From an uncultured virus (IMG/VR IMGVR_UViG_3300025287_000001) (taxonomy: Duplodnaviria > Heunggongvirae > Uroviricota > Caudoviricetes), in IMG/VR virus record IMGVR_UViG_3300025287_000001: a DNA stretch of 64,000 nt. The stretch is one strand, 5' to 3'. The first letter of the stretch is position 1. The number at the start of each line of letters is the position of its first letter. A program made the translations under genes and the position numbers. Of this stretch, positions 1 through 64,000 are shown piece by piece. The notes beneath the pieces are model-generated. The model made no database searches and was not told where the DNA came from. It saw nothing but the letters and a program-made list of their open reading frames with translations.

Positions 1-688
1 CTGATATAGATTGGCCTCCAGAACCTATATTTTGATTGGTAGAGACATACCCTGGGTCCGTAGACAAGCTAAATGGGTAATTTGCGATGCCATCGTCGTC
101 TATAAAGCTAATACTCGCAAGGCTACCGTTGTTCTGAGGAGACGAAATCCTCGCAAGCCTGCTGTCCACCATAATTGTGTACTGAGTCTCGACTAGATCA
201 TCCTGTAGAGGCGTTTCTGGCGAGATCTCTGTAGTATCCAGGCCTTGATCTAGTACGATCGGTTGGCCTCCCAGCGTTTCTCCAAACAGCGTCCCTGAGA
301 TGGAATCTGAGACAAGGTTGTCCTCAGATTCTTGATCCACAGCGACATAGAAGATTGGCTCTGCACCTCTACTCAAGCCTTCCTCTTCATTCAGCCTTAT
401 AACAGGCAAATAAAGCAAATCAGATCTTGGGATTGTCAAGATCTTGCTCTTCATGTTTGATGTATTGTTGGTAGGAGTCTCAAGAATAGGAGTCTGCAAG
501 ATCTCTATATCGTAGTAAGCACTCCCTGATGTATTTGTGTCGTCGTACAAACTATAATCAATCTCATCATCAGCCAAAGCGAACTTCACTATCTTGAAAG
601 AGCCATCTCCTCGGGCCAATCTCTCTCTACCGGCATCAGTAAGTACGGCATCAATGATTATATCACCGCTGTTGTCTAAAAATCCCAT
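1..688 (-). CDS. Virion structural protein (3' end beyond window)
   Basis: ATG at 688 overlaps upstream stop (TAATG); reads MGFLDNSGDIIIDAVLTDAGRERLARGDGSFKIVKFALADDEIDYSLY and stays open to window edge; N-terminus resembles proteins in large-phage tail modules. Confidence 0.8.
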   Translation of the reverse strand, partial: MGFLDNSGDIIIDAVLTDAGRERLARGDGSFKIVKFALADDEIDYSLYDDTNTSGSAYYDIEILQTPILETPTNNTSNMKSKILTIPRSDLLYLPVIRLNEEEGLSRGAEPIFYVAVDQESEDNLVSDSISGTLFGETLGGQPIVLDQGLDTTEISPETPLQDDLVETQYTIMVDSRLARISSPQNNGSLASISFIDDDGIANYPFSLSTDPGYVSTNQNIGSGGQSIS

Positions 689-2763
689 TATTCTCTCTCA
701 CTTCTGTATTTGAATCTTACTTTCATTCTAACTTCTCTTCCAGTATTCTTCGATTTCACCTTTATCATATACTTCTTGCCCCAAACATTGTCAACCCCTC
801 TTCCGAGTCTTACATCTTTCAGGCTATATTCTTTAGAAGTCTTAGATCCATCTAATCCAGAAGCTTCTTCGTTAATTAGGTGCTGATTTATATTAGGCTT
901 TATCCTCAAGAACCTTAGGAATGATTTACTCGTCTCTGCTCCAGAAATATTCTCAATATCGAATATCTTTCTGTCCAAGATGTATAATTCTCCATCTCTT
1001 CGCACCTTCAGTTCGTAAATAGGAGTTGGATTAGATATGTTATCATGAACATCTTGTGATCTTATAATGTAGTAATATGTTTTATCCAGTTCTTGGGGCA
1101 TCTCTCTTACTGGCTTCATATTTGCGAACTTTATAGATCCATTATTATCGGGGACAGTTGTTAAGATCGTAAACCTTTCCCCTGAAGAGAAATCTGTATA
1201 CTTCTTTGGCCTTCGATCCAACCTGTAGATGATATACCTAGTAATAGAATCATCTCCAGAAAACTCAATCTCACTCCCTTCAGGCAAATCAAAGGCTTTG
1301 TAGTACATCGAGTATAAATTTACTTCTCCTCTGTCAACCATAATTGGCTTTTCTATAACCGAGTTCGCCTGTGGAGTAAGTGCGAAATAAACTCGACTGT
1401 CCTGCTGAGGTTTATTGTAAACCCTTACTTCTGGTGGTGGCGGTGGCGAATCCACAACCGTAATATCATCATCACGAACAACAGGTATCTCGAATAATCT
1501 TATCTTTGGCGTTATAATAACGTCTACTGGTATTTTACCCAATTCCAGAAGCCCTTCGAAACCCGCCTCTCCTCTGGGCACTATCTTGTACTCCGCTGTA
1601 TTTGCCAGGACATAAGAATAAAACCTATAACTATTCTCTTCTCCGTATCTTACTTGATTATCAAAATACCTCAGATCTTCTTCATTAGAGGTATTGGGGA
1701 TATAGATATTCTGTTCTCCAAATTTCGTGGATTTTTCTATTCTATATCCGATTAATTCGCTATAGACGGGCGCTCCAAGTATTATATCTTCCACGCTCGG
1801 CATCTTCTTTCGTATCGTGCCAAGAAAACGCTCGAGTAATGCAGAGAAAAACCTTCTATACGTCTCGTTTCCAAACTTTGTAAACTTTTCATAATTCGTT
1901 GTAGAGAAAGAAGAGTTAAATTGCTCCGCAAGTAACGATGATATAACTAAATCTATTGGGGCTTCTCTTACCTTGGTCAATTCATCCTGGCTCTCTATCT
2001 CTATCTCTTTCGTGAATGTAGTAGAGATAGTCCTCATGAAGTATTCATATGCATCAAGTTTCTTCAGGAAACCTCCAAAAGCCCCTGTTAGGGTGTTAGA
2101 TAGCAATATATCTACACCAAATGGCTCTTCAAACTGAGTAGACATAATAGAATTAGAATCAGATGAAAATTCTGAATCAATAAATAAGTTCCTATCATCA
2201 TATGAAAAGACTTGATTCCCGATCTCTGATGCAAGTCTCAAAGAAAAGTTATCTATCGACCTTATAATATCAATATCCCTAGAGGAAGTTCTTTGCTCAA
2301 GCTCCCTGTCGAAGAAGTTGTACCTTGGTGTTACCTCAATATATGGGTTAGATCTTGTGTACGGATTGGTTTTATCACTATATCTCTCGTAAGAAGTATA
2401 TTCTGTTTCTGAGTATTGAAAATTAGTAGTTACATATTCTCTATATTGAGCCTCATACGCCAGTTCTTCGATTGGTCTAGCACCGGGTATCGAATTTATC
2501 GAGCCTCCTTCAGGATCGGGTATGTTCAGCCCTGAAAACTGATCTAATTGATCTGGTTGTTCAGGCACTCTGTTGATATCCAGTATATCTTGAGGAAATG
2601 TGCGCTCAAGAGAGAGGTAAGCCTGCCCTTCCTCAATCGTAAGCCTTACAAGTTGCCTCTCCTCGATGATTTGAGAAGTATTCCTCACATCAGGTAAACG
2701 TAACCTTTCCTTTATCTCCAAAAAAGGTCTTGGAGCTGATTTTATCCTAAATTTCTTTATCAT
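688..2763 (-). CDS. Hypothetical, probable structural protein (691 aa)
   Basis: Long ORF coupled to neighbours in structural operon; beta-rich C-terminal half. Confidence 0.7.
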   Translation of the reverse strand: MIKKFRIKSAPRPFLEIKERLRLPDVRNTSQIIEERQLVRLTIEEGQAYLSLERTFPQDILDINRVPEQPDQLDQFSGLNIPDPEGGSINSIPGARPIEELAYEAQYREYVTTNFQYSETEYTSYERYSDKTNPYTRSNPYIEVTPRYNFFDRELEQRTSSRDIDIIRSIDNFSLRLASEIGNQVFSYDDRNLFIDSEFSSDSNSIMSTQFEEPFGVDILLSNTLTGAFGGFLKKLDAYEYFMRTISTTFTKEIEIESQDELTKVREAPIDLVISSLLAEQFNSSFSTTNYEKFTKFGNETYRRFFSALLERFLGTIRKKMPSVEDIILGAPVYSELIGYRIEKSTKFGEQNIYIPNTSNEEDLRYFDNQVRYGEENSYRFYSYVLANTAEYKIVPRGEAGFEGLLELGKIPVDVIITPKIRLFEIPVVRDDDITVVDSPPPPPEVRVYNKPQQDSRVYFALTPQANSVIEKPIMVDRGEVNLYSMYYKAFDLPEGSEIEFSGDDSITRYIIYRLDRRPKKYTDFSSGERFTILTTVPDNNGSIKFANMKPVREMPQELDKTYYYIIRSQDVHDNISNPTPIYELKVRRDGELYILDRKIFDIENISGAETSKSFLRFLRIKPNINQHLINEEASGLDGSKTSKEYSLKDVRLGRGVDNVWGKKYMIKVKSKNTGREVRMKVRFKYRSERE

Positions 2764-5141
2764 TATAAGAACCTGCTGAATACTACTTGTGGCAAACTAG
2801 AGACAGGACCCGGTGGCGTCACCTCCGTGCTCGTTGGCCTGCGTGAGCCTTCGATGACGATCAGCCCTGTATTATCTTGCAGTTGATATCCTGAGACATT
2901 TTTAATATTTACGTTACGATTTCTGTACCTGTTTCCTCTACATACCAAACTACCAAAACCAATGCTATCTTCATCTAAAACCTTCCACGAGAATACGAGG
3001 TTATCTCCATTTCTCTCTATATCAAGATATCTCATCTCCATGATATTAGAGAAGTTCAAGAAAGCAGACATCTCATCGTTGAAACCGGGTGCCTCTTTAT
3101 TGGAATAGATTCTGGACAGTCCTTGTTGAGATCCTTGCATTGACGCCTTCATAATTCCCTTAACCTGTCTCGGAAGCCTACCGTACCCAGAAACAATCTT
3201 CACATCGCCTTCCAGTAGCTTGGATAATAGTTCTTGAGAAATAACTGGTATAGATTCATCTACCTTATTCTTCTTCCTAGACATATATTTTTCTATCTTT
3301 ACAATAGATGGTTTCTTTATGACTCGATCCCCTTTCTTTTCCTTCGTAGTCTTATCCAGTATTGCGTTAGTGCTGATTTTGTTCTTGATCGAAGAATTAT
3401 AAACACCAGATTTTATTTTAGAAATCTCTCCCCTAAGTAGAGGTTCGCTTCCGTTGAGAATGTCTTCGATATCAGATACATCTTCGATCTGTAATGTCTT
3501 TTCTCTGGAGAGGAATGATAGCGGTGTAACGTATGTAAGTTTATTCCTATCTAATGCACCTGTGATGGCCGTGGAGCCAACAGATAAGTTAGGGTTCTCG
3601 GTATTGAATATTTTTATATCCTCTGCCGTTATCCTGTCCCTATACTCTTGCACTGATAATATTTTAGAATCGAAAAACCTCAACCTAGACCATCCGGTAA
3701 CTTTTACATCAACGCTTCTCTCGAAAGAATCTGCGGCCCCTTTATTATTCTGTTTTTGGTTCTCGAATCCATAAGAGTTAACAGGAGTAATATCATTATT
3801 TATATTTGTGATCAGGTCACTAATTGACATCTTAAGTAAGTAAAGAATATCAACACTAACCGTTATAGGATTCATGAATAAAGAGAATATGCCAGTATTG
3901 AATTGAGGAATATATCTCTTTAGGATATCCACAAACTCCGTAGTCATATTCCTTATTCTTTCAAATTCCCTGTCGCTAACCTGGCTTCCGCCTCTGGATC
4001 TGTTTTCTATAGAGGAAAGCTCTGATCTTATCGTATCAAGAGTCACTAGATCCTTGGACGCAGTATCTTTTAGTCTGTTTTCTATCTCGAAATAGAAGTT
4101 ATAGTTGAAAGATGATGGACTATCTAGGTTTATCGTTTTATCTCTAAACAAAAATACAGACACAGACTTCTTTGTGAATATATGAATTAAATCATACTCT
4201 TCAGACTGTATAGAAGTCTGTCTATCTAATTTCCCTAGTGATGCTATATTCTTATATTCCCTAAACTCTCTATCATACTTGAGTGATCTAGAACATCTAA
4301 AGGCGTTTATACCAAAGAAATCTTCATATTTTACATCTTCGCCTATAAATCTATAAGTGGTGCTATTGTAGTATTGTTTGTGGTCAAAGGAGATAATGCA
4401 ATCAAACGAATCAGGCGAGAGCCTCTCTGAAAAGACTTTAAAAGGATTTACATCCCTACCCTTGGGGGCACCAAATGACGGTATCCTGTACCTAGACTCC
4501 CTAATATCTTGCACCAGTATGTTTGGAATATCTACCTTCTCTAATGGAAGCCCGTTAATTGTCTTAAACACCTGGTTCTCGATCTTTACCTCGCCACCAA
4601 ATATCTTCCTATCGGGGAGCCTGAAGAAAGACATCACCTCCTTAGCCTCTCCGCCTTCTAATACAGGAATAGTTCTCCTAGCAGACCTTAGGAACCTTTC
4701 CTCGGTAGGTAAAATAGCGATATCATCGAGAACATCCTGAAGGTCCACAGAGACCTGAAGAGTTAGGTATACATTATCTGTATTAGGGATACTTGCTTCT
4801 AGTGAATGTTTTAGCTGGTATAGTACTTCTGTTTCAACAGAGTCCAGTTTCTCTACTTTAAAATCCTCTACAGTCAAAATTCTTCGAACAAGAAGATTAT
4901 TTAAGGCTTTATCAGAATACAAGTTAACTTCCCAGGTCAAACTTTCAGAGAAATCAAGAGACTCCAGCCAAGAAGACGCAGATAGTATGTTTGATTTATA
5001 GAAAGAAGAGATCTCTATCTCTAGCCCTATCCCCTGTAGTGACTTTTCTGACACCTTTACAGAACTAATTCTGCTAGTTGGAAGAAAATTCTCCTCCAGT
5101 TCTGATAAATTAAATTCTGCTATAAAGTTAGTCACACTCAT
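2763..5141 (-). CDS. Hypothetical, probable structural protein (792 aa)
   Basis: Long ORF overlapping neighbours. Confidence 0.7.
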   Translation of the reverse strand: MSVTNFIAEFNLSELEENFLPTSRISSVKVSEKSLQGIGLEIEISSFYKSNILSASSWLESLDFSESLTWEVNLYSDKALNNLLVRRILTVEDFKVEKLDSVETEVLYQLKHSLEASIPNTDNVYLTLQVSVDLQDVLDDIAILPTEERFLRSARRTIPVLEGGEAKEVMSFFRLPDRKIFGGEVKIENQVFKTINGLPLEKVDIPNILVQDIRESRYRIPSFGAPKGRDVNPFKVFSERLSPDSFDCIISFDHKQYYNSTTYRFIGEDVKYEDFFGINAFRCSRSLKYDREFREYKNIASLGKLDRQTSIQSEEYDLIHIFTKKSVSVFLFRDKTINLDSPSSFNYNFYFEIENRLKDTASKDLVTLDTIRSELSSIENRSRGGSQVSDREFERIRNMTTEFVDILKRYIPQFNTGIFSLFMNPITVSVDILYLLKMSISDLITNINNDITPVNSYGFENQKQNNKGAADSFERSVDVKVTGWSRLRFFDSKILSVQEYRDRITAEDIKIFNTENPNLSVGSTAITGALDRNKLTYVTPLSFLSREKTLQIEDVSDIEDILNGSEPLLRGEISKIKSGVYNSSIKNKISTNAILDKTTKEKKGDRVIKKPSIVKIEKYMSRKKNKVDESIPVISQELLSKLLEGDVKIVSGYGRLPRQVKGIMKASMQGSQQGLSRIYSNKEAPGFNDEMSAFLNFSNIMEMRYLDIERNGDNLVFSWKVLDEDSIGFGSLVCRGNRYRNRNVNIKNVSGYQLQDNTGLIVIEGSRRPTSTEVTPPGPVSSLPQVVFSRFL

Positions 5142-6126
5142 CTCCAGAAGGCCCAGTTAAATTGGTTTCTACATCAGGCCTCAGCTTTCTCTTGTCGCAC
5201 CCACATCCAACATCATCATTTACAAATATGTTGTAGCTCTTTTTCTCTATGCCGTGCCTGCAATATACTTCGTTCGGGACTTCAAAATCAACTTCTACAT
5301 CAAAATATGTCTCTACGCGCCTATCTTCAGGTATGCTGATTTCTTCGAGTGATACTAGATTCTTATCAATCATTACATCATTGACAACATTTGTCGCTTC
5401 TTTCTCAAAGTACAACCTCTTCATGAACTCTTCGGAGCCTATCTCTTCTATTTCAAAGATCTCGATATCAAACATCTCATTCAGTATATCAACATTATCT
5501 TCTGAAGTTTCAAAAAGCAAGTACCCATTTTCTACTATTACAGTCCCGCCATCACTAAATGGAGAAAACGCATATTGAAATTCTGTAATATCGAAGCTTG
5601 ATAAATCGTCAACACCTTCTGAGAAAAAACCTCCATCCTGGGGTTCCCTGGAAACGAAGGGAGTAGTCTCTTCCTTGTTAATGGAAATAAAGAATGTTCC
5701 CAAGTCAATTTCGTAGTCCTCTTTATCTTTTTCTACCGATTCAAATTTATGGTTGTATACCCTAGAATATAGGTTACTAGCTGATTGGTTGCCTATGCCA
5801 CTATTACCAAGAGCAGACTCAATTTTGCCGAATACTTCTTCTTGATCTTCTATAGAAAGATTGTCTACATCAAGAGATTGATAATTTAAACTCTCTTCTC
5901 TTGACTTGAAAGTCACCTGCGTAGACAGCCTAGGAGTATCGTTAGTGATTCTAGACTCTGCGTCTTCTTGGTTTTCTTCTATACCCGCGTATGAGGCATC
6001 ATAAAGAATGTCATCATCAAAGAATCTATAATAAAAAGGATGCAACTTCCCCTCGGAATACAATCTTTTTCCATGAGGGGTTAGTTTTATATCAATTTCC
6101 CTTTCTTTTTTATCTAAAAAGCTCAT
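5128..6126 (-). CDS. Virion structural protein, N-terminus similar to ORF 1-688
   Basis: MSFLDKKEREIDIKLTPHGKRLYSEG..FFDDDILYD aligns by eye with MGFLDNSGDIIIDAVLTDAGRERLARG..LADDEIDY. Confidence 0.7.
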   Translation of the reverse strand: MSFLDKKEREIDIKLTPHGKRLYSEGKLHPFYYRFFDDDILYDASYAGIEENQEDAESRITNDTPRLSTQVTFKSREESLNYQSLDVDNLSIEDQEEVFGKIESALGNSGIGNQSASNLYSRVYNHKFESVEKDKEDYEIDLGTFFISINKEETTPFVSREPQDGGFFSEGVDDLSSFDITEFQYAFSPFSDGGTVIVENGYLLFETSEDNVDILNEMFDIEIFEIEEIGSEEFMKRLYFEKEATNVVNDVMIDKNLVSLEEISIPEDRRVETYFDVEVDFEVPNEVYCRHGIEKKSYNIFVNDDVGCGCDKRKLRPDVETNLTGPSGDECD

Positions 6127-9100
6127 TTCTTATTTGATACTCTTGGGTTTCTCTTTTTCTGCTCAGAAGAATCAGACTCCAGACTTATCCTATCGCCTAT
6201 ATCAATTTGCTCTTCGTTGATACTATTGCTTATGAGGACATTCTTCTTTGCCATAATAGAGTTTCTATTTACCTTATCGCCTATTCTTATCGCCTCATCA
6301 AAGTTAACATCCCTGTCTTCAGAAGCGCCCTCTCCCGTCGCGAAGAACCCAGCAGATATCTTTACCCTGTCTATTAAAGAAAAGTAATCATATGGCCAGT
6401 TATAACTATATGACGGTGTACTGTTATCAAATACCTCAAACTCGAACCGACTATCATCAGACTTGTCAGCAGTAAGGTTAAAGTAGCTCTTCTCAGCCTT
6501 CTTCTTTATCTTAAAGACAAGAAACTTCATGTCTTTTGGCGGGACTATCCCGCCAAAAAACTCAAACCTATCTATCTTGTGTGATATATTCTTGGAGGCA
6601 ATATTCATGGTCTTAGCAATTTCAGGCATCTTGCCAAGCCATATATTCGATAGGTCATCTTTTGATAATTCCTCACTAAATTCTGCAATATAGAAAACGA
6701 ACGGGTCGATACTCCTATCCTCGACATAATTCATAAACGGAGGAACAACATACTCCTTCATTTTAGTAATCGTGTTAGAGATAGAAGTGCTATCAATAGA
6801 AACCTGACTATCAAAATCTCCTACTGTTACTGCTGGTCTATTAGAATTAATATTAACCAACTGTTTGTTGAAAATGTCTTTTTTGACAGGAATACAGTTA
6901 AATCCATTCACATAAACTGTTTCGCTGTTTGGAGTTTCTGTTATGGGGATTATCGCAACTGCTTCATATATCTTCTTGCTACCTGCCACCTTCCCTAGCT
7001 TTGAAGAAGTAGGAGTAAATCCACAAATATCAATAAGACTGCCTTCAACTGTCCTGTCCAAATTAGGAGTCCTCTCTATACTCATAAAGACTCCTGATTG
7101 CTGACTTAGCTGGTTCGCGTCATTAAACCATGTCATCCCGAATCCATCATCATCAATTGTATCTTCATCAATATCAAATACTGGACATTCCCACTTTGGA
7201 TAGATTGCCCAGGCATCACCATCGTTGCCTTCTGAATCTTTTATAGATGTTGGAGCGTAACTGTAACCATTCTCTTCTGAGAAAGTAAGGTTATCTGTAT
7301 CAAACTGAACCTTCTTGACTTTCGTCTTGGAAAGTAGGCTCAAGCAAGAATCCAACCTAACCCTACCCTCATACGCAGGTGATGTTGGGTTACTAAGGTT
7401 TGTGGCTCCATCACCTACATCATAAAACTTTTCATTAAGGTCCTTGTTGATATACTCTATCTCTGCATTAGAAAGTATGTCGCCTAACGTAGGCTTACCT
7501 GAAACTTCAGGAGTATACTTTATTCTAGCAACTGATTCACCGTAAATATAAGGAGGAGCCCATGGTGCCTGTGCAGGATCTTCTATGAAGTCTGATCTAT
7601 TATCAGTAATCGCCCCTGATGGATATTCTATCCTTGAGCAATCCAAACTTTCCTTAAAATACCTTGCGGGTGGACCGAAGAACTTACCGTAATTATCGTC
7701 TTGAACGACCCCAGATACTTTTTCTTTTACAGGTTTAAAGTTAAAAGCTTTCAGAGAAACATCCATAACATAAGTCTTACCGGCTTCGACATCCTTGAAT
7801 TTCTCTTCCGGCATTGAGGTAAAGGTAGTAAGATCGCTCCCTTCCACGAAGAACCTCACAGCTTCCCCGAAGAAGTTATTAGCAGCTAACCTATACAAGG
7901 GAGACTCTTCTCTTCCTGTCCACTGGGCGTATGGATAAATGTAGTCTTCGTCCTGATCTGTGTAGTACTCAGGGCCTAGCCACCACACCTTAGAATCTGT
8001 AGATACTCCGTTCTCAGCAGATGTAGCAGGCGTTATAGGGATTCCGAGGCTTGGATCTAATATAGCTTCGAAGGGAACTCTCAAGTTTGGCTTGTAATCT
8101 ATCATCCTCTGATAGTAATAGCTCGTCCCTGTATTATTATCTTCTACGTTAAGCCTTTGTGTATAGAAGTATGGCGCATAGCCTCTATTTTCAAGTGGTT
8201 GATGGAAGTTCACATTACCTTCATATGAAATGAACTCCAAACAGGTTTTCCCAATCTGTATATCTGACGAAGCAAAAGAACTATTGTTTATCGCAAAATC
8301 TTCATTGTAAGAAGCGGATAACTTTAGTGGGTTATCTATCCTTAATGAGTTATCTCTCATTAATGAGTTATTCAGGAAAACATTGTCTATCAACTCTTCA
8401 CTTATAAAGTTTGGAACAGCATCTTCATCAATTTTGTATATTTGCTTTACCATCCTCTGCAAAGTAGGTTCAACACTCTCGAAGGTAGAAAGATCACCAT
8501 ATGAGAACGTAGCAATAAGCGTATTCTCTACGATATCAATATTCCCAAGCCTCTTACACGCTCTGGACTCCACTGCATTTTGAATGAGAGGCCCAGCAGT
8601 AGCTGTAGCACTAATGCCGTATCCAGTCCCTGTGTCTGCCTCATACTGAACATTACTCAATGTAGGACCAGCAGTAAGTACGCCACTTGTATATGTTACA
8701 GAATCTGGATCTACATAATAAACCCTATCATCGTAATAGAGTATTCCCTCTGACTTACAGGAAGAGCCAAAAACAAGTTCATATGTCTCATTGTCTGCAC
8801 TATTGTAAGTATAGACTTGATGTATATCCGAGTACCTTGTAGGAGTAACAGGAAAAGAGGCAATATTACCTGCTGGATCATTTATATCCGCGCCTGGGAT
8901 ATTAGTAGTCAGGACGTAGTGATAATACTCAACATCATTTGCAGACTGATCTCTCTGTATAGGAAAGACAACCAAGTTTTCTGACCTTAAAACTTCTGCG
9001 CACACTGAATTTCCGTAAGAATTTAACTCTTGTGGCGTAGATCCATCAGCAGATCCTGGGTAGATGAAGTTTGCACCACTCCCTACATTATCAGGGAAGT

Positions 9101-12100
9101 TTATCGTGTAAACAACGGTCATCCCAGTAGCTATATCATAATGCTCAATGGTTACATCATGATCGAGTTCGTATGTAACTCCATCATCAAAAGTAACAAT
9201 ATAGTCAGTATGGTTTATTGTTCTGTTATCGTTATTAATCTCGTTGTCTAGAGGCACTAAGCCTATCTGATAGTGAAGAGAATCAAAATCAAAAGTCCTT
9301 GCTGCTGTATCGTTAACCCCATACCCAATAAAGAATTTCAGAACATTACTAGTCTGAATAGAATTAACGCCAATAGATTGAAAATTAACTGTCTGGCCAT
9401 CTCTTATTGCACCAAAACACACCCTAGAAGGGAAATACTCGATTACGCATTCGGCTCTATTGCTGCCATTAACTGTCTGGTTTCCGCCCGCCGTAAGAAG
9501 TGTATGAGGGTTGACTCTGACAAAATCATACCGATCCCCCCTATCCCAAACATGGTAGATGTAAATTGGAAACTCTCCCTTAGGATCACTTGGATCTTCG
9601 CCCGTTTCTGAATCAGGACCCCTCCTCAAGGCTATAAAGGCAAACGAGTTCTCATCCTTGGTCGAAGTATCAACCATGCCGTTCGCAATAAACTCCCAAT
9701 GGAAAGAAGAAGCCTGAGTCTCTGTTAGTAAGTCTTCGAAGAAATCAATCTCGTACTTCAGGGCATAAGTGCCATCTTCATCTTTCGTGTACCAGAAGAA
9801 TTTGGGGCCAGTCTCACCTACGCCAGGATTGGTATATCTTACGCCATATTTTCTAAACCTATCAGCAGATTCTTGATCCTGACTGAAATCAACCCCGTTA
9901 GCGTCTTGTTGTGTAACATCGTACCTGCCTGGGTGATATGCAACAAAATCTGTTCCCGCAAAGCAATGATTGATGCCAAACAAGATATCATTAACAGCAT
10001 CACTATTATCTAAATCATAAAAGCCATAAGATGCTTGATCCTCTCTGCTGTCTATAATCTCAAGACACGCATCTCTCCCCTGGAAGGTTGCCCAGTCCAT
10101 GGCAATTCCTGACTTGATGCTGTTAAGTGCAATCCCAGGAGCGTAGAAAGGCTGCGTAAACGCCTGTGCAGATCTAAAGTTTGCGGATGTATCTGTCTCT
10201 GCCTCGTTATACAAATGAGGCTTATAATCAGATAGAAATTGTTCTGCTAACTGAGAAACTCTGTTTACAGGGTAAAAGCCATTATAGGGAATCATCTTCT
10301 TGATGGCTCCGACATCAAGCTCAAAATGTAGGTCAAGATCTGGTTCTTTATCCAGATGCTCTTCCATGTCTTCAATGGCGTCGGGCATTAAATCTGAAAA
10401 AGCATAAGTCCTGAAGAATTTCTCCTCTAAACCAGAATCCTCATCAGACCCTTGAGAAGATGATTCTAACTCGGCATCAACAGCAGAACCCTGGAGAGTC
10501 AGAAACTTATCATTTCTAGCTACAAACTCTCCACCTGCCTCTTGCACATAAAAAGACATATTCCTAGATATGTTAAACTCAGGTACAACATTATAATCTT
10601 TTGATTTGACTTTGACATCACACTCCCACTCTTCAATCGTATCATAGAAAGGTTTATCCTCGCTATCATAACTATTAAATGTTGCAGAGTTTAGTAATGT
10701 ATAATCTACAGAAGATGTTCCTGTGTTATACACAGCATCTGAATATACATGATAGAAATTTGTAAAAATCCTATCTGAATCTGTATCCGTAGCTAACTTA
10801 ACAAATTTGCTTGCAAAGTAATCATTTCTCGGGCCGTTTAGATACCCAAGGTACACCAGGCCTATAGTATCCAATTCTAGATTAACAAACGAATCAAAAG
10901 CACCGTCAGTAGGCCATGACGAAGGATAGTAAACAACCTCATCATCAGAAGCGAAACTAGGAGACACATATGTCCAAGAACCAGAGATAACGGTAGTATC
11001 GTTTCTATCCTCTACGTGATGCCATCCTACGTTATCTCTATTCTGTCTATCAGCTTCATCTTCTTTCCATGAAAGTCTTAAACTGTTAGAGCTTACAGTA
11101 GTAGAAGGCTCGTCCCTGTAAAAATATCTGGTTCTCGCCAACAAGGTCCCAGAGTTTCTACGAGAAGGATAAACCCTGTCTGATCTCGAAACGCCATGGA
11201 GCTTGAATAACTCCGCATCTAGGTATCCTTCTCTGATCGCCTCATATGGCGTTTGTTGATTAATCGTGAACTGGTCTAAGGCCTCGTCTAAAGTAACCGC
11301 TGAGAATCGCTCTCGCGTACTCTGGTGAGATATTTCGATACCTTGTAAGCCGTCTCCTGGGACCACTAGGGAAATCTTGACCGGATCGTTGTACGAAACA
11401 GGGCCTTCTAGCCACTGAAAGTAACCATCGGATAACCTGTAGCTAGATTCGCTCTCCAAGATCTCGTAAGAAATAGAAGATCTGTTCTCATAAACATCAT
11501 CATCATGCAGCGAGATCTGATTAAACCTCTTGAGGTCTCTTGCCTCAGGGTGCTCTGATGCCCTTAGCTGCCTCCAAGAGGAAAATCCATATCTATTTCT
11601 AGTAACATCGTAATACTCAAGATTATCAGTATCTACACCATTCAACTTAGCAAAGTGCGAATCTTCAGTAGATACTTCTGTACCATTAGGGAGGTAATAG
11701 AAGGTAACTGTATCGTCTTCATACTGGATACCCTTATAGTCAGGATTTACATCATAGACATTAATTGATTCTCCCGTGCCATCAGATAGATCTGGTACAA
11801 CATCTCCATCTTCAGGTATCGAAGATCCTGTAGTCCCGTTATTAATCCAATATACGCTATATGGATTAGCAGGTATCGCGTGAGATACAAAATTATTATC
11901 TAATCTTTCCTTGTATTGAACCGTACCTGAAACATCTTCTGCTACAAATCTCCTGTTTCTGTTTATCTTGTGATAAGCAGCGATCTCAGACCCAAGCGTT
12001 GTATCTGAAGTAATGTAGTTAAAGTTGTATCCAGTTGGTGATGCAATCTTTTCCGAGCTAAATTGACTATACCTATCATATGCCCTCCTGACCTGAAGAT

Positions 12101-15100
12101 TGCGATAGTTTACAGTATCATAGATTGAAAACTCTTCTGCCTCTATGTCAAGGTAGCCTCTAGACATGCTCTCGTAACCACCTGGGGATGAGAACCTTGT
12201 TACGAATATGTGCCTATTGTCCCCTCTCGGAAGCAAAGTAAACTCTGCCACGCCGTCAATGTAAGGCGACACAGATGCGGAAATGGAGAAGCCATCATTC
12301 TCGATAAAGGCACGACTATTGCCAGATCTACATGATACCTGCGCCACTTCATTGATGTACCTGTAGTTGCCCAGGAACCTAGAATCTGTACTAGTTTGAA
12401 TATTCCTTATGCTAACCGGGGACTTTACCCCCACTCCACGACTATAATAGAACTTTGCCTCATCATTCGGGACTGCTGAAATAGTATAATCGTTGGCATT
12501 TTTCGTTATATTATACAGTTCTGGCCTATCAGTTGCGACAGTAGTGCTGTCAGCCAAATCAATATTATCGAACCCACCAACCCACTGCCTAGTAAACGTA
12601 GTTTGCATGGAGTCACTGTTCGAGACAATAAATTTATTATGATATCTTCTCTCATCTAGGGTATAATCATAAGTCATCCCTAATACAGGCTGATCCTTGC
12701 TAGACCTCAGTATGACATCACCAAAGACAGCATCATCATAAACAGGTATAGATCCTAAAGGAAACTTTGACTCTAGGTCATCTTCATTGTATGGATTATC
12801 TCCGTCTATCTGTATAACTAGATCTTGCCCACTTGAGTACAGATCTCCCTTGAAATCATTCACAGTAAACTGAGACTCAGGCTTGAAAGACACGATAAGC
12901 TCTTTGCCGTTCTTATCGGAGTATAGATCCGCTATCCTTGTCAGCGAAGTAACCTGAAAGAATCTACCATCGTAGAAGGAATCTGTGACAGGATCATATA
13001 ATCTATCTGGTTCCACTACCGTGGTTTTATTAACAGAATCTTTTATTGCATCTCTACTCTCTGCGACAGGAGATCCCGAAACATCATCCAACCACCTCTT
13101 CTTGTAGTAATCCGCATGTATAGACTGATCTGTTGTTCCTTTATAATCAGGAGCGTGTCCCGTCTTCCATGGGTATTTTAATTCCTGTACTCCTCTAGTG
13201 GAGGAAGTTGCTTCAAGAATATTGATTTCATATGTAGGGAACTTGTTCCAGTACTTATTCCTCTCTAGTGCATGAGATTCGATAACATTTTTTATCGTTC
13301 TACCTGATTCGATCGTTCCCGGCAGGACTTGTTCCAGTGCACTGGATATTGCTGAGTCCACCCACTTGAAATACTCCAAGAAGAACTCTACATCAGGCTC
13401 TGACTCTAACCTCTCGAAAAATCTTTGTCTTATCTTCTCTAGAGCCTTATACTCTTGCCTATATCTTTCGACTCCTGTTATAGAGTTGGAGAAATCAGTG
13501 TAATCACTGTATAGCGACATCATCAAATCTGACACAACTCTCTGAGGACTCTTCTCGAATGTGAAATACGAACTAAGAGAATCTCTATTAACATTAAAGA
13601 ATAAATCATCGTTAGATAGAACATTAACAGTATCTGAGTAGGAAATCTCATCAGGTGATAGATTCCTTAGTGTATTGATGTATTTTACTATCTTGATCGA
13701 AGAACTACTGACGGGGAAAAATGCCCCCACTCCAGTGTGATGCCCTTGCGAATATGGGCCAAAGAAATCATACAAATCATCATTAGTGTTGAAGTCGCAA
13801 GAATAGTCCTGAACCTCAAACTCGCCTGATGAATCAGTTGAAGTAATATCCGAAAAATCCCACTCCAGAGAAAGAGTGTCCATTCTTGAAACTTCTACGT
13901 CAGAGAATGATGAAGTAGAAACAAAAGCACTCTTTTCGGGGTTGTTGATACCCCTATTCTCTACGTCTAAAAGATGCTCCAAGATCTCATCATCTTCGAG
14001 TTTCTCGTACCAGTGCCTTAGCTTGACAGGTTGCGTATCAGCATTCGTCACGAGAGTGCTGCTATCAGAATAATCTGTGTAATCAGCGCCTACGAAAAAT
14101 CTTTTAGAAGCCGATAAGAAATCAGCAGCAACAGCCGCAGATAGTGTAGAGGTTTCTCTAAACGAAAACTCAGAAGAAGCTACATCTTGACTTACTCCAT
14201 AAAACTCTACAACAAAATCATTACCAGAGAACCCATCTGGCAGGTCTCCCATCTTTGTTTGTTCAGAGTAAATTCTGAACGTAATATTCCACAGGGTATC
14301 GTTATAGACATCATTAATGTAGTCTGTAGTTAGCGTATCTGTAGTTCCTACTCCAGTGTAGTATTCTACTTTAAATCTAGCCCTTCTTCTCAGTGGATCT
14401 GAAGTATCTTTCTCTACGCTGACAACAAAAGAACCTACATCATTTACTGTCCTGCTAAGGCTAACCGAGCCTTCATGATTACCGAAAATACTCGTTTCAG
14501 TAAACGGTTTTGCATAATAATTTGGGCTTGTGACATCATACTCTTTTGGTATATGGACTATACATTCTGTAGTCTGCGGAACAAACGCAAGATCTCCACC
14601 AGAATCAGCAGGTATAGCGGTTACTGAATCTGCATCAGAAGCAATGATATCCTGATATATCGTACCAGAAGAGTTCAGTTCTGAGTTGAAGTTAATCAAA
14701 GCCTTTTTACTTAAAACATTTCTCTTCCTTGGAATTAGCTCGTATTCGCCCTCTGACCTGTAAACAGGCGTAACTATATTCTCGCTCAGGCCGAAACATC
14801 TCATTATATTTCTTACCGATTCAAGACTTCCCTTGGATTTATTAATGGAAGAGATATTGTTATAGATGTTTTGGTAAAGTACGTTCTTTACATCTTCTAT
14901 ATTGTATTTGAAATACCCGTCCTGATCTTTCGATAGTAACTCTTCTAACAAGCCCGCCTCGGAAAATAGGTCGTCTATATTGAAGCCGTGAGATTCCAAA
15001 TTGTACTTTGCGAATGCATTACTTTCGGAGAAGTCTGAGTAATACTCTTGATCTCCTTGAGAAGACAAATATTCTATCTGAAGATAAAGCCTGTCGTAAA

Positions 15101-16547
15101 ACGAACCGATTATCTGCATAAGGTTCGACATCTGGCCCTCTTTGTCTTCATCAATAATGTATGAAGGAAGCTGATCATACAACGACCTTGAGCTTGTCTG
15201 GTCATGACTTTCGGCTTCAAGAACCTTGTCAGAGTACCACTCCACAACTTCAGGGTTGGTGGTGTAAATTATAAGATCACCACGCTCATTATCTCTATCT
15301 CCCGATAAAGGACTTTCCTCTAGTGCAGAGCTACTGCTTCTCGACCCAACATAGTAATTAACAAAAGAACTCCTGTTAACGCGCCCAGAATAATCCAAGA
15401 TAGTAGCATCTCGTTCATCGGTTTCTGTATCATCAAATATGCCTTCGTTAAACTTAAGATAAACTCCCAGGTCATATCTGTACTTATCAGAATTACCACC
15501 ACCGTGGATATCCGTATTCCAGCTAAAGCCTATTTGTTCACTAGTTCTGGTCGCCTTCCAGTATCTTATCTCGTCTAGAGAACCCTCAAAAGCCGCCCAT
15601 CCCAAATCAGTAGTTGGGTATCCTTCCTTGCTAGTTTGTAAAGCCCCTATAACGCCAATGGTGTTCCCATCTGTATCTGTCATCGAAGATACGCCTGTAA
15701 ATTCATCCAAAGACTCTAAGGAGCCGTTCACGTAGGTCCTAACTAGTAAGGAATCTCCATCTTTTTCTATAGAGACTGCAAAATGGTTCCATTCGGAGAA
15801 ATCAACATCGGTTAAGGAACTCTTCAGAGGCCCTATCGCCTCATCTTGAAGGCCATCGGCCCCGGACCTATAAACGATATTAAAGAGATTTGTGTAAGTA
15901 GAGATAAATTCTAGGGAAAATCTACCGTAATCAGAAGACCCATTTGATTCTTGATTCCAGATATCAATGATGCAAGAAGAGTCTACGGCATCTAAATCCT
16001 TCGCCCAAAACTCAATAGTGTTACCAAGCTCAGGGCTCACTTGAAGATTGCTGGTCAACCCATCTTCTTCTGAATAAAAATTTGACCCGTCACGCTCGCC
16101 AGATAAAGATGGGTTTGGACCTCCCAAGACTTTTATGTATTGAACTTCGTCCTTCAACTCATAATCATGACTACCAGGGACCGTGACAGTATTTAAAACT
16201 GCGCCTATCTCTGTATTAAGATCTACACTTCCCTTGGCCCTTGGCCACTCTTTTTCTGCGATATACCTATCGTATTGGTGGCCGTTATTATACCATTCGT
16301 TTATTTCTTTATCCGAGCCATCATAAGGATACGTGTTCGATATTCTGTTGTAAGCATCTTCAACGTATTTGCTCGCCTGACCATATCTTGCAAAGTTTCT
16401 AAACTTTGAAAAATCAACAGGAGGGTCGAAAGAAGAAATCCTCTTTAAGCGTTCTTCAAGAGCGCCAGAGGATTCTATCTTTCTCTCGATATCTTCTTGT
16501 GTAGTACTACCGAGGCCTTTTTTGCTAAACAAACTTTTTATTGACAT
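6123..16547 (-). CDS. Giant baseplate/tail protein with LamG (concanavalin-A-like) domain (3474 aa)
   Basis: TIEFWAK..WNHFAVS..YVNG..FEGSLDEIRYW LamG motifs; INKSKGSLESVRNIMRCFG wedge-like motif; next to baseplate genes. Confidence 0.8.
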   Translation of the reverse strand: MSIKSLFSKKGLGSTTQEDIERKIESSGALEERLKRISSFDPPVDFSKFRNFARYGQASKYVEDAYNRISNTYPYDGSDKEINEWYNNGHQYDRYIAEKEWPRAKGSVDLNTEIGAVLNTVTVPGSHDYELKDEVQYIKVLGGPNPSLSGERDGSNFYSEEDGLTSNLQVSPELGNTIEFWAKDLDAVDSSCIIDIWNQESNGSSDYGRFSLEFISTYTNLFNIVYRSGADGLQDEAIGPLKSSLTDVDFSEWNHFAVSIEKDGDSLLVRTYVNGSLESLDEFTGVSSMTDTDGNTIGVIGALQTSKEGYPTTDLGWAAFEGSLDEIRYWKATRTSEQIGFSWNTDIHGGGNSDKYRYDLGVYLKFNEGIFDDTETDERDATILDYSGRVNRSSFVNYYVGSRSSSSALEESPLSGDRDNERGDLIIYTTNPEVVEWYSDKVLEAESHDQTSSRSLYDQLPSYIIDEDKEGQMSNLMQIIGSFYDRLYLQIEYLSSQGDQEYYSDFSESNAFAKYNLESHGFNIDDLFSEAGLLEELLSKDQDGYFKYNIEDVKNVLYQNIYNNISSINKSKGSLESVRNIMRCFGLSENIVTPVYRSEGEYELIPRKRNVLSKKALINFNSELNSSGTIYQDIIASDADSVTAIPADSGGDLAFVPQTTECIVHIPKEYDVTSPNYYAKPFTETSIFGNHEGSVSLSRTVNDVGSFVVSVEKDTSDPLRRRARFKVEYYTGVGTTDTLTTDYINDVYNDTLWNITFRIYSEQTKMGDLPDGFSGNDFVVEFYGVSQDVASSEFSFRETSTLSAAVAADFLSASKRFFVGADYTDYSDSSTLVTNADTQPVKLRHWYEKLEDDEILEHLLDVENRGINNPEKSAFVSTSSFSDVEVSRMDTLSLEWDFSDITSTDSSGEFEVQDYSCDFNTNDDLYDFFGPYSQGHHTGVGAFFPVSSSSIKIVKYINTLRNLSPDEISYSDTVNVLSNDDLFFNVNRDSLSSYFTFEKSPQRVVSDLMMSLYSDYTDFSNSITGVERYRQEYKALEKIRQRFFERLESEPDVEFFLEYFKWVDSAISSALEQVLPGTIESGRTIKNVIESHALERNKYWNKFPTYEINILEATSSTRGVQELKYPWKTGHAPDYKGTTDQSIHADYYKKRWLDDVSGSPVAESRDAIKDSVNKTTVVEPDRLYDPVTDSFYDGRFFQVTSLTRIADLYSDKNGKELIVSFKPESQFTVNDFKGDLYSSGQDLVIQIDGDNPYNEDDLESKFPLGSIPVYDDAVFGDVILRSSKDQPVLGMTYDYTLDERRYHNKFIVSNSDSMQTTFTRQWVGGFDNIDLADSTTVATDRPELYNITKNANDYTISAVPNDEAKFYYSRGVGVKSPVSIRNIQTSTDSRFLGNYRYINEVAQVSCRSGNSRAFIENDGFSISASVSPYIDGVAEFTLLPRGDNRHIFVTRFSSPGGYESMSRGYLDIEAEEFSIYDTVNYRNLQVRRAYDRYSQFSSEKIASPTGYNFNYITSDTTLGSEIAAYHKINRNRRFVAEDVSGTVQYKERLDNNFVSHAIPANPYSVYWINNGTTGSSIPEDGDVVPDLSDGTGESINVYDVNPDYKGIQYEDDTVTFYYLPNGTEVSTEDSHFAKLNGVDTDNLEYYDVTRNRYGFSSWRQLRASEHPEARDLKRFNQISLHDDDVYENRSSISYEILESESSYRLSDGYFQWLEGPVSYNDPVKISLVVPGDGLQGIEISHQSTRERFSAVTLDEALDQFTINQQTPYEAIREGYLDAELFKLHGVSRSDRVYPSRRNSGTLLARTRYFYRDEPSTTVSSNSLRLSWKEDEADRQNRDNVGWHHVEDRNDTTVISGSWTYVSPSFASDDEVVYYPSSWPTDGAFDSFVNLELDTIGLVYLGYLNGPRNDYFASKFVKLATDTDSDRIFTNFYHVYSDAVYNTGTSSVDYTLLNSATFNSYDSEDKPFYDTIEEWECDVKVKSKDYNVVPEFNISRNMSFYVQEAGGEFVARNDKFLTLQGSAVDAELESSSQGSDEDSGLEEKFFRTYAFSDLMPDAIEDMEEHLDKEPDLDLHFELDVGAIKKMIPYNGFYPVNRVSQLAEQFLSDYKPHLYNEAETDTSANFRSAQAFTQPFYAPGIALNSIKSGIAMDWATFQGRDACLEIIDSREDQASYGFYDLDNSDAVNDILFGINHCFAGTDFVAYHPGRYDVTQQDANGVDFSQDQESADRFRKYGVRYTNPGVGETGPKFFWYTKDEDGTYALKYEIDFFEDLLTETQASSFHWEFIANGMVDTSTKDENSFAFIALRRGPDSETGEDPSDPKGEFPIYIYHVWDRGDRYDFVRVNPHTLLTAGGNQTVNGSNRAECVIEYFPSRVCFGAIRDGQTVNFQSIGVNSIQTSNVLKFFIGYGVNDTAARTFDFDSLHYQIGLVPLDNEINNDNRTINHTDYIVTFDDGVTYELDHDVTIEHYDIATGMTVVYTINFPDNVGSGANFIYPGSADGSTPQELNSYGNSVCAEVLRSENLVVFPIQRDQSANDVEYYHYVLTTNIPGADINDPAGNIASFPVTPTRYSDIHQVYTYNSADNETYELVFGSSCKSEGILYYDDRVYYVDPDSVTYTSGVLTAGPTLSNVQYEADTGTGYGISATATAGPLIQNAVESRACKRLGNIDIVENTLIATFSYGDLSTFESVEPTLQRMVKQIYKIDEDAVPNFISEELIDNVFLNNSLMRDNSLRIDNPLKLSASYNEDFAINNSSFASSDIQIGKTCLEFISYEGNVNFHQPLENRGYAPYFYTQRLNVEDNNTGTSYYYQRMIDYKPNLRVPFEAILDPSLGIPITPATSAENGVSTDSKVWWLGPEYYTDQDEDYIYPYAQWTGREESPLYRLAANNFFGEAVRFFVEGSDLTTFTSMPEEKFKDVEAGKTYVMDVSLKAFNFKPVKEKVSGVVQDDNYGKFFGPPARYFKESLDCSRIEYPSGAITDNRSDFIEDPAQAPWAPPYIYGESVARIKYTPEVSGKPTLGDILSNAEIEYINKDLNEKFYDVGDGATNLSNPTSPAYEGRVRLDSCLSLLSKTKVKKVQFDTDNLTFSEENGYSYAPTSIKDSEGNDGDAWAIYPKWECPVFDIDEDTIDDDGFGMTWFNDANQLSQQSGVFMSIERTPNLDRTVEGSLIDICGFTPTSSKLGKVAGSKKIYEAVAIIPITETPNSETVYVNGFNCIPVKKDIFNKQLVNINSNRPAVTVGDFDSQVSIDSTSISNTITKMKEYVVPPFMNYVEDRSIDPFVFYIAEFSEELSKDDLSNIWLGKMPEIAKTMNIASKNISHKIDRFEFFGGIVPPKDMKFLVFKIKKKAEKSYFNLTADKSDDSRFEFEVFDNSTPSYSYNWPYDYFSLIDRVKISAGFFATGEGASEDRDVNFDEAIRIGDKVNRNSIMAKKNVLISNSINEEQIDIGDRISLESDSSEQKKRNPRVSNKK

Positions 16548-16553
16548 CTATAT

Positions 16554-17954
16554 CTATCCTGTTGATTCTCTTACTCTGAACCTGAATCTGTTACTAAGTT
16601 CTCTCAGGCCACCATTGAAGTATCTAGCGAATCTTATTGTGTATGTATATCCAGGCTCCAAAACCGACATATCAAAATCAAACTCTGCAAAATCTTTCTT
16701 CGCAGATAATCTAGTATATGTTGAATACTCCACTATTTCACGGTTGTCAACATCCCTTATCATCTTGTACCTGAAGTCTCTCGGAATATCTGCTTCTGGA
16801 TTTGCCTGGGCGACGTTAAATATGTTGGAAGAGTTATTTAGTTTTCTTACGAATACCTCGAATGTAGCTAGCTCATCTTCCTTGTAAAATGATTTCAAAT
16901 TCCTTATCGAGCATGTATATTCGGAGCCAGCATCTTCTATGTTATCTTCTTGCTCTATATTTATCTTTTTGAAGTAAAAGACTCTGGTTGTTGTGATAGA
17001 ATCTACCCACTCTTCCCATATTTCATCTTCTAGGGTTGTGATAGAAACAACTGCCTTGTAAACCCCCTCTGACTCTCTTGTGATATCTATGTAATCAGGA
17101 GTTATCTCTATTGTCTTGTCTTCATCCTTATAGAAGTTAACATCCGGCAAGTAAGTATCATCGTCATCAATATCCCTTAAAGCCCCCTTAAAGTACGAGA
17201 AGAAATACAAAGTATTTGTGTTCTCTGAGTCACTAGCGGGAAGTATTGGCGAGGCCGTCTCGAACCTAGATCTATCATCTGAAATGGAATCATCATACCT
17301 TACTTCGATTATAGGCCTATTCAGGTAAAACTCGGAAGATCTAGCGCTAAATCTCTTCGTGTAAAATGTGTCTTCCGATGTATCTTCAGCAAAATCGTTA
17401 AACTTTATTAGAATGCCACTGTGCACATTGGCGTCCACAAGCCACGTCTCCACTTCTGAAGTAATATCTATCTCAAGATCTTCCAAGCCAGTAGTGAACT
17501 CTTCCGACCCCAAGAGATCATCTGAGCCCTGTAGAGCCCCGGCAGTCGTCCAAGATGTGCCCTCACTAGCCTCATTCCAATTAGCGGCTCCTGCGTCTCC
17601 GTAGGTGTCTAGATTTATGCCTGACCCCTCGTCCCATGATTCGGAAATGCTATACGCTTCTAGGGTGAAGTTCTTCGGAGTGTTAAAGACAGTGTTAACG
17701 TGAAAAAGCCTCAAGACATATGTTGCTCCATCAGGGATTAAGCCAGCATCATAATCTGCCTTGATGTCCTCAGAAGGAAATCTAAGAAGTATCCTTGCTT
17801 TCTCCCTGTCTGTAGTCCCATTTCTGCCATACACAGTGAAGACCTCCAGGGAATCTGATGCACCAGTGTTAGCCAGGGTAGTGTCCCCAGATGCTCTCCC
17901 TACCTTGCTATCCGCTATGGTAGTATCTTTTTCTGCAATGTACCTCTTGATCAT
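16554..17954 (-). CDS. Baseplate-region protein, DNRLRE-like beta-sandwich N-terminal domain
   Basis: KDTTI..NTGASDSLEV..RILLRF..ISESWDEGSG..ANW motifs. Confidence 0.65.
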   Translation of the reverse strand: MIKRYIAEKDTTIADSKVGRASGDTTLANTGASDSLEVFTVYGRNGTTDREKARILLRFPSEDIKADYDAGLIPDGATYVLRLFHVNTVFNTPKNFTLEAYSISESWDEGSGINLDTYGDAGAANWNEASEGTSWTTAGALQGSDDLLGSEEFTTGLEDLEIDITSEVETWLVDANVHSGILIKFNDFAEDTSEDTFYTKRFSARSSEFYLNRPIIEVRYDDSISDDRSRFETASPILPASDSENTNTLYFFSYFKGALRDIDDDDTYLPDVNFYKDEDKTIEITPDYIDITRESEGVYKAVVSITTLEDEIWEEWVDSITTTRVFYFKKINIEQEDNIEDAGSEYTCSIRNLKSFYKEDELATFEVFVRKLNNSSNIFNVAQANPEADIPRDFRYKMIRDVDNREIVEYSTYTRLSAKKDFAEFDFDMSVLEPGYTYTIRFARYFNGGLRELSNRFRFRVRESTG

Positions 17955-19738
17955 CTAACTGCTCCGTTAATGTCTGCGTCAACATACTTTAATTCCCAAA
18001 TTACGTTCCTGGGGAATGTAATCATGGTGCCGTCTGGAGAGGTGTTCTTTCTGAGATTGTAAGACGTGTCTGAATACAACCCTCCCTTCTTCTGAACTAT
18101 ATCTACCTTCACCACATCCAAAACACCTTCTGCTTCTTTTAGAAAATTATAGATATCTGTAATCATGAAAGGTTCTCCTATTTCAGGAGTAACCAATAAC
18201 TTATCCCTTAGTCTGGAATAGCAATTGCTAAGTGTTTGATACTTTGAGATGTTAGACTTCGATACTACTATAAACTCGATTCCTATGTTGACAATATAAG
18301 CATCGAGTATATCAACCGTATCTGTGATCATCTTTCTAGGTAGAATCCAGTTTTTGATGTTATTTTTTAAGACATCACCAGACTGGACTAGGTTGCCATT
18401 TGAGTTTTCCGATACGACGTATAGATTTAGATTATTCCTTAGGCTATTAACATCTCTTATTGCCCTTACTCTCTTGACCGAACCAAATTTATTAGGCATA
18501 GCATAACAAAGACCTTCATAATCCTTGCTGTTAACCGCCCTGTTCTGAGACGAAAATTCTGACTGAATCCTCCTCTTCAGATTTTCAGGCGTTATCTCGA
18601 TTACTTGACCAACAATATTTTCTTCATTCTCGCACTCTATAGAGGATATTATATCAGTAATAGTAGACTCTGATAATGTAGTTCTGTCTCTAAACTCAAC
18701 TATAGGATTAACTACACTGGTAACTGTTCCTTGAGACGCATTAATATTACTAGAGGCGCTTGTTCTATAAGTTACAGTAATCGTTGTGTTTGATGGTCCA
18801 ACTCCAAAGTAATCTGACTCGATTAGTTTGGCTGGATCGAAAGTATCTTTGGAGAAAACAGTGTTGCCAAATTTTCTACTTATGACCTTTGAAGGATCTG
18901 CAAGTTCATCTTCAGGGATTTCTACCAGAGAAGACGCTCCAAAAATGAGGTAAGGCACTCCACCCCTGTATTCCATTACAAATCTTCTAGGAACCACGTA
19001 TGGCTTTAAAACCTCAGCAACATCAGACGCCCTATTCGTAACTGATCTGTAAACCACATCCTGTGCAAGATTCTCTACTTCATAGTAAACATTTCCCTCT
19101 AAATCTCTGACTTCTAGTATTTCTGCTACGCTAGACTGTGATAATTCCACCTTCTGGAATGGAGTAAATTCGCCTATCTCGAATGACTCTTGATCTATTG
19201 TGCCAGAAATTACTTGACCATATGACTTCATCGCATATGTCTCTGGCTCTCCTGTTGTAGAGTTCTGTTGGGCAACGACGACTTCAACTCCATCCGCAGA
19301 AAAGTCTATATCTTCGGACAAAATGAATCTTGAACCACTAGTAGATGATAACTCCGTACCTCTCTTCAAAATTGGTATGTAAGCAGAATCAGGTGCAAGA
19401 GAAATGCCACTGGTGATCGGGACCTCGACATAAAAGGCACAGATGCCATTTGAAGTCGAGGTAGGGTTGTGCTTATAACCGAGCGTTTTACCCTTCTTGA
19501 TTATATTGTCTATCTCTATAGCGTAATCAAGTTGATTCTCGTTTGACTCATAATCAAGATAAAAAGATAAAGAATCTCCGGTATAAGCAACCATATCTAT
19601 TAAAATAGAGCCGATACCAGCTTCGCTAAAATCTTTAAAGCTATCTGAATAATATGTCTTTGCATACTGAACAAGATCTCTTTTAATTGATTGGAAATCT
19701 CTAGAAGTATAGTTGATTATAGGGTTATTTTTCTTCAT
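17951..19738 (-). CDS. Baseplate wedge subunit (T4 gp6 / baseplate J-like)
   Basis: NYTSRDFQSIKRDL..DFSEAGIG..MVAYTGDSLSFYLD..QNRAVNSKDYE. Confidence 0.9.
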   Translation of the reverse strand: MKKNNPIINYTSRDFQSIKRDLVQYAKTYYSDSFKDFSEAGIGSILIDMVAYTGDSLSFYLDYESNENQLDYAIEIDNIIKKGKTLGYKHNPTSTSNGICAFYVEVPITSGISLAPDSAYIPILKRGTELSSTSGSRFILSEDIDFSADGVEVVVAQQNSTTGEPETYAMKSYGQVISGTIDQESFEIGEFTPFQKVELSQSSVAEILEVRDLEGNVYYEVENLAQDVVYRSVTNRASDVAEVLKPYVVPRRFVMEYRGGVPYLIFGASSLVEIPEDELADPSKVISRKFGNTVFSKDTFDPAKLIESDYFGVGPSNTTITVTYRTSASSNINASQGTVTSVVNPIVEFRDRTTLSESTITDIISSIECENEENIVGQVIEITPENLKRRIQSEFSSQNRAVNSKDYEGLCYAMPNKFGSVKRVRAIRDVNSLRNNLNLYVVSENSNGNLVQSGDVLKNNIKNWILPRKMITDTVDILDAYIVNIGIEFIVVSKSNISKYQTLSNCYSRLRDKLLVTPEIGEPFMITDIYNFLKEAEGVLDVVKVDIVQKKGGLYSDTSYNLRKNTSPDGTMITFPRNVIWELKYVDADINGAVR

Positions 19739-20103
19739 TAAACTGAAATCTCCAAGGATGCCTCTAAATCAAGAACATCTACATAATAAAAAACATTCAC
19801 CTTTAAGTTGTTTTCCAAAGTAGAGTCTCTAGAGACACTTACGTCAATAATCTCTAGAAAGTTCATGTACTTTCTTACCTGACTTATTATCCTAGATTCT
19901 ATATTGCTTATGTTTTGATCATTAGTATTCTCGAACAAATAATTCTTCAATCCTACCCCAAAATCAATATTCATAATCTTCTCCCCAGGAGAAGTGAGCA
20001 ATAGATGTTTAAGGTTTTGCTCGATGTACTCTTTATACGTTTCTATCATCCTAAAATCTGTATTATCATCTACAATAATAGGTAGTTTTACAGTTATACT
20101 CAT
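19738..20103 (-). CDS. Baseplate gp25/GpW-like protein
   Basis: IEQNLKHLLLTSPGEKIMNIDFGVGLKNYLFE signature. Confidence 0.9.
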   Translation of the reverse strand: MSITVKLPIIVDDNTDFRMIETYKEYIEQNLKHLLLTSPGEKIMNIDFGVGLKNYLFENTNDQNISNIESRIISQVRKYMNFLEIIDVSVSRDSTLENNLKVNVFYYVDVLDLEASLEISV

Positions 20104-23100
20104 AAATCACACTCCCCAGATTCAGAAAGAATATCTTTGTCCGTTTCGTTATCCTTCGAAGAATCTTTGTCTGTTCTATCTATATTCGAACCGAACAAAG
20201 CAAGATAAACAAACCCATAAGGAGTAACAGGAGGCCCTATTCCAAACGGGATAACGTTTGCAGGCAGCAAACTAAGAGAAGCCGCCAGAACTGGTATCTT
20301 CTTACCGGATATAATGTGTATCTTCGAAGCGATAGATATATTTGGGTCAGCAGACTCAACAAACCCTTTAAAGATTTGTATAGGAGCCTGGAGGGCGGCT
20401 CTTATTCCGAAACTCGTGCCGGGGAGTCCAGATACAAATAACTCGCACCTACTCTTTTTCTTCTTGAAGATGGAATTGAAAAATGCGTTCTCTATAACAC
20501 TCTTTTGCATACCGAATAAATCTTCTCTATCTTCAAAGCAATCAGGAAATACCTCGTCTCTCAAGAGATAATCTGTGCTCATGCACTTCACATGCCTTAT
20601 TATCTCCTGCCTGACAGGGAGCCACACTTCCTCCAAGCCAGTAACACTCGTTATAGTCTCTATACAGTGTATATTCAAAAAAGAAACAAGATCTTTAAAG
20701 TGCATAATATCTTCAAATAGAAATTTAACATCAGGACTTTCTGATAAGCCATTAACCAAGAAAGTCCTGATGTTATCGTCATATCCGAATATATTATTGT
20801 CTACATCGCTAACCTTCGTATTCTCGCTATACAATGTAGAGAACGGAGTCTCAAACGACGAAATAGGCACAACATACCTTTTGCCACCAGATACATCAAA
20901 CAAGCCGTATAACTTTTCTTGCTCTGACCTAGAAAAAGCCGCCTGAGTGTTCGTGAGATTATTGCTCGTCAATATACTCTCAGAAACCAATCTAATTCCT
21001 ATATTGATACTATCGAAAACATCAAGAACAGCATCGGAAAGAAATCCTCCAGACACCAAGGCCGAATTGAGTCTTTCCAGGGAAACTACACTAAGGACTC
21101 CCTTTTCTATAGCAAGAGAAGAGCACAGTTGATCATTGTCACACTTTATTCTTGCATACCTCTCTAGATACAGCCCCTGATCTGCATCTCCCTCAAAATC
21201 AAGATCAGTCCTTGCCGGGGATCTCTCGCTAAGTGAGTCAAAAATATACGGGATAAGTCTCTTCGACTCGATTAACGAATTAAATATTGAAAATATATCA
21301 GTGAGAGAAGACGTAATAATATCATCATACAGCAAAGATAGTGATTCTTCGAAGCCATTTCCATCACCCGACTTGCTTATTATTTCTTTAACAGTTTCCC
21401 TGTCTTCTCTAACATATGAGTTAATTTCTGACTTTATATTTCCAAGAATATACTTCTTCAAGAATTTATCGTTAGGATCTATAACTCCTAACGAGCCAAA
21501 GAAGAACACTGCTCTTGTAAGGTAATCAAAGAGAAATACTCTCATGTAAATTCTAGCGAAGCTGTCCTGAGTACTGTCTTTCATTATTTCTTCAGGAACC
21601 GCATTAATCTTCTGGCAGTTGGAATTAAATAACGAATCTTTTGACTTTACCTTCTCTCTACCGATTTTGAGAGGGTTGTTAGCCCCGCATGAGTTAATGC
21701 CCCTAGGGGCCAAATTGATTCCTTCTATCTCGTAGGACGAACTCGAACCCAGTAACCCCCCTTCTTCTTGCGATTCAGCGATAAGAAATCTACTTCTAAT
21801 GATATTTTCAGATACTACATCAAAAAAGTTACTGTATATCTTATCATATAAATCAGATCCAATTGCCTCTCTTATGTCAGAGGGGACTGGCTCGCTTAAC
21901 GATTTGTTGATTATAAAGGTAGCAAAAGCACTTCTTTCAATTTCACTAAACGAATCGCCAGAGTTTGATAGACTCTTTATTCTGGTAAACCTATCTCTAT
22001 TTAAGATTCTTGAGATACTACTAACACCCTTTGAGATTGAAACTCTTCCAAGTTCATCTATGTATGACAGAGACATGTTAGACGATGTTGTCTTAGTATC
22101 TCTTAACTGAGGGCCAAAAACAGCAGAGTTGATGAAATCTATATCTGAAGATTTGCCCGGAATCTCTAGTGTCTGCACAAACAGCCCAGAATCATTTTCT
22201 CCCAAATCACTGACAACAGAAGTATACTCAGGGGCTACTCTCCTGACTGGTATGTCGAGAGGGTATGTTGGAGTATCCTCTCCTTTATACGAAAGTATAT
22301 CTTCTTCCTCCACCCCGTTAGATACCAGACTCACGAGTAGTGGGTTTAAGATAGGATCATTATTATCTGTGCTTAAACCCACCTGGGTTGGTGTTACAGT
22401 CTTTGGTACTTGCCTCTTCTCTAGCGAAGGAAAAATAACAGAATCTGACCATCGAGATGCGGCAGAAGTAAACTCTTCGGATATGGAATCATACATATAC
22501 GAAATCCCGTCCATATATGACTGAAGCTCAAACTTCTTATCTTCAGTAATCTCTCCATTTTCATAGCATCTATTAAAATCTTCATTAGCGAGAGGATCTT
22601 CGAGCAACTCTTGTATAGAATCTCTTAATTCATCAATCTCTCTGTTTGATTGTTCTATCTGCCTATCTATCTCATCTTCCGGTATGTTGTACAGCCTAAG
22701 TCTATTTTTGATTAGTGCATTAAAATCGTCTTCACAATTAGGAGATTTTGGCAACAATATATCAACCGTTCGATCAGGGTTATCTATACCAACCTCATCC
22801 AGAAAATCTCTGCACTGATCAATAGCAAAATCTTTACCAAAACTATGAAAGAAATCTCTTATCTTGTCTTCGGTGTTGTAATACCTGGAGAGTAGCGGAT
22901 ACCCTTGCCTTATCTTGCTCTTTGCCGATGATAGGGTTTGGTTCCCAGCCTCTCCGTTTACCAATCTGCATATATCTATCGGAGAAAAATCATCAACCAC
23001 ATCTCCAAAAGCCCCCTTGCCCTCTTCTGTGATTTCTTCAATTATCTCGGGCGGGACTCCTTTATCTTTGGCATCATCACCAAACACAGGGAAAATAGGA

Positions 23101-26100
23101 GGAAAGAAGAATATAGGCCCTCCACCAAAACCAATCCCAAGACCGTCACATTTAATGTCGAGAGAGAAATCCAGAGCAAGCTTAATCTTTCTTTTGAATA
23201 GTTCTAGTGCAATATCAAATTGCCTCTCTAGTAAGAAAGATAAATCAACACTCTTTAAGTTTATTATAGGAAGATACGGCAAGAAAGGCATCTTGAAGTC
23301 AAAAGGTGCGCCGTTCGCTATGCCGCTAAATTTCTTTGAGACATACTCCAAGGACTCGCTAGTCATCTTGGCCCTTGATTGTATAGATTCTATAGTATCA
23401 TCAATGATATTAATCGCATCGTCAAAAGAAACATTCTCTAAATATTCCCTGGCCTCTTCTAATCCTTGCTCCAATAAGGCGATAAGCTCGTCTTTGCTTT
23501 CTTCTACCTCTCTTAGGATTTCCGTTATAACTTCGCTTATCTTGCCGGATACTTCCACCCTACACCTAGATGATGAGTCTAGAACATCGTAGTAAAGCCT
23601 TCTAAGCTCTTCATAGGTTAAAGGAGTGCCTTGCAACTTTTCCAGTAACTGCTGATAACAGGACTTTGTAAAAGTAAAAATCTCCTGCAACCTCATTTCT
23701 ATGCCAAGTAAAAACTCGAAAAAAGAGATTAAGGCTTGATTGAATCCCTCTAGAAAGAGATCAGAATAACGATCAAGAACATCTGAGGCTATTTCTATTA
23801 TATCAGAAGATATTACTCTATACCTTACAATAACTTCTTGTTCTTTCTCTAGTAATGCCTCTATAAAGTTTACTAATTCTTCGGAGAAATCAACAAAATC
23901 ATCCAACAAGTCCTTTATCTTTACGGTTGGGTTATCTCTAATATACTCTAGAATATCCTGAATAGTTTGTTCGTCTACTACTTCACTTACTACCTCTTCT
24001 GCGTCTCTTATGATATCGTCTATCTCTTCTCCGTTCGAGATAGCCTCTAATATCTTTCCCTTTACCTCCTCTGCTTTCTCAATATATGGATTTGCCACTC
24101 TATCATAAACAGTGCCTATGATAGCTTGAACAACTTCTTCAGACTCTAATACGATTTGCTTATGCTTTTCTTTTGCAATCTCTATAAAAGACTCTTTGGC
24201 ATCTTCATTAAAGATACCCCCAAGCTCAGAGATAATATCAACATAAGCCTGTTCAATTTCTTTCGCAACCGAGTCAGGGATAATACCACCCAGCCTCCTT
24301 ATCGGGGGAGGTTCTTCTCCTGATTCAACAGATTCGTAATACTCTTTGGAGTTTTCTTCTGCCTCCGAGGGCAGGTCCTGAATAGCCTCCTCGGAAGCCT
24401 CAGAGACGCCCTCAGCGATTACATCCGCCTCGCTAGATACTGACCCCTCAACAGCGCTTGAAACCTCTTGAGAGCCCTCAGATAACGTTTTAGAAGGAAT
24501 CCTGCCTAGCTCCACGCTCTTTTTAAATTCAACCAAGTGGTCGTATATTTTCTGGACTACCGCCTCGCCAGTTGTCTCTAAAACACCAGTAACCTCGTTA
24601 ATCGTATTCTGGACTTCTTCTGATTTATCGGCTGCAATCTCTATTTGGTTCTTTATTTGAGACTCTACAGAATCTATATCTTGCTCTAAACCTGAAGCCA
24701 CTTCCTGAGCATATGACACGCAAGCCTCGGAAGCTTCCTCTATAGAATTTTCAACATCTTCTCTTATTTTCTTGGATTTTCTATCAAATTTAGACAGTTT
24801 CTCCCTCAAGTCATCATATAGTCTGTTGTCTATTAAATCTCCAGCGCCTACATCAATATTATACTCACAAAGGAAAAACTCATTAAAGATAGAACCTACA
24901 TCAATCCTTAACAAATCTCCTATAGAGAGAGAATCAATTGAGGATAGGAGATCAAAGTTCTGATCATCCTCTACGATTAACTCATCCAGTTTGTTTAGAT
25001 TCTGCGGGCTCTGGAGGAGAAGGTCTCTGCTTATCTCCTTTCTCTTGGAGGATGCCGTTCTTGGTGCTTCTAGGGACCTTTCTTTCGCAATTCTAGCAAT
25101 CTCTTGATTTTCTGATCTAGACTCGCCAAAATTAACTTTTTCGCCTTCACCAAGGAACTCAAGGACTGAATCTATAGAAATCTTGGTTTCATCAATATGA
25201 GAAATCTTTCTTAAATTCCTGATAATGTTAACAGATTTGGGATTATTATACTTTGAATCTAGAATTATCTCTATATCGGATTCCAAGGGAAAATATCCCC
25301 TTCCATCTTTCACGAGGGATATGTACCGAATTTTTTCTGAATTTACATAAACACTCAACAAATCAGAATCTTTAAAATTATCTTCTATAAACTCTGAAAA
25401 TGTCTTCAAGAACTCGATCCTAGAATCAAACAAGTTGCTATTAAATCTAGTCGATTTTTTGCTTGATGATCTAAAGAATGAAATCTTTCTACGAGATTTT
25501 TCGAGATGCTTTCTCACCTCCCTCAAGCTAAAACTATGCTTTTCCAGGCTTCTATATTCCGAGGGAAGACTCTTGTAAGATATCTTGTCGCCATCCTCAA
25601 AAACATCATGTTTGAAGTCAACAAGATATCTTATTGATTTCGGAAACTTCACCAGCGAAACTGAAGATCCGCCAGAATCAGGGAATATCTTGTATCTATC
25701 GACGTAAAACAGAGACTTTAGTGATTCGTTTTCTTCGAACATATTCGCAGAGAATCTTTCCAATACCCTGCTCTTTGCTTCTTCTCTAATGAAAGAAAGT
25801 TCTTCTTCTAGCGTTATATCGTTGCTCATTCTTGGGCGAAATTGGATGAAATAATCATAAAAATCATCACCCTCAAGCACAGTCCCGTCCTTCAAGAACT
25901 GCCATCCCGGCCCTAACAAAGATAGGTCTCGTCCTTCGCTTAACGGAAATTTTTCAAGCTCAACCTCATCAAAAGTAACAACTCCATTTTCTTGCCTCGA
26001 AGCGGAAATAAGATCCGGTTGAGACATTCTCAGGAATCTTTTGTAGTTCCTAGAATCACTCTCGCCAGATTCACGAATCGCAATTTCATCCAAGAATACC

Positions 26101-26162
26101 TTCTTAATGTTTTCATATCGTGAATCTGAGAAAATGTTATTTGTCTTTATCTCAATTGACAT
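20100..26162 (-). CDS. Large acidic, helical virion-associated protein (2020 aa)
   Basis: Long ORF between spike and gp25; E/D-rich heptad-like centre; hydrophobic P/G-rich C-terminal segment. Confidence 0.65.
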   Translation of the reverse strand: MSIEIKTNNIFSDSRYENIKKVFLDEIAIRESGESDSRNYKRFLRMSQPDLISASRQENGVVTFDEVELEKFPLSEGRDLSLLGPGWQFLKDGTVLEGDDFYDYFIQFRPRMSNDITLEEELSFIREEAKSRVLERFSANMFEENESLKSLFYVDRYKIFPDSGGSSVSLVKFPKSIRYLVDFKHDVFEDGDKISYKSLPSEYRSLEKHSFSLREVRKHLEKSRRKISFFRSSSKKSTRFNSNLFDSRIEFLKTFSEFIEDNFKDSDLLSVYVNSEKIRYISLVKDGRGYFPLESDIEIILDSKYNNPKSVNIIRNLRKISHIDETKISIDSVLEFLGEGEKVNFGESRSENQEIARIAKERSLEAPRTASSKRKEISRDLLLQSPQNLNKLDELIVEDDQNFDLLSSIDSLSIGDLLRIDVGSIFNEFFLCEYNIDVGAGDLIDNRLYDDLREKLSKFDRKSKKIREDVENSIEEASEACVSYAQEVASGLEQDIDSVESQIKNQIEIAADKSEEVQNTINEVTGVLETTGEAVVQKIYDHLVEFKKSVELGRIPSKTLSEGSQEVSSAVEGSVSSEADVIAEGVSEASEEAIQDLPSEAEENSKEYYESVESGEEPPPIRRLGGIIPDSVAKEIEQAYVDIISELGGIFNEDAKESFIEIAKEKHKQIVLESEEVVQAIIGTVYDRVANPYIEKAEEVKGKILEAISNGEEIDDIIRDAEEVVSEVVDEQTIQDILEYIRDNPTVKIKDLLDDFVDFSEELVNFIEALLEKEQEVIVRYRVISSDIIEIASDVLDRYSDLFLEGFNQALISFFEFLLGIEMRLQEIFTFTKSCYQQLLEKLQGTPLTYEELRRLYYDVLDSSSRCRVEVSGKISEVITEILREVEESKDELIALLEQGLEEAREYLENVSFDDAINIIDDTIESIQSRAKMTSESLEYVSKKFSGIANGAPFDFKMPFLPYLPIINLKSVDLSFLLERQFDIALELFKRKIKLALDFSLDIKCDGLGIGFGGGPIFFFPPIFPVFGDDAKDKGVPPEIIEEITEEGKGAFGDVVDDFSPIDICRLVNGEAGNQTLSSAKSKIRQGYPLLSRYYNTEDKIRDFFHSFGKDFAIDQCRDFLDEVGIDNPDRTVDILLPKSPNCEDDFNALIKNRLRLYNIPEDEIDRQIEQSNREIDELRDSIQELLEDPLANEDFNRCYENGEITEDKKFELQSYMDGISYMYDSISEEFTSAASRWSDSVIFPSLEKRQVPKTVTPTQVGLSTDNNDPILNPLLVSLVSNGVEEEDILSYKGEDTPTYPLDIPVRRVAPEYTSVVSDLGENDSGLFVQTLEIPGKSSDIDFINSAVFGPQLRDTKTTSSNMSLSYIDELGRVSISKGVSSISRILNRDRFTRIKSLSNSGDSFSEIERSAFATFIINKSLSEPVPSDIREAIGSDLYDKIYSNFFDVVSENIIRSRFLIAESQEEGGLLGSSSSYEIEGINLAPRGINSCGANNPLKIGREKVKSKDSLFNSNCQKINAVPEEIMKDSTQDSFARIYMRVFLFDYLTRAVFFFGSLGVIDPNDKFLKKYILGNIKSEINSYVREDRETVKEIISKSGDGNGFEESLSLLYDDIITSSLTDIFSIFNSLIESKRLIPYIFDSLSERSPARTDLDFEGDADQGLYLERYARIKCDNDQLCSSLAIEKGVLSVVSLERLNSALVSGGFLSDAVLDVFDSINIGIRLVSESILTSNNLTNTQAAFSRSEQEKLYGLFDVSGGKRYVVPISSFETPFSTLYSENTKVSDVDNNIFGYDDNIRTFLVNGLSESPDVKFLFEDIMHFKDLVSFLNIHCIETITSVTGLEEVWLPVRQEIIRHVKCMSTDYLLRDEVFPDCFEDREDLFGMQKSVIENAFFNSIFKKKKSRCELFVSGLPGTSFGIRAALQAPIQIFKGFVESADPNISIASKIHIISGKKIPVLAASLSLLPANVIPFGIGPPVTPYGFVYLALFGSNIDRTDKDSSKDNETDKDILSESGECDL

Positions 26163-27078
26163 TATTGAAGGAACTCCTGATATTTTTGTTACTTGCCTTC
26201 TTTAGGTAGTTGTTCTTTATATTGATAATATTTCTCTCGATTGATGAAATTTGCTGCTCATATAACGTAAAATTGTATGACGAAGCTGCCGCGCCAGATA
26301 TCACCAAAGCATCAGAAGGTGATGTTGGGGCACCAAAAAATGGAGAAATATGCATATGTCTAGCAATCTCGCTAAAATATTTTTGATACACTTTCTTTGT
26401 TGTTCTCATTAATGAGCATATATCAAGAAGCCTATCACACATATCAATCATTAGATCGTTAACATTATCACCAAGTAGCATTGGTTGAAGAGTATCTTCG
26501 TTATTCCCTGCTATAATATCGACCCCTGAGATGATATCAACTCTTTCTCCTCTAGAATCCAAGACATCAGTCCCTGTAACAATCTTTACTCCTCTTCTCG
26601 CTACAATCCTTATCTCATCTGACTTCAGGCCTATTGAAGATCTAGCCTTTGAGGAGCCTATTCTGCCATCAGCAAGGCTCATGTACTCATCTATATTTGA
26701 CTTTTGAGAGATGTATATTCTTGATGCATCTGTGGTAAAATTTGGTTCCGCAACAATCTGAGAACCTGATTGATCAACTCCGGTAGGGTTATGAGACATC
26801 CTGCCGACAACTATATCAACCATGCCTGCTTGCTCCGAGCCAGAGCCCCCATAGCCACTTATCTTCGTGTTCGGCCTATCTCTCCCCAGTACAATATAAG
26901 TGTTGTTTTTCCCAGAGATAACCTTTTCACAATCTGCTCTATTAAACTCCGGCAGTGGCTCTATTTTGTTCCTGCATGCCTTACCTGAAGTTACAACAGA
27001 CCTGTTGACCGGCTCTATCCTCTCTACCATCTTGTAGTATTCGGGCGAGAGTTTCTTTAGTCTCTTTAAGTCTGTCAT
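26152..27078 (-). CDS. Baseplate central spike-like protein
   Basis: IVLGRDRP motif, beta-strand repeats, C-terminal HxH (HMHISP) as in contractile-tail spike tips. Confidence 0.65.
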   Translation of the reverse strand: MTDLKRLKKLSPEYYKMVERIEPVNRSVVTSGKACRNKIEPLPEFNRADCEKVISGKNNTYIVLGRDRPNTKISGYGGSGSEQAGMVDIVVGRMSHNPTGVDQSGSQIVAEPNFTTDASRIYISQKSNIDEYMSLADGRIGSSKARSSIGLKSDEIRIVARRGVKIVTGTDVLDSRGERVDIISGVDIIAGNNEDTLQPMLLGDNVNDLMIDMCDRLLDICSLMRTTKKVYQKYFSEIARHMHISPFFGAPTSPSDALVISGAAASSYNFTLYEQQISSIERNIINIKNNYLKKASNKNIRSSFNNVN

Positions 27079-28709
27079 ACTCGATCGCTCTCAAAGCCAA
27101 ATTCTCTGGGGCCGAAGCTCCTTGAAGTAGTCTTTAGGCCAGTTCTGTTGCTAGTTTCGGTAACTCTTATGGAGTAATCATATCTTCCTTGTTCTAGCTC
27201 GGGAGCAAACTCCTCGCCAGTCTTCCAGTTTTCTCTTGGTATCAAAATCTCCCAGTGCCAAGCTTCTATACTAAGAGGGGTTATCCCGTAAAGATGAGCA
27301 TTATCTCTTAAGAATTTCCAAAAAGTAGTCTGCTTATACTTGGACTCTCTCCTAGAAGAAGTAAATAATCCGTTGCAATAAAAATCAATGCATAGCCCAG
27401 TCCCGTGAGGAGAATCCCAGGCAAGATACTTTCTGCCTCTAGAAACAGAGCCGTACTCGTCTATCAATCTTTGCTCAAACAGTTCTCGCACTGTAGCATT
27501 AGGATTTCTTCTCCTGTATGCGACAACATTCCTTAATGGCGTCTTTCTAGAGAGGAGTTGCTGTTCACTATAAGTCTTTAACCATTTATGCTTTTCGCTC
27601 TTTACTGCTCTCAATCCTGAGATTATTTTTATCGGCTCCGCTCTTTCTCTCAGAAAATAGTCTTTTGACGGGTTATCGTTATGTTGTCTGAAGCTATCAA
27701 TTACTTTGCCCCCGAACTCTCTCTGCCAATGATTAGATAACGCAACAAGCCTAGGGTATACCAAACTGTGTACATATATCGTTCTCCCTGCATAGCACAT
27801 TTCTTCAGGAAGCTTGACCATATTACTGAAATCTTTCTTTCCGGGTGCAAAGCTATCTAGCCTCACTCTGTTTTGAGAATATCTCTTGGAGGGCTTTATT
27901 TCTACTGTGGTGCTTGTAGATTGAAAATTCTCAACACCCGCAGAGCCACCAGAAACCCTAGGAAATGAAGTGCACTCAGGCGCTCTCTGCTGCCTTTCTT
28001 CCAGGCTTTGGAGCTTGGCCTTGGCCTTCTCCATAAAGCTGCCCTCGGTGTCTCCTGACGGGCTTCTAGCGTCATGCTCAACAAGGTCAGAGCAACCAGA
28101 AAACGCCGAACTAGTCGAGGTATACGTATCGGCACCTATATTAACTTTGGCCTGACCTGCTTTTTTAACAAATGTTGGGTTAGCGAGCGTTCTATTATTC
28201 TCAAACTGAATATAGACGATATCCCCAATCTCAGGTGTATATTCGTCAGAAGAGTGCACAAAGACCGTTGGCATCATGACAACTTGATTAATTGCGTTTT
28301 TCCTTTCTGTATCCGGTAAACTATTAAACTCATAAGGAAATTTAGGCAACGTGCTTGAGATAGGCATCATTCCAACCGGGTATACCTTCATGGCTGATGT
28401 CATGACCCCATTACTGTCACCTCCATACCCTTCCCCGACACAGAAAGATTGCTCTATAGAGTTCTGTACGTTGCCGAAGAACTGGCGGGCTTGGTCCAGA
28501 AACGGTATTTCTTCCTTGTAATAAACGATTGCTTTGATAGGCCCAATTGACTCAATCTTATCTGGGGTGAATAGCGTTCGTGTGACCACCTCCAGGGAAG
28601 AAGAAAACAGATCAAAGTTATAAGGATCGACAACCCTCTCTTTTCCTTGGTTCTCAGAATTTATTTCTTTATTAAGGGAAAAGAATAAATTTTTATCAAA
28701 GCAACTCAT
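27075..28709 (-). CDS. gp5-like hub protein with M15 (VanY-like) zinc peptidase domain
   Basis: PEIGDIVYIQFE OB-fold-like motif; SGLR..SPHGTGLCIDF..EAWHWE M15 motifs. Confidence 0.75.
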   Translation of the reverse strand: MSCFDKNLFFSLNKEINSENQGKERVVDPYNFDLFSSSLEVVTRTLFTPDKIESIGPIKAIVYYKEEIPFLDQARQFFGNVQNSIEQSFCVGEGYGGDSNGVMTSAMKVYPVGMMPISSTLPKFPYEFNSLPDTERKNAINQVVMMPTVFVHSSDEYTPEIGDIVYIQFENNRTLANPTFVKKAGQAKVNIGADTYTSTSSAFSGCSDLVEHDARSPSGDTEGSFMEKAKAKLQSLEERQQRAPECTSFPRVSGGSAGVENFQSTSTTVEIKPSKRYSQNRVRLDSFAPGKKDFSNMVKLPEEMCYAGRTIYVHSLVYPRLVALSNHWQREFGGKVIDSFRQHNDNPSKDYFLRERAEPIKIISGLRAVKSEKHKWLKTYSEQQLLSRKTPLRNVVAYRRRNPNATVRELFEQRLIDEYGSVSRGRKYLAWDSPHGTGLCIDFYCNGLFTSSRRESKYKQTTFWKFLRDNAHLYGITPLSIEAWHWEILIPRENWKTGEEFAPELEQGRYDYSIRVTETSNRTGLKTTSRSFGPREFGFESDRV

Positions 28710-28716
28710 ATTACTC

Positions 28717-28998
28717 CTACGTTATGTCTTCAAGTGTCAGCTCCGAAGGCAAATCATCTTCTTTCTCTTTCAGCATCTTATCAAGCGCCTGAGCAGCCTT
28801 GATAGACTGATCGTTGGTCTTAAGCAATTTGTCGATATACTTTTGCATAACCTCACCCATCGCATAATGACCTCCGTTGGAACTCATCTCATTTTTACAT
28901 TCCTCGATAAGAGAAATTATTTCTTCCCTATCTTCGTAGATATTCTTCAGAGTCTTATAAAGCTCTTTCTCCTGTCTATTACCATCTTCAGATGACAT
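28717..28998 (-). CDS. Hypothetical helical protein
   Basis: ORF overlapping the sigma-like gene stop. Confidence 0.7.
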   Translation of the reverse strand: MSSEDGNRQEKELYKTLKNIYEDREEIISLIEECKNEMSSNGGHYAMGEVMQKYIDKLLKTNDQSIKAAQALDKMLKEKEDDLPSELTLEDIT

Positions 28999-29662
28999 CT
29001 AAATTCTCCCAGTCATATAATATATCTTTAAAAACATCGGTAAACTTTCTTAGTAAAGAATATATCCTCGAGCGCTTTATACCTGTAATTTCAGAGATGT
29101 ACTTTCTCATAGCAGATTTTTTAATAATCTCTATGCTCTCTTCATTCTCGACAAGATACACAATGGCAGCATGGACTTTCTTTTCTTTTTCAGAATACTT
29201 ATCCAAGTCCAATTCCTTGAACCTCTTCAGGAAGTAGTGCACAAACTCCGCACTTTCCCTGTAGCTATGATAACTATCTTCTTCTGACATTGCAGACTCT
29301 ATATAAGGCAAATATACATCAACACTATGAGAACTTTCTTTCGATTTCTTCTTCTTTAATCTTTTATATTCCCCGAAAAACCAGTTCTTTACACATACTG
29401 TAAAGTATGAAAAAGCCTTCTTGTTCTTGGTAGGATCAAATTTATGCAAGATAGAAATCATATCTATCTTGCATCTGTACTTTACATCTTGAGCATTGGG
29501 CATCCTGTTAAACTCATAGTTTGCCGCAATACCGTCTATCAAGTCGTCAAGAGCATCATTGATATACTCTCTGAATAATCTATTCTTTTCATCGTAATCT
29601 TTTGAATTACAATAAGCAACTATTGCATCTTCATGTTCTTGAGTAAAATATTTATCAGCCAT
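28988..29662 (-). CDS. Phage sigma-factor-like protein (probable late sigma)
   Basis: YFTQEHEDAIVAY..KFDPTKNKKAFSYFTVCVKN region-2-like motif; C-terminal HTH (ISEITGIKRSRI). Confidence 0.7.
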   Translation of the reverse strand: MADKYFTQEHEDAIVAYCNSKDYDEKNRLFREYINDALDDLIDGIAANYEFNRMPNAQDVKYRCKIDMISILHKFDPTKNKKAFSYFTVCVKNWFFGEYKRLKKKKSKESSHSVDVYLPYIESAMSEEDSYHSYRESAEFVHYFLKRFKELDLDKYSEKEKKVHAAIVYLVENEESIEIIKKSAMRKYISEITGIKRSRIYSLLRKFTDVFKDILYDWENLDVI

Positions 29663-29936
29663 CTTCTATTTCAACACCCTTAGCCTCCAATACTTTTACT
29701 AAATCTTCTCTAAGCATCCTAGCAGACATGTACATTTTCGCAGACTCTTTGGAGGATAAGAAATGCTCAATATCAATTTCGTCCATTGTCTTCAGGAAGT
29801 CTTCTGTTCCCACCATAAGATTAAAGAAAGTATCTTTATCATCTTTTAGTGAATTATTAATCCACATTGCGCAAACAGAAAGTAATACCAAGGTCACTAC
29901 GTTTGTTATAGCCAAAACTACTATAGCTACTACCAT
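29655..29936 (-). CDS. Small membrane-anchored protein
   Basis: Hydrophobic N-terminal helix. Confidence 0.7.
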   Translation of the reverse strand: MVVAIVVLAITNVVTLVLLSVCAMWINNSLKDDKDTFFNLMVGTEDFLKTMDEIDIEHFLSSKESAKMYMSARMLREDLVKVLEAKGVEIEDG

Positions 29937-30184
29937 TCTATATCTCCTTCCATTTCTCTTCGTGCTTCTTTAATCATCTTCTTTTTATCTTCTAACAACT
30001 CTGATTTAACTTGGCTTAACGGCCTTGGGCCTTCTGCCTTTTTAACATGCATCGCAAAAGAAAGCGCCCTCTTCACCATTTTTGACTGGCAAAGAGGGCA
30101 CTCAGCGTTGTCTCTTTCTTTTGCTCTTTTATTAGCTTTAAAGTCGTTGTTGCACTCTTCACACTTGTAGGCGTAAATCGGCAT
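29930..30184 (-). CDS. FmdB-family zinc-ribbon protein
   Basis: MPIYAYKCEECNNDF..CPLCQS. Confidence 0.85.
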   Translation of the reverse strand: MPIYAYKCEECNNDFKANKRAKERDNAECPLCQSKMVKRALSFAMHVKKAEGPRPLSQVKSELLEDKKKMIKEARREMEGDIEW

Positions 30185-30433
30185 TCACTCATCCTTTTTT
30201 AGTAACGAATCTGGCGGGGTCATCCACTCTTCTGGGAAGTTGTTGACGTGGATCTGCTCCCCGATCGTGTGAAATTCTAGATCTTGAAGCGTATCAGCAA
30301 TACTCACATTATTGAATAATGCATGACGGAATCCCATAGCCAAGGCAGCAGAAGCCGACCTTGAGAGCCTGTAGGAGGCTTCTTCCAGAATAACTTCTTC
30401 TTCCATGTCCACATTCTCTTCATTGTTGTTCAT
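30185..30433 (-). CDS. Hypothetical protein
   Basis: Abutting ORF in operon. Confidence 0.65.
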   Translation of the reverse strand: MNNNEENVDMEEEVILEEASYRLSRSASAALAMGFRHALFNNVSIADTLQDLEFHTIGEQIHVNNFPEEWMTPPDSLLKKDE

Positions 30434-30714
30434 ACTAGTTTTCCTATAGTGTTTCTTACTTGATCATCTTTTAATTGAATCTCAAAATAAAACTGATTTG
30501 TTCTATAAAGAAAGAATGTCTTTCTTACGCCATGAAACCAAATTTCGATCCCATCTGTAGTCTTCTTATATTCCCATAAGGGATCTGAAGATGTGATATT
30601 AAATTCATGGATCTTAAACCCAATATCTTTCTTAGGAAATCCTACCTTCTCTAGCACTTGCCTGATTAGTTTCCTAATCTTATCTGACTCTTCTTGGCTT
30701 AGTTTTCTACCCAC
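30430..30714 (-). CDS. Hypothetical protein
   Basis: Overlapping ORF in operon. Confidence 0.6.
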   Translation of the reverse strand: MGRKLSQEESDKIRKLIRQVLEKVGFPKKDIGFKIHEFNITSSDPLWEYKKTTDGIEIWFHGVRKTFFLYRTNQFYFEIQLKDDQVRNTIGKLV

Positions 30715-31492
30715 AATATTCTGTCCCGCTGTAAGGGCAAAAGCAGCCCCTGTTTTTCCATTTTGACAAAAACTCTAGATTTGTTTTCATCATACCCATT
30801 CTGTGATGCAAGCTTTTGTAAGCTTTGTTTACTGCGCTCTCGGAGCTTTCTATCTTTACGGCTGTCGGCTCTCTTGGCTTATCCTTTCTCAATAGTACAA
30901 AGTATGTGTCTATTATGTCAAGAGGTATATCACACTTTTTATTAAAGAAATACTTGTACAGGAGAAGTTGATTATAGACCTCGGGATCTTCCCTCTTCTT
31001 GGGGTGCCAATCTTTCTTGGATGTCTTCCAATCTATAATGACATATCTCCCAGCTTTTGTCTTAATGATCAAGTCTATGAAGCCAGTAAACTTCTTCTCT
31101 CTTCCTTCAACCTCCTCCATTAATTCAAGTTCTCTGTGGATAACCTCAAAACCAGAGGGAAACGTCTCCAAGAGAAACTCATGTATAACTTCGTAATAAT
31201 CGCTTGCAAGACCTCTAAGGTCTAATAGTTCTTCCTCATCAGGAGGGTTATTGTATTCATCCGTGAGGAGTTTTATCCTATCATCATATATCTTAAGAGG
31301 ATCTACTTCGTTCTCTTTCCCGACGAAATTCTCCATACCGAGGTGAATAGCATCACCAAAATCGAGATAAATGACATCTTCTTCTAGCTTGATTCTTTCT
31401 TTGTACCTTAGTCTATATCTTCTAGAACACTCTCCATAAGTTCTGTACTGAGTGTAAGACACATAATCTATCTTGTTTTCTTCTTCTTCCAT
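30707..31492 (-). CDS. PD-(D/E)XK nuclease, Cas4/RecB/AddB-like, probable Fe-S cysteines
   Basis: VSYTQ..C..FGDAIH..ELEL..GFIDLI..IIDWKTS..QLLLY..CFCPYSGTEYC. Confidence 0.85.
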   Translation of the reverse strand: MEEEENKIDYVSYTQYRTYGECSRRYRLRYKERIKLEEDVIYLDFGDAIHLGMENFVGKENEVDPLKIYDDRIKLLTDEYNNPPDEEELLDLRGLASDYYEVIHEFLLETFPSGFEVIHRELELMEEVEGREKKFTGFIDLIIKTKAGRYVIIDWKTSKKDWHPKKREDPEVYNQLLLYKYFFNKKCDIPLDIIDTYFVLLRKDKPREPTAVKIESSESAVNKAYKSLHHRMGMMKTNLEFLSKWKNRGCFCPYSGTEYCG

Positions 31493-31504
31493 ATCACCTA
31501 CCAG

Positions 31505-31533
31505 AAAAGCCTGGAGGGTTGCTCCAGGCTTTT
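31505..31533. terminator. Bidirectional intrinsic terminator
   Basis: AAAAGCCTGGAG-GGTTG-CTCCAGGCTTTT. Confidence 0.75.
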
Positions 31534-31688
31534 CACATGCTTTATTGACCGGAACCGCGCAGTTACTTCGTTATCGGGCGATGGCCTTAGCGCTTTTGCA
31601 AGATCTCTTAACCTTGCCAATTTAATAATCAAATATAACAACAGGGCTCGTTTAACCAATTTTCCCTAAGTCAACAAGAGCACTTTTC

Positions 31689-31850
31689 TCAACCAAATAG
31701 AAGTTTAACATTCTTGTTGGCTGATTCCTTGATATCTTCTTTATCGCTATCTTCCTCAACAACATCAATGATTATGCTCTTGAGTTCTTCTTCGCTGATA
31801 TCTTTATTGCTTATCTTCTTCAGTATTTCTTTTTTCTTGCTCTTTTCCAA
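31689..31850 (-). CDS. Small charged protein (53 aa, not in ORF track)
   Basis: AAGGAG SD 7 nt before TTG; MEKSKKKEILKKISNKDISEEELKSIIIDVVEED..KLLFG. Confidence 0.65.
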   Translation of the reverse strand: MEKSKKKEILKKISNKDISEEELKSIIIDVVEEDSDKEDIKESANKNVKLLFG

Positions 31851-32184
31851 CGCTTTGCTCCTTTGGTTTAGATCTCCTTTGTGGAGATTTTAATTCAAAA
31901 ACCCACAAGCCTTTTGCTTTCTCGACGCCTCTACCGTTAGTGTAACCATTGTTCACTTCATCGGTAACGTGGCAGCTCTCTATCTTGTATTTAGTGTACT
32001 TATTGGAAATATACTGAAATACGTGAGAAGTGTTAACCCTCTCTACCTTCTCCTCAAGCGATCTCCTGGGGTGCATTGTGCCGTGAAAGTGAAGGAAATT
32101 CTTATCTCTATCCTTGATGATCTCAATATCGTAAGTCATCAAGGTTGATATATCTTTGTACTTTGATCTCTTTAGTCTCTGCAT
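31804..32184 (-). CDS. Hypothetical protein
   Basis: Coupled ORF. Confidence 0.65.
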   Translation of the reverse strand: MQRLKRSKYKDISTLMTYDIEIIKDRDKNFLHFHGTMHPRRSLEEKVERVNTSHVFQYISNKYTKYKIESCHVTDEVNNGYTNGRGVEKAKGLWVFELKSPQRRSKPKEQSVGKEQEKRNTEEDKQ

Positions 32185-32825
32185 TATCTGCTTTCCTCGA
32201 ACAACTGTTTCAGTTTCTCTAGTAGTTTCGGGCTTACCGCCTCCAATCTTCTGGCGGCTTGTGGGTCTGTGGCGTATCTCTCAAACGCTGTCGCGTAGTA
32301 TTCTCTGAGCGAAGTTACTGAATACGGATCGAGAAAAATTCCCGATATAAGCGATCTTAGCTTATCGTATCCGATGTAGTCAAGTAGAAAAAGATCATTT
32401 TCTTTACTGTAAGAAAGCTCCTCTATATCGAAACTTGAAACATCATAACCATGAACTTCGAGCTTTCTTGTTAACGCCTTCCTCTTCGAAATAAATTCTT
32501 TAATGACCTGTTCATCTCCATATAAAAGATCAAAGTTATTCTCTTCAACAGCGTGTCCTATTTCGTGAATAAGAGACAAAAATAGTTCTTCATTTGATTT
32601 AATATCTCTATCAATGTAAACTATTCCAGAATCGTAGAGGGAGTAGATACCTAAACTATCTTGTATTTCATAATCCCCAACTCTGATTTCCTTAACAAAA
32701 GAGAGGTGAGACTGTGGTAGAGTTTCTAGAATTTTATATACAATTTGTTCCAATGGTGCTTCTAGCTTGGAGCCTCCGGTCACTTTAATGTGACCGATTC
32801 TCTTGAACTCAGAAAGTATCTTCAT
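32184..32825 (-). CDS. Zinc metallopeptidase-like (HEXXH) protein
   Basis: LIHEIGHAVE plus downstream REYYATAF. Confidence 0.7.
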   Translation of the reverse strand: MKILSEFKRIGHIKVTGGSKLEAPLEQIVYKILETLPQSHLSFVKEIRVGDYEIQDSLGIYSLYDSGIVYIDRDIKSNEELFLSLIHEIGHAVEENNFDLLYGDEQVIKEFISKRKALTRKLEVHGYDVSSFDIEELSYSKENDLFLLDYIGYDKLRSLISGIFLDPYSVTSLREYYATAFERYATDPQAARRLEAVSPKLLEKLKQLFEESR

Positions 32826-34150
32826 AACAATTCCGAAGCCAAAGTTGCAAGCTCTGATCTCTCTCCTTTTTGCAGAGTAATATGCCCAAATATATCCTGT
32901 CCCTGGAAGGCGTTGACCGCGATGGCAAGGCCATTTGTGTGTTCGCTAATTGACCTGTTGTCAATCTGCTCTACATCCCCTGTGAGGACAATCTTGGAGC
33001 CTTCTCCTGCCCTGGTAAGAATAGTCTTTACCATGTGTAGATTCAGGTTCTGAGCCTCGTCAACGATGATAAAAGCATTCTTGAGAGATCTACCTCTGAT
33101 GTATGTCGGGGCCTCGATTTCAAAAGAGCCATTATCCAGCATGAAATCTAATTTGCTAGCTTCTCCAGACATAAGAACATCAATGTTGTCGTAAATCGGA
33201 GACATCCATTCCCTCATCTTTTCAAACTTATCACCGGGCAAGAAGCCAATATCCTCACCAGCGGGGACAGGGGGTCTCGTTACAATTATTTTATCATAAG
33301 TCTTGCTACTCTTGAAAATAGTTGTTTGTTCTAGTGCTGATGCTAAAGCAAGAAATGTTTTACCACAGCCTGCCTTGCCAGTCATGGTTACAAGCTTGAT
33401 ATCTTCATCCATAAGCAAATCGAGAGCACAACACTGTTCTAGGTTTCTTGGCTTTTCCTTCCAAACAGGTTCTTGTTTGTAGTCTCTAACCCTTAAGAAA
33501 GTGTTGTTACCTCGATACCTTAACAAACATTGTTTGTTCAAAAAACCTTCAGACTTTACAATAACAAACTCGTTTACAGAAAGATTATTAGGTTCAATTG
33601 AAAGAAAAATTGGTTCTTTGTAGTGATAATCAAATAAAGAATTAAATTCTTTATCTTCAATGTAGTATTCTACTTCTGAAAAGCCTTGAAAAGATTCCTT
33701 AGAGACTTTTCTATCTAAAAGTCTATATTCTTCAAACTTAAGGCTCTTGCAATTTGCCTTGATCTGCACTACCAAATCGTTAGTTAGAACAACTACTTCT
33801 TCTTTGCTTCCTAACTTATCTTTTATAGTGTTAATATCTTTAGCAATAACAATAACTTCATTATCTGCGTTATACTCTAGTCCTTCAAAAAGTTCTTTTG
33901 CTGGGGATTGGGTGAATATCTCAGACTCTTCATAAGGCACTCCTGTAGAGAGATTTCCCTTAAGAGCTAACTCTTTAATGAACTTAATATTTTGCCTAGC
34001 ATTATAGCCTATAGCATTCATTTTAGTCTTAAAATTATCTAGTTCTTGAATTACTAGACTAGGAATGATTATAGATCCCTTTAGAGTCTTTAAGACATTA
34101 GGATCTTCCAGAAGAATATTGGTATCAACAACGTACCACTTCTTATTCAC
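32822..34150 (-). CDS. phoH: PIN domain + PhoH ATPase (PhoH2-type)
   Basis: VVDTNILL PIN motif; GKAGCGKT; IGFLPG; YIRGRSL; IIVDEAQN; LTGDVEQID; ERSELA. Confidence 0.92.
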   Translation of the reverse strand: MNKKWYVVDTNILLEDPNVLKTLKGSIIIPSLVIQELDNFKTKMNAIGYNARQNIKFIKELALKGNLSTGVPYEESEIFTQSPAKELFEGLEYNADNEVIVIAKDINTIKDKLGSKEEVVVLTNDLVVQIKANCKSLKFEEYRLLDRKVSKESFQGFSEVEYYIEDKEFNSLFDYHYKEPIFLSIEPNNLSVNEFVIVKSEGFLNKQCLLRYRGNNTFLRVRDYKQEPVWKEKPRNLEQCCALDLLMDEDIKLVTMTGKAGCGKTFLALASALEQTTIFKSSKTYDKIIVTRPPVPAGEDIGFLPGDKFEKMREWMSPIYDNIDVLMSGEASKLDFMLDNGSFEIEAPTYIRGRSLKNAFIIVDEAQNLNLHMVKTILTRAGEGSKIVLTGDVEQIDNRSISEHTNGLAIAVNAFQGQDIFGHITLQKGERSELATLASELL

Positions 34151-34468
34151 TTATTTTTCTCGCACTTGAGTATAGTATTTCTTCACTGTTTTTCTGTTCA
34201 ACCCCATCATTTCTGAGGCTGCTTTCATAGATCCTCTGTTGAGATCTATGAAGAATTTTACTACATAAGATTTAAGTTGGTCAAGTAGAATTTTTCCTAG
34301 CTTCCCTCCAGTATAAAAATCTAAGAGTCTAGGCTCTACTAGGTTAACATAGAGCTTCAAGTAGACTAACTCCTCCAGAGGAATTTCCTTTAACTTTTCC
34401 TCCAGAGAAAAAGAAATGTTATTCTTCTCCTTAATTCTTTCTACTTCTCTTTCTACTTCTTTATACAT
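34151..34468 (-). CDS. Fis-like helix-turn-helix protein
   Basis: C-terminal NRGSMKAASEMMGLNRKTVKKY. Confidence 0.7.
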   Translation of the reverse strand: MYKEVEREVERIKEKNNISFSLEEKLKEIPLEELVYLKLYVNLVEPRLLDFYTGGKLGKILLDQLKSYVVKFFIDLNRGSMKAASEMMGLNRKTVKKYYTQVREK

Positions 34469-34473
34469 TCTTA

Positions 34474-34607
34474 TTCTAGAGTCTCTATAGTTCTTATTCT
34501 AGTAATCTTTCTACTTCTTCTAGAGTCTCTATAGTTCTTATTCTAGTAATCTTTCTACTTCTTCTAGAGTCTCTATAGTTCTTATTCTAGTAATCTTTCT
34601 ACTTCTT
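34474..34607. repeat. Three tandem 44-bp direct repeats followed by degenerate AT-rich copies
   Basis: TAGAGTCTCTATAGTTCTTATTCTAGTAATCTTTCTACTTCTT starts at 34477, 34521, 34565. Confidence 0.95.
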
Positions 34608-34770
34608 TAAGACTTTAAAAGAATTAAGAATTACTTAGTAATACTTCTATTAACTCTTCTAGTTCTTATTCTAGTAATTCTTAATAGTTATTCTTTCTAC
34701 TTCTTTAGTATTACTAAGTAATTCTTAATAGTTATTTATATTAACTAATATCTACTTCTTTATTAGCCAT

Positions 34771-34805
34771 CCCCCCTTACCCCCTTACGGCCCCCTTTGT
34801 CCCCC
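34771..34805 (-). other. Four G5-6 tracts, potential G-quadruplex
   Basis: C-runs on + strand at 34771, 34780, 34791, 34801. Confidence 0.6.
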
Positions 34806-34832
34806 TTCCGCAGAGAATAGTCAAGCTGTTTT

Positions 34833-35204
34833 TTAATTTTCCATGAAATCTCGGATGCGCTCGATTAACTCAGGCTTGTTGCCGGAACTATCGAGGCCAA
34901 GCTCTTCACACTTCGCAACGAGATCTTTTTTGTAGCCGTTTTCTAGCAAATCTTCCAAATCTTGCCCGACAACACCTTCAACTTCTTCTAAATCGTCCTT
35001 CTCGCTCATTTCTGGCTCTTCTGACGGCTTAGAATCTTCTTTGGGCATATCGAGTCGTGTTTCGTTCTCGATGGCCTTAGGATCGCTCTGAGGCTCTTCT
35101 ACGTTTTTGCCTGAATTGGCTTTCTCTTCAGCTTGCCTTTTTTCTTCGGCGGCCATTTTTCTCAGCAAAAGTTTCTTCATTCTTCTTCTTCTTGGGTTTC
35201 CCAT
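34833..35204 (-). CDS. SAP-domain DNA-binding protein
   Basis: KKDLVAKCEELGLDSSGNKPELIERI. Confidence 0.75.
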   Translation of the reverse strand: MGNPRRRRMKKLLLRKMAAEEKRQAEEKANSGKNVEEPQSDPKAIENETRLDMPKEDSKPSEEPEMSEKDDLEEVEGVVGQDLEDLLENGYKKDLVAKCEELGLDSSGNKPELIERIRDFMEN

Positions 35205-36025
35205 TACTGTTCTCCAAAGATGTTGTCTTGGTTTACGTCTTCACTGTTGTTAGTGGAGTCACCATCGTCCACGATGTTATCTAGTGCATCGTTACCTAAA
35301 TCATTATCTACAAACATCTCATCTTCGAACTTTTCGAAGTAGAGTCTTACGTTAGATAATAGAAACTCCATAAAGACTTCTCTATCTTGTTTGTTGCTTA
35401 ACTTCTCGTATGCCTTTGAGATTTGGCTATCAATTTTGTCAATAGTGTCATTGGCAAACATCCTCCCAGTTCTTTCGTCAGGAGCTTCGTCTGCATAGAT
35501 ATCTTTTTCTTGTTCTTCGTCATCTGGGGTTTGGGACTCTTTTGATTTGCTGTGGATGTCGATGAATTTCTGAACATCATCTAGTTCTGGCTCAGTCGCC
35601 ACGTCGTCCTCCACAGCGACATCAATCTCTCCATCCCTGTCTGGGTCCATGTCCGGTACTTCATCGTCCTCTACGGCCTCAGAAAGGCCCTTCTGAGTGT
35701 AGATATCATACTCTTGGATCGTGTTCTGGAGTCCTAACAGAATATGCTTCCTGAACGCTTGACGCTGCTCTACGTTTGTCGTAAGCTGTTTGTAGTCGCT
35801 TTCGAGCGTGGGGATAATCCGCTTCAAGAGATCCCTAAGGACATTAATCCCTGTAAACTCGTAAGGCTTCTTGTCTCCTTCTAGCTCTGCCTCGAAAAGA
35901 TATTTCCTAATTCCTTCTCTCAAGACATTAACCTTCTTGCGCTTTTCTAAGGCTTCATTAAGATGCTTGATTTTAAACTGCAAAACTCTTTTAGAGATTA
36001 CATTATTGATTGGCTTTCTTTTCAT
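35204..36025 (-). CDS. Acidic protein, probable internal head/scaffold protein
   Basis: LNE/LRE/LFE/LSE motifs; acidic linker. Confidence 0.6.
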   Translation of the reverse strand: MKRKPINNVISKRVLQFKIKHLNEALEKRKKVNVLREGIRKYLFEAELEGDKKPYEFTGINVLRDLLKRIIPTLESDYKQLTTNVEQRQAFRKHILLGLQNTIQEYDIYTQKGLSEAVEDDEVPDMDPDRDGEIDVAVEDDVATEPELDDVQKFIDIHSKSKESQTPDDEEQEKDIYADEAPDERTGRMFANDTIDKIDSQISKAYEKLSNKQDREVFMEFLLSNVRLYFEKFEDEMFVDNDLGNDALDNIVDDGDSTNNSEDVNQDNIFGEQ

Positions 36026-36371
36026 ATCCGCCCTCTAATCTTCTTAGTATTGTAGTCAGCATATCATCTTTATCCTCCTCTCCCATCTTTACTGGAGCAA
36101 AGGAAATAGATCCTGCTGACATTGCGTTCATTTCTTTAAGGATGATGTTGTCAACCTTCTCCATCAATTCTTTTTTTAGTTTGGGAGAGGGTTTTGTCTT
36201 TTCACTTACAGACTCATTAAGTTTATCAACAAACATAAACTCAAAATATGAATCATCATCGCTTATATTATACTTCTCGCACTTTAACATAAAAGCCTTG
36301 TATTTGTCTATATCACTAGACAAGTAAAACTCTTTAACTTCTTTTACTAATGTATTTGTTTTTATATTCAT
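36003..36371 (-). CDS. Hypothetical, probable head protein
   Basis: VKE/LNE/LKE motifs. Confidence 0.55.
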   Translation of the reverse strand: MNIKTNTLVKEVKEFYLSSDIDKYKAFMLKCEKYNISDDDSYFEFMFVDKLNESVSEKTKPSPKLKKELMEKVDNIILKEMNAMSAGSISFAPVKMGEEDKDDMLTTILRRLEGGYEKKANQ

Positions 36372-37612
36372 TGCAGTTCACCACTATTGTAAGCGAATGG
36401 AAGTGTTATATCTTTTTGCCAAGGGAAGGCGTAATGCTCCCCGCACTTCAACATTGGGCTGTCTTCATCAAACATCTGTGCTTGAGCTAACTCTTTTCTG
36501 AAGTCACCTTCAGGAAATACTTGCACTAAAGCTTGCTCATGAGAATTACCCTTCGTACCACTTGACCCAGAACCGTTTGTTATCTCAGGGATGGCCCAAT
36601 CAAGGTCTCCTTCGTCTGGCCCGCTCCTTAGTTTGTAATTTTCTGGAGTGAAGGTCTTTGTTTTTGATAAATCATAATACCTTCTTGTGCCTCCTGCGTC
36701 AAACGCTATTGCCTGTTCTGTTGTGTAGGAGAGGTCTGTAGTTGCATTGTATTCGATAGCATAATTTACTAAATTAGCCTTGATAGCATCTGTATCTCCT
36801 GATCCAGGCCTACCGCCTTCGCCAAGTTGAGTTACCATTCTAATAGCCATACTAGAATCTGGAGTGGTAAATATGGTAAGGGTTTTTCGTGTATTGTCGA
36901 GACACGTAGAGAAGTATGAATAAGTCTGACCGCCAGTTCCGATGTTTGGGAAGAACATTCCTGGCAATGCGTTCCCTGTGGAGGTGTCGCGATCCCAATT
37001 TACCATTCTTTTCAAGGAAGCAGTTGTTGACGGGTCCTCGACTGTGAGAACAAAGCCGTCTCCGCCTGTGTATGTGTACTCTGTAGTGTCATCGAACTCG
37101 TAGTCGAAAGAAGTTTCGCTATCACCATCTGCTCTATCGAAATCAGGATCGTAGAAAACAGTTATCCCATATTCTGAACCCAAGTTGTTTCCCGGGTCTA
37201 TCGCATCAATAGGATCTCCTGCATCTTGTACGTAATATTCTACTTCAGTAGTGCTGCCAGAAATATATTCATGAATCAAGGGAGGAGTGGAGACATTGTT
37301 AAGCCCCAATCCCGTTATGAACAGCCAAGAGCGCGGCCTGGGAGAACCTGCGGATGAATCTGTATCAACTAATATGAAACCTAGTCCGTATTCATTAGAG
37401 CCAAGGCTCCAACAAAATATATCTGATACTTTAATCTCTCCACTCAGAGAGGCTGTTGCAATATCTGTTCTGAGTTTATCCCTCCAGCTTATAAAGGGAT
37501 TATTTGTCAGAGATAATTCATCAAATGCAACAGAACCAGCGCCACCTATCGCATAATAATCTGAAAATAATCTAAAGTTTGTGCTTACCAAATTTGAAGC
37601 TATTCTAGCCAT
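36368..37612 (-). CDS. Hypothetical beta-rich virion protein
   Basis: 414-aa G/S/T/D-rich ORF with SD (AGGAG). Confidence 0.65.
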   Translation of the reverse strand: MARIASNLVSTNFRLFSDYYAIGGAGSVAFDELSLTNNPFISWRDKLRTDIATASLSGEIKVSDIFCWSLGSNEYGLGFILVDTDSSAGSPRPRSWLFITGLGLNNVSTPPLIHEYISGSTTEVEYYVQDAGDPIDAIDPGNNLGSEYGITVFYDPDFDRADGDSETSFDYEFDDTTEYTYTGGDGFVLTVEDPSTTASLKRMVNWDRDTSTGNALPGMFFPNIGTGGQTYSYFSTCLDNTRKTLTIFTTPDSSMAIRMVTQLGEGGRPGSGDTDAIKANLVNYAIEYNATTDLSYTTEQAIAFDAGGTRRYYDLSKTKTFTPENYKLRSGPDEGDLDWAIPEITNGSGSSGTKGNSHEQALVQVFPEGDFRKELAQAQMFDEDSPMLKCGEHYAFPWQKDITLPFAYNSGELQ

Positions 37613-37624
37613 TTGTTACTCCTG

Positions 37625-40516
37625 TTATATCGTTACAAGCGACCTTAAGGCAGTCACTTCTGAAGAGTCATATTCTTTGTCATCGAAGAACATGCCTTGC
37701 ATTATAAAATCTGCGTATTGAGATGTCCCATCTCTAAGTGCGATCGGCAATTCAGTTATATCGTGAGAGCCTGACTCTTGTGTTATTGCAGATGTATCCT
37801 CTGATACGCCGTCAATATATAGTGTCATGTTAGATCCATCTCCTATTACAACTGCATCAAAAAAAGTAGAGGTAGGGGCGGTTACAAAATCATATTCTAC
37901 TAAACCAAGAGATGCACCTGCCGAATCATACATTTCAAACCTATACCTAGTTGAAGAATCATATAGACCGCTAAAGACTCCCCTTCCTGTGCCATCACTA
38001 GACATTATAAATGTTGCGCTATATGAGCCTACATCTGCGACTATACTTTGCAGATTCACTCTTACTGCATGTGCGAAAATTCCCGTTTCTGTTGCTGCAC
38101 GAAGCGCCTCTGTCGTGTCGGATATCATAAAGTTAGAGTTTGTCGAGTTATCCATATCAACACCAGTTGCGACACTTTGAGGATCTGTAGTAACCCCGCC
38201 AGAGGCAAAGCTTAACTCTTTAGAGGAATAGTTTGACCAATCGCTTACATCAGAACCACTAGGGATGGTTAGGTTTTCATCTCCATATAACCATATGTCA
38301 GCATCTCTAAATTTGTTTGAAGTCTGAGATTCTGTTGTTACGCTTTGCGCTACTTGCACTAGTGATGTTTGATTTGTGCTCTTTATCTCTGGATAGCTAT
38401 CTGCACCATAATGAGTGATGCGATCCAGGGTAACTTCTGAGGTCGTTGTTATATCCGGCTCGGGGAGCAGTGTAGATGTTTGACTTGTGCTTTTTATCTC
38501 TGGATAACTATCTGCCCCATAGAGCGTTACCCTGTCTACAGGTTCACTAGACGATATCGTAGGACTCATACTGCAAACAGGAACGACGTTACTCAAGAAT
38601 GCTCTTAGAGAACACAATTCATCATAATCACTCTCCACCTCAGCGAGACTTCTAGCTTCTTGCCATATGTAGAAAGATTTTAATTTCCCAATAAATTCAT
38701 TAGAATTGGAGTCTTGAGATGTTCCCAAAGTTATGGTGCTGGAGTCTCCGTCATTGTAGTTAGAAGCGGAGCTAGTAAATGTATCTGATAAAGCCTCAGC
38801 ACCCTCTAAGTAGAGAACCATATCTCCGGTCGTGAAGTCCCACGTAACTTGAAGAATATCATATCCGCTATCGCTAGGCTTGTAGCCCACAGAAGAGGTT
38901 GTAAGAGCAGATCCGTCTGCTGACCTACCACTGATCTGTATTGCGTCTTCTTTGACTTCTACGTGGATTCTAGGGGTATTTGCGTCTGAGTTGAGGCTGG
39001 CGTAGAATAGCGATTTATAAGTTGAGGAGGTTTCATTTTTGATAATAAAAGATACACTGAGACCTGGGACATCTGAGAGTATCGAAGGATCTACATCAAA
39101 CCATGAGTTTCCTGCATCAGTAAATTCGATGGTGTGGTTTTCTTCGTCCCACTCCAAAAATTCAGCAGGTTGGCTTGCTCCTGTCGCGGAAAGATCATAC
39201 TTGTTTTCTCTTTCATAAAGATAGGATGTCACATCACCGGAGATGTTAACAGCATCTCCTGTATAGCAGTATAATTGACCTAGGTCAGGAGATATTGTTG
39301 CGCCTTCTATATCAAAGCTGTTATTTTGTTCGAATAATTCTTGAACTCTTGTTCTGTTATCCAAATCAAGGAAAGAATCAGAAGCAGTAATTCCGGTTAT
39401 TCTTCCGTTCCACTCCCCGTTAGAGGCGTTAATGAACTGACCTATCCTAAAAGATTCTTCATGTTCTGACTCTCCTGTGTCTACTTGAGAATCAACATCT
39501 ACTTGAGATCCATCATAGAACAAATATACATTAGAAGTGTCCCCCTGAACAAATACAGTGTGGAAATCATTGTCTGCGCCTGGACTATGGGTTAGCGTCG
39601 TAGATACTGCACCTGCTCCATTGTATAAATTGAACTCTATATCTGCCAATGAGTTTGTTAGCTTTAACTCTATTCCTTGAGCGGCATTATTAGAACAGAA
39701 AAGTAAAGCCTCGCCTGTGGCGCTGTCAACTCTGTATCTGATGCCAATAGAAAACTCCCCTGCCGACAAAGACCCAGTTACTAAATCAGTAGAATCTTCT
39801 ATTTGATAGTAATTTCTGTTATCTGAGTTTGAAAATGTTACGCCAAAGCCATTAGGATCTACATTACTTCTAGTGTCTTGAGCGATTATATCATATGATG
39901 ATGATGCTTGGTTTGACCAAGTTTCTAAATCATCATTAACAGAATCTATAAGTTCTCCCGTAGAGTCTAGAAGAGTAGTAGAATAAATTGAGGCAGCCAG
40001 CGTTAAGTTGGATAAATCACTGGCGTCAAATATTGAATCTCCGATCTTATCTATAACAATAATTGCAGTATCTGTACCGAGTACATTTGTCGCAGTTAGT
40101 GTTAGTATTTCTGGCTGGGTTATTTGTATTTGAGTGCTGTTGCTGGAAAGGGTTCCGTCAAGAGCGGTGGTGGAATCTGTTGAGGATAATGTAAGAGAAT
40201 TTGCCCTATCAAGCAATGTCCAGGCAAGGGTTACTACAGCCCCGTAAGAGTATACTTGCCTTGGGAATACACAATCTCCACTAGAATTAGAAACCGTGAA
40301 GCTTGTTATGTATGGTATAAAATCTACAATCTCATTAAAAGTACCGTCTTCCATTACGAAGTTTTTGGAGGTAGAGTATGCACCTCTGTACCTTATGTTT
40401 GGAACACCATTGAGGCCTTTAGAAAATGGGACCTGTACCAATCCGCCAAGCTTATCGTATTGATCGCTTAGTTGGTCTAGGTTATAAATTTTGATTGTAT
40501 ATTTATCATCAATCAT
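37625..40516 (-). CDS. Virion surface protein with three LamG-like domains
   Basis: Repeated LFYDGS/LYLEGA/LYIDGV and WNGRI/FIGKL patterns; internal repeat with 37-aa period. Confidence 0.7.
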   Translation of the reverse strand: MIDDKYTIKIYNLDQLSDQYDKLGGLVQVPFSKGLNGVPNIRYRGAYSTSKNFVMEDGTFNEIVDFIPYITSFTVSNSSGDCVFPRQVYSYGAVVTLAWTLLDRANSLTLSSTDSTTALDGTLSSNSTQIQITQPEILTLTATNVLGTDTAIIVIDKIGDSIFDASDLSNLTLAASIYSTTLLDSTGELIDSVNDDLETWSNQASSSYDIIAQDTRSNVDPNGFGVTFSNSDNRNYYQIEDSTDLVTGSLSAGEFSIGIRYRVDSATGEALLFCSNNAAQGIELKLTNSLADIEFNLYNGAGAVSTTLTHSPGADNDFHTVFVQGDTSNVYLFYDGSQVDVDSQVDTGESEHEESFRIGQFINASNGEWNGRITGITASDSFLDLDNRTRVQELFEQNNSFDIEGATISPDLGQLYCYTGDAVNISGDVTSYLYERENKYDLSATGASQPAEFLEWDEENHTIEFTDAGNSWFDVDPSILSDVPGLSVSFIIKNETSSTYKSLFYASLNSDANTPRIHVEVKEDAIQISGRSADGSALTTSSVGYKPSDSGYDILQVTWDFTTGDMVLYLEGAEALSDTFTSSASNYNDGDSSTITLGTSQDSNSNEFIGKLKSFYIWQEARSLAEVESDYDELCSLRAFLSNVVPVCSMSPTISSSEPVDRVTLYGADSYPEIKSTSQTSTLLPEPDITTTSEVTLDRITHYGADSYPEIKSTNQTSLVQVAQSVTTESQTSNKFRDADIWLYGDENLTIPSGSDVSDWSNYSSKELSFASGGVTTDPQSVATGVDMDNSTNSNFMISDTTEALRAATETGIFAHAVRVNLQSIVADVGSYSATFIMSSDGTGRGVFSGLYDSSTRYRFEMYDSAGASLGLVEYDFVTAPTSTFFDAVVIGDGSNMTLYIDGVSEDTSAITQESGSHDITELPIALRDGTSQYADFIMQGMFFDDKEYDSSEVTALRSLVTI

Positions 40517-41049
40517 TTATCTTTTTTGATATCCTTAAGAATCCCTTTCACGTTATTTTTAAGGATTCTACTGTTTCTATCTGATATCATCCTTTCAAGC
40601 TTTTTATTCCTAGAGATAGTCTTCTCAAGCTTTTTTCTCTCGAAGTTACCACTCGATTCGTTAACCATCTTCTTTCTCGAATCTTCCCAGTCTCGAAACA
40701 TCATATTGCCTTTTTCGTAAGCCTCTCTTTCCATCTCCCTCAGATGTTTGTCCTTCTGAGCGTAATCTTCTCCTTCGTAATACACTCCTTGTAGGTCTCC
40801 TCTTACATCTTGATGATAGTGTATCATTTCGTGCGCGAGAGACCTTAAGACATCTTTTACGTGCCTATTCTTGGTATACAGAGTTATTTTCTTATCCGAG
40901 GGAGAATAATAGGCAGTTTTCCCTAGCGGGTTGTCGCAATTCTCTTGATCGTTGTCTTTTAACTCAATATCTGGGGAAGAGTTTAGTGATAGAGAATTTT
41001 GCATATACTCCAAGAGGCTTGCTGATAAATTCTCATAATCACTATTCAT
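40513..41049 (-). CDS. Zinc metallopeptidase-like (HEXXH) protein
   Basis: RHVKDVLRSLAHEMIHYHQ..EMEREAY. Confidence 0.75.
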   Translation of the reverse strand: MNSDYENLSASLLEYMQNSLSLNSSPDIELKDNDQENCDNPLGKTAYYSPSDKKITLYTKNRHVKDVLRSLAHEMIHYHQDVRGDLQGVYYEGEDYAQKDKHLREMEREAYEKGNMMFRDWEDSRKKMVNESSGNFERKKLEKTISRNKKLERMISDRNSRILKNNVKGILKDIKKDK

Positions 41050-41351
41050 TTTAGAACCTCTATCTTTTGCTTTACTTCTTGGACGAACTCTTCGTTTAAC
41101 AGGCTTTCCAATAGCTCATCGTGGAGCAAGTTGGCGTATCTGAGGGAGGCAAGGTTCACGGCCTCTTTTAGGCTTAATTGCTTACTGGATAGTCCAAACT
41201 GAATATCGTCTGATTCTTCTATTATCTTCATTATAATATTTTCAGATATACTCTTTTTTGGTCCTGCGGACTCCAAAAGCGGCATTTTTAGCTTGCTTTT
41301 CAGGATTTCCTCTCGGATAATATTCTCTAGGTCAGCTTTCTTGATTTTCAT
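41046..41351 (-). CDS. Hypothetical, probable processed head protein
   Basis: MKIKKADLENIIREEI; several LLE/ISE/LKE/LNE motifs. Confidence 0.65.
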   Translation of the reverse strand: MKIKKADLENIIREEILKSKLKMPLLESAGPKKSISENIIMKIIEESDDIQFGLSSKQLSLKEAVNLASLRYANLLHDELLESLLNEEFVQEVKQKIEVLK

Positions 41352-41644
41352 ATTTCACCTCTTTTAGTGCGATTTTCGATCTTGTCAAGGATTTTTCTTA
41401 GTTCGAAGTTGACTTTTTTCATCCCCAAGAGATCCTCTTCCTCTAAGTCGTTATCATCAACCATGATTTCTTGTAGTTCTTCTGCGACCATTATAATATC
41501 TTCGAGCATAATCTTCGTAGAATATTTCAGAAACTCTGCTATTTTTTGTTCAGGATCTTTATCTTGTTGGATATCATTGACGAGCTTGTAGTCTTTTATG
41601 AACTTTTCATACTCTTCAAAGATTGCTTTTTCTAGATTATCCAA
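41348..41644 (-). CDS. Hypothetical acidic protein
   Basis: TTG start with GGAG SD; coupled to next gene. Confidence 0.6.
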   Translation of the reverse strand: MDNLEKAIFEEYEKFIKDYKLVNDIQQDKDPEQKIAEFLKYSTKIMLEDIIMVAEELQEIMVDDNDLEEEDLLGMKKVNFELRKILDKIENRTKRGEI

Positions 41645-41885
41645 GTTATTCTCCCATTATTGTTAATTTATCAGTCATTATCATATCGTATATATATGTT
41701 TCATGAAACGATATTATCATATTCGTAATCGGATCGCAAAATATAATAATCTCCTTCTTGTCATCAACCATGAGAAATATTAAAACTTTTTCTCTGGAGT
41801 GGTGTTCTGGATATAGGATCACAATATCATCTTTCGAGAATTTAGCTTTTAAAAAGTCACCGATATACACGTAAGAGCCAGTATA

Positions 41886-42497
41886 ATGAAAAAACATGTG
41901 AAAAGAACCGAAGAAAACACAAATCAGGTTCAAGATAGTTGTTGGGGCGCGTTCCTCGATAGCCTTCTTTCCAGAGAAACCACGCTCTTTATGGAACAAG
42001 AGAAGGCTGAGATACAAGAGATGATAGCTTCCGGGGCTCTGGATGACCCGGACAAATTCATTTCTTACGCTTACTCTGTTATAAATAGGCGAAAAAGACG
42101 AATGGGCCTTACACTTGAGAAGCATTTAGAGTTTTTATTCAAGCTTGCTGGACTGGATTACACTTATCAGGATGAAGTAGGGCATCATGTTGTAGATTTT
42201 ACATTCCCGTCTTCGGCAAGCATTAGAGATGGAAAGCCTTATTACTATATGCTGAGTGTTAAGTCTACTTGCAACGATAGATGGAGAACGGCAACCAATG
42301 AGGCTACAGAATGTCAAAACAGGTATTTCTTTACTCTGGATGACAACATCCCTGTTAAATACACAGAGGAGATGCGCGATATCGGGTACACGATAGTGGC
42401 CCCGGAAAGCAATTTGGAGGCGTTGTCGGGGAGCGCCACAGAGGTTATAGGACTCTCTGAGTTTATCCGTAGGGTAAGGGAGGATTTTTCAGACTAA
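41886..42497 (+). CDS. EcoRII C-terminal-like type II restriction endonuclease domain
   Basis: NRRKRRMGLTLEKHL..DFTFPS..LSVKSTCNDRWR resembles the EcoRII catalytic RxxRxG..D..KxxxxxRW pattern. Confidence 0.8.
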   Translation: MKKHVKRTEENTNQVQDSCWGAFLDSLLSRETTLFMEQEKAEIQEMIASGALDDPDKFISYAYSVINRRKRRMGLTLEKHLEFLFKLAGLDYTYQDEVGHHVVDFTFPSSASIRDGKPYYYMLSVKSTCNDRWRTATNEATECQNRYFFTLDDNIPVKYTEEMRDIGYTIVAPESNLEALSGSATEVIGLSEFIRRVREDFSD

Positions 42498-42501
42498 AGG
42501 C

Positions 42502-42529
42502 TTGACCGGGGCGGAGCAGTGCATAGTTT
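42502..42529 (+). promoter_or_regulatory. Cassette-type promoter
   Basis: TTGACC-N16(ends GTGCA)-TAGTTT. Confidence 0.6.
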
Positions 42530-42575
42530 TGATTTCGGGACCGACACGAGACTTGACTGTGTTCACGAGGAAAAA

Positions 42576-42830
42576 ATGAAATTCCGTACAACTTTCACCC
42601 TTATTCTAATGCTCACCTTTGCTCCGTTTGTCCACTTGTTTGGTCGTTCGATGAAGATAATTCAAGTAGGAGAAGCTAGCGCTCTTACTACCTATAGCGC
42701 TTATTTTTTCGTAATTCTGGGTGTTGTTTTGATGTATATTGGCAGCTATACCGTCCTGTACTTGCTTTCCAAAAAAGGCTTTCTTGGGGAGAAATTGGAA
42801 GAGATGACTAAAGAGAAGGAAGTGAAATGA
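42576..42830 (+). CDS. Two-TM membrane protein
   Basis: GAGG SD before ATG 42576; two hydrophobic segments. Confidence 0.7.
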   Translation: MKFRTTFTLILMLTFAPFVHLFGRSMKIIQVGEASALTTYSAYFFVILGVVLMYIGSYTVLYLLSKKGFLGEKLEEMTKEKEVK

Positions 42831-43147
42831 TTATCAAGATGTATCACCCTGCAATGATTTCACTAAGAGAAGAATTTTCCAACAAGCAGTTTCACACAAA
42901 CTATACAGATGCAGTCTTGGAGAACGACGTGCCTCTTTATAGTTATGATCTTGATGGAGTAGAGGTCCATGAATCATTTCAGTATTTGGTTGCCTATGAA
43001 CAAATCTCTCTGGTTTTTGTAGACTTCGTTGTATTAGGCAAGCATCATGGTCAATGGGCCATAGAGGAGGTCGAAGATATTATGCGAAACATTTACGATG
43101 AGAATGGACAGATAAACCCTGATTACGCTTCAGAGATGCTATCTTAA
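42827..43147 (+). CDS. Hypothetical protein
   Basis: ATGA-coupled ORF. Confidence 0.65.
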   Translation: MIIKMYHPAMISLREEFSNKQFHTNYTDAVLENDVPLYSYDLDGVEVHESFQYLVAYEQISLVFVDFVVLGKHHGQWAIEEVEDIMRNIYDENGQINPDYASEMLS

Positions 43148-43785
43148 GGTTGCCCCTTCTTCAAGACCGAGAAGATGTTGTTTTTTCCAACTCTTATGAT
43201 GTTATCTATTCTTCCTAGTTCTTCTTCCGAAATAGAATCTCCGTGTGCCCATACTATGGATAAGTAATAAAAAGCCCCTTCGATATCAAGTAATTTCACC
43301 ACCTTGGACATCTTTATACCCTTAGATAAATAAAGGTTTCTTAGAATGCCTTCATCCATCTCATCTATGATTATCTGTGTCTCTCCGTGTTGCTTGACAT
43401 CCATCAACATGTGAATATATTGCTGATCGAGAGGTTGATCTTGCCAGCTTTTAAGCACAGACGTAGAAGAAGGGCCGTATACTTCATAGATTACACTGGA
43501 GTATAGTTTGCACCCAGGCCTTGGTATGCTGCCGCCGTTGCTGGCTTTTAGCAGGACGACGTGAGATGCGTTGCACTCTGCCATTATTTGGTTAAGATGG
43601 GAGAAGATTTTGGCAACTTCATTAATGACGTTGCCCATCTTCTCTCCTTTCTTATTATCTGATCTTTCTAATAGCCACTTCCAAAATGAAGTAATGGTGT
43701 TTAAGGTGCTTCCTGTAGTCAATATGCTAACAAGAATGATTATTATAACGCTCCAATTTGGTAGTGATGAAACTGCTTCCCACAT
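43144..43785 (-). CDS. N-terminal TM + GAF-like domain; putative T4 gpT-like holin
   Basis: GGAGGAG SD; one TM helix; NASHVVLLKASNGG..SSVIYEV motif. Confidence 0.55.
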   Translation of the reverse strand: MWEAVSSLPNWSVIIIILVSILTTGSTLNTITSFWKWLLERSDNKKGEKMGNVINEVAKIFSHLNQIMAECNASHVVLLKASNGGSIPRPGCKLYSSVIYEVYGPSSTSVLKSWQDQPLDQQYIHMLMDVKQHGETQIIIDEMDEGILRNLYLSKGIKMSKVVKLLDIEGAFYYLSIVWAHGDSISEEELGRIDNIIRVGKNNIFSVLKKGQP

Positions 43786-43864
43786 TTTTCTCCTCCGAAG
43801 TTGCTCCTCAAGTAAATGTCATGCTATAAGTATGAGCTAATAACTAAAAACTAGGTAAGTCACA

Positions 43865-44074
43865 ATGATTAATTCTCTTGTTTTTTCTAAAATACCGTAT
43901 TGCCCTAGAGTATTTCATTATAGAAACATGGCTTATAATATTTCTCTATCTAATCACCTAGAAGGATACAGTAACTATAATATAACCACTATGATTTACA
44001 ATTTATCTATTTACCATGTTTATCCCTTTATAAGGAGACAAGCCTTTATTAACTTTGAGGTATCGTATAAATGA
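43865..44074 (+). CDS. Mini-paralog array member
   Basis: MINSL start, 69 aa. Confidence 0.65.
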   Translation: MINSLVFSKIPYCPRVFHYRNMAYNISLSNHLEGYSNYNITTMIYNLSIYHVYPFIRRQAFINFEVSYK

Positions 44075-44277
44075 TTTTATCCACAGAAGCGATAGAGAAG
44101 ATAGGCAAAGAAGGAATCATCCTTTGCGATTTTATGATTCAAGATCTGAAGTACTGTCCTGAAAGTTATTGTATTGGCTTCGCATCTATAAGATATATCG
44201 CTCAAGATGTGTTTTCATGCGAAGATGTTTTCTCCCCTAGTTTGTTTGTCTTGTACCCGAGGATAGAGAGGATATGA
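44071..44277 (+). CDS. Mini-paralog array member
   Basis: MILS start, ATGA coupling. Confidence 0.65.
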   Translation: MILSTEAIEKIGKEGIILCDFMIQDLKYCPESYCIGFASIRYIAQDVFSCEDVFSPSLFVLYPRIERI

Positions 44278-44489
44278 TTAATCTCGCGTTCTCCTGCAAT
44301 GTGATTGATTCTGAAGATAGGCCTATGCTTGTAACCACTTACTTTGCGGGCGACAAGATGGGTCGGGATTTCATTCGAGATACTCGTGAAATAAACTTTT
44401 CAATCAATAACAAACTAGAACATTTTGTAGTGCCGGTGATTAACCTTATCATTCCGTGGGGCATAACCTATCATGGCAGGTCCAAATAA
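44274..44489 (+). CDS. Mini-paralog array member
   Basis: MINL..EDRPM. Confidence 0.7.
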   Translation: MINLAFSCNVIDSEDRPMLVTTYFAGDKMGRDFIRDTREINFSINNKLEHFVVPVINLIIPWGITYHGRSK

Positions 44490-44684
44490 ATGATTACATC
44501 TTCGACCTACAGTAAACTTGTTCATAGAGAGGATAGGTTCTTTAGTGTAGAATACTTGCATATGTTTACTAATTTAGACGTTGAAGCACCAAAGATACTG
44601 AGTAGACTAGACCTTTATCGCTCTATGGCGTTTTACGCATGCTTGAGTGTATATCGTCATCATGTTCAGGTGCTAGAGTTATGA
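44490..44684 (+). CDS. Mini-paralog array member
   Basis: MITS..EDRFF. Confidence 0.7.
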   Translation: MITSSTYSKLVHREDRFFSVEYLHMFTNLDVEAPKILSRLDLYRSMAFYACLSVYRHHVQVLEL

Positions 44685-44881
44685 TAATTTTATATCCGCA
44701 TAACTACACAAATGATTTGAAGACCAACATGATTTACTTCAAGCACGGAAGATCCGCCTTTTCCAGAGATCAGATATACATATCTGGAGATTTTTATCCT
44801 AATGTCTACTTTCACAGAATAGCAACTTATAGAATCACAAATGTGATACCACGAGAATTAGTTCTATGGAGGGTACAATAG
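44681..44881 (+). CDS. Mini-paralog array member
   Basis: MIILYP from ATGA-coupled start 44681. Confidence 0.65.
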   Translation: MIILYPHNYTNDLKTNMIYFKHGRSAFSRDQIYISGDFYPNVYFHRIATYRITNVIPRELVLWRVQ

Positions 44882-45073
44882 ATGAATACAGCTAGATCAA
44901 TTGTTTGCCTGGAACCATACGGTGAAAGACCTTGGTTGTGCAAGAGCCTTTCATACGACAAAAAGAGTTTTACAACAAGGTTCATTGATAAAGCTTGTTT
45001 ATACGGCATACACTTATTTTCGTTAGATTTTTTCTTTCAATATAATGTCAGGATTATAGAATATAAGAGGTAG
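44882..45073 (+). CDS. Mini-paralog array member
   Basis: MNTA..ERPW..FTTRF. Confidence 0.7.
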   Translation: MNTARSIVCLEPYGERPWLCKSLSYDKKSFTTRFIDKACLYGIHLFSLDFFFQYNVRIIEYKR

Positions 45074-45077
45074 AAAA

Positions 45078-45287
45078 ATGAATATATTAAAGCCGTATTG
45101 TTACTTCGCAGATAGTGACCACCTTCGCATGTACTACATTTACCCCTACAATGTTACTAGAAGGTTCACTACCAGGAAGTTTGAGTCTTGGCATTTGACT
45201 AACAGGTTTATTGCAGACAGTGCCTTGTCCAAGTTCATAGAGATTAGAATGACAGCAATAAAATACAACAAGGCCATGCATGATTAA
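45078..45287 (+). CDS. Mini-paralog array member
   Basis: MNILKP..FTTRKF. Confidence 0.7.
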   Translation: MNILKPYCYFADSDHLRMYYIYPYNVTRRFTTRKFESWHLTNRFIADSALSKFIEIRMTAIKYNKAMHD

Positions 45288-45477
45288 TTCAATTGGTGTT
45301 TGTTATATTGAGAATAGAAATGATAGGCCGTGGAAAGTTTTCTTTATGAGGGTACACCATGGGGATGATGGCATAGATGAGCAAAGATTCTTTCATTACT
45401 ATAACTTCTACCATTACAGTGCATTTGATATACCTGTCATAACAATAGATCGTCTTAGCATGTTCGAGAAAAAATGA
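45280..45477 (+). CDS. Mini-paralog array member
   Basis: MINSI..NDRPW. Confidence 0.7.
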   Translation: MINSIGVCYIENRNDRPWKVFFMRVHHGDDGIDEQRFFHYYNFYHYSAFDIPVITIDRLSMFEKK

Positions 45478-45905
45478 ATCTAGTAAAGCCAATAGTAGGA
45501 ATCGTAGGAAAAGATTTCTGGGTTCTAGACGGGAGGCACGTTATCAGAAGCTCGAAGAATATTAGATCAATGCAAACTGTTTATCTATATGGCACTCAAC
45601 CAACAAGCAATATCTGCCTTTACGATCTTACTGGAGATAGGGAGGAGCTATGGGGTCTTGCTAAGAATGCGTTGGTTGTACGAGACGCACGTCAAGAAGA
45701 TATAATGAAACTTAGAGAAGCAATTGCTACTGTTCTAAAAGAACAAAGCAAGTTTATTTCAATGAGGTCCTTGTTTTCTAAAGTTTTTAGAATGACAGGC
45801 CATAAGGAATCTTCATGCCATATTGAAGTTATGAAAATGGAAAACGAAGGCTTGGTAGAATATTCGATAGGCAGAAAAGTAAGGTTAGTTGGTAATGATG
45901 TATGA
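45474..45905 (+). CDS. Mini-paralog array member fused in frame to a winged-helix-like domain
   Basis: MNLVKP..KDFW then MKLREAIATVLKE..MENEGLVEYS. Confidence 0.6.
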   Translation: MNLVKPIVGIVGKDFWVLDGRHVIRSSKNIRSMQTVYLYGTQPTSNICLYDLTGDREELWGLAKNALVVRDARQEDIMKLREAIATVLKEQSKFISMRSLFSKVFRMTGHKESSCHIEVMKMENEGLVEYSIGRKVRLVGNDV

Positions 45906-46111
45906 TTAACATCAATAACTTTGGTGCTTTAGTAGAACGTCATGAAAAATTTTGGTGCGTTGTACCTTTGTTCTATAGGGGCATCGACAACAATCGAGAT
46001 AAATCCAGATCACCGTATGGAGCTGGTCGGTTGAGGTGGGAGATTTACAAGATTAATAGTAGAGATCTTATGGGCTTCGAGAGATTTAGGGCAATAATCC
46101 ACAACTGGTGA
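45902..46111 (+). CDS. Mini-paralog array member
   Basis: MININ..EKFWC. Confidence 0.7.
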   Translation: MININNFGALVERHEKFWCVVPLFYRGIDNNRDKSRSPYGAGRLRWEIYKINSRDLMGFERFRAIIHNW

Positions 46112-46115
46112 AAGT

Positions 46116-46322
46116 ATGAATATAGTGTTCCCCATTATATGCCTCAATGAAGATTCATTCTATGAACTTTCTTTAAGGTTTATCGCTGAGATTAGAGAGC
46201 CAACGAGACGGGTTCTTTTCGATTCACTACACACCACTTTGAAACCTAAATTTGATCTCTCTCCTATAATAACAATGAAGATACCGGAGATAATTGAGTT
46301 TGATATTTATTACAGGGAGTAA
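46116..46322 (+). CDS. Mini-paralog array member
   Basis: MNIVFP..EDSFY. Confidence 0.7.
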   Translation: MNIVFPIICLNEDSFYELSLRFIAEIREPTRRVLFDSLHTTLKPKFDLSPIITMKIPEIIEFDIYYRE

Positions 46323-46324
46323 CC

Positions 46325-46555
46325 ATGAATATACTTTCATCCTTGAAATTGGTAAAAGAAGACATTCACTGGAGTTTGTTTTTGATGTTTGGTAATTTAG
46401 ATTACACGCCTAATAGGATGAAGTCAGAAAGAGAATTTAGAAATCACATACACGGAAGTTTCTATCCCCCGAAACACTTCTTTAGGGCAACCACAGAAGT
46501 AAGATTTATGAACCTTACCTTTAATTCTAAGTTTCATTCTCTATATGATAGATAG
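46325..46555 (+). CDS. Mini-paralog array member
   Basis: MNILS..EDIHW. Confidence 0.7.
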   Translation: MNILSSLKLVKEDIHWSLFLMFGNLDYTPNRMKSEREFRNHIHGSFYPPKHFFRATTEVRFMNLTFNSKFHSLYDR

Positions 46556-46727
46556 AGATTCCCTAAAGTGCATAATCATTTCTCTAATTGTAAGTCTTGC
46601 AATTATTGTGGCATCAGTTACTGCTCATGATACAAGATTTGCGATTAAACTAAGAACTGCCTTCTATGGCAAAGAAATAACCAAGAGCCAACAACATGAT
46701 TGTAATCAGGCCAGCCAAAGCCATTGA
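46545..46727 (+). CDS. Small membrane protein (non-family insert)
   Basis: Hydrophobic CIIISLIVSLAIIVASV. Confidence 0.55.
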   Translation: MIDRDSLKCIIISLIVSLAIIVASVTAHDTRFAIKLRTAFYGKEITKSQQHDCNQASQSH

Positions 46728-46998
46728 TAGAGAAGGGTGCTGGGTCTTTTACAGGATATATCCCTACTATTCTGAATTGGAACGAAGAGTGTCAAGGAAT
46801 ATATTCAATATGCCCTCATCTCTGCTAGGGATCACTTCACTGTCGGGAATGGCAACACTCTTTGCCCCTTCCTTTAATATGCAGCTTATGATATTTGCTA
46901 GACATACAATCAAGTCTGGTGCTGCTGCGTCGATCAGCGAAGCTGTTGGCGGGCAAAAAGGAAAAGAGATCATGAAGTCCTTCGAGAATCTTCAATAA
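46696..46998 (+). CDS. Mini-paralog array member with C-terminal extension
   Basis: MIVIRP..EGCW..IYPY. Confidence 0.65.
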   Translation: MIVIRPAKAIDREGCWVFYRIYPYYSELERRVSRNIFNMPSSLLGITSLSGMATLFAPSFNMQLMIFARHTIKSGAAASISEAVGGQKGKEIMKSFENLQ

Positions 46999-47090
46999 AA
47001 ATAAGAGAGAACTATGAAAATGTTAATTGATAGGATAACCCAAGAAGAGATCGCAACGGAAATGAACAAAACCGCCATGGAGAATCTTCA

Positions 47091-47462
47091 ATGTCTTTTG
47101 CTAAAGTGAAATTTAATTTTCATCTGGAACCATGCGAGTCTCTTGTTGATAATGGCCCTGAGGCGCGCGCGAAAAGCCTCAAAAGGCAACGTTTCTGGGC
47201 CGCTGTGAGGCGCGAAGCATGGGAAGTGAGGGAAGGGTCGCCTGAGAGATTCGAGGCTCTCCTGGGGCTTCTCGGGGACAACGGCAAGTTGCCTTGCGGA
47301 AAAATTTCTTGCACTTGTATGAAATGTACGCAGATTAGTTGTCCGTGGGGCGAGCCATTCCATTGGGATGCTGATGGGTGCCCTTCTTGCTTCGAATATG
47401 AACAAGAAGAGTTTGATGCTCTTTTCGAAGGACATGACACACCTTATCTTTGCCGTGAATGA
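47091..47462 (+). CDS. Cys-rich hypothetical protein (non-family insert)
   Basis: GC-richer codons; CxCxxC and CPSC motifs. Confidence 0.65.
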   Translation: MSFAKVKFNFHLEPCESLVDNGPEARAKSLKRQRFWAAVRREAWEVREGSPERFEALLGLLGDNGKLPCGKISCTCMKCTQISCPWGEPFHWDADGCPSCFEYEQEEFDALFEGHDTPYLCRE

Positions 47463-47465
47463 AGG

Positions 47466-47678
47466 ATGATCACTTCCAAGCCTGCTGATAATGTGCCTAG
47501 ACTTAGTTTTCGCAAAATAATCTACAAATATATAAGTTACTCTTGGAAGACAGTCGATATTAGTAATCATAGATTTATTTATGATCTCTTCGTGGAATGC
47601 TATGGAGGAGGGTACGCGAGCAATTCTTATGACTTGATAATTTTCACGGTATCAAGAAAATGTTCGATCTTGGATTAG
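47466..47678 (+). CDS. Mini-paralog array member
   Basis: MITSKP, 70 aa. Confidence 0.7.
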   Translation: MITSKPADNVPRLSFRKIIYKYISYSWKTVDISNHRFIYDLFVECYGGGYASNSYDLIIFTVSRKCSILD

Positions 47679-47682
47679 CAAA

Positions 47683-47898
47683 ATGAATACAATATTAGCA
47701 TCGAAAAACATACTAGAGTTGACTTTCTGGAATTGTTATCACTTCTTTGATAATGAACCCAGGAAAGTCGTTGGGATAGCAAGAGAATTGTATCTTCCTG
47801 TAGAATATCTGTATTCAGGTGTTAATTCGGATGCAGATCTATTTCTCTCTCGGACTACGACTCTTCGAGTAACGAAGATTGCGAGGCGAAGAGAGTGA
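47683..47898 (+). CDS. Mini-paralog array member (FWxCxY subfamily)
   Basis: MNTI..TFWNCYHFF. Confidence 0.75.
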   Translation: MNTILASKNILELTFWNCYHFFDNEPRKVVGIARELYLPVEYLYSGVNSDADLFLSRTTTLRVTKIARRRE

Positions 47899-48110
47899 AC
47901 TTAGTATTACCTTTCACCGATGTAGGCGAAATCTCTTTCTGGTCATGTGACTACACTTTCAAACAGGTCAAGGAAATTTCCAGAATCTCGAGAAGATCTA
48001 TACTCACGAAGGCTTATGGCGATATGGGCATTTATTATGCTTGGTGCCTTATGAACCTGACTACAAATAGGCGTGTGACAATAAAATACAACAAGAAGTA
48101 TACATTATGA
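47895..48110 (+). CDS. Mini-paralog array member (FWxCxY subfamily)
   Basis: GTG start; SFWSCDYTF. Confidence 0.75.
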   Translation: MNLVLPFTDVGEISFWSCDYTFKQVKEISRISRRSILTKAYGDMGIYYAWCLMNLTTNRRVTIKYNKKYTL

Positions 48111-48325
48111 TTAGATCTCTAAACTTAAAGGATGTAGTGGGTAATGATAGGTTCTGGGGTTGCAACTATATGTTTAGCGTCATGCACCAAAATCCCGCCG
48201 AAAGCTATTTGACAACATTCAAGGTTCTGCACGAAATAGGCTCTTGGGGCGATATGCCTGGGACTGATAGAGATTTGTTTTATCGGTGCGTCCACTTGAG
48301 GGTGACGGGCTTGTGGGCAATGTGA
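48107..48325 (+). CDS. Mini-paralog array member (FWxCxY subfamily)
   Basis: DRFWGCNYMFS. Confidence 0.75.
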   Translation: MIRSLNLKDVVGNDRFWGCNYMFSVMHQNPAESYLTTFKVLHEIGSWGDMPGTDRDLFYRCVHLRVTGLWAM

Positions 48326-48540
48326 TGATTATATCAAAACCAGTGCAAATTGCGGTCCCTTTTGCTGATAGAGACTGGTCGCTTAAGTACCATCACTTGG
48401 GACCGAATAACTCCATCTCTAATAAGTTATCATATGGATATTTTCATTCTTACCTGCTTCATGATTTAGGTGCTATTGATGAAATGGTCCTCAAGTATCT
48501 TTTGCTTAACGACATGGTAAAACTTAGGCCATCATTATGA
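48325..48540 (+). CDS. Mini-paralog array member
   Basis: MIISKP..DRDW from ATG 48325. Confidence 0.7.
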   Translation: MIISKPVQIAVPFADRDWSLKYHHLGPNNSISNKLSYGYFHSYLLHDLGAIDEMVLKYLLLNDMVKLRPSL

Positions 48541-48770
48541 TTATTTCCATACCATCAAACTATCTTAAGGCTAATCAAACAGGGAGTTGCTTCATAGTCG
48601 TAATTCATGAATACTCATACGAACAATATCACTACTCCAGAAAGGTTAATCAAGATCCTTTTTTCTTTCACATGATTAATTCTTCAAATGACTTGCTTAA
48701 TGATCATGTGCCATTTAGAAACTTGATTAAAATAAAAATCTGCAAACTAGCATGGCATCTAGGGGACTGA
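48537..48770 (+). CDS. Mini-paralog array member
   Basis: MIISIP, ATGA coupling. Confidence 0.65.
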   Translation: MIISIPSNYLKANQTGSCFIVVIHEYSYEQYHYSRKVNQDPFFFHMINSSNDLLNDHVPFRNLIKIKICKLAWHLGD

Positions 48771-48771
48771 G

Positions 48772-48981
48772 ATGATTTTGCTAAGGCCATCATGGCGCAT
48801 AACCAGAGAAAGTGGTGCATTCAACATGAGTTCTGCTTATTGGTCCGAGACCAAAGATGAAAGCATCAACACAAGATTCTTTTTCAGGATCGCAAAAGAT
48901 ATCAACTGGACATCTATGATGCTTAAGGTTGAGATTTTGGGTAGAAAAAGATCTTCAATTATCCCTAACGAAATGTCTTGA
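48772..48981 (+). CDS. Mini-paralog array member
   Basis: MILLRP..ITRE..NTRFF. Confidence 0.7.
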   Translation: MILLRPSWRITRESGAFNMSSAYWSETKDESINTRFFFRIAKDINWTSMMLKVEILGRKRSSIIPNEMS

Positions 48982-48983
48982 GA

Positions 48984-49178
48984 ATGAATGTAATAAAACC
49001 ATTTTATTGTATAACAAAGAGCAACAAAGATTTTTACTACCTTGTCTATCTGCTGCCTTCAGGACGAAAGGCTTTTGAGATCTCGACGAGAGATGCCCAG
49101 GAATTAAGACAGCTGCAAGGATATCCCTTGTGGCTTTTTGTATTCGATGCCACCTGTTTGTTGAAATTCCGCCATTAG
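48984..49178 (+). CDS. Mini-paralog array member (YxLW subfamily)
   Basis: MNVIKP..KDFY..YPLW. Confidence 0.7.
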   Translation: MNVIKPFYCITKSNKDFYYLVYLLPSGRKAFEISTRDAQELRQLQGYPLWLFVFDATCLLKFRH

Positions 49179-49182
49179 ACCC

Positions 49183-49210
49183 TTGACCCACTCCCAGTCG
49201 TGCATACGTT
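49183..49210 (+). promoter_or_regulatory. Cassette-type promoter inside the mini-gene array
   Basis: TTGACC-N16(ends GTGCA)-TACGTT. Confidence 0.7.
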
Positions 49211-49258
49211 ATTAGCAGGACGGAAACGGCAAACAAATAAAACCAAGGGAGCAGGCGA

Positions 49259-49534
49259 ATGTCAGATTCGAAAAGCGAAGCATGGTCGATGGAAATCAAG
49301 TACGATCAGTATGCAATCTTCACAAAGGACTTCAATAAGAAATACCCAGAGAAACGAATCCACGCCATTGATCTCAAAAGTGTAACGGGTATGTTTAGCA
49401 CTCATGTAGAAAGCCCTCATAGGGAAAAGGGCCTGACAGACGTTGTTATCGCCGTGCTCGATAGCCAGATGAGCATGCAGATTTCTTCAGAAGATTGGTC
49501 TGAACTGTTTCACAAGTGGATGATAGTGAGGTAA
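49259..49534 (+). CDS. Hypothetical protein (non-family insert with own promoter)
   Basis: GGGAG SD; 91 aa. Confidence 0.7.
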   Translation: MSDSKSEAWSMEIKYDQYAIFTKDFNKKYPEKRIHAIDLKSVTGMFSTHVESPHREKGLTDVVIAVLDSQMSMQISSEDWSELFHKWMIVR

Positions 49535-49545
49535 GGAGACATGTC

Positions 49546-49758
49546 ATGATATCTCTGGAGGCTTTTCACAACGCGATAATGGTGAGTTCTGCGCTTGCAC
49601 AAAGCCCGATATATTTTTCCACTACGATTAATGCGCAAACTTGGAGGTTTGCGCAAACAAGAAACCGCCTTAACCATATAACCCTTCAAGGGTATGACTT
49701 GTGGACCTTTAACAGACACAGAATTACAACACTAAATGCAACAACGATATTCCTATAA
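49546..49758 (+). CDS. Mini-paralog array member (YxLW subfamily)
   Basis: MISLEAF..GYDLWTFNRHR. Confidence 0.7.
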   Translation: MISLEAFHNAIMVSSALAQSPIYFSTTINAQTWRFAQTRNRLNHITLQGYDLWTFNRHRITTLNATTIFL

Positions 49759-49953
49759 ATGAAAGACTATAATAGCAGCGTAGCGGTGGATTCTATTTCT
49801 GTTACGATAGATGAAGTTGAAATCCTGAAGAGCAAATTTACAGGAAAGCTCGACATAAGCCAAGTAAGTTTGTGCGATGAGAAGTATATTCTCTTTTTCG
49901 ATGCAAACTTGAAAGAAGAGATCGAGAAAGCCCTGGGGCGGCACGATCCTTAG
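49759..49953 (+). CDS. Hypothetical acidic protein (non-family insert)
   Basis: Abutting ORF, different composition. Confidence 0.6.
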   Translation: MKDYNSSVAVDSISVTIDEVEILKSKFTGKLDISQVSLCDEKYILFFDANLKEEIEKALGRHDP

Positions 49954-49968
49954 CGCGAGAGGCGGCAA

Positions 49969-50169
49969 ATGATAATAGCACTACCGTTTAAATTCTCAGA
50001 GGAAATGCCTCGGAAGACATACCTATATCCCATGGAGACCAATCTCAAGAGCATTGAAATTTACACTTCTCAATTTTATCAATACTTGTATGCGGGCGGA
50101 CACTTAAAGAATAGATATTACTACTTTGAGATTATCAGTAGAAAAATAATGATGTTATCGAGGACTTGA
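49969..50169 (+). CDS. Mini-paralog array member
   Basis: MIIALP, 66 aa. Confidence 0.65.
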   Translation: MIIALPFKFSEEMPRKTYLYPMETNLKSIEIYTSQFYQYLYAGGHLKNRYYYFEIISRKIMMLSRT

Positions 50170-50170
50170 T

Positions 50171-50374
50171 ATGATAACATCAGATAAGCTTAACTTTATT
50201 GTGTCTTACAGGCATAGTGCTCTCAAGCTGTATATCGTGCAAGCAGTTTCAAGGAAAGGAACGGAAGATCTGGAAAGGTTCCTTGTCCCCGGAGAAATTT
50301 ACGATGATTACTATCTCTGGGCCTTTACGAGAGATAGGGTCTTCATTTCTGATGTTATCTTGAGGAACCTATGA
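50171..50374 (+). CDS. Mini-paralog array member (YxLW subfamily)
   Basis: ERFLVPGEIYDDYYLWAFTRDR. Confidence 0.75.
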   Translation: MITSDKLNFIVSYRHSALKLYIVQAVSRKGTEDLERFLVPGEIYDDYYLWAFTRDRVFISDVILRNL

Positions 50375-50565
50375 TTATCTTGCAGCAAGCCTACCGAGCC
50401 ACGAGAGAGGGCGTGACGATTTTGCAGTTCCACACGATATACACCACTAACGAAAACTTCGAGATTCACAGGAAGTGCATAGCCATCAACGAATCGTTTA
50501 GCGGATATAGTTTATCTTCCGTAATTATCTCCAAACAAACTTTTAGGCTGAAGCCATTAGGGTAA
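50371..50565 (+). CDS. Mini-paralog array member
   Basis: MIIL..TREGVTILQF. Confidence 0.7.
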   Translation: MIILQQAYRATREGVTILQFHTIYTTNENFEIHRKCIAINESFSGYSLSSVIISKQTFRLKPLG

Positions 50566-50567
50566 CA

Positions 50568-50759
50568 ATGATCAACACACATATGTTTTACTCATTCACT
50601 GGCGAAGGCGTGAGTATACTGTACTTTTCGATCTTGCGCAACGACATTGGCTTTCTACCAATAAAACAGAGGAGACCACATCCAAGTTACTTGAACAAGC
50701 ACGATCTTTTTTTCCTGACCTATTCCGATAGTGTTTTAAAAATAGTAGGAAGGAAATGA
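50568..50759 (+). CDS. Mini-paralog array member
   Basis: MINT..TGEGVSILYF, similar to previous gene. Confidence 0.7.
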   Translation: MINTHMFYSFTGEGVSILYFSILRNDIGFLPIKQRRPHPSYLNKHDLFFLTYSDSVLKIVGRK

Positions 50760-50953
50760 TAAAAGCAGAAAGTTTGCTAAGGGTGCTTGAATCCGTCAAC
50801 GAAGCAAGGCCATGGGCTCTGCTATCTACTCATCAAGTGTGCGAAAAAAGCATTATAAGCCTAGAGAGGGATTTCGTTCCTCCTGTTGTTGCCAGGGATT
50901 ACAGTGTTTGGCTTATCACAAGAACAAGATTCTTAATACTGGCAAAGTCTTAG
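50756..50953 (+). CDS. Mini-paralog array member (YxLW subfamily)
   Basis: MIKAES..RPW..YSVWLITRTRFLIL. Confidence 0.75.
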   Translation: MIKAESLLRVLESVNEARPWALLSTHQVCEKSIISLERDFVPPVVARDYSVWLITRTRFLILAKS

Positions 50954-50963
50954 GAGGTTATGA

Positions 50964-51173
50964 ATGATAAGAGCAGAAGGCGCAGGGTATATATTCGATT
51001 CGGAAAGAGGTCCGAAGCTGTGGGTGCTTTGCACAATCCGGGCTTATGACAGCAAAGCCAATATAAATGTTCGAAGAGAATTTATTCATGGTGAAGTAAT
51101 CCCGTCATATGATTTATGGGTTTTGCTAAGGACGAGATTTGCGATCCTTGAGGTGACGAGAGAATACAGGTGA
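50964..51173 (+). CDS. Mini-paralog array member (YxLW subfamily)
   Basis: MIRAEG..YDLWVLLRTRFAIL. Confidence 0.75.
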   Translation: MIRAEGAGYIFDSERGPKLWVLCTIRAYDSKANINVRREFIHGEVIPSYDLWVLLRTRFAILEVTREYR

Positions 51174-51177
51174 AGAC

Positions 51178-51432
51178 ATGCTAAGTGTACTAAGTTTAAC
51201 TATTATCCCTTCAACCGTTCGCGGTGAGCTTAAGTGGGTGGCGTATTCTCCTACAGTGTTCAGGGAACAAGGTGAATTGCTGGAAAATGATGTACGCAGG
51301 CGATTTGTGCCCAGAGTAGTTGTTGAGAGTATAAACCTGCGGAAGGTTATCTTGACAAGGTTTATACTGATAGAATACTCAGAAAAATTCTGGCCTCGGT
51401 ACAAGTCTTTTATGAGCAAATCATACAGGTGA
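51178..51432 (+). CDS. Mini-paralog array member
   Basis: LKW..RRRFVP..TRFILIE. Confidence 0.7.
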   Translation: MLSVLSLTIIPSTVRGELKWVAYSPTVFREQGELLENDVRRRFVPRVVVESINLRKVILTRFILIEYSEKFWPRYKSFMSKSYR

Positions 51433-51436
51433 AGAG

Positions 51437-51670
51437 ATGATCAACTTAATGCAGGTAAAGAATCTAGGGGATGCTCGCTTTTGGGAGTGTTATTACATGT
51501 TTGCTAATTCAGTACACGATAAGAGGATAAACAGCGACAGGACCATATTAACGCTTTATCTTTGGAATGGCTTAAAGCATTCTGATATGATCTTCTTTAT
51601 CAGATTGATTCCCATGAAGAGAACAACCCTGCGTTATGACAATAATATAAAAATGAGGACAATGCCGTGA
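51437..51670 (+). CDS. Mini-paralog array member (FWxCxY subfamily)
   Basis: MINLMQVKNLGDARFWECYYMF. Confidence 0.8.
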   Translation: MINLMQVKNLGDARFWECYYMFANSVHDKRINSDRTILTLYLWNGLKHSDMIFFIRLIPMKRTTLRYDNNIKMRTMP

Positions 51671-51852
51671 TAAATTTCAACGCCTTTAATCGTATAGATC
51701 CGCCCGGAAAATTTTGGTACTCATATTCCCCTGGCGGAGTTTGCATGCCAATGTTGAAGAGGGGCTTCGATTCAGTTGAAATTATAAGAAATTTTGATTT
51801 GTGGGTTATAACAAGTGACAGAACCAGACTTTTTCGCATCAAGAGAAAGTAA
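51667..51852 (+). CDS. Mini-paralog array member (YxLW subfamily)
   Basis: GKFW..FDLWVITSDR. Confidence 0.7.
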   Translation: MINFNAFNRIDPPGKFWYSYSPGGVCMPMLKRGFDSVEIIRNFDLWVITSDRTRLFRIKRK

Positions 51853-52080
51853 ATGATAAACTCAATGCAAGTAAAGAGCCTGGGAGATGATCGCCTTTGG
51901 GGGTGCAGTTATATGTTCAGCCATTACCCTCCTCCTAAAGAGTCTACTGAATCATTAAATGTAATGTTGATTTATGATTGTTGCGGCATAGATGTCGCTG
52001 GACGAAGGGTACTAGAGAGATTAATAGCAACATGGCATCTGAGACTTAGGTATTCTCCATGGTTAGCTCAATGCAAGTAA
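51853..52080 (+). CDS. Mini-paralog array member (recent triplication)
   Basis: MINSMQVKSLGDDRLWGCSYMFSH..ERLIATWH. Confidence 0.8.
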   Translation: MINSMQVKSLGDDRLWGCSYMFSHYPPPKESTESLNVMLIYDCCGIDVAGRRVLERLIATWHLRLRYSPWLAQCK

Positions 52081-52259
52081 AGAGCCTGGAGGATGGTCGA
52101 TTTTGGGGGTGCAGTTATATGTTCAGCCACTTTGCGGCTCCTGAAGTTTCCACTGAAACACCTATCATAACGGAAATTTATTATTATTGCGGCGTCGATA
52201 GTATATTGCTGGAGAGATTAATAGCAACATGGCACATGAGGCTTAGGACAATTTTATGA
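52059..52259 (+). CDS. Mini-paralog array member (recent triplication)
   Basis: MVSSMQVKSLEDGRFWGCSYMFSH..ERLIATWH. Confidence 0.8.
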   Translation: MVSSMQVKSLEDGRFWGCSYMFSHFAAPEVSTETPIITEIYYYCGVDSILLERLIATWHMRLRTIL

Positions 52260-52471
52260 TTAACTTAATGCAAGCAAAGAGCCTGGAGGATGGTCGATTT
52301 TGGGATTGCGGCTATATGTTCAGTCACTATTTCGCTCCTGAGATTTCCGTTGAATCGCATAATATATTATTACTCTATGGCAGATGTGGCATGGATATTG
52401 TTGGACGAAGGGTTCTCGAGAGAGCAATAGCAACATGGCACCTGGATTTCTTTTATAGAAGGAAGAAATGA
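52256..52471 (+). CDS. Mini-paralog array member (recent triplication)
   Basis: MINLMQAKSLEDGRFWDCGYMFSH..ERAIATWH. Confidence 0.8.
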   Translation: MINLMQAKSLEDGRFWDCGYMFSHYFAPEISVESHNILLLYGRCGMDIVGRRVLERAIATWHLDFFYRRKK

Positions 52472-52707
52472 TAAACACAAACAATATTAAACTTCTTCTG
52501 AGCCTGGATGAAAGATTTTGGAAAGCTTCAATGTATAAACCTTCACACTTATCCACCAGCCCCGAGGTAAGAAGGTCTAGTACAATCGAGATAAATATCC
52601 TCGGTGATTATAAGATATGGGGCGTTGTGGATGGGAGGCTACATTTCTTGAATAAAAATAAAGGATATTACTATGAGGCCAAAATCATTGTTAAGTGGGA
52701 TTCGTGA
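52468..52707 (+). CDS. Mini-paralog array member
   Basis: MINT..SLDERFW..YKIW. Confidence 0.75.
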   Translation: MINTNNIKLLLSLDERFWKASMYKPSHLSTSPEVRRSSTIEINILGDYKIWGVVDGRLHFLNKNKGYYYEAKIIVKWDS

Positions 52708-52916
52708 TGATAAAATCAGAAGGCCTGGATTTCGCGCTAGAATCGGAAGATGCTGAAATACCATGGGATATTTATTATCTTGTCAGCTTTCATAGAGATG
52801 GACATAAAGACAATGTTAGAGGTAGCATCTACAGTAATCTGATTTCACAATATCCCCTGTGGGTACTCATAAGGACAAGGTTTTTATTGCTGGAGTTCAA
52901 TGGGCACGACTGGTGA
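52707..52916 (+). CDS. Mini-paralog array member (YxLW subfamily)
   Basis: MIKSEG..IPW..YPLWVLIRTRFLLLE. Confidence 0.75.
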   Translation: MIKSEGLDFALESEDAEIPWDIYYLVSFHRDGHKDNVRGSIYSNLISQYPLWVLIRTRFLLLEFNGHDW

Positions 52917-53280
52917 AGGTGGAAAGGTCTGAGGTGAAAAATAAGGCCTGAGACAAAGAATATGGGTTGAAGTGAAAAAGGTTTGAGGCAAAAAAATATG
53001 GGCGCGTTGTGGAGGGGCTATACCCGATTTGAGAGGGTCGCTTCCCTGTAGGGCTGAGATAGATTCCGGGGAGGGGGAGGGGGCCGCTTTTCGACTTCAA
53101 GCAAAAAGTTTTTTCTTTGTAAATATATTCTTTTCTTACAGCAATAAACACATCTTGAAGCAAGTCAAGCAAAAAGAAAGTTTGAGATAATCGCTTGACT
53201 CTAATGCTGTCGGTCTTAGATTCATATTGTCGGTCGGGGATATACCTCGACCCTGGTTTTTCTCTTTCTGGAGGACTGTA

Positions 53281-53544
53281 ATGACGAAGCGTGAGCTTCA
53301 ACAACACGTCGTAGACCTGCTCAAGCAGGCTATTGACGGCGCTGTCCAAGACGGTGCCATCTTCATGGCAGAGGGTTACGTTGATGTAACTGTCTACCTT
53401 ACCAGCCACGGCTACTGGTCGTGGTCCTTCCGAGGTAGCGAGTCCCTCTCTGTTGAGGAGAGCGAGTGCGTTACCTCCACCATCCAGGCGAACTGGGGCT
53501 CGCTCGCTCCAGAGCCCGTTGATCCTGAGTGCGCTTACTACTGA
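53281..53544 (+). CDS. Cassette hypothetical protein
   Basis: GGAGG SD; ATG 53281 after promoter. Confidence 0.75.
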   Translation: MTKRELQQHVVDLLKQAIDGAVQDGAIFMAEGYVDVTVYLTSHGYWSWSFRGSESLSVEESECVTSTIQANWGSLAPEPVDPECAYY

Positions 53545-53618
53545 GCGCGAGGGGCTAACCCTGCCCCGGCTAATCACCGGGGGGCGGGGGCCGCTCCGCT
53601 GCCCCCATGAGCACCCCC

Positions 53619-53681
53619 TAAGCACATGCCAGCTCGAGTCAAGCAGAAAGTTTGATAAGCACATGCCAGCTCGAGTCAAGC
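53619..53681. repeat. 27-bp direct repeat TAAGCACATGCCAGCTCGAGTCAAGCA x2
   Basis: Two exact copies 36 bp apart; related copies near 53145 and 54306. Confidence 0.85.
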
Positions 53682-53784
53682 AAAAAAGAAAGTTGAGAAA
53701 AATGCTTGACCCTAAGCGATGCGTTATTAGATTATATACTGTCAGCGGGGAGAGTGGCTCCCCTCGATAAACAGGAGAGGAAAA

Positions 53785-54027
53785 ATGACGAACGAAGAAA
53801 GACGAGAGGCTCTCAAAGGCCTCGCACCTGAAGAGAGGAAAGCCAAGGTCAAGCGCGCTCACGAACGCTTGAAAGAAAAGGGTGTAAAGACCCGCATCGG
53901 GCGCAAAGGCTTCGAGTTGGGTTACGGGTATAACTACCGCAACCCTGAATATGCATCGCGAGCATTCGCAGCGGTATGTTCGCACTACGGATTAGTCAAG
54001 ACGGACGGCATCACATGGCATGCCTGA
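53785..54027 (+). CDS. Cassette basic protein
   Basis: GGAGAGG SD after promoter and leader hairpin. Confidence 0.75.
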   Translation: MTNEERREALKGLAPEERKAKVKRAHERLKEKGVKTRIGRKGFELGYGYNYRNPEYASRAFAAVCSHYGLVKTDGITWHA

Positions 54028-54139
54028 CCTGACCAGCGGACCTAAGCAAGTCAAAAAACTGCTTGACTCTACTTCAATCGTGCCTAACTTTAATAGTAAG
54101 GAAGGGGGTTGGCTCCTTCCGCAACAACCGGAGAATATC

Positions 54140-54244
54140 ATGGTCGCTATCGCTACTGTCGTCGCTATCTGCTCGCTTGGCTTGTGCTGTACCGCTCCCC
54201 TCATCGCGGGCGGCGAGCCCGCCTGGGCTCGCGAGCAGGACTGA
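54140..54244 (+). CDS. Cassette 34-aa membrane peptide
   Basis: GGAG SD; MVAIATVVAICSLGLCCTAPLIAGGEPAWAREQD. Confidence 0.65.
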   Translation: MVAIATVVAICSLGLCCTAPLIAGGEPAWAREQD

Positions 54245-54433
54245 ACCCCAAGGGCCGAAGGGCTCCCCCTCCGGGGGGCGGGGGCCGCTCCGCTGCCCCC
54301 TGCGATAAACACATGCCAACATAAGTCAAGCAGAAAATAAATCTGAGAAAAGCGCTTGACCTTCGCCGCCTCGCCACTAGATTTGTATTGTCAGCGGGGA
54401 GAGTGGCTCCCCTCGACAAACAGGAGGAACGAT

Positions 54434-54931
54434 ATGAACAGCATCGACAACACGTTTGAGGAAGTCAAGGCACACCATACAGAGCACGCTCCTTGCGAGG
54501 ATATATGGATTCGAGAGTGGAGCCACGAAGAGGTTATGCGCTCGCGCTGTGAGTCGCTCGCGTCGTATGCGCGAGCGCACCAGCACCGCGAAGGGTTCGG
54601 CTACAACGAGGTCATTGACGCAATGACAGAAGTTATCGCAGAGGTATTGCCGCCAATGGCAGTGACCTTCGAGGAAATGCAGGACCTCCGCCGCTTGCGT
54701 GGGTGGCACTGGTTCTATTACCCCTCAATCCTCCAACGAGACGAGGGCGACGAGGGGAGCGATGAGGTCCGAATCATTACGCCTAGCGCTCCCAGTGAAG
54801 CGGCGCTGATGGCACAGGCAGGCTATCGCGTTACATATGTCGATGATACCATCTTTATCATCGACGGCATGGTGGAGCCCCGCGCGCTCCCCTACGAGGC
54901 ATACGGCGAGCAGGGCTACCGTATCAGGTAG
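54434..54931 (+). CDS. Cassette hypothetical protein
   Basis: AGGAGG SD; ATG 54434. Confidence 0.75.
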   Translation: MNSIDNTFEEVKAHHTEHAPCEDIWIREWSHEEVMRSRCESLASYARAHQHREGFGYNEVIDAMTEVIAEVLPPMAVTFEEMQDLRRLRGWHWFYYPSILQRDEGDEGSDEVRIITPSAPSEAALMAQAGYRVTYVDDTIFIIDGMVEPRALPYEAYGEQGYRIR

Positions 54932-54990
54932 ACCCAACCCGGATAGAGAGTGCCCCCTCCGGGGGCCGCCCCCCACTTGGGGGCACTTCC

Positions 54991-55122
54991 TCACCTCGCC
55001 TCATCAGCAAGGAAGGGATCGAGGAAACACAGCGGTAAGCCTTCACTTGTCCAAACCTCTTCGACGTGCTCCCTCCCAAGCCACAGAACGGCTTGGGTAA
55101 AGAGCAGGAGCGAAGCGTTCAT
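54991..55122 (-). CDS. Inverted-cassette 43-aa protein (not in ORF track)
   Basis: AGAGG SD; MNASLLLFTQAVLWLGREHVEEVWTSEGLPLCFLDPFLADEAR. Confidence 0.6.
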   Translation of the reverse strand: MNASLLLFTQAVLWLGREHVEEVWTSEGLPLCFLDPFLADEAR

Positions 55123-55161
55123 GATAACCTCTTGTGATTAGTGTTCTATGTCAACACTTAT

Positions 55162-55189
55162 AATCTAATCACATAAGCCCTGTGGTCAA
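55162..55189 (-). promoter_or_regulatory. Cassette promoter in inverted orientation
   Basis: Minus strand TTGACC-N16(ends GTGAT)-TAGATT. Confidence 0.8.
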
Positions 55190-55327
55190 GCGTAAGGGAC
55201 AGAAAAAGATTACGAGGGTTAGGAGTCGCGTAACGCTATGGAGACCGTGAGGCGGCCCCCTGTTGAGCCTGAGAGAAAGTTTGAGAAAAACCCTTGACTC
55301 TCTTTGTGCGTGGTTACATTCATAAGT

Positions 55328-55437
55328 GAGGAAGGGAGGGGATGCCCAACCGAACGAACCTACCCCTTTTCCTTTCAGTGTGTCCTACCACACTATCATG
55401 CCGAGAATCTGCACACAAGCATCATTCTCCCTTCCTC
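55328..55437 (+). ncRNA. Candidate ~110-nt small RNA filling a promoter cassette
   Basis: Starts just after promoter 55294; GAGGAAGGGAG/CTCCCTTCCTC 11-bp terminal stem plus GATGC/GCATC; inner AGTGTG/CACACT hairpin; no convincing ORF. Confidence 0.6.
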
Positions 55438-55519
55438 TAACAAAAATATCTTGTCACCTCTCGAATGGTGACTACATTATAAAGTGACAGCAACTGAAAC
55501 CCTCACAAGAGAGGAAGCA

Positions 55520-55765
55520 ATGAAAGCCGACATGACTCAAGCGACGCAGATCAACTACACCAAATCGAATGGCGACGAGAGAAAGATGCTCGTCGTGCCC
55601 CTTAGCCGAGTGCCTGATGAGGTCTTGAGGATGGGCAAAAAGCCCATCAAAAGGCCCGAGAGCACTCCCGACGGGTGCGCATGGTTCTGGGAACTGAGCG
55701 AGCAAGGGGAATACATCCCTGATGCCATCAAGACGCTCAAGTTAGAGCGCATCACTCCGGCTTGA
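55520..55765 (+). CDS. WYL/SH3-like small protein
   Basis: INYTKSNGDERKMLVVP..IKTLKLERI. Confidence 0.65.
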   Translation: MKADMTQATQINYTKSNGDERKMLVVPLSRVPDEVLRMGKKPIKRPESTPDGCAWFWELSEQGEYIPDAIKTLKLERITPA

Positions 55766-55925
55766 CCAGGGCGGCCCGGGAAGGCCCCGAGCGGGCCGCG
55801 CCCCCCGATGAATAAAGAAACAAAGATAAAATAATATAATAAAATAACTTGTCTTGGTCTGTACGTGCTTACATTCAGTAGTGAAGAAAGGGGAATGGCT
55901 CCTTTCGCAGCGCACAGGATTTAAA

Positions 55926-56145
55926 ATGAAGCTCATCATTAGCAAAAGATTACACCAGTGTCACTCGCGTCACGGGTCCTCAGGCCCGTGGTTCCAAAAA
56001 ACAAATGCGCGCGCTCGTGCGCGCAACCGGAGTCCAGGCAGAGCGCATTGACCATGACATGATCTTCTTTGGCTCCGAGCAGGAGAGGCAGGCGTTCCTG
56101 TTCCATCCTGCTGTCCGAGCCAAGGCCACCCTCCAGGGCGAGTGA
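55926..56145 (+). pseudogene. Cassette gene interrupted by +1 frameshift at AAAA (55944-55947)
   Basis: Removing one A gives 72-aa MKLIISKDYTSVTRVTGPQARGSKKQMRALVRATGVQAERIDHDMIFFGSEQERQAFLFHPAVRAKATLQGE, ending at the cassette boundary hairpin. Confidence 0.65.
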
Positions 56146-56272
56146 CCAAGCCCCCTAACGGGGGCGGCCCCCCGGTCAATAAATGATAATAAACCCTTGA
56201 CTCTACCTGCTGGTGCTTACATTCAATAGTAAGGAAGGGAGAGTGACTCTCTTCACAACAACCGGAGAAGTT

Positions 56273-56485
56273 ATGCTGTCCGTAAGCCAAACCATCAAGC
56301 ACTTTGACGATATCGGCATCTTTGCCGTGGATGACGGCCCCCAGGTCGCTGTCGCCATTTACTCCCCGCAGGAGATGGCAAAGGTACAGAACTTCGTTAA
56401 CACATGGGGCTTCCAGTATTACTACAAGGGCAAGACCACCAAGGGCTATGCCTATGGCATCATCATAGACCAACCTGAAGACTAA
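56273..56485 (+). CDS. Cassette hypothetical protein
   Basis: GGAG SD; ATG 56273. Confidence 0.75.
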   Translation: MLSVSQTIKHFDDIGIFAVDDGPQVAVAIYSPQEMAKVQNFVNTWGFQYYYKGKTTKGYAYGIIIDQPED

Positions 56486-56611
56486 CGTGCGCCCCTCCGG
56501 GGGCCGCCTCCCTTTATAGAACATTTAAATTAATTCCTTGTCTGCAATCATAGCGTGCATACATTAGTAATGTCGGCAAGGAAAGGGTCTTTGCCATATC
56601 AGGAGGAAGCC

Positions 56612-56851
56612 ATGGAAAACAAGTTTGTTACGTGCGAGTGCGGCACTGAGATTGAATTAATGTGGGAGAAAATGGAATGGCACCACGAAGGCAGGTGTCA
56701 CTGCTGTGGACTCATCGTCCGCGACGTTACCGAGAAGACCATCCAAGAGGACCTGCTTGGTAACGTGGTCGGCGGAAAGCATGGCAACGTTATCTTCGTG
56801 GACTTTGGCTTTGACGATTTCAATGACTTCCTCGAAGATGAGATTTTATAA
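56612..56851 (+). CDS. Cassette zinc-finger protein with acidic tail
   Basis: AGGAGG SD; CECG..CHCCG. Confidence 0.75.
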   Translation: MENKFVTCECGTEIELMWEKMEWHHEGRCHCCGLIVRDVTEKTIQEDLLGNVVGGKHGNVIFVDFGFDDFNDFLEDEIL

Positions 56852-57013
56852 AATAAAATAAAATAGGATAAGATATGCCCCACTGGGGGCCGCCGCTCGG
56901 TCCCGACTGCCCACCAAAGAAAGTTGAGAAAATACCTTGACCCTGCCTGTTGGTGTCTATATTCATAAGTGAGGAAGGGAGATGGGCTCTCTTCGCAACA
57001 ACAGGAGAAGACG

Positions 57014-57130
57014 ATGATCATCACCGAAATTGCGGCATACGTAGCGTTCATAAGCGTTGGCCTCTGCTTGTACGCAGCGGTAAGACCACACATCCCAGAG
57101 TCAACCTGGGCAAAGTATAGAGATAGGTAG
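57014..57130 (+). CDS. Cassette 38-aa membrane peptide (not in ORF track)
   Basis: AGGAG SD; MIITEIAAYVAFISVGLCLYAAVRPHIPESTWAKYRDR. Confidence 0.65.
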   Translation: MIITEIAAYVAFISVGLCLYAAVRPHIPESTWAKYRDR

Positions 57131-57136
57131 CGAACA

Positions 57137-57210
57137 GGCCCTTTAGCCCAACTGGCAGAGGCACTCGACTTAAAATCGAGACAGTCCGGGTTCGAACCCC
57201 GGAAGGGCCA
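57137..57210 (+). tRNA. trnL: tRNA-Leu(UAA), short variable loop
   Basis: GGCCCTT/AAGGGCC acceptor; CTCGA-CTTAAAA-TCGAG anticodon arm; CCGGG-TTCGAAC-CCCGG T arm. Confidence 0.9.
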
Positions 57211-57423
57211 CTGGATAGAGGCAGTAGAGCAACGCACTCGAACTTTGCGCGTGGTAAACGCAAACCTTAACAGGTAACAGCTTGTGCGCCTAGTCCTGCC
57301 CGCGCCCATCTGAAGGTGGCGCGTCATTGACTCTTGAGGTACGGCAATATCTTAAGGGAACAAAATAACATCAGACGAGGGAGAATCGGGCACACTTACC
57401 ACCTCCGGGCCTCTCTCCCTCAC

Positions 57424-57490
57424 AATAAGAAACCCTTCCTACTTCTCCAAAGCGGTGAGAGCCAGTAGGAAGGGTTTCTTATTTTTATTT
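57424..57490 (+). terminator. Long hairpin/terminator
   Basis: 20-bp perfect stem AATAAGAAACCCTTCCTACT/AGTAGGAAGGGTTTCTTATT followed by T-rich tail. Confidence 0.7.
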
Positions 57491-57664
57491 TATATTATAT
57501 CTTATCTTATCGCGAAAAGCCCGCGCCCCCCGCTGCCGTAACTGTACGCCAAAGAAAGTTGAGATAATACCTTGCCGCCCTCTATACAGTGCATATATTA
57601 TAAGTGTCGGAAGGGAGAGGTGGTCTCTCCCATGACAACACAACCCGAACAAAGGACAATCAAA

Positions 57665-57964
57665 ATGTCGTTCAAGAAAAACATCCTGTTGGCTCAAGTT
57701 AGCGTCGTCTGTGCTGCTCTCACTCTCTCGTCTCGCCGTGACCTCTATCAGGAGGTCAAGAGCAATCCAGGTTCCAGCGTCGATACCCTGGTGGAGAGCA
57801 CTGGCTTGAATGAGCCCACGGTTCGCTCCTACCTTGCTACCCTGAGCACGGCCAACCTCGTCGTCAACGCGGATGGCGGTTACTACCCGAATAATGACGG
57901 GGTGGATCTCGTCAAGGCTTTCCTGAATGGAGAGCTTGGAAACGAGCCAACGCCAGAAAGCTAA
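57665..57964 (+). CDS. ArsR-type winged-helix protein
   Basis: ALTLSSRRDLYQEVKSNPGSSVDTLVESTGLNEPTVRSYLATLSTANLV. Confidence 0.75.
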   Translation: MSFKKNILLAQVSVVCAALTLSSRRDLYQEVKSNPGSSVDTLVESTGLNEPTVRSYLATLSTANLVVNADGGYYPNNDGVDLVKAFLNGELGNEPTPES

Positions 57965-58115
57965 TAGCAACCTGGGAGTGGGCCTTGTGCCCACGACCGG
58001 GGCGCGACCCCCGCCTCATTTACTACAATTAATCCCTTGACCATCCCTTCTCGTGCTTACATTCATAAGTGAAGAAGGGATGGTCCCTTTGATAAACAAA
58101 TAAAAAGGAGAAAAA

Positions 58116-58457
58116 ATGAAAAAAGAAGATATTGATGTGGTTCTCGCGGGTGGCCTCTACACAAAGCGTAAGCAACCTATCTTCTATGCACGCCTTAACG
58201 GCACAAACAAGATTGCCTTCTATGATGGAGACAGGAACATTGACGGTTACGTCATTGTCTCCGACCACCCAGAGGAATACTCCGAAGAAGAGCTTGGCAG
58301 GAGAGTCGTCATGCTCTACAAGAATTATTCTAGCAGCTACCTTTCGGACTTCTCCAAGAATGAGAAGCTGAACAAGACTGCAAAGGAGTTCCTCGCGCTC
58401 GCGAGAGAGATGGACGCCGATCACTATAAAGTTTGGCTGTCTAGCGTCGCTGCATAA
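58116..58457 (+). CDS. Cassette hypothetical protein
   Basis: AAGGAG SD. Confidence 0.75.
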   Translation: MKKEDIDVVLAGGLYTKRKQPIFYARLNGTNKIAFYDGDRNIDGYVIVSDHPEEYSEEELGRRVVMLYKNYSSSYLSDFSKNEKLNKTAKEFLALAREMDADHYKVWLSSVAA

Positions 58458-58557
58458 CCTGCGCCCCTCCGGGGGCCGCCCAACGCCAAGATATTCCTTG
58501 CCTTCTATAGTCAGCGTGCTTACATTGTAATTGCCACCAAACGAGAGGAGGAAAAAG

Positions 58558-59289
58558 ATGAGTTTTGACTACGGTGAGTACAGAAGTTTTGTTTCGGAAG
58601 GCGACGTTACAAGAATTATTGCCTCTCTTCAGGAGATGCCGGAGCACCTTAGGTTTTCCGCAAGGCAATTGGCTACATCCTCCAGTGAATACGTAAAGAG
58701 CCTCTATTCAGGAGAGGAATTGGTTGAATTTCGATATACTAGATTCGGGCGCAATGCTTATCGGTGGTCTCCGACCCTAAAATCTCAGCGCGGCAAAGAT
58801 GTCATGATATGCTTTAAGCGTGGTCATTTTTACGCCGATATTTTTGATGCAACAGTTGAGTGGGCCTTACATGAACTAACCTCTTGCATACCAACGTGGA
58901 GGGAATACTGTGCCGAAGAGGCCCCAGAGGCTACGCACTTTCTTGAAGATATTGTTTACACTCTCGGCAAGCACGAAATTAACGAGATGACTGACTTGCA
59001 TGTAGCTAGTTTTGATAAAAAGAAAAGCAAGATCAGAAACATACATCTCGATAAAGACTCTTACGAAAGATCATGGTTATATAGGATTTTATTGGCAACA
59101 GGTGCACTTACTTTAAGGTCTCCTGCTGTAAACAACTTTTGCACGTTCGTCAAAGACGCTCACGAAGGATACTGGAGGAGCGTCTTTGACGAATCTTCTG
59201 ATTTAAACGTGGCGTGGCAGAGCATCCAAGCAACAGAAGCCATCAGGAAAAGGATAAGCACTTTCATACTCCCTAAAGTGCTTCCATAA
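58558..59289 (+). CDS. Cassette hypothetical protein
   Basis: GGAGG SD; ATG 58558. Confidence 0.75.
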   Translation: MSFDYGEYRSFVSEGDVTRIIASLQEMPEHLRFSARQLATSSSEYVKSLYSGEELVEFRYTRFGRNAYRWSPTLKSQRGKDVMICFKRGHFYADIFDATVEWALHELTSCIPTWREYCAEEAPEATHFLEDIVYTLGKHEINEMTDLHVASFDKKKSKIRNIHLDKDSYERSWLYRILLATGALTLRSPAVNNFCTFVKDAHEGYWRSVFDESSDLNVAWQSIQATEAIRKRISTFILPKVLP

Positions 59290-59421
59290 CCTGCGCCCCT
59301 TCGGGGGCCGCCCGCCCCTCATTTTCTTTAAACTTTTTCCTTGTCTGCGCCTCAACCGTGCCTAAAATTAATAGTGAAGAGGGGAGAAGGGCTCCCCGGA
59401 CAACATACAAGAGGAAGAAAG

Positions 59422-59766
59422 ATGCAAATCAAAATCCAAAAGTTCGCGACCATCCTCGCAGTCTGCCAGAACCTTCTCTCGACGAGGGACAAGGACAAGG
59501 TAGAAGAGGTGGACGCCGAGTCAACCTCGATCGAAGCAATGCGCCACGCGCGCGCTGTCGGTGAACAGATGGAGAAGGCTCGGGACGCGATGTACCCGAA
59601 CGATCACTACTTCGGTGCGAGGCCTACCCTTGCCCTGAAGGTAGATCCGATCACGAAAGTGGTCAGCCTTGACAAAGACTGCCTCGAAAACAGGGAGACG
59701 CAACGCTTCATCGAGGACCTGAAGAAGCGCCAACCAGAGGCATCGAGGCTCCTCGTCCTGCCTTAA
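59422..59766 (+). CDS. Cassette hypothetical protein
   Basis: GAGG SD; ATG 59422. Confidence 0.75.
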   Translation: MQIKIQKFATILAVCQNLLSTRDKDKVEEVDAESTSIEAMRHARAVGEQMEKARDAMYPNDHYFGARPTLALKVDPITKVVSLDKDCLENRETQRFIEDLKKRQPEASRLLVLP

Positions 59767-59794
59767 TTTCGGAAGCTGTATGGGCTTCTGTTAC

Positions 59795-59846
59795 GCCTCC
59801 CCGGCAACTTCTTGGCATAGTATAGTACAGCCGGGGAGGCAACTTT
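59795..59846 (+). terminator. GC hairpin, possible terminator
   Basis: GCCTCCCCGGC/GCCGGGGAGGC then AACTTTT. Confidence 0.5.
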
Positions 59847-60064
59847 TGGCCCCTTCGGGGGCCGCCCCGCACTCCAAATAATATCAATTAATACCTTGCC
59901 GCAGTAATCAGCGTGCATACATTATAAGTGTCGGAAGGGAGAGGTGGTCTCCCGACCAAAGAAAGTACAGAAAATAGGTTGACCGGACCAGAGCGGTGGT
60001 TAACTTATTAGTAGACAAGGGAAGGATGGTCCTTCTCAACAACCCAACACCAAAAGGTGAAAAA

Positions 60065-60439
60065 ATGAACGCACTCATCAAAAAGTTTATCTCCGAGCAA
60101 CTCCAGAATCTCTTTACGGCGCTTTCTCACGGCGAGAAGCGTGAGATCTACCAGTACGTGATGGCCCAGGGCGTCACGACCAAAGAGGAGATTAAAGAGG
60201 TCTTTGGGGGCGTGAGCGAAGCGACTCACGCAAACCGATTCAATCAACTCAAAGACGCGAACCTCATCACCATCGACGGTGAGGAAGTGACTATTAACCC
60301 CGAGGGCGCGAAAGTCCTGACTGCCTACCTCAACGGTGAGGATATCGCTTCGCTCCTGATGGGCGGCGATAGCGAGGAAACTGCGCCTGAACCTGCGCCT
60401 ACGCAGGACACCTCTGAAGAGGAATGGGGCGAGTTCTGA
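60065..60439 (+). CDS. ArsR-type winged-helix protein, paralog of 57665
   Basis: FTALSHGEKREIYQYV..SEATHANRFNQLKDANLI..AYLNGE. Confidence 0.75.
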   Translation: MNALIKKFISEQLQNLFTALSHGEKREIYQYVMAQGVTTKEEIKEVFGGVSEATHANRFNQLKDANLITIDGEEVTINPEGAKVLTAYLNGEDIASLLMGGDSEETAPEPAPTQDTSEEEWGEF

Positions 60440-60593
60440 ACAACCCTCGGAAGCAGGCATAGCCTGCGACCGGGGCGCGGCCCCCGCCAACCAACAAAAA
60501 ACTCAGAAAATAGCTTGACCCTCAGCCAGCCGTGACTAAAATTAACAGTGAGACGGGGCAAGGGTCCCAAAAAACCAACAGAAAGGAATCATC

Positions 60594-60854
60594 ATGCAGA
60601 TGACAAAGAAACAAGCAGAAAGCCACTTCCGCAGTCAGTATCTCCCGGCTATCCGCGACCGTGAGGAGAACGGCATCGACTACGCGAGGCGGCGAGAAGA
60701 ATGGCACGTCTTCACTGACTATCTCATGAAGTCTCGCCTTATCTCGGAAAGGCAGTACGATACCTGGGTCAGCCCAGGATTTTGCAACCCTTCGCCTCCC
60801 CGCAGCAGCACAGAGCAGAGCACGGCACAAAGCGCCCTTGTTCTAGGGGAGTAA
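60594..60854 (+). CDS. Cassette hypothetical protein
   Basis: AAGGA SD; REEWHVFTDYLMKSRLISERQYDTW. Confidence 0.75.
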   Translation: MQMTKKQAESHFRSQYLPAIRDREENGIDYARRREEWHVFTDYLMKSRLISERQYDTWVSPGFCNPSPPRSSTEQSTAQSALVLGE

Positions 60855-60893
60855 CCCTCATAGACCTGAGCATGTCGAAAAACTGCCTCCTTC

Positions 60894-60967
60894 CCTCCTA
60901 TGGCCTAATTGGTTAAGGCGCACAGCCTATAACTGTGAGTACCTGGGTTCGAATCCCAGTGGGAGGA
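60894..60967 (+). tRNA. trnI: tRNA with anticodon UAU (Ile), atypical C33
   Basis: CCTCCTA/TGGGAGG-A acceptor; CACAG-CCTATAA-CTGTG; CTGGG-TTCGAAT-CCCAG. Confidence 0.75.
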
Positions 60968-61042
60968 TTGCTTGTTACCTTAGAGGCGCTATCCTGCCCG
61001 GATAGTTAAAAAAATGTGCCCCGCCACGGGTCGCGAGCATAA

Positions 61043-61115
61043 GGGCCTATAGCTCAACGGTTAGAGCCCCCGCCTCATAAGCGGTTGGTTCCCGGTTCGA
61101 ATCCGGGTAGGCCCA
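61043..61115 (+). tRNA. tRNA(CAU): Ile2 (lysidine) or elongator Met
   Basis: GGGCCTA/TAGGCCC-A acceptor; loop CTCATAA; canonical D and T arms. Confidence 0.9.
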
Positions 61116-61139
61116 TGACCTTTGACGAGAGAAGAGAAC

Positions 61140-61523
61140 ATGAAATTAAAACTTTCGTACATTGCTTTTGATGGTAGGGGCAACGCATTCCTCTTCAGGG
61201 AATATAGAGGCACCATCGTTAGAACTGGTTGGTTCCCAGCCTTGTTTGATAAGGAAGGTGAGTATCTGGGGATCATCTGGTTGCCTGACCATAAGGGCAA
61301 ACAAAAGCCAATGACTTCGAGTCAGCTTGTGAACATGCTGGCTAACTCTTACCCGAGTGAGTCAAAGGCAAGTGCAGGTTACATAAGAAACGACCCTGAC
61401 TTTGAAAACAATGAGGTCTTCTCCAGAACGAGGATGTACCTTACAAAGGATGATGGATGGCATATCGTTCCTTCTATCGAGAAAGATGGTAAGTCGTATC
61501 TCCTAACAGAGCTTTGGTCGTAA
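61140..61523 (+). CDS. Hypothetical protein
   Basis: ATG 61140; open frame between tRNA genes. Confidence 0.65.
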   Translation: MKLKLSYIAFDGRGNAFLFREYRGTIVRTGWFPALFDKEGEYLGIIWLPDHKGKQKPMTSSQLVNMLANSYPSESKASAGYIRNDPDFENNEVFSRTRMYLTKDDGWHIVPSIEKDGKSYLLTELWS

Positions 61524-61524
61524 C

Positions 61525-61707
61525 ATGAAAATCTTCAAGATTCTCAAGCGATGGACGTGCCGCCATGAATGGGAAACCAAATACGAAAACCACAACGAAA
61601 CTGTTGATTCTGAGTATACTATTAAGGAATGCCCGAAGTGTAACACGAGAGTACATAAGTGCCGGATAGGTGAGTATTACTTTAAAACCTGTAAGGTCAC
61701 GAGATAA
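61525..61707 (+). CDS. Small zinc-binding protein
   Basis: CRHEW..ECPKC. Confidence 0.65.
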   Translation: MKIFKILKRWTCRHEWETKYENHNETVDSEYTIKECPKCNTRVHKCRIGEYYFKTCKVTR

Positions 61708-61803
61708 GGCAAACCCAAAACGTGCTTCCTCTAAAGCCTTTACAATACTATAAGGGGGAGTCAAACAAGCACCCTTAGCTCAGTTGGATAGAGCAACGGT
61801 CTT

Positions 61804-62415
61804 TAAGTAAATGGAGCCTTCTGTGTGGAAGATCGAGAAGATTGTCAGCAAGGGTGATTATGACTATGCAATAGTCAGAGATCATCCAAACAGAACTAAG
61901 AATGATTATGTCTTACACCATCGTGTGGTCGTAGAAAATCATCTTGGTCGCCTTCTCGAATCAAGCGAAGTTGTCCACCATATTGACGGGAACAAGAAGA
62001 ACAACCTGCTCTCAAATCTTGAAGTCATGTCAGTTAGCGAACATGCTAGACATCATGGCCAAGAGATATCAAGGAAGTATGTTGACCTTAAGTGTCCTGA
62101 GTGTGGTAAGGAGTTTATTAGAGAAAAGAATCAGACACATCTTCAAAAAGGGACAAGTTACACTGCTTGCTCTAGAAGTTGTTCCGGTAAATTCTCTAGC
62201 AAAGTCAGGCTAAAGCGCTTATCAACCGCAGAAGTGGAAGCGGCTATATCGGGGAACATCGTAAGAGAATACGACAAGTAGTCTCACGACAATCCCGAGG
62301 TAACTGACGACAATCAGGAACCGTAGAGGCCATACGCCGCTCACCTGAAATGGTGAAGAGATGGTCCAGCCAGCAAGCCTTTGATAAGGTGGTCATGGAA
62401 ACATGATGCTGGATG
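61804..62415 (+). mobile_element. Group I self-splicing intron carrying a homing endonuclease
   Basis: 5' exon ends in U paired to G in P1; P3 GCGGC/GCCGC; P4 TCGGG/CCCGA; P7 GGCCA/TGGTC; P8 TCACC/GGTGA; S-like AAGAGATGGTCC; P9 hairpins; terminal G at 62415. Confidence 0.9.
61811..62281 (+). CDS. Intron-encoded HNH homing endonuclease with C-terminal zinc finger
   Basis: YVLHHRVV..VVHHIDGNKKNNLLSNLEVM..HARHH; CPECGKEF..CSRSC. Confidence 0.9.
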   Translation: MEPSVWKIEKIVSKGDYDYAIVRDHPNRTKNDYVLHHRVVVENHLGRLLESSEVVHHIDGNKKNNLLSNLEVMSVSEHARHHGQEISRKYVDLKCPECGKEFIREKNQTHLQKGTSYTACSRSCSGKFSSKVRLKRLSTAEVEAAISGNIVREYDK

Positions 62416-62456
62416 CTAAACCGTGGGTCGTAGGTTCGAATCCTACAGGGTGCGCT

Positions 62457-62593
62457 TGCTGGTTAGTTTGGAGCTATAGGTTTCTAGAGCCTATACGTTA
62501 CGAGGACAAAAAGGCGAGTGGATTAATTACCCGAGTGCCGAAAAACGCTGTCACTATAAGGCAGAGACGATGGTTCGAATCCATCACCAGCAG
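62457..62593 (+). ncRNA. tRNA-like RNA with ~70-nt structured D-loop
   Basis: TGCTGGT/ACCAGCA acceptor; GTTT/AAAC D stem; CTGTC-ACTATAA-GGCAG; GATGG-TTCGAAT-CCATC. Confidence 0.7.
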
Positions 62594-62595
62594 TT

Positions 62596-62748
62596 GTGAG
62601 CATGTACAAAGCATGGGATTTTAAGTCTATATCAGTAGACTTATGCCAAAACATGGCGATCACAAAAAGTACCAGATCATGATACCCAGTAAGCCTCGTA
62701 GCATTGGATGCGACGGCAAGCTAAGGTGAAAGATGGTCACATGCTCGC
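62596..62748 (+). ncRNA. Candidate multi-branch structured RNA
   Basis: Closing stem GTGAGCATGT/ACATGCTCGC; inner TAAGTCTA/TAGACTTA, GCCA/TGGC, TGGG/CCCA. Confidence 0.55.
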
Positions 62749-62786
62749 CTAGATATCAAGTTGGCTCCTCCTCTTCTCCGGGGGCC

Positions 62787-62824
62787 GCCCCACAGAAGAA
62801 TAAGGCCTTCTGTGGGGCTTTTTT
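62787..62824 (+). terminator. Intrinsic terminator ending the tRNA/ncRNA unit
   Basis: GCCCCACAGAAG/CTTCTGTGGGGC + TTTTTT. Confidence 0.85.
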
Positions 62825-62880
62825 ATTTGACTTTATCTGAACGTGATTACATTAATAGTGTCACCAACTAAGAGGAGAAC

Positions 62881-63567
62881 ATGAAAGCCAAACAACTCTT
62901 TTCTGAACTTCGCTCTATCATGATGAAAGAGGTCAATGATAGGGAGGATATCATTCTCTTGGCGAGGGGACGCAAGCAACTCTTCAGGCAAACCCCAGAA
63001 TATGACTACTACATGAAAGATGTGCCCGGCGTCTTTCTCGATGTCGAGGTGGGAACTGAAGACTGGGGCCTTTGCGAACTCGTCATCACCAACGAGAACG
63101 GTGTCCTTCACTACAACGTGAGGCTTGGAGGCGATGATAAATGGTCCACTAGCACAGAAGTCAAGGAGCTTCCTATTAACAGGATGTGCTTATGGGAGGA
63201 CTTCTGGGAGGTGGCGAAATTCTGGCTTATGGGACCAGAAGAGATCGAATCTTACAACCAAGAGGATATCACTCGCCTAGATCTAGACCTCAAGCATGTT
63301 GAGGATGATTACTGGGAACCATACCCTGGCGAACTTTGCTATGACTACGACCATGGCAAAAGGAAAAAGACATACTACTACTTTACTCATACCAAATTCC
63401 CTTATGAGTACAATAAGAAGTTCTCCCACTTTATGAACGTCTGCACTGCTATCTTTATGCATAACGAAGCAAGCTATGTCTACGAGGTGGATGATTACCA
63501 CCCTGCTTACGAGGCCAGATACAATACACACCCTGCTGACAAGGCTGTGCTTCACAGCGAGCAATGA
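62881..63567 (+). CDS. Cassette hypothetical protein (228 aa)
   Basis: GAGGAG SD after promoter 62827. Confidence 0.75.
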   Translation: MKAKQLFSELRSIMMKEVNDREDIILLARGRKQLFRQTPEYDYYMKDVPGVFLDVEVGTEDWGLCELVITNENGVLHYNVRLGGDDKWSTSTEVKELPINRMCLWEDFWEVAKFWLMGPEEIESYNQEDITRLDLDLKHVEDDYWEPYPGELCYDYDHGKRKKTYYYFTHTKFPYEYNKKFSHFMNVCTAIFMHNEASYVYEVDDYHPAYEARYNTHPADKAVLHSEQ

Positions 63568-63660
63568 CTTATGCCCCTTCGGGGGCCGCCCACCTTTTTA
63601 TATTTTTCCTTGTCTGCACCCGTATAGTGCCTACATTCATATTAACAGAGGAGGAGAGGT

Positions 63661-63834
63661 ATGAAGAACATACCGAAAGAAGCCAAAGATGCCTTTAGGG
63701 AGTACAGGAAACTTCAAGAACAGGAGCGTGAAGACTCCAGAAAGGCCGAGGTGAAAAGACAGGCAGAAATGAAGAGGTTGAAGAGGCTCTTCATGATTCA
63801 CATCAACAGAATGGAAGACGAGAGGTTCGAATGA
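63661..63834 (+). CDS. Cassette charged helical protein (57 aa, not in ORF track)
   Basis: GGAGGAGAGG SD; MKNIPKEAKDAFREYRKLQEQE. Confidence 0.7.
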   Translation: MKNIPKEAKDAFREYRKLQEQEREDSRKAEVKRQAEMKRLKRLFMIHINRMEDERFE

Positions 63835-64000
63835 ACATGTACGCAAAGAAAGTGGCAGATATCATCGCCGCGATCGAAGAGATCCAGGCAAGTGGCAACC
63901 CTATGACCAGAGAAGAAATCTTCTCTCATCTTCGGCTGCATTACAGGGCACTTATAACGCCAATCCAGGCAACCAACATCGCTCAACAGTACGGCAAATG
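63831..64000 (+). CDS. Hypothetical protein (partial)
   Basis: ATGA-coupled start; MNMYAKKVADIIAAIEEI open to window end. Confidence 0.55.
   Translation, partial: MNMYAKKVADIIAAIEEIQASGNPMTREEIFSHLRLHYRALITPIQATNIAQQYGK

Follow-up and report, generated by a model that had tools for sequence, protein, structure and literature searches.

The window (the whole 64,000-nt stretch analysed, from an uncultured marine phage, a myovirus with a genome unit of ~185 kb) contains at positions 43865–52916 a real protein-coding array. Forty small plus-strand ORFs (m01–m40, curated list) tile this 9-kb region, which accounts for about 5% of the genome. The region is considered protein-coding because dN/dS among the closest copies (m36, m37, and m38) was 0.28–0.56 and an AGG Shine–Dalgarno (SD) core preceded 26 of the 40 starts. 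According to leave-one-out profiles, 22–31 of the ORFs appear to form one diverged superfamily, and among the collections searched this tandem multigene family was restricted to this marine phage. We give about even chances to a lineage-restricted family expansion whose small, mostly basic products act early, in host interaction or counter-defence, and are encoded in two coupled operons. We infer that the array products are probably early host-interaction proteins.

The original prediction described ~36 tandem same-strand mini-genes, mostly of 60–85 aa. The array itself was confirmed, with 40 curated genes rather than ~36, and 36 of them fell within this size range (the remaining four are 91, 100, 123, and 143 aa long). 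Plus-strand ORFs of at least 55 aa covered 98.2% of the region vs. a mean of 14.8% and a maximum of 28.5% in 200 first-order Markov simulations; minus-strand ORFs of the same minimal length covered 35%. Unit length was regular, mostly 190–230 nt. The 39 junctions comprised 13 ATGA overlaps, which bears out the frequent overlaps of this type reported earlier, two 1-nt overlaps, four other overlaps, four directly abutting pairs, 14 gaps of 1–15 nt, and two large gaps (92 and 80 nt).

The AGG core was located at −17 to −5 of the 26 starts. At random positions 7.1 were expected, and none of 1,000 simulations reached 26; the statement that the ORFs mostly lack a clear SD was therefore wrong. Twenty-three of the cores lay within the upstream ORF, 17 of them as in-frame Arg codons. 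An A directly followed the start codon in 36 of the 40 ORFs, and the 5′ sequence ATGAT(T/A)AA was conserved. The genes appear packed for translational coupling, and the SD of many genes is an in-frame AGG (Arg) codon among the last codons of the preceding gene. C-terminal Arg codons doubling as the ribosome-binding site of the next gene would make the coupling signals copyable with each duplication.

The pattern CTTGNC-N10-15-GTGNNTANNTT, resembling an extended −10 promoter, had 16 matches in the window vs. 0.07 expected. On the plus strand, matches were found at 42501, 43393, and 49182, plus 12 in the 54–64 kb region. The first of these early-type motifs (42501–42529, CTTGAC-N12-GTGCATAGTTT) lies upstream of a 106-aa ORF (42827–43147), and its match to the consensus suggests a promoter. 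The second (43393–43421) precedes the first array gene by 444 nt, lies within and antisense to a minus-strand 213-aa ORF (43144–43785), and may drive the array. The third (49182–49210) occupies the 80-nt gap before m24 and is followed by a strong SD (AAGGGAG). These three motifs upstream of or inside the array suggest two long, translationally coupled early operons. From the ORF list and paralogy, and for the first also from the junctions, the proposed operons would span m01–m23 (43865–49178, plus strand) and m24–m40 (49259–52916, plus strand), each behind a sigma-70-like extended −10 promoter of the class that also precedes the neighbouring GC-rich early-region genes. The array lies directly upstream of the promoter-dense 54–64 kb region on the same strand. 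Its codon usage resembled that of the AT-rich late genes (ATA share of Ile codons: 40% in the array, 44% in the late genes, and 15% in the GC-rich early ones), and expression could therefore be middle or late. Both early timing and operon structure are what we infer from these motifs.

Two subfamilies intermixed along the array, as predicted, were recovered. Subfamily A (FWxCxYMF) has seven plus-strand members: m17 (47683–47898), m18 (47895–48110), and m19 (48107–48325) in the first part of the array, and m34 (51437–51670), m36 (51853–52080), m37 (52059–52259), and m38 (52256–52471) in the second. Subfamily B (YxLW..RTRF) has eight, also on the plus strand: m08 (45280–45477) in the first part, and m28 (50171–50374), m31 (50756–50953), m32 (50964–51173), m33 (51178–51432), m35 (51667–51852), m39 (52468–52707), and m40 (52707–52916) in the second. 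Within A and B, phmmer pairs reached E-values down to 1.6e-28, and growth of the B profile ended at its eight members with zero decoys among 440. Judged by these comparisons, each subfamily is solid. Profile-supported plus-strand singletons in the first part were m06, m07, m10, m11, m12, m14, m16, m20, and m23. In leave-one-out profiles, 25 of the 40 ORFs scored above every one of their 100 shuffles, and the scores of 31 were reached by at most 6 of 100. The best of 164 control ORFs (50–110 aa, from the window) scored 9.5 bits against the all-40 profile and the next 5.4; leave-one-out scores exceeded 9.5 bits in 22 members and 5.4 bits in 30. Mean column identity over 29 aligned members was 16%, in agreement with the very low pairwise identity noticed at first. 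Between A and B, hhalign aligned the N-terminal 24 columns alone (P 0.0029, probability 10.6%), and the direct link between the subfamilies is weak.

The proposed common scaffold held in its N-terminal pattern. Residue 2 was I in 27 and N in 8 of the 40 proteins, with the start of m05, m20, m23, m25, and m40 set at an internal ATG over the longest ORF, a choice which favours the MI/MN pattern. Residue 6 was P in 12 proteins, and residue 10 was hydrophobic in 32, with the register kept gap-free in most. Residue 12 was acidic in 17, with Glu in only nine. Beyond it, the conserved positions included W16, alternating hydrophobics at residues 18, 20, and 22 (33, 30, and 29 of 40, respectively), a central R, and the C-terminal motifs. 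The scaffold did not extend to nine ORFs, indistinguishable from their own shuffles: m01, m02, m05, m09, m13, m15, m24, m26, and m30. By leave-one-out scores, m01–m05 and m20–m30 were barely recognisable as family.

About nine array ORFs are probably unrelated inserts. The 143-aa m09 (45474–45905, plus strand) combines a family-like N-terminus (MNLVKPIVGIVGKDFW) with an extra C-terminal half; its leave-one-out score was reached by 8 of 100 shuffles, which is not significant, and its score against the A+B profile by 1 of 200. Against Pfam it gave sub-threshold matches only. The 60-aa m13 (46545–46727, plus strand), a non-member (leave-one-out rank 13 of 100), is the sole array protein with a membrane-span-like hydrophobic segment (maximum 19-residue Kyte–Doolittle mean 2.74). 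The acidic 123-aa m15 (47091–47462, plus strand) has nine Cys, follows the 92-nt gap, and lies in a local GC island (50.7% GC in 47200–47499); its leave-one-out score was not significant, and it is an unrelated gene lying within the array. Unrelated small genes inserted among the paralogs would include the C-terminal half of m09, m13, m15, m24, and m26.

Pairwise similarity decreased with separation along the array (mean z 4.15 for neighbours, 2.45 two apart, and 0.28 five apart). This trend, together with the significant similarity within A and B, fits serial tandem duplication, as had been proposed. On this view, a single ~68-aa ancestor would have been duplicated locally time and again, with its copies then diverging deeply, to give a minimum of 22, probably about 30, of the 40 ORFs. 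The closest copies shared 56–61% amino-acid identity and are under purifying selection. Along the gene, their dN/dS rose from 0.22 (N-terminal 24 codons) through 0.41 (middle) to 0.60 (C-terminal part); since it stayed below 1 in every segment, no signal of positive selection was found at this coarse level. The array was identical, with 0 differences, in contigs of four other metagenome runs from four studies, and nothing therefore points to an arms race still under way or to changes in copy number.

The array proteins were mostly basic (pI above 8 in 27 of 40, median 9.0) and aromatic-rich (5–20%, at least 11% in 36 of 40). Compared with late proteins, C, H, W, and M were 2.6–3 times more frequent and D and E were depleted, and the GC1>GC2 contrast was weaker than in late genes. 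AlphaFold2 with a 29-paralog alignment gave pLDDT values of 59.3 and 62.7 with pTM 0.32 in both models; the secondary-structure strings of m32 and m36 differed, both being of low confidence. An ESM Atlas model had pLDDT 0.43, and Foldseek returned nothing at E ≤ 0.001. The claim of one small shared fold stays unproven because the AlphaFold2 models are of low confidence (pLDDT 59–63), with no Foldseek match and an A–B alignment of just 24 columns.

No named family had been recognised initially, and this was sustained in every library and collection searched. Among 1.84 billion representative proteins, the B profile retrieved only the window's own 11 sequences and one spurious repeat protein, and among 5.8 billion the A profile retrieved only the window's own seven. 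Searching 50,697 phage records by tblastn with m32 and m36 gave no match, and neither did scanning IMG/VR and 185,579 species genomes for motifs. Pfam, PHROGs, NCBIfam, and PADLOC gave nothing at E ≤ 0.01 for any of the 40 ORFs, the PADLOC defence-system models included (0 of 40); weak Pfam and PHROGs matches (E 0.012–0.1, below Pfam cut-offs) were to unrelated families or functionally uncharacterised PHROGs. By one rarity criterion, tiling 50–100-aa ORFs formed runs of up to 17 here vs. 6 in 99 other marine phage loci (1.62 Mb), and four related contigs had no runs of at least five.

T-even phages carry a handful of internal-protein genes, and a capsid-targeting sequence consists of the N-terminal ~10 residues ending in an (L/I)-x-E prohead-protease site. 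PMC3012670, the source of the capsid-targeting concept, describes the T-even internal proteins (IPI, IPII, IPIII, and the variable ip locus) as small, basic, very diverse products of adjacent genes, with a conserved N-terminal segment, acting against host defence nucleases. The array proteins are likewise small, mostly basic, diverse, encoded side by side, and conserved in an N-terminal segment; unlike the internal proteins, they have no sequence match, their conservation continues beyond the first ~10 residues, and the copy number (20–30 or more) is far above that in T-even phages. The host-takeover module of Bacillus phage SPO1 has early-type promoters with good ribosome-binding sites. It is a contiguous set of about two dozen small early genes shutting down host processes (10.1101/569657). 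The array similarly has 40 small same-strand genes behind early-type promoter motifs (43393 and 49182; motif evidence only). However, the SPO1 genes are not described as mutual paralogs in the abstract of 10.1101/569657, whereas most array genes appear to share one ancestor. No PHROG match linked the array ORFs to SPO1 gp37–gp60. Anti-CRISPR and anti-defence islands of phages group small ORFs with little or no mutual similarity, often early and without detectable homologs, usually a few genes plus a regulator (aca). Unlike them, the array has 40, mostly paralogous, genes, none of which could be confidently assigned as an HTH regulator. To our knowledge, small early phage genes of unknown function are abundant and rarely mutual paralogs. 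Genomic accordions, the tandem amplification of small host-antagonist genes (poxvirus K3L; T4 and T6 segments with anti-defence genes), are described as an adaptive route (PMC13359090; 10.1101/2022.04.14.488369; PMC13096335). Accordion copies are recent, near-identical, and variable in number, whereas the array copies are ancient and unchanged across the four runs. A recent accordion was rejected on the identity of the closest copies and this lack of differences; if the array was once an accordion, it would be a fixed and diversified end state.

A somewhat unlikely alternative is that at least two unrelated small-protein families and unrelated singletons resemble each other only through shared constraints, namely the 5′ initiation context, a 3′ SD for the next gene, and AT-rich composition. 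The A-only profile placed just one of eight B members, and the B-only profile two of seven A members, above all 200 shuffles; the low hhalign probability and the differing low-confidence secondary-structure strings of m32 and m36 point the same way, and the 17 of 23 in-frame AGG cores partly explain the C-terminal Arg motif. However, a profile of B plus singletons recovered six of seven A members above all 200 shuffles, and iterative growth from B reached 17 members, including five of seven of A, with decoys at no more than 8.1 bits. The window controls, matched in size and composition, did not exceed 9.5 bits, and the initiation context leaves unexplained the register at residues 6, 7, 10, 12, and 16–22. 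It is doubtful that the array is a gene nursery of decaying duplicates, under weak or no selection and with little current function. The lack of a confident fold and of relatives, the odd amino-acid composition, the weak GC1>GC2 contrast, and the barely recognisable stretches m01–m05 and m20–m30 would suit it, but none of the 40 tiling frames is broken, SD cores are retained at 26 starts, and dN/dS among the youngest copies is 0.28–0.56. Moreover, 9 kb of useless DNA, about 5% of a 185-kb genome, would be unlikely under packaging limits.

Injected internal proteins of the T-even style are rather improbable. The products would have in common mainly an N-terminal signal for capsid targeting or processing, be packed in the head, undergo trimming by a prohead protease, and enter the cell along with the DNA, where they would inactivate host nucleases. 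This agrees with small, mostly basic products, with the N-terminal ~24 residues being the most conserved and the only part aligned between A and B, with the gap-free register (residue 10 hydrophobic in 32, residue 12 acidic in 17), and with the T4-type baseplate genes (gp25, gp6-like) and gp55-like late sigma factor of this phage. Against it are conservation extending past residue 12 to W16, residues 18/20/22, the central R, and the C-terminal motifs, Glu at position 12 in only nine proteins, no PHROG similarity (T4 internal-protein families included), promoter motifs of the early class, and the location of head genes and any prohead protease outside the window. That the ORFs are incidental and the functional unit is a nucleic-acid repeat (RNA or DNA, about 205 nt) is very improbable. 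Regular unit length and the conserved 5′ ATGAT(T/A)AA would favour it; it was disfavoured on the bias of closest-copy differences to synonymous sites, the 98% one-strand open-frame tiling, unexpected for an RNA element, and Rfam matches in the window to three tRNAs only, and the DNA repeat finder reported within the array only recent paralogs (D1, D6).

The products are small, mostly basic, aromatic-rich, and soluble. According to the preferred reading, in which a lineage-restricted family has expanded, they would most likely form a diversified set of early proteins that interact with the host, for take-over or counter-defence; the anti-defence inhibitors, decoys, or host-protein binders suggested at first are candidate functions. 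An unlikely, more specific version sees a repertoire in which one ~68-aa scaffold has been amplified and diversified into about 30 copies. Every copy would match its own variant of a host target that is polymorphic, e.g., a defence nuclease or sensor. In the scaffold, the N-terminal module would be constant and the middle and C-terminal parts variable; the copies could be made in an early burst from both coupled operons or, should the N-terminal module serve as a head-targeting signal, arrive ready-made in the capsid.

The array is an unusually clear case of phage gene-family expansion. If its proteins are functionless, it would offer a rare view of viral gene birth and decay. If the repertoire reading is true, no larger counter-defence arsenal built from a single family would have been described in a phage, and the array would also be a natural mini-binder library. 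Copies with distinct targets would illustrate how a phage derives many host-directed inhibitors from one small scaffold, and would provide a ready panel for anti-defence screens.

Forty small ORFs (m01–m40, in order) were curated on the plus strand, tiling positions 43865–52916; in five of them an internal ATG matching the common start was chosen. Products of 60–85 aa are encoded by 36 of the 40. The array, originally described as about 36 mini-genes, had been largely correctly observed. ORFs of at least 55 aa covered 98.2% of the plus strand, compared to a mean of 14.8% and a maximum of 28.5% in 200 Markov simulations, and 35% of the minus strand over the same region. ATGA overlaps joined the genes at 13 of 39 junctions, and at 37 the neighboring genes overlapped or stood no more than 15 nt apart; the two larger gaps were 92 nt before m15 and 80 nt before m24. 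By one run-length criterion, the longest run of small ORFs was 17 in the window and at most 6 in 99 other marine phage loci (1.62 Mb), and no run of 5 or more was detected in four related contigs. The three closest copies, m36, m37, and m38, were 56–61% identical with dN/dS of 0.28–0.56. The ratio rose along the gene, from 0.22 over the N-terminal 24 codons through 0.41 in the central segment to 0.60 in the C-terminal one. The proteins were mostly basic (pI > 8 in 27/40), with an aromatic content of 5–20% (11% or more in 36/40). The array is a real and unusual feature, for which the evidence of paralogy and coding is solid.

An AGG core was located at positions −17 to −5 before 26 of the 40 starts. 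At random positions 7.1 would be expected, and 26 was reached in none of 1,000 simulations; therefore, the claim that the genes mostly lack a clear Shine–Dalgarno (SD) sequence does not hold. Of 23 cores lying within the preceding ORF, 17 were in-frame Arg codons, so that part of the C-terminal Arg motif also serves as the ribosome-binding site of the next gene.

Both of the proposed subfamilies were recovered by phmmer: family A, with the FWxCxYMF motif (m17, m18, m19, m34, m36, m37, and m38), and the core of family B, with the YxLW..RTRF motif (m28, m31, m32, m33, m35, and m40). The family B profile brought in m08 and m39 with no decoys among 440 reversed or shuffled sequences, extending the family to eight members; m10, m23, and m25 were marginal to it. 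Decoy-limited growth from family B reached 17 members, including 5/7 of family A. The direct link between the two families was weak. Only the N-terminal 24 columns were aligned by hhalign (P 0.0029, probability 10.6%); 2/7 A members were recognised by the B-only profile and 1/8 B members by the A-only profile. With a profile of family B plus the singletons, 6/7 A members scored above all 200 shuffles.

In a leave-one-out test, in which each protein was compared with the profile of the other 39 against 100 shuffles keeping the first four residues, 25 of the 40 scored above every shuffle, six more were matched by no more than six shuffles, and nine were not distinct. The best and second-best control scores against the all-40 profile were 9.5 and 5.4 bits (164 ORFs of 50–110 aa from the same window); leave-one-out scores exceeded these values in 22 and 30 members, respectively. 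Our reading is that about 22–30 of the 40 proteins represent one deeply diverged superfamily, membership not being proven for each. The proposal of paralogy was supported for this portion and not for the nine proteins indistinguishable from shuffles. We read m13 (membrane-like), m15 (Cys-rich), m24, m26, and possibly others as unrelated genes embedded in the array.

The N-terminal register was gap-free, with Ile or Asn at residue 2 in 35/40, Pro at residue 6 in 12/40, a hydrophobic residue at position 10 in 32/40, and an acidic one at position 12 in 17/40. Residues 18, 20, and 22 were hydrophobic in 33, 30, and 29 of 40. Mean pairwise z decreased with separation along the array, from 4.15 for neighbors to 2.45, 1.27, and 0.28 at separations of 2, 3, and 5, the pattern expected from serial local duplication, in agreement with the original prediction.

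AlphaFold2 models built with a 29-paralog alignment had pLDDT of 59.3 for m32 and 62.7 for m36 (pTM 0.32 each). In both low-confidence models the Trp motif is directly followed by a strand, with a helix at about residues 48–60 and a further strand at about 60–66; model confidence is too low for a fold call. Foldseek searches with these models against BFVD and PDB, which carry little weight given the poor models, returned nothing at E ≤ 0.001, and the 29-member alignment, run as a profile against PDB, had no matches at E ≤ 10. No usable feature match for either protein came from the ESM Atlas, and the Atlas structure matches of m32 were set aside, the underlying model having a pLDDT of 0.43. 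Prediction of an m36 homodimer (score 0.03, mark 0.42) gave no answer either way. The predicted sharing of one fold was thus left unproven by the m32 and m36 models.

Searches for relatives agreed with the view that no named family is involved: none of the 40 proteins had a credible match in Pfam, PHROGs, NCBIfam, or PADLOC (nothing at E ≤ 0.01). The family A profile retrieved only the window's own seven sequences from 5.8 billion clusters; these seven occur on up to 27 contigs (JGI, ENA, and Logan). From 1.84 billion representatives, the family B profile retrieved only 11 sequences belonging to the window itself, plus a single repeat protein of low complexity. Neither tblastn against phage records nor scanning of species genomes and IMG/VR for the motifs turned up array relatives. 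Judged by sequence, the array family is an orphan, and literature searches yielded no description of either the array or the phage.

The window belongs to an uncultured marine phage. Positions 1–43785 encode minus-strand tail and baseplate proteins as well as other proteins, including gp25, a gp6-like wedge, a gp55-like late sigma factor, PhoH, a PD-(D/E)XK nuclease, and proteins of 3474 and 2020 aa. Laminin_G_3 (concanavalin-like) domains were matched in the 3474-aa (6123–16547, minus) and a 963-aa protein (37625–40516, minus), both probably giant adhesins of the tail fibre or baseplate. A 3529-aa counterpart of the former, with gene order preserved, is encoded on a related 90-kb contig in IMG/VR. 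Weak Pfam rows to zinc-metallopeptidase-like families, under the curated cut-offs, were obtained for 32184–32825 and 40513–41049 (both minus): ATLF scored 21.4 bits (cut-off 27.4), and Tox-MPTase2 and Peptidase_M76 each scored about 17 bits. At about 34470–34830 (minus), upstream of ORF 34151–34468, a unit of about 43 nt (CTATAGAGACTCTAGAAGAAGTAGAAAGATTACTAGAATAAGAA) is repeated in tandem, with at least 2.5 copies.

Among cultured phages, Flavobacterium phage immuto came closest in the baseplate wedge protein (30.7% amino-acid identity), followed by Microcystis phage Mel-JY01 at 29.4%. In the part of the immuto genome covered here, the 50 kb ahead of the last 110 kb, no comparable array occurs. 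Baseplate relatives in IMG/VR were marine contigs with about 41% identity, and the family B profile found nothing in five of their records. No A or B member was detected at 80 loci of PhoH relatives (about 40% identity), and megablast of the array and the 3474-aa gene against 50,697 phage records gave no match. Among the related contigs, G001 shares the tail-module gene order and stops short of any array, and G002–G004 had no run of small ORFs. A further matched contig, high-GC and actinophage-like, was rejected as a chance match.

Part or all of the array was present in 15 marine metagenome runs, and no RNA run was among the carriers listed. The 20 kb around it matched three sites of a 630,638-bp metagenome contig without differences, spaced by 185,083 and 185,127 bp; the genome unit is therefore about 185 kb and the contig a concatemer-like assembly. 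Contigs from four other runs of four studies were identical across the array and hence offered no variation for population dN/dS. Over the 20 kb compared (36001–56000), they had only two base differences, both outside the array, and three 1-nt insertions or deletions near 54.1 kb, all in a single contig. Summed contig depth over 53.3–56 kb was about twice that of the array in all four runs, and one contig joint skipped 53713–55318; both are likely assembly effects of repeated promoter and leader elements.

Downstream of the array, positions 53000–64000 look like a promoter-dense early region with a composition unlike the rest of the phage (GC 46–62% vs. 38–41% elsewhere). There, an extended −10 promoter motif of the sigma-70-like form CTTGaC-N~12-GTGcnTAcATT precedes each of the small and medium plus-strand genes. 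These genes also have in common a conserved leader carrying the strong SD AGTGAGGAAGGGAG, together with a GC hairpin (GCCCCTCCGGGGGCCGCC) present in nine copies; no hairpin copies were found inside the array. Two early genes, 57572–57964 and 59996–60439 (both plus), encode paralogous proteins (BLASTP E 3e-7, 26% over 87 residues) that by eye look like winged-helix DNA binders; the second, the one of the pair that was scanned, had no family match, and m09 had no significant similarity to either.

The pattern CTTGNC-N10-15-GTGNNTANNTT matched 16 times in the window (0.07 expected): 12 times on the plus strand in 54–64 kb, once on the minus strand, and on the plus strand at 42501, 43393, and 49182. 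Just before the motif at 42501 lies a gene (41886–42497, plus) whose 203-aa product contains an EcoRII C-terminal nuclease domain (Pfam E 2.4e-30); the gene overlaps a 159-aa minus-strand ORF. The motif at 43393–43421 is 444 nt upstream of m01, within minus-strand ORF 43144–43785 (213 aa, N-terminal hydrophobic segment, no relative in IMG/VR), so that an early transcript heading for the array would run antisense to this ORF. The motif at 49182 occupies the gap before m24 (49259–49534, plus), which also has a strong SD. Following the other large gap, m15 (47091–47462, plus) is acidic and lies in a 50.7% GC island. Both look like GC-rich early-type genes inserted into the AT-rich array.

From these motifs we infer two long early operons, m01–m23 and m24–m40. 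Early timing calls for caution because array codon usage resembles that of the AT-rich late genes: the share of ATA among Ile codons was 40% in the array and 44% in the late genes, compared with 15% in the GC-rich early genes. The GC-rich region carries tRNA-Leu(TAA) (57137–57211), tRNA-Ile(TAT) (60894–60967), and tRNA-Met (61043–61115), and its tRNAs for AUA and UUA could let the AT-rich array genes be translated. Together with the ATA usage, this location suggests that phage tRNAs serve AT-rich genes in a host richer in GC. The T4 late promoter TATAAATA was not enriched in the window (3 matches vs. 4.4 expected), and no late promoter was derivable from the few minus-strand intergenic regions.

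The closest analogies to the array are T-even internal proteins (PMC3012670), the SPO1 host-takeover module (10.1101/569657), and genomic accordions (PMC13359090; also 10.1101/2022.04.14.488369 and PMC13096335). With no sequence match to any of them, the likeness is one of analogy rather than membership. T-even internal proteins are described in PMC3012670 as diverse anti-restriction proteins with only an N-terminal targeting sequence in common. In the array proteins, conservation is strongest in the N-terminal module, the only part common to families A and B. We consider it improbable that the array encodes proteins of this kind. Accordion copies are recent and variable, whereas the array copies are old and fixed; this, together with the lack of a sequence match, sets the array apart from these three systems.

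The original reading of one fold duplicated into a repertoire of candidate anti-defence proteins, decoys, or binders is plausible. On sequence grounds, the array is most likely a lineage-restricted expansion of a small, mostly basic protein, whose copies would be expressed from coupled operons, probably acting on components of the host at an early stage of infection.

Follow-up and report, generated by a model that had tools for sequence, protein, structure and literature searches.

A phage tRNA-Arg(UCU) gene interrupted by a bacterial-type group I intron that carries an HNH endonuclease gene

The 64,000-nucleotide stretch of DNA analysed here (the window), from an uncultured virus of the Caudoviricetes (IMG/VR record IMGVR_UViG_3300025287_000001), contains a phage tRNA-Arg(UCU) gene that is very probably split, between U34 and C35, by a group I intron of bacterial type with an HNH_3 homing-endonuclease gene inserted in the loop of its ribozyme helix P2; the element is expected both to splice and to home. 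Four things are established: its anatomy, the covariation of its helices, that it is homologous to introns of bacterial tRNA-Arg genes, and that its open reading frame (ORF) is intact. The window has a G+C content of 41% and encodes a baseplate-wedge-like protein, PhoH and an exonuclease, together with a tRNA cluster and many ORFs that match no family. The same locus occurs three times, about 185.1 kb apart, in one metagenome contig of 630,638 bp, a spacing that fits a concatemer of a phage genome of ~185 kb. The 3′ end of a second tRNA-like element had no exact match in the viral contigs.

Results

A split tRNA gene overlooked by standard tools

When positions 61804-62415 are removed by script and the exons joined, ARAGORN calls Arg(tct), and the complete tRNA that an earlier note on this DNA had predicted is thereby recovered. 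This is the sole cut that leaves a U at position -1, ends the intron in G and restores an anticodon loop of 7 nt (CU-UCU-AA), and it places the split between U34 (61803) and C35 (62416), as the same note had read it. The 3′ exon (Table 1) supplies a GTAGG/CCTAC T arm, the acceptor strand AGGGTGC and a G discriminator, and has no encoded CCA.

The earlier note had also warned that tRNA scanners could miss this gene, and they do. Default ARAGORN and the Rfam tRNA model do not report tRNA-Arg(UCU), although both find three other tRNAs in the window: Leu-taa (57137), Ile-tat (60894) and Met-cat (61043). When introns are permitted, ARAGORN recovers the gene at 61769-62455, split by an intron of 612 nt, but in the wrong phase, and names it Ser(gct). 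The same split tRNA is present in at least 30 viral contigs, and a gene that standard finders miss or mis-name biases tRNA inventories and codon-usage arguments for large phages. In 20 long ORFs of the window (13,038 codons), 592 of the 669 arginine codons (88%) are AGA (341) or AGG (251), and thus the split tRNA would read the phage's main arginine codons.

Table 1. Features of the interrupted tRNA-Arg(UCU) gene, its intron and the HNH gene (window coordinates)
Feature	Position	Strand	Sequence, pairing or basis
5′ exon of tRNA-Arg(UCU)	61769..61803	+	acceptor 5′ strand GCACCCT, D arm (A20), anticodon-stem ACGGT, C32 U33 U34
Group I intron, 612 nt	61804..62415	+	Rfam alignment, covariation, P1 pairs, RNAalifold
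P1 hairpin	61801..61816	+	C61801-G61816, U61802-A61815, U61803.G61814, U61804.G61813, A61805-U61812
P2 5′ strand	61819..61827	+	UUCUGUG[U]G, U61826 bulged; includes GTG start 61823
HNH_3 homing-endonuclease ORF	61823..62281	+	152 aa from GTG 61823; stop TAG 62279-62281
P2 3′ strand	62226..62233	+	CCGCAGAA, within ORF
P3 5′ strand	62239..62244	+	AGCGGC, within ORF; partner 62336-62341
P4	62249-62254 with 62293-62298	+	covariation; encloses P5
P5	62259-62262 with 62286-62289	+	covariation
P5a	62265-62268 with 62282-62285	+	window sequence alone; loop contains ORF stop codon
P6	62299-62301 with 62320-62322	+	GGU with ACC; covariation
P6a	62304-62307 with 62314-62317	+	CUGA with UCAG; covariation
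P7 (R, S boxes)	62328-62333 with 62361-62366	+	GGCCAU with AUGGUC; covariation, Rfam alignment
P3 3′ strand	62336-62341	+	covariation, Rfam alignment
P8	62342-62345 with 62352-62355	+	CACC with GGUG; covariation, Rfam alignment
P9	62370-62375 with 62407-62412	+	covariation, RNAalifold
P9a	62378-62381 with 62386-62389	+	RNAalifold
P9b	62393-62397 with 62402-62406	+	GAAA loop 62398-62401; covariation
Terminal (omega) G	62415	+	invariant column, 21/21 sequences
3′ exon of tRNA-Arg(UCU)	62416..62454	+	C35 U36 A37 A38, ACCGU, 5-nt variable loop, T arm, acceptor, discriminator

Viral relatives share the split tRNA

Comparison with relatives is the basis for most of the structural evidence given below. 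A search with the HNH protein retrieved 30 loci in viral contigs, nine of them with full-length relatives (50-59% identity). In seven of these nine (L001-L007), the two halves of a tRNA-Arg enclose, in this order, a short leader, the HNH gene and ~135 nt of conserved RNA. A 17-nt R-box motif taken from this conserved RNA led to 69 viral loci, 34 of which passed a split-tRNA test, and intron-permitting ARAGORN added L053, L078 and L084 (Arg) as well as L074 and L098. Joining the exons produced a tRNA in every one of the 28 related split loci tested, Arg(tct) in 26 of them and Lys(ttt) in 2, and the viral relatives comprise 21 sequence-distinct introns.

The sole match to positions 61700-62650 by blastn against 50,697 phage records is 40 nt of the 3′ exon, in an Aeromonas phage tRNA-Arg. 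No relative with more than 60% identity over the aligned part is among the matches listed by tblastn with the HNH protein, where the highest identity is 54.8% over 40% of the query and the top-ranked match (H2) has 40.2% over 77%; three matches that were inspected (H3, H4 and H27) have no split tRNA. The proteins that flank the tRNA gene, encoded at 61122-61520 and 62881-63564, have no relatives among the viral contigs.

Certain relatives of the HNH protein stand free of any intron. In L008 and L009, an HNH gene (50% identity) lies directly 3′ of an intact, diverged tRNA-Arg(tct), and the tRNA cluster of Aeromonas phage P19 holds a free-standing relative that is 36% identical. Bonocora and Shub reportedly argued in 2009 that a free-standing nuclease with a given target gene will in time come to reside in an intron of that gene, and these free-standing HNH relatives suit this idea.

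The insert carries the helices of a group I ribozyme

The earlier note had identified P1, P3, P4, P7, P8, P9 and the terminal G from the sequence. Each of these could be located, and P2, P5 and P6 were found in addition (Table 1). We examined P3, P4, P5, P6/P6a, P7, P8, P9 and P9b in an alignment (A2) of the 3′-terminal ~200 nt of the 21 introns, which contains 20 distinct rows and 42 base pairs, or 836 cells. Standard pairs occupy 98.0% of these cells, and sliding the 3′ partners by 1-3 columns lowers this share to 32.5-42.4%. Two-sided, compensatory changes affect 22 of the 42 pairs (133 cells). Among 500 shuffles of A2, none matches the observed values for percent paired, pairs changed, cells changed and covariation score, and a fifth measure of covariation, which counts further pair types, is equalled in 82. 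Specifically, all cells of P3 are paired and four of its six pairs have two-sided changes, while P6/P6a has 99.1% of its cells paired and such changes in three pairs.

P2 is formed by 8 bp. Of its 168 cells, 164 are paired, and all but one of the eight positions show more than one standard pair type. These values were counted with our own script because the MAFFT alignment is off register by 1 nt in this region. All located helices from P2 through P9 are backed by covariation, with P1 as the exception. P1 is short (4-5 bp) and invariant, and its support comes from presence and position rather than covariation. The splice-site wobble U61803.G61814 is flanked by U-A and C-G pairs. The U at -1 and the U.G wobble are present in all 21 introns, as are the three exon pairs of P1 and a pair at position +1, which is U.G in 18 introns and C-G in the other three.

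RNAalifold, run with no supplied structure, finds P3, P4, P5, P6, P6a, P8, P9, P9a and P9b; it did not recover the pseudoknotted P7, although it recovered the other helices tested in A2. The Rfam model Intron_gpI (RF00028) reaches 27.3 bits (E 2e-5) in a search of 206 nt (62215-62420), and its alignment puts P3, P4, P5, P6, P7 and P8 at the same places as the manual helices. Infernal with the Rfam group I models had been suggested in the earlier note as a check, and its outcome is divided: the alignment agrees with the helices, but the score lies under the gathering threshold of 50. Intron_gpI is not reported in the whole window at the gathering threshold, nor in 1151 nt with E values up to 10. 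According to Williams (2020, bioRxiv 10.1101/2020.01.27.920355), the seed of this model holds no bacterial sequences and 18-20 bits serve as the cut-off inside split tRNAs.

Two other segments were considered as the guide that pairs with the 5′ exon and were dropped on the covariation seen in homologues, GAGGCC (62326-62331) as part of P7 and a conserved CCGAGG as part of P4′/P6.

The concurrence of a split tRNA with this set of helices is far beyond chance. Judged by its sequence, the insert is truly a group I intron and belongs to the lineage of bacterial tRNA introns.

Bacterial tRNA-Arg(UCU) genes hold the same ribozyme at the same site

A scan of bacterial genomes with the R-box motif found at least 120 loci, and among the matches listed, 72 have an S box and 47 have split tRNAs. 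At least 21 bacterial loci fit a split of Arg(tct) between nucleotides 34 and 35, and others fit Leu(taa) or CAU tRNAs; the phase of these loci was called by our own brute-force procedure and is in part ambiguous. A profile of the 21 viral ribozymes (A2, nhmmer) matches all 21 of the Arg(tct)-compatible bacterial loci listed, with E values of 2e-17 to 3e-33, and for loci without an ORF the match runs the full length. In the short bacterial introns, GGAGCC is followed by a plain P2 hairpin and then by the same P3/P4 string. The long bacterial introns carry a PDDEXK_5 gene (PF11645, E 1e-32 to 4e-41) that ends at P7 and hence lies in P6. A tblastn search with the HNH protein found no relative of its gene in the 72 bacterial intron loci listed.

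Putative group I introns of tRNA-Arg(UCU) have been reported in Beggiatoaceae by Flood et al. (2016, PMC4853749), who refer to MacGregor et al. (2013) on this point. The list of bacterial tRNA introns given in the earlier note, Leu(UAA), fMet, Ile(CAU) and Arg(CCU), was therefore incomplete, given the Beggiatoaceae introns and the loci, at least 21, found here in bacterial genomes. A survey of bacterial and archaeal genomes raised the bacterial tRNA intron settings from 4 to 21 (Williams, 2020, bioRxiv 10.1101/2020.01.27.920355). In the nomenclature of that survey the Arg(UCU) 34/35 setting would be Arg.3Ug, and the accessible text does not mention phage. Thus, by sequence comparison, the insertion site is one already occupied in bacterial tRNA-Arg(UCU) genes.

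All phage introns known to 2014 lay in protein-coding genes, according to Hausner et al. (2014, PMC3984707), and the remark in the earlier note that protein genes are their typical residence agrees with this review. No paper reporting a phage tRNA gene with a group I intron came up in our literature search. A tRNA-Stop of phage pVa5 with a 2.5-kb interruption was set aside, as its own authors treat it as a possible artefact (PMC5746245). The claim that an HNH-bearing intron in this phage tRNA is unusual was too strong as regards the tRNA and the site, which have bacterial homologues, and it stands for the phage host and for the HNH gene in P2. Three features appear to be undescribed: that such an intron lives in a phage tRNA gene, that its P2 harbours an HNH gene, and that one ribozyme family accommodates two different nuclease genes, each in a loop of its own.

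An HNH gene threaded into the ribozyme core

The earlier note had placed an HNH gene in the intron and was silent on its location. The gene is confirmed by Pfam HNH_3 (PF13392), which matches residues 36-80 with E 4e-13 (49.2 bits against a cut-off of 24.8), and by PHROG HNH endonuclease families, the best with E 5.4e-23. The ORF lies in the P2 loop and overlaps the ribozyme core.

The start of the ORF is embedded in the helices that define the 5′ splice site. GGAG at 61813-61816 is both the P1 guide and the sole Shine-Dalgarno-like sequence available to the ORF. In 17 of 21 homologues, the start codon stands directly before a conserved TGG and 5-6 nt past GGAG, and this spacing indicates that the likely start in the window is GTG 61823, in the 5′ strand of P2. 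An alternative in-frame ATG at 61811 would give 156 aa (ORF 61811-62281) and lacks a Shine-Dalgarno sequence.

At the other end, the final 56 nt of the ORF encode P2′, P3, J3/4, P4 and P5, and in relatives the reading frame extends 66-168 nt beyond the start of P3, as far as P8. The string GCTATATCGGNGAA of the P3-P4 region is conserved in all 21 introns and in bacterial relatives without an ORF, and since it is kept even in the latter, the C-terminal peptide is dictated by the RNA. The ORF is full length in 16 of the 21 distinct introns and is frameshifted, truncated or deleted in L039, L048, L052, L067 and L079. Two of these introns, L079 (240 nt) and L048 (305 nt), retain both ends of the ORF, which are the strands of P2, and the full core.

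An exon junction in an RNA library

Parts of the stretch are contained in 20 sequencing runs, all labelled marine metagenome, of which four are RNA libraries. We examined contigs of three RNA runs (X14, X15 and X17) and one DNA run (X6). A 175-nt contig of RNA run X15 (depth 2.6) joins 61783-61803 exactly to 62416-62569 with no mismatches, and includes 115 nt of phage-specific sequence downstream of the tRNA. Its 5′ side measures 21 nt, as against the 31 nt required for bridging, and the junction is found in one of the three RNA runs; X14 and X17 have no cover there. Unspliced or intron sequence is also represented in the RNA-library contigs (61689-61839, 61850-62021, 62108-62328 and 62165-62342). 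DNA run X6 has the intron-containing form across both splice sites, as well as a joined contig from a diverged intron-less tRNA that differs at 6 of 67 nt.

The junction contig is a hint of splicing in nature, not proof, and one other source deserves consideration. RNA libraries can contain DNA, and an intron-less DNA allele of the same phage could have produced the contig without any splicing, a suspicion that its depth, its short 5′ side and the unspliced pieces in the same libraries all encourage. Neither run X6 nor any of five metagenome loci, retrieved through the downstream flank, contains an intron-less copy with the flanks of this phage, and all five loci have the intron and match the window without a difference over the 730 nt compared upstream. 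We consider carry-over of DNA an unlikely source of the junction.

Discussion

How might a single RNA serve both as a ribozyme and as a message? Catalysis, translational coupling and the target of the nuclease are matters that we infer from the arrangement of the parts. After transcription of the tRNA cluster, CUU at the end of the 5′ exon would pair with the guide GAG within GGAG to form P1, with U61803.G61814 at the splice site, and the core from P3 to P9 would fold. An external guanosine would then attack the 5′ splice site, the freed exon would attack after G62415, and the ligated exons would constitute a normal tRNA-Arg(UCU) reading AGA and AGG. In this folded state the Shine-Dalgarno sequence and the start codon would presumably be hidden, and a translating ribosome would conversely be expected to unfold P2′ through P5. 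Because the Shine-Dalgarno sequence is the P1 guide, the start codon lies in P2, and the last 56 nt of the ORF form P2′ to P5, the splicing fold and translation should be mutually exclusive on each RNA molecule. This wiring offers a compact and testable case of competition between splicing and translation.

The HNH enzyme, in turn, would introduce a cut or nick into those tRNA-Arg(UCU) genes of co-infecting phages that have no intron, and the intron would be copied into them, which is to say that it would home. Such cleavage has indirect support in the full-length ORF of 16 of the 21 introns, but activity of the predicted enzyme is not guaranteed, given that the ORF has decayed in 5 of 21 relatives.

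Splicing might also be real and yet depend on a protein, either a host chaperone or the intron's own product acting as a maturase. The ribozyme is compact, its P1 is very short, and its P2 is opened by an ORF of 400 nt whose coding sequence overlaps the core, running through P2′ to P5 here and up to P8 in relatives. Several group I introns depend on proteins such as CYT-18 and CYT-19, as stated by Hausner et al. (2014, PMC3984707). However, the same core persists with no protein to assist it in the ORF-deleted introns of 240 nt (L079) and 305 nt (L048), and in bacterial relatives that have no ORF. Moreover, classical tRNA introns of the same lineage reportedly self-splice, in work by Zaug in 1993. 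On balance, a requirement for protein seems quite improbable.

A more aggressive role can be imagined for the intron and its nuclease, namely that of a device for takeover or exclusion. The enzyme would cut every intron-less tRNA-Arg(UCU) gene, of the host and of rival phages alike, while the phage's own copy would be shielded by the intron. If so, an infected cell would depend on the spliced phage tRNA for AGA and AGG, which constitute 88% of the phage's arginine codons, and the free-standing relatives beside an intact, diverged tRNA-Arg in L008 and L009 would be an unshielded form of the same weapon. We regard this proposal as very improbable.

Least plausible, to the point of being hardly credible, is a splicing-dead relic that has left the tRNA-Arg as a pseudogene disrupted by a selfish insert: the ORF decay in 5 of 21 relatives and the sub-threshold Rfam score would suit it, but the window retains every core helix, standard pairs hold in 98% of the pair cells of the family, the exons still form a canonical tRNA, AGA and AGG account for 88% of arginine codons in the long ORFs, and one RNA-library contig has the exact exon junction.

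A group I intron resident in a phage tRNA gene, as concluded here, runs against the textbook view that group I introns of phages occur only in protein genes (Hausner et al., 2014). It also provides a natural series for an old question, which is how genes for homing endonucleases enter introns, with one ribozyme at one tRNA site in five states. The bacterial states are an intron with no ORF and an intron with a PD-(D/E)XK gene in P6. The other states are the phage HNH gene in P2, decaying HNH remnants, and an HNH relative that stands free beside an intact tRNA-Arg.

Comparison with known systems

The closest counterparts are the bacterial tRNA-Arg(UCU) introns. They share with the phage intron the tRNA, the manner in which it is split (exon end CUU, a final g in the intron, then CUAA) and the GGAGCC guide, as well as the layout of P2 right after the guide, the P3-J3/4-P4 string, the R and S boxes and P9. 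They differ in that they are ORF-less (about 205-350 nt) or carry PDDEXK_5 in P6, whereas the phage intron has a phage host and an HNH_3 gene in the P2 loop.

The introns of tRNA-Leu, compared by position, likewise lie between U34 and nucleotide 35 and follow an exon end CUU. They differ in residing in another tRNA and in normally having no ORF. The R-box motif also retrieved Leu(taa)-compatible split tRNAs from bacterial genomes. A further parallel is the tRNA-fMet intron of Synechocystis, for which Bonocora and Shub are said to have described an endonuclease in 2001. Both are group I introns of an anticodon loop with a homing endonuclease aimed, in the phage intron by prediction, at the anticodon region; the Synechocystis intron differs in its tRNA, its position and its bacterial host, and its enzyme reportedly belongs to the PD-(D/E)XK family, not to HNH.

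Among phage systems, the introns that encode I-HmuI (PDB 1u3e) and I-PfoP3I (PMC3428280) are also phage-borne group I introns with an HNH nuclease gene, and the HNH protein has a weak sequence match to 1u3e (E 0.29). Unlike the intron described here, they interrupt protein-coding genes. The I-PfoP3I intron is further assigned to IA2 in the same source (PMC3428280), whereas the phage tRNA-Arg ribozyme groups with the bacterial tRNA introns. Finally, SegB of phage T4 is a free-standing homing endonuclease in a tRNA cluster (PMC2330249), like the HNH relatives in L008, L009 and phage P19. Neither intron-borne nor of the HNH type, SegB is a GIY-YIG enzyme (PMC2330249).

A tRNA-like element adjoins the split tRNA gene

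Directly downstream of the tRNA-Arg gene lies a tRNA-like element whose acceptor stem (TGCTGGT/ACCAGCA) and T arm (GATGG-TTCGAAT-CCATC) are accompanied by an anticodon-like arm, CUGUC-ACUAUAA-GGCAG, with a C at position 33. The place of the D arm is taken by approximately 67 extra nucleotides that form two hairpins. The Rfam tRNA model matches this element only in part (16.9 bits), its fold z-score is -2.05, and ARAGORN, when introns are allowed, imposes a poorly fitting Arg(tct) assignment that requires an intron of 50 nt. The apparently spliced RNA-library contig, which joins nucleotide 61803 to 62416, covers the element up to position 62569. No exact match to the element is present among the viral contigs.

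Coordinates of the tRNA-like element and of regions with nuclease genes at related loci
Feature	Sequence	Coordinates	Strand	Context
tRNA-like element, 139 nt	window	62456-62594	+	directly 3' of tRNA-Arg
Region with free-standing HNH relative, 50% identity	L008 and L009	1404-2043		viral contigs
PDDEXK_5 (PF11645) endonuclease gene	L165	781-1203		tRNA-Arg(UCU) intron, bacterial genome contig
PDDEXK_5 (PF11645) endonuclease gene	L148	787-1203		tRNA-Arg(UCU) intron, bacterial genome contig
PDDEXK_5 (PF11645) endonuclease gene	L133	787-1203		tRNA-Arg(UCU) intron, bacterial genome contig

Genomic context

Codon use in the window leans toward codons that are read by the phage's own tRNAs, which include Arg(UCU), Ile(UAU) and Leu(UAA). 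Specifically, AGA and AGG together make up 88% of the Arg codons in 20 long ORFs of the window, while ATA accounts for 44% of Ile codons and TTA for 20% of Leu codons. Two ORFs are giant, spanning 6123-16547 (3474 aa) and 20100-26162 (2020 aa), both on the minus strand; for most of the other large ORFs in the window there is no Pfam or PHROG match. The 203-aa product of an ORF at 41886-42497 (+) contains a restriction endonuclease domain of the EcoRII C-terminal type, with an E value of 2.4e-30.

On a single 630,638-bp contig from a metagenome, the intron locus occurs three times. Because these copies are spaced approximately 185.1 kb apart and have identical flanks, the data suggest a concatemeric contig and a phage genome of approximately 185 kb.

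Relatives of the ribozyme and of its nuclease

The closest ribozyme relatives (76% identity) reside in two viral contigs, L039 and L068. There the intron again lies between positions 34 and 35, but of a tRNA identified by ARAGORN as Lys(ttt), and the HNH frame breaks off after 25 aa. This points either to a move of the intron from one tRNA to another or to a C35-to-U mutation. Two additional viral contigs, L074 and L098, carry an intron of approximately 773 nt, as phased by ARAGORN, with the same R box, a 17-nt ribozyme motif. It lies in another tRNA, for which the best solution is Thr(tgt), cut after U34 and with an odd C33.

The nuclease also has a free-standing relative, encoded 22 nt downstream of an intact tRNA-Arg(tct), with tRNA-Met as the gene immediately after it. 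This locus lacks a ribozyme, and the anticodon stem of its tRNA-Arg is unlike those of the intron-bearing alleles.

Finally, the tRNA-Arg(UCU) introns of three bacterial genome contigs belong to the same ribozyme family as that of the window, and each carries a PDDEXK_5 gene that ends at P7. With these bacterial genes, nucleases have invaded the same intron a second time, independently.

Follow-up and report, generated by a model that had tools for sequence, protein, structure and literature searches.

A probable gene for a tRNA-shaped 137-nt RNA next to a split tRNA-Arg gene in an uncultured marine phage

The locus and its tRNA-like frame

The window analyzed here (the whole stretch of DNA, 64,000 nt) derives from an uncultured marine phage of roughly 185 kb, and DNA of this stretch was represented by 16 DNA runs among the 20 matches listed (17 studies). 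On the plus strand, a tRNA-shaped RNA gene of 137 nt, recognized from sequence and fold, occupies positions 62457..62593. A preliminary description of the locus had the gene start two nt after tRNA-Arg; the spacing is right (two nt past G62454), but the neighbor is the 3' exon of a split gene and not a whole tRNA. This tRNA-Arg(UCU) gene comprises a 5' exon at 61769..61803 (+ strand), a 612-nt intervening sequence at 61804..62415 (+) that lies in the anticodon loop after U34, and a 3' exon at 62416..62454 (+), with ARAGORN returning tRNA-Arg(tct) once the two exons are joined. The intervening element harbors an HNH endonuclease ORF (61811-62281, + strand; Pfam HNH_3, E 4e-13). Beyond the 137-nt RNA, a structured non-coding stretch at 62594..62760 (+; MFE -50.5, z -4.25, with 0 of 200 shuffles as stable) is followed by an intrinsic terminator-like hairpin with a T run at 62787..62818 (+; 12 pairs, 8 of them G-C), which would mark the end of the transcription unit. 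The predicted promoters and terminators are of the bacterial type. As a side observation, the stretch 62594-62760 and the 3' part of the Arg element are alike over only 14 of 15 nt, a likeness equalled in 2 of 200 shuffles.

The frame of the 137-nt RNA is that of a tRNA. Its acceptor 5' strand UGCUGGU (62457..62463, + strand, with U62456 at -1) pairs with ACCAGCA at 62586-62592, which together with the discriminator G62593 forms the 3' strand (62586..62593, +); all seven pairs are Watson-Crick, with pairing probabilities of 0.81-1.0 in the partition function. The T arm, GAUGG-UUCGAAU-CCAUC at 62569..62585 (+), was recognized in the sequence and by partial model matches, and has five of five Watson-Crick pairs and a canonical loop; canonical tRNAs likewise have a 7-bp acceptor stem stacked on a T stem of 5 bp whose loop reads UUCRANY. 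Acceptor stem (7/7 pairs), T stem (GAUGG/CCAUC) and discriminator G had all been described beforehand as intact, and all three hold up. The acceptor end, U1-A72 with G73, resembles that of tRNA-Gln, and CCA is not encoded after G62593 (the next bases are TTG), as is also the case for the other tRNAs in the window. The RNA as a whole folds with an MFE of -40.4 kcal/mol (z -2.48; 4 of 200 shuffles equally stable). The motif GGTTCGAAYCC, with one mismatch at most, occurs at 7 sites in the window vs. 1.28 expected from shuffles, and of the five sites on the plus strand, three lie in the called tRNAs, one in the tRNA-Arg 3' exon and one in the 137-nt RNA. ARAGORN in default mode did not call the 137-nt RNA as a tRNA and in intron mode forced a tRNA-Arg(tct) parse with a 50-nt intron; similarly, Rfam gave no tRNA call at gathering score, the tRNA model (RF00005) covering only 62534-62585 at 16.9 bits vs. 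a cut-off of 29. Two ORFs overlapping the RNA had no protein family match.

The insert and the anticodon-like arm

Between the acceptor stem and the anticodon-like arm lies an insert of ~80 nt with two stable hairpins (about 82 nt from A9 to the anticodon-like stem). The hairpin 1 domain (62467..62504, + strand) comprises a closing helix, UUUG (62467-62470) with CGAG (62501-62504), around UAUAGGUU-UCUAG-AGCCUAUA (62475-62495) in both the MFE and the centroid structure, while hairpin 2, GGCG-AG-UGG-loop-CCG-AG-UGCC (62513..62539, +), has a symmetric AG/AG internal loop and an outer helix with pairing probabilities of 0.79-0.99. Two A-rich linkers, GACAAAAA (62505..62512, +) and GAAAAACG (62540..62547, +), are unpaired in the MFE structure. 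Both extra hairpins had been drawn in the preliminary description and are recovered by folding; the D stem that it regarded as intact is not borne out, its strands GUUU and AAAC (the latter within the second linker) pairing with a probability of ~0 in the partition function. Neither a D stem of 3-4 bp with a loop of 7-11 nt nor the set of A14, G18 and G19 was found in the 137-nt RNA, in which position 14 would be G. Since the GUUU/AAAC pairing is close to nil and the UUUG/CGAG helix forms instead, 'D arm replaced' is a safer wording than 'D loop insert'.

The loop region of hairpin 1, UUUCUAGAG, and the anticodon loop of the phage tRNA-Arg have UUCUA in common, a sharing that was equalled in 896 of 20000 composition-preserving shuffles. 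Together with its 5' flank (GGAGC-U-AUAGG-UUUCUAG), hairpin 1 resembles the 3' strand of a D stem followed by an anticodon arm, and the loops of the two hairpins hold 6-nt palindromes with centers TCTAGA and ATTAAT. Hairpin 1 can also be drawn with a 7-nt loop, UUCUAGA (anticodon CUA), in the manner of an amber suppressor, a candidate that we rejected, as no D arm would precede it and the standard code keeps the long ORFs open. No second copy of the insert occurs in the window, where the next best match spans 11 nt, and neither a target-site duplication nor terminal repeats flank it in the sequence.

After the second linker, the hairpin CUGUC-ACUAUAA-GGCAG (62548..62564, + strand) resembles an anticodon arm with C33, UAU, A37 and A38, in agreement with the anticodon stem and loop AC-TAT-AA reported beforehand. 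Its geometry is canonical, with five of five stem pairs (one of them U.G), a 7-nt loop and a 4-nt variable region, and its loop has CUAUAA in common with the tRNA-Ile(UAU) of the window (loop CCUAUAA). Stem and loop size fit a decoding arm, though the 137-nt RNA has C33 in place of U33. C33 by itself is no argument against decoding because C33-UAU is also found in the tRNA-Ile(UAU) of the window and, among 80 viral loci called tRNA-Ile(tat) by ARAGORN, in 12.

One RNA-library contig (X16 record 15; 175 nt) covers positions 62416-62569 with no letters other than those of the window. It joins the Arg exons exactly (61803 to 62416), with the 612-nt element gone, and keeps the extra hairpins, no splice joint being seen inside 62457-62569 in this contig, which comes from a single run at a depth of 2.6 and whose short side at the Arg joint has 21 letters vs. 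the advised 30. The joined Arg exons could reflect an element-free allele and not splicing, and such contigs show neither RNA ends nor processing. Positions 62479-62601 are uncovered in RNA runs X15 and X18 and in DNA run X14, which is uninformative either way. Because the contig lacks the Arg element yet runs uninterrupted through the extra hairpins, the insert probably belongs to the RNA rather than being an intron. At the DNA level, a metagenome scan with both acceptor ends returned 11 loci, comprising 5 real copies and 6 chance matches, and all five real contigs carry the RNA and match the window at 100% identity over 59457-64000 (61365-62662 for contig L003).

Comparison with other tRNA-related RNAs

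Phage T4 has long been known, since the 1970s, to make tRNA-shaped stable RNAs. Papers up to 2025 still call the role of these RNAs, and of the tRNA-shaped stable RNA C in particular, unknown (PMC3014915, PMC9697503, PMC12685909). The statement in the preliminary description that the 137-nt RNA fits no known class needs correction in this respect: it has the design and genomic setting of T4 RNA C (rnaC, species 1 RNA; NC_000866 70908-71046), though it is not a detectable member of that family. With 139 nt in T4 vs. 137 nt here, the two RNAs share the T arm GGUUCGAAUCC and an acceptor stem of 7 bp; in both, a large structured domain separates the acceptor 5' strand from the anticodon-like arm, and both have an A-rich single-stranded linker, which in T4 rnaC is an invariant AAAAAU. 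Each gene also lies within a tRNA cluster with just a few nt between it and its neighbors, the order in T4 being the segB homing endonuclease, tRNA-Arg(UCU), rnaD and, at the end of the cluster, rnaC. In contrast to the window RNA with its two hairpins, T4 RNA C carries a single long hairpin, closed by a 3-bp stem, in the D position; its anticodon-like arm (10 bp, 6-nt loop) and its variable region of 1 nt differ from the normal anticodon geometry found here. Within the T4 rnaC family, compensatory changes were seen at 22 of 44 pairs (7 sequences), and the rnaC design is conserved under selection in T4-like phages. A covariance model of 7 diverse rnaC members (model R1; 141 positions, 44 pairs) matched the window RNA in the T arm only (62569-62585; 8.2 bits, E 0.51), no better than it matched the ordinary tRNAs of the window, and alignment of the body of the window RNA with T4 rnaC gave a z of -2.1. 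Since R1 matches just the T arm, the likeness to T4 RNA C is one of design only.

With a pattern derived from the window RNA, we retrieved 29 loci from uncultured viral contigs that form a family of tRNA-Leu-like RNAs (117-146 nt; 21 distinct sequences), and ARAGORN called none of the 29. Because the search pattern came from the window RNA, the family necessarily has CUAUAA and the T loop in common with it. Common to the family and the window RNA is the order of modules, namely hairpin A, A-rich linker (GGGUAAAAAA in the Leu-like family), variable hairpin B, hairpin C and T arm. Hairpin C, which lies beside the T arm, reads GGUCA-CUAUAA-UGGCAG in the Leu-like family vs. CUGUC-ACUAUAA-GGCAG in the window RNA, with six letters imposed by the pattern, and is near-identical between the window RNA (CUGUCACUAUAA-GGCAG) and locus L186 (CUGUCACUAUAAUGACAG). 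An extra hairpin inside the D loop was present in 10 of the 21 distinct Leu-like sequences. Absent from the window RNA, in contrast, are the Leu-type D arm GGCGGAAUUGGUAGACGC, the GGG/CCC helix closing the variable domain, the discriminator A and the hairpin A loop AUGGUUAUAGCA of the Leu-like family. A model of this family (R3) scored the window RNA at 20.7 bits (E 6.6e-4) and the tRNA-Leu, Ile and Met of the window at 31.4, 27.0 and 21.4; body alignments with the window RNA gave z values of 1.4-1.5 (L186, L171) and 0.72 (L150), which are not significant, and 2.1 for a separate locus, L101.

An acceptor/T-arm module is joined to a foreign domain in tmRNA and in YrlA, a bacterial Y-RNA-like RNA, as well. 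Both were rejected as candidates for the window RNA, with Rfam at E up to 10 giving a partial tRNA match alone and ARAGORN reporting no tmRNA. Ordinary tRNA (RF00005) shares with the window RNA the acceptor stem, U8, G26, the geometry of the anticodon arm, C48 and the T arm; unlike ordinary tRNA, the window RNA lacks a D arm, carries about 80 extra nt and falls below the Rfam cut-off. Genes with tRNA introns likewise hold extra sequence within a tRNA-shaped gene, and the gene described here sits beside a tRNA gene with an intervening sequence. Group I introns of bacterial tRNAs occupy the anticodon loop, whereas the insert of the window RNA is in the D region; archaeal bulge-helix-bulge introns are found at non-canonical sites.

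Viral contigs gave 0 matches to each of four exact patterns, taken from the 3' end, from hairpin 1, from the anticodon-like arm plus T arm and from the 3' end of tRNA-Arg, and a pattern of both acceptor ends gave a single match in genome contigs, a chance one within a coding region. The pattern ACTATAA-N13-GTTCGAATC was found at 6 viral loci, with no convincing relative among them. BLAST against isolate phages, with the region and with 20 kb as queries, returned only a 40-nt match to tRNA-Arg, and BLAST of the 3' 49 nt returned only non-significant matches to tRNA-Met, His and Tyr. No diverged homologue was found by these scans, and the five DNA copies are identical throughout, leaving no covariation and no basis for judging selection. 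A homologue search with a custom covariance model, which the preliminary description had called for, was carried through with model R2, built from the window RNA alone: it recovers 62457-62593 as the single site in the 64-kb window (175.5 bits), but it returned no diverged relative from the window and 5 contigs, the latter being the 5 largest with PhoH relatives, and an initial screen gave no candidates. Matches to R2 are mostly ordinary tRNAs, with the insert skipped, and R2 is thus of little use as a family probe. Relatives identified through PhoH are only about 40% identical; the downstream 228-aa protein had no relative in the viral contigs and one 98% identical protein in a large protein set, and a 414-aa protein of the structural module had no match among isolate phages.

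A processed, probably non-decoding RNA and its rivals

On balance, and with modest confidence, we favor the view that positions 62457-62593 hold a real gene, whose product is a processed, tRNA-shaped phage RNA of 137 nt that probably does not decode and that retains its insert; among the readings put forward beforehand, those of a tRNA mimic and of a tRNA scaffold are the ones that we prefer. We surmise that the RNA would be co-transcribed with the phage tRNA genes, in a unit that starts at a promoter-like site near 60515 and stops at the terminator (62787-62818), and that host tRNA-processing enzymes would excise it, with RNase P cleaving between U62456 and U62457, a cut that would release the tRNA-Arg 3' end as well, and with 3' trimming and CCA addition following after G62593. 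The acceptor stem and T arm may provide a handle for processing and stability, and roughly 80 nt (two hairpins and two A-rich linkers) would persist in the mature RNA, replacing the D arm; T4 RNA C is of the same design. A non-decoding RNA is favored because there is no D arm and because G73, U4-A69 and G29-C41 replace the Ile set. We speculate that it might act as a tRNA look-alike that binds a tRNA-recognizing factor, or might show its hairpin domain to a partner.

It is also conceivable, though unlikely, that the locus is a transcribed but functionless remnant, e.g. of a tRNA gene that was rearranged, partly duplicated or broken by an insertion. In line with such a relic, the RNA is an orphan, with no relative in viral contigs, genome contigs (one chance match) or isolate phages; in addition, two of its hairpins resemble anticodon arms, and hairpin 1 with its flank hints at a fused or duplicated origin. 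Hitchhiking would be possible with a homing-endonuclease element 41 nt away, and co-inheritance of the flank with a homing element is described for T4 SegB in PMC2330249. A decayed gene is nevertheless hard to reconcile with stems that are all intact, including acceptor strands that lie 130 nt apart and still pair 7/7, with the lack of a target-site duplication, terminal repeats or a second insert copy in the window, and with the conservation of the same design under selection in T4-like phages.

We consider it unlikely that the gene encodes a working second AUA tRNA (anticodon UAU) with an expanded D region that serves AUA-rich late genes, even though its geometry is canonical in the acceptor and anticodon arm as well as in the variable region and T arm, and the loop CUAUAA is that of tRNA-Ile(UAU), with C33-UAU recurring in viral loci as noted above (12/80). 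A second reader of AUA would be useful because AUA is the commonest Ile codon in genes below 52 kb, where ATA makes up 31.7 per 1000 codons (29 genes) vs. 6.8 in the 12 genes above this position. Engineered tRNAs bear on both sides of the question: in PMC5397188, a tRNA carrying an aptamer of ~100 nt in its V loop proved active in E. coli, whereas E. coli tRNA-Tyr with an aptamer placed in the D loop was not stably expressed. The 137-nt RNA has no D stem-loop bearing A14, G18 and G19, position 14 being G, and its Rfam score (16.9 bits vs. the cut-off of 29) argues in the same direction. According to PMC9976931, bacterial Ile identity depends strongly on A73 and the anticodon, with C4-G69 and C29-G41 as minor elements and G16, D20 and D21 in the D loop. 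From this set the 137-nt RNA has UAU but carries G73, U4-A69 and G29-C41 instead and has no D loop, whereas A73, C4-G69 and C29-G41 are all present in the ordinary tRNA-Ile(UAU), which already sits 1.5 kb upstream.

As a long shot, the tRNA frame, which the cell would process and retain, could serve as a multi-loop decoy, displaying look-alikes of the anticodon loops of two phage tRNAs and thereby absorbing a host anticodon-loop nuclease or loop-binding enzyme by which these tRNAs would otherwise be inactivated. UUCUA in hairpin 1 may mimic tRNA-Arg(UCU), and CUAUAA with its unusual C33 in the third hairpin may mimic tRNA-Ile(UAU); in the late genes, the codons read by these two tRNAs, AGA (27.5 per 1000) and AUA (31.7 per 1000), are the most frequent ones for Arg and Ile. 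If this were true, the same logic could explain T4 RNA C and other tRNA-shaped phage RNAs.

Very improbable, in our estimation, is a new type of intron in the D region, removal of which would yield a tRNA of about 60-75 nt. The adjoining tRNA-Arg does have an intervening sequence, and the insert is compact and structured. However, the insert is kept in the sole covering RNA-library contig while the Arg element is gone, and no Rfam ribozyme or intron family matched at E up to 10, two results that disfavor the non-canonical intron suggested in the preliminary description; moreover, after excision only GG..GA would stand in place of a proper D loop, the type of the promoters and terminators is bacterial, and the archaeal splicing endonuclease is not known in bacteria. 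That the near-palindromic hairpins are a DNA-level site for a dimeric protein, recombination or an endonuclease, with an incidental likeness to tRNA, is scarcely credible, in that the 6-nt palindromes in both hairpin loops would fit but the perfect acceptor stem and T arm would go unexplained and the site lies within a transcribed tRNA unit.

As a tRNA-shaped, probably non-decoding RNA, the orphan of this abundant marine phage displays the design of the T4 RNAs with unrelated sequence, as does the tRNA-Leu-like family. This points to phage RNAs that exploit the tRNA-processing machinery as a general class that lacks annotation. The window RNA is an instructive example in that its anticodon-like loop is that of the phage's own AUA-reading tRNA, making the roles of decoder, decoy and scaffold directly testable. 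The intervening sequence of the neighboring phage tRNA-Arg is noteworthy in itself, given that a 2014 review places every phage intron then known in a protein-coding gene.

Anatomy and fold of the window RNA

The window RNA, encoded on the plus strand at 62457-62593, is a real, unusual tRNA-shaped phage RNA, as judged by its anatomy and by the occurrence of its body in an RNA-library contig. The acceptor stem comprises 7/7 Watson-Crick pairs, with G62593 as discriminator; the T arm reads GAUGG-UUCGAAU-CCAUC, and the anticodon-like arm, made up of a 5-bp stem and the 7-nt loop ACUAUAA, precedes a variable region of 4 nt. The preliminary description had reported these three stems as intact, along with the loop and the discriminator, and all are indeed present in the sequence. 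U8, A9, G26 and C48 occupy usual tRNA positions, with 82 nt separating A9 from the anticodon-like stem. Folding of this stretch predicts two hairpins, in agreement with the extra hairpins described earlier in the D-loop: hairpin 1 (UAUAGGUU/AGCCUAUA) and hairpin 2 (GGCG-AG-UGG ... CCG-AG-UGCC, with a symmetric AG/AG internal loop), plus two A-rich linkers; the body also has two A5 runs and palindromic centres in the hairpin loops. The claim of an intact D stem was not supported by the folding, the GUUU/AAAC pairing having a probability near 0 and hairpin 1 being closed locally by UUUG/CGAG in the MFE structure instead. The fold as a whole has a z of -2.48, with only 4/200 shuffles equal or better.

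The motif GGTTCGAAYCC occurs seven times on both strands of the window vs. 1.28 expected, and its plus-strand sites lie only in the three called tRNAs, the tRNA-Arg 3' exon and the window RNA. Neither ARAGORN nor Rfam called the window RNA, the match of the Rfam tRNA model being confined to the anticodon-like and T arms, with 16.9 bits vs. a cut-off of 29. Two ORFs overlapping it had no Pfam or PHROG family at E <= 0.1 (one PHROG match, E 0.22).

Relatives and structural parallels

Pattern scans of metagenomes, viral contigs and genomes found no diverged relatives of the window RNA. Five of the 11 metagenome matches were real, each matching the window at 100% identity over 59457-64000 (61365-62662 for one locus, L003); four exact-pattern scans of viral contigs returned 0 matches, and the one match in the genome-contig scan arose by chance. 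A neighbouring 228-aa protein has one relative only, 98% identical. Since only identical copies were found, they allow no covariation test, nor can conservation be assessed; by these sequence searches, the window RNA is an orphan.

The closest parallel in design is RNA C of phage T4, where the gene order is homing endonuclease segB, tRNA-Arg, rnaD (119 nt) and rnaC (139 nt), the last occurring in 748 phage records. RNAalifold on seven diverse aligned copies (T4 1909-2047, L012, and L013-L018) gave a consensus with a 7-bp acceptor and, at the place of the D arm, a hairpin of ~65 nt closed by a 3-bp stem; the AAAAAU linker that follows is invariant, and the next arm, of 10 bp with a loop of 6 nt, precedes the T arm. 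This tRNA-like structure is well supported, with compensatory changes in 22/44 pairs among the seven copies. T4 rnaC and the window RNA are alike in design and in kind of genomic place, but in the window RNA the rnaC covariance model (R1) matched the T arm alone (8.2 bits, E 0.51), and ordinary tRNAs were matched likewise. By design, we group the window RNA with T4 RNA C, to which it is unrelated in sequence. An unexplained kind of phage RNA is already known, to which the window RNA adds a new variant; passages of reviews and recent papers (PMC3014915, PMC9697503, PMC12685909) still describe both RNA C and RNA D as having no known role. There is no Rfam family for rnaC, the best match being tRNA-Sec at 17.5 bits. 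In other T4-like genera, rnaC lies between tRNA-Trp and tRNA-Gly, not after tRNA-Arg, and one record annotates it as tRNA-Lys.

The pattern CTATAA, 13-14 nt, GGTTCGAATCC, derived from the window's tRNA-Ile and the window RNA, occurred in 83 stretches of viral contigs. Among the 80 loci listed and analyzed, ARAGORN called 12 as tRNA-Ile(tat), hence C33, 15 as tRNA-Tyr(ata) and 5 as tRNA-Pro(ggg), leaving 48 uncalled; 29 of the latter make up a tRNA-Leu-like family of 21 distinct sequences of 117-146 nt (L107-L186, alignment A4). Its modules are, from the 5' end, a 7-bp acceptor stem, a Leu-type D arm, hairpin A, a GGG-UAAAAAA linker, a variable hairpin B, hairpin C (GGUCA-CUAUAA-UGGCAG), CCC and the T arm, with compensatory changes in 11/30 pairs. 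The variable domain is branched, 10 of the 21 distinct sequences carry an extra hairpin within the D loop, and one way of drawing hairpin A gives it a GUUAUAG loop of 7 nt (U33, UAU, A37) and a 6-bp stem in which an A is bulged. Short members score up to 38.7 bits with the Rfam tRNA model; no match to the family was found among isolate phages.

Module order is common to this family and the window RNA, whose third hairpin, CUGUC-ACUAUAA-GGCAG, is nearly that of hairpin C in family member L186 (CUGUCACUAUAAUGACAG), a likeness in which six common letters and the T loop were forced by the search pattern. In contrast to the family, the window RNA has no Leu D arm, hairpin A loop or GGG/CCC helix. 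The family model (R3) gave it 20.7 bits, with the window's ordinary tRNAs scoring higher (31.4, 27.0 and 21.4), and body alignments did not reach significance (z between 0.7 and 1.5 across family members and 2.1 for L101, a separate locus). From these comparisons, a tie to the family is possible. Two viral sequences of 100-116 nt, L101 388-503 (-) and L104 389-490 (-), are tRNA-shaped, uncalled by ARAGORN, and have an ACUAUAA motif 13 nt upstream of GUUCGAAUC; in L104 the D arm is of Leu type; L101 starts with GGCAGGU-GU-GGAGC and contains AAAACU-ACUAUAAGG, the window RNA having AAAACG...ACUAUAAGG. At another locus, L102 237-534, on a 9-kb viral contig, ARAGORN called a permuted tmRNA with tag peptide EKFEYELAA.

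Transcription unit and possible function

The window derives from an uncultured marine phage; it carries baseplate and PhoH-like genes, with no DNA-level similarity to isolate phages found by BLAST. One 630,638-nt metagenome contig has the region three times, identical (L004, L006 and L008, spaced 185,127 and 185,083 nt apart), and looks like a concatemer-like assembly of the phage genome, which would put genome size at ~185 kb. Across the window (1-64000), G+C jumps near 52 kb from ~0.39 to ~0.50, beyond which successive units of promoter, small ORF and terminator carry tRNA genes. The window RNA sits in the last promoter-to-terminator unit, which appears to begin with a promoter-like site (60515-60542) and to end with a strong terminator-like hairpin (62787-62818), and which includes tRNA-Ile(UAU), tRNA-Met, two small ORFs, the split tRNA-Arg, the window RNA and a further structured stretch.

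RNase P recognises stacked acceptor and T helices. Based on established tRNA biology, we surmise that it would cut just 5' of U62457 (U at -1), and that the same cut would open the tRNA-Arg 3' end to trimming; as all of the window's tRNAs lack an encoded CCA, each would need CCA addition by the host. The tRNA frame would likely confer stability on the window RNA. The hairpin 1 loop and the tRNA-Arg(UCU) loop share UUCUA (sharing reached by 896/20000 shuffles), and the third hairpin and tRNA-Ile(UAU) share CUAUAA; these matches, each alone only at about the 5% level, suggest a display of anticodon-loop look-alikes, and we speculate that the body may serve as such a decoy.

That the window RNA decodes as a tRNA seems improbable to us. 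The geometry of its anticodon-like arm is normal, and it shares six loop letters, including the unusual C33, with the window's tRNA-Ile(UAU) (60894-60967; Rfam 63.2 bits; loop CCUAUAA), a sharing reached by 1319/20000 shuffles; C33-UAU tRNA-Ile genes also recur in viral contigs (the 12 of 80 listed loci). Among Ile codons, ATA is the most frequent in the 29 genes below 52 kb, at 31.7 per 1000 vs. 6.8 in the 12 genes above (AGA 27.5 vs. 13.1; TTA 15.5 vs. 9.3), and the phage tRNAs Leu-UAA, Ile-UAU and Arg-UCU match exactly the codons preferred by the low-G+C structural genes. Against decoding stand the following: 1) the window RNA is without a D arm; 2) bacterial Ile identity involves A73, C4-G69, C29-G41 and D-loop nucleotides (PMC9976931), and unlike the ordinary tRNA-Ile, which carries the first three, the window RNA has discriminator G, U-A at 4-69 and G-C at 29-41; 3) in E. 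coli tRNA-Tyr, a D-loop aptamer was not stably expressed but a V-loop aptamer worked, according to passages of PMC5397188. The ordinary tRNA-Ile has C at position 33, where U is near-universal; its closest isolate relative, tRNA-Ile of cyanophage P-RSM6 (84% over 63 nt), has U33.

The split tRNA-Arg and the RNA-library contig

The preliminary description placed the window RNA two nucleotides after tRNA-Arg; this spacing holds, but it is only the 3' exon (62416-62454, plus strand) that ends there. When this exon and the 5' exon (61769-61803, plus strand) were joined in a script, ARAGORN called a 75-nt tRNA-Arg(tct). The intervening 612-nt element (61804-62415) interrupts the anticodon after U34, is preceded by U, ends in G and harbors an HNH endonuclease ORF (61811-62281, plus strand; Pfam HNH_3, E 4e-13). 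The Rfam group I intron model, which detects all three T4 introns (105, 40 and 36 bits), found nothing in it at E <= 10. Its 3' part contains AAGAGAUGGUCC, which presumably resembles a group I J8/7-P7 element. All phage introns known by 2014 were in protein-coding genes, according to passages of a review (PMC3984707), and none of the papers listed in our literature search concerned an intron in a tRNA gene of a phage.

Among the matches listed, the stretch was found in 20 runs from 17 studies, all marine metagenome and four of them RNA libraries; contigs were compared from three RNA runs and one DNA run. One contig from RNA-library run X16 (record 15; 175 nt, depth 2.6, no other letters) covers 61783-61803 and then 62416-62569, the element being absent exactly at its predicted borders, and continues across the 2-nt spacer and both extra hairpins up to the T stem with no joint. 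All five DNA contigs of the phage from the metagenome scan (5/5) kept the element. The 61803/62416 joint comes from one contig of one run, with a short side of 21 letters vs. 30 advised, and would also be expected from an element-free allele in the population; contigs carry no information on RNA ends or abundance. The 82-nt body is present in this sole RNA-library molecule, with no joint, and since this is so whether the element was spliced or the allele was element-free, it speaks against the earlier proposal that the extra domain is a non-canonical intron.

Between the window RNA and the terminator lies a non-coding stretch (62594-62760), the positional counterpart of T4 rnaD, with a 10-bp long-range closing helix (MFE -50.5, z -4.25, 0/200 shuffles as good) and no Rfam match. 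This stretch and the 3' part of the tRNA-Arg element share GGUGAA-AGAUGGUC at 14/15 nt, a likeness reached by 2/200 shuffles.
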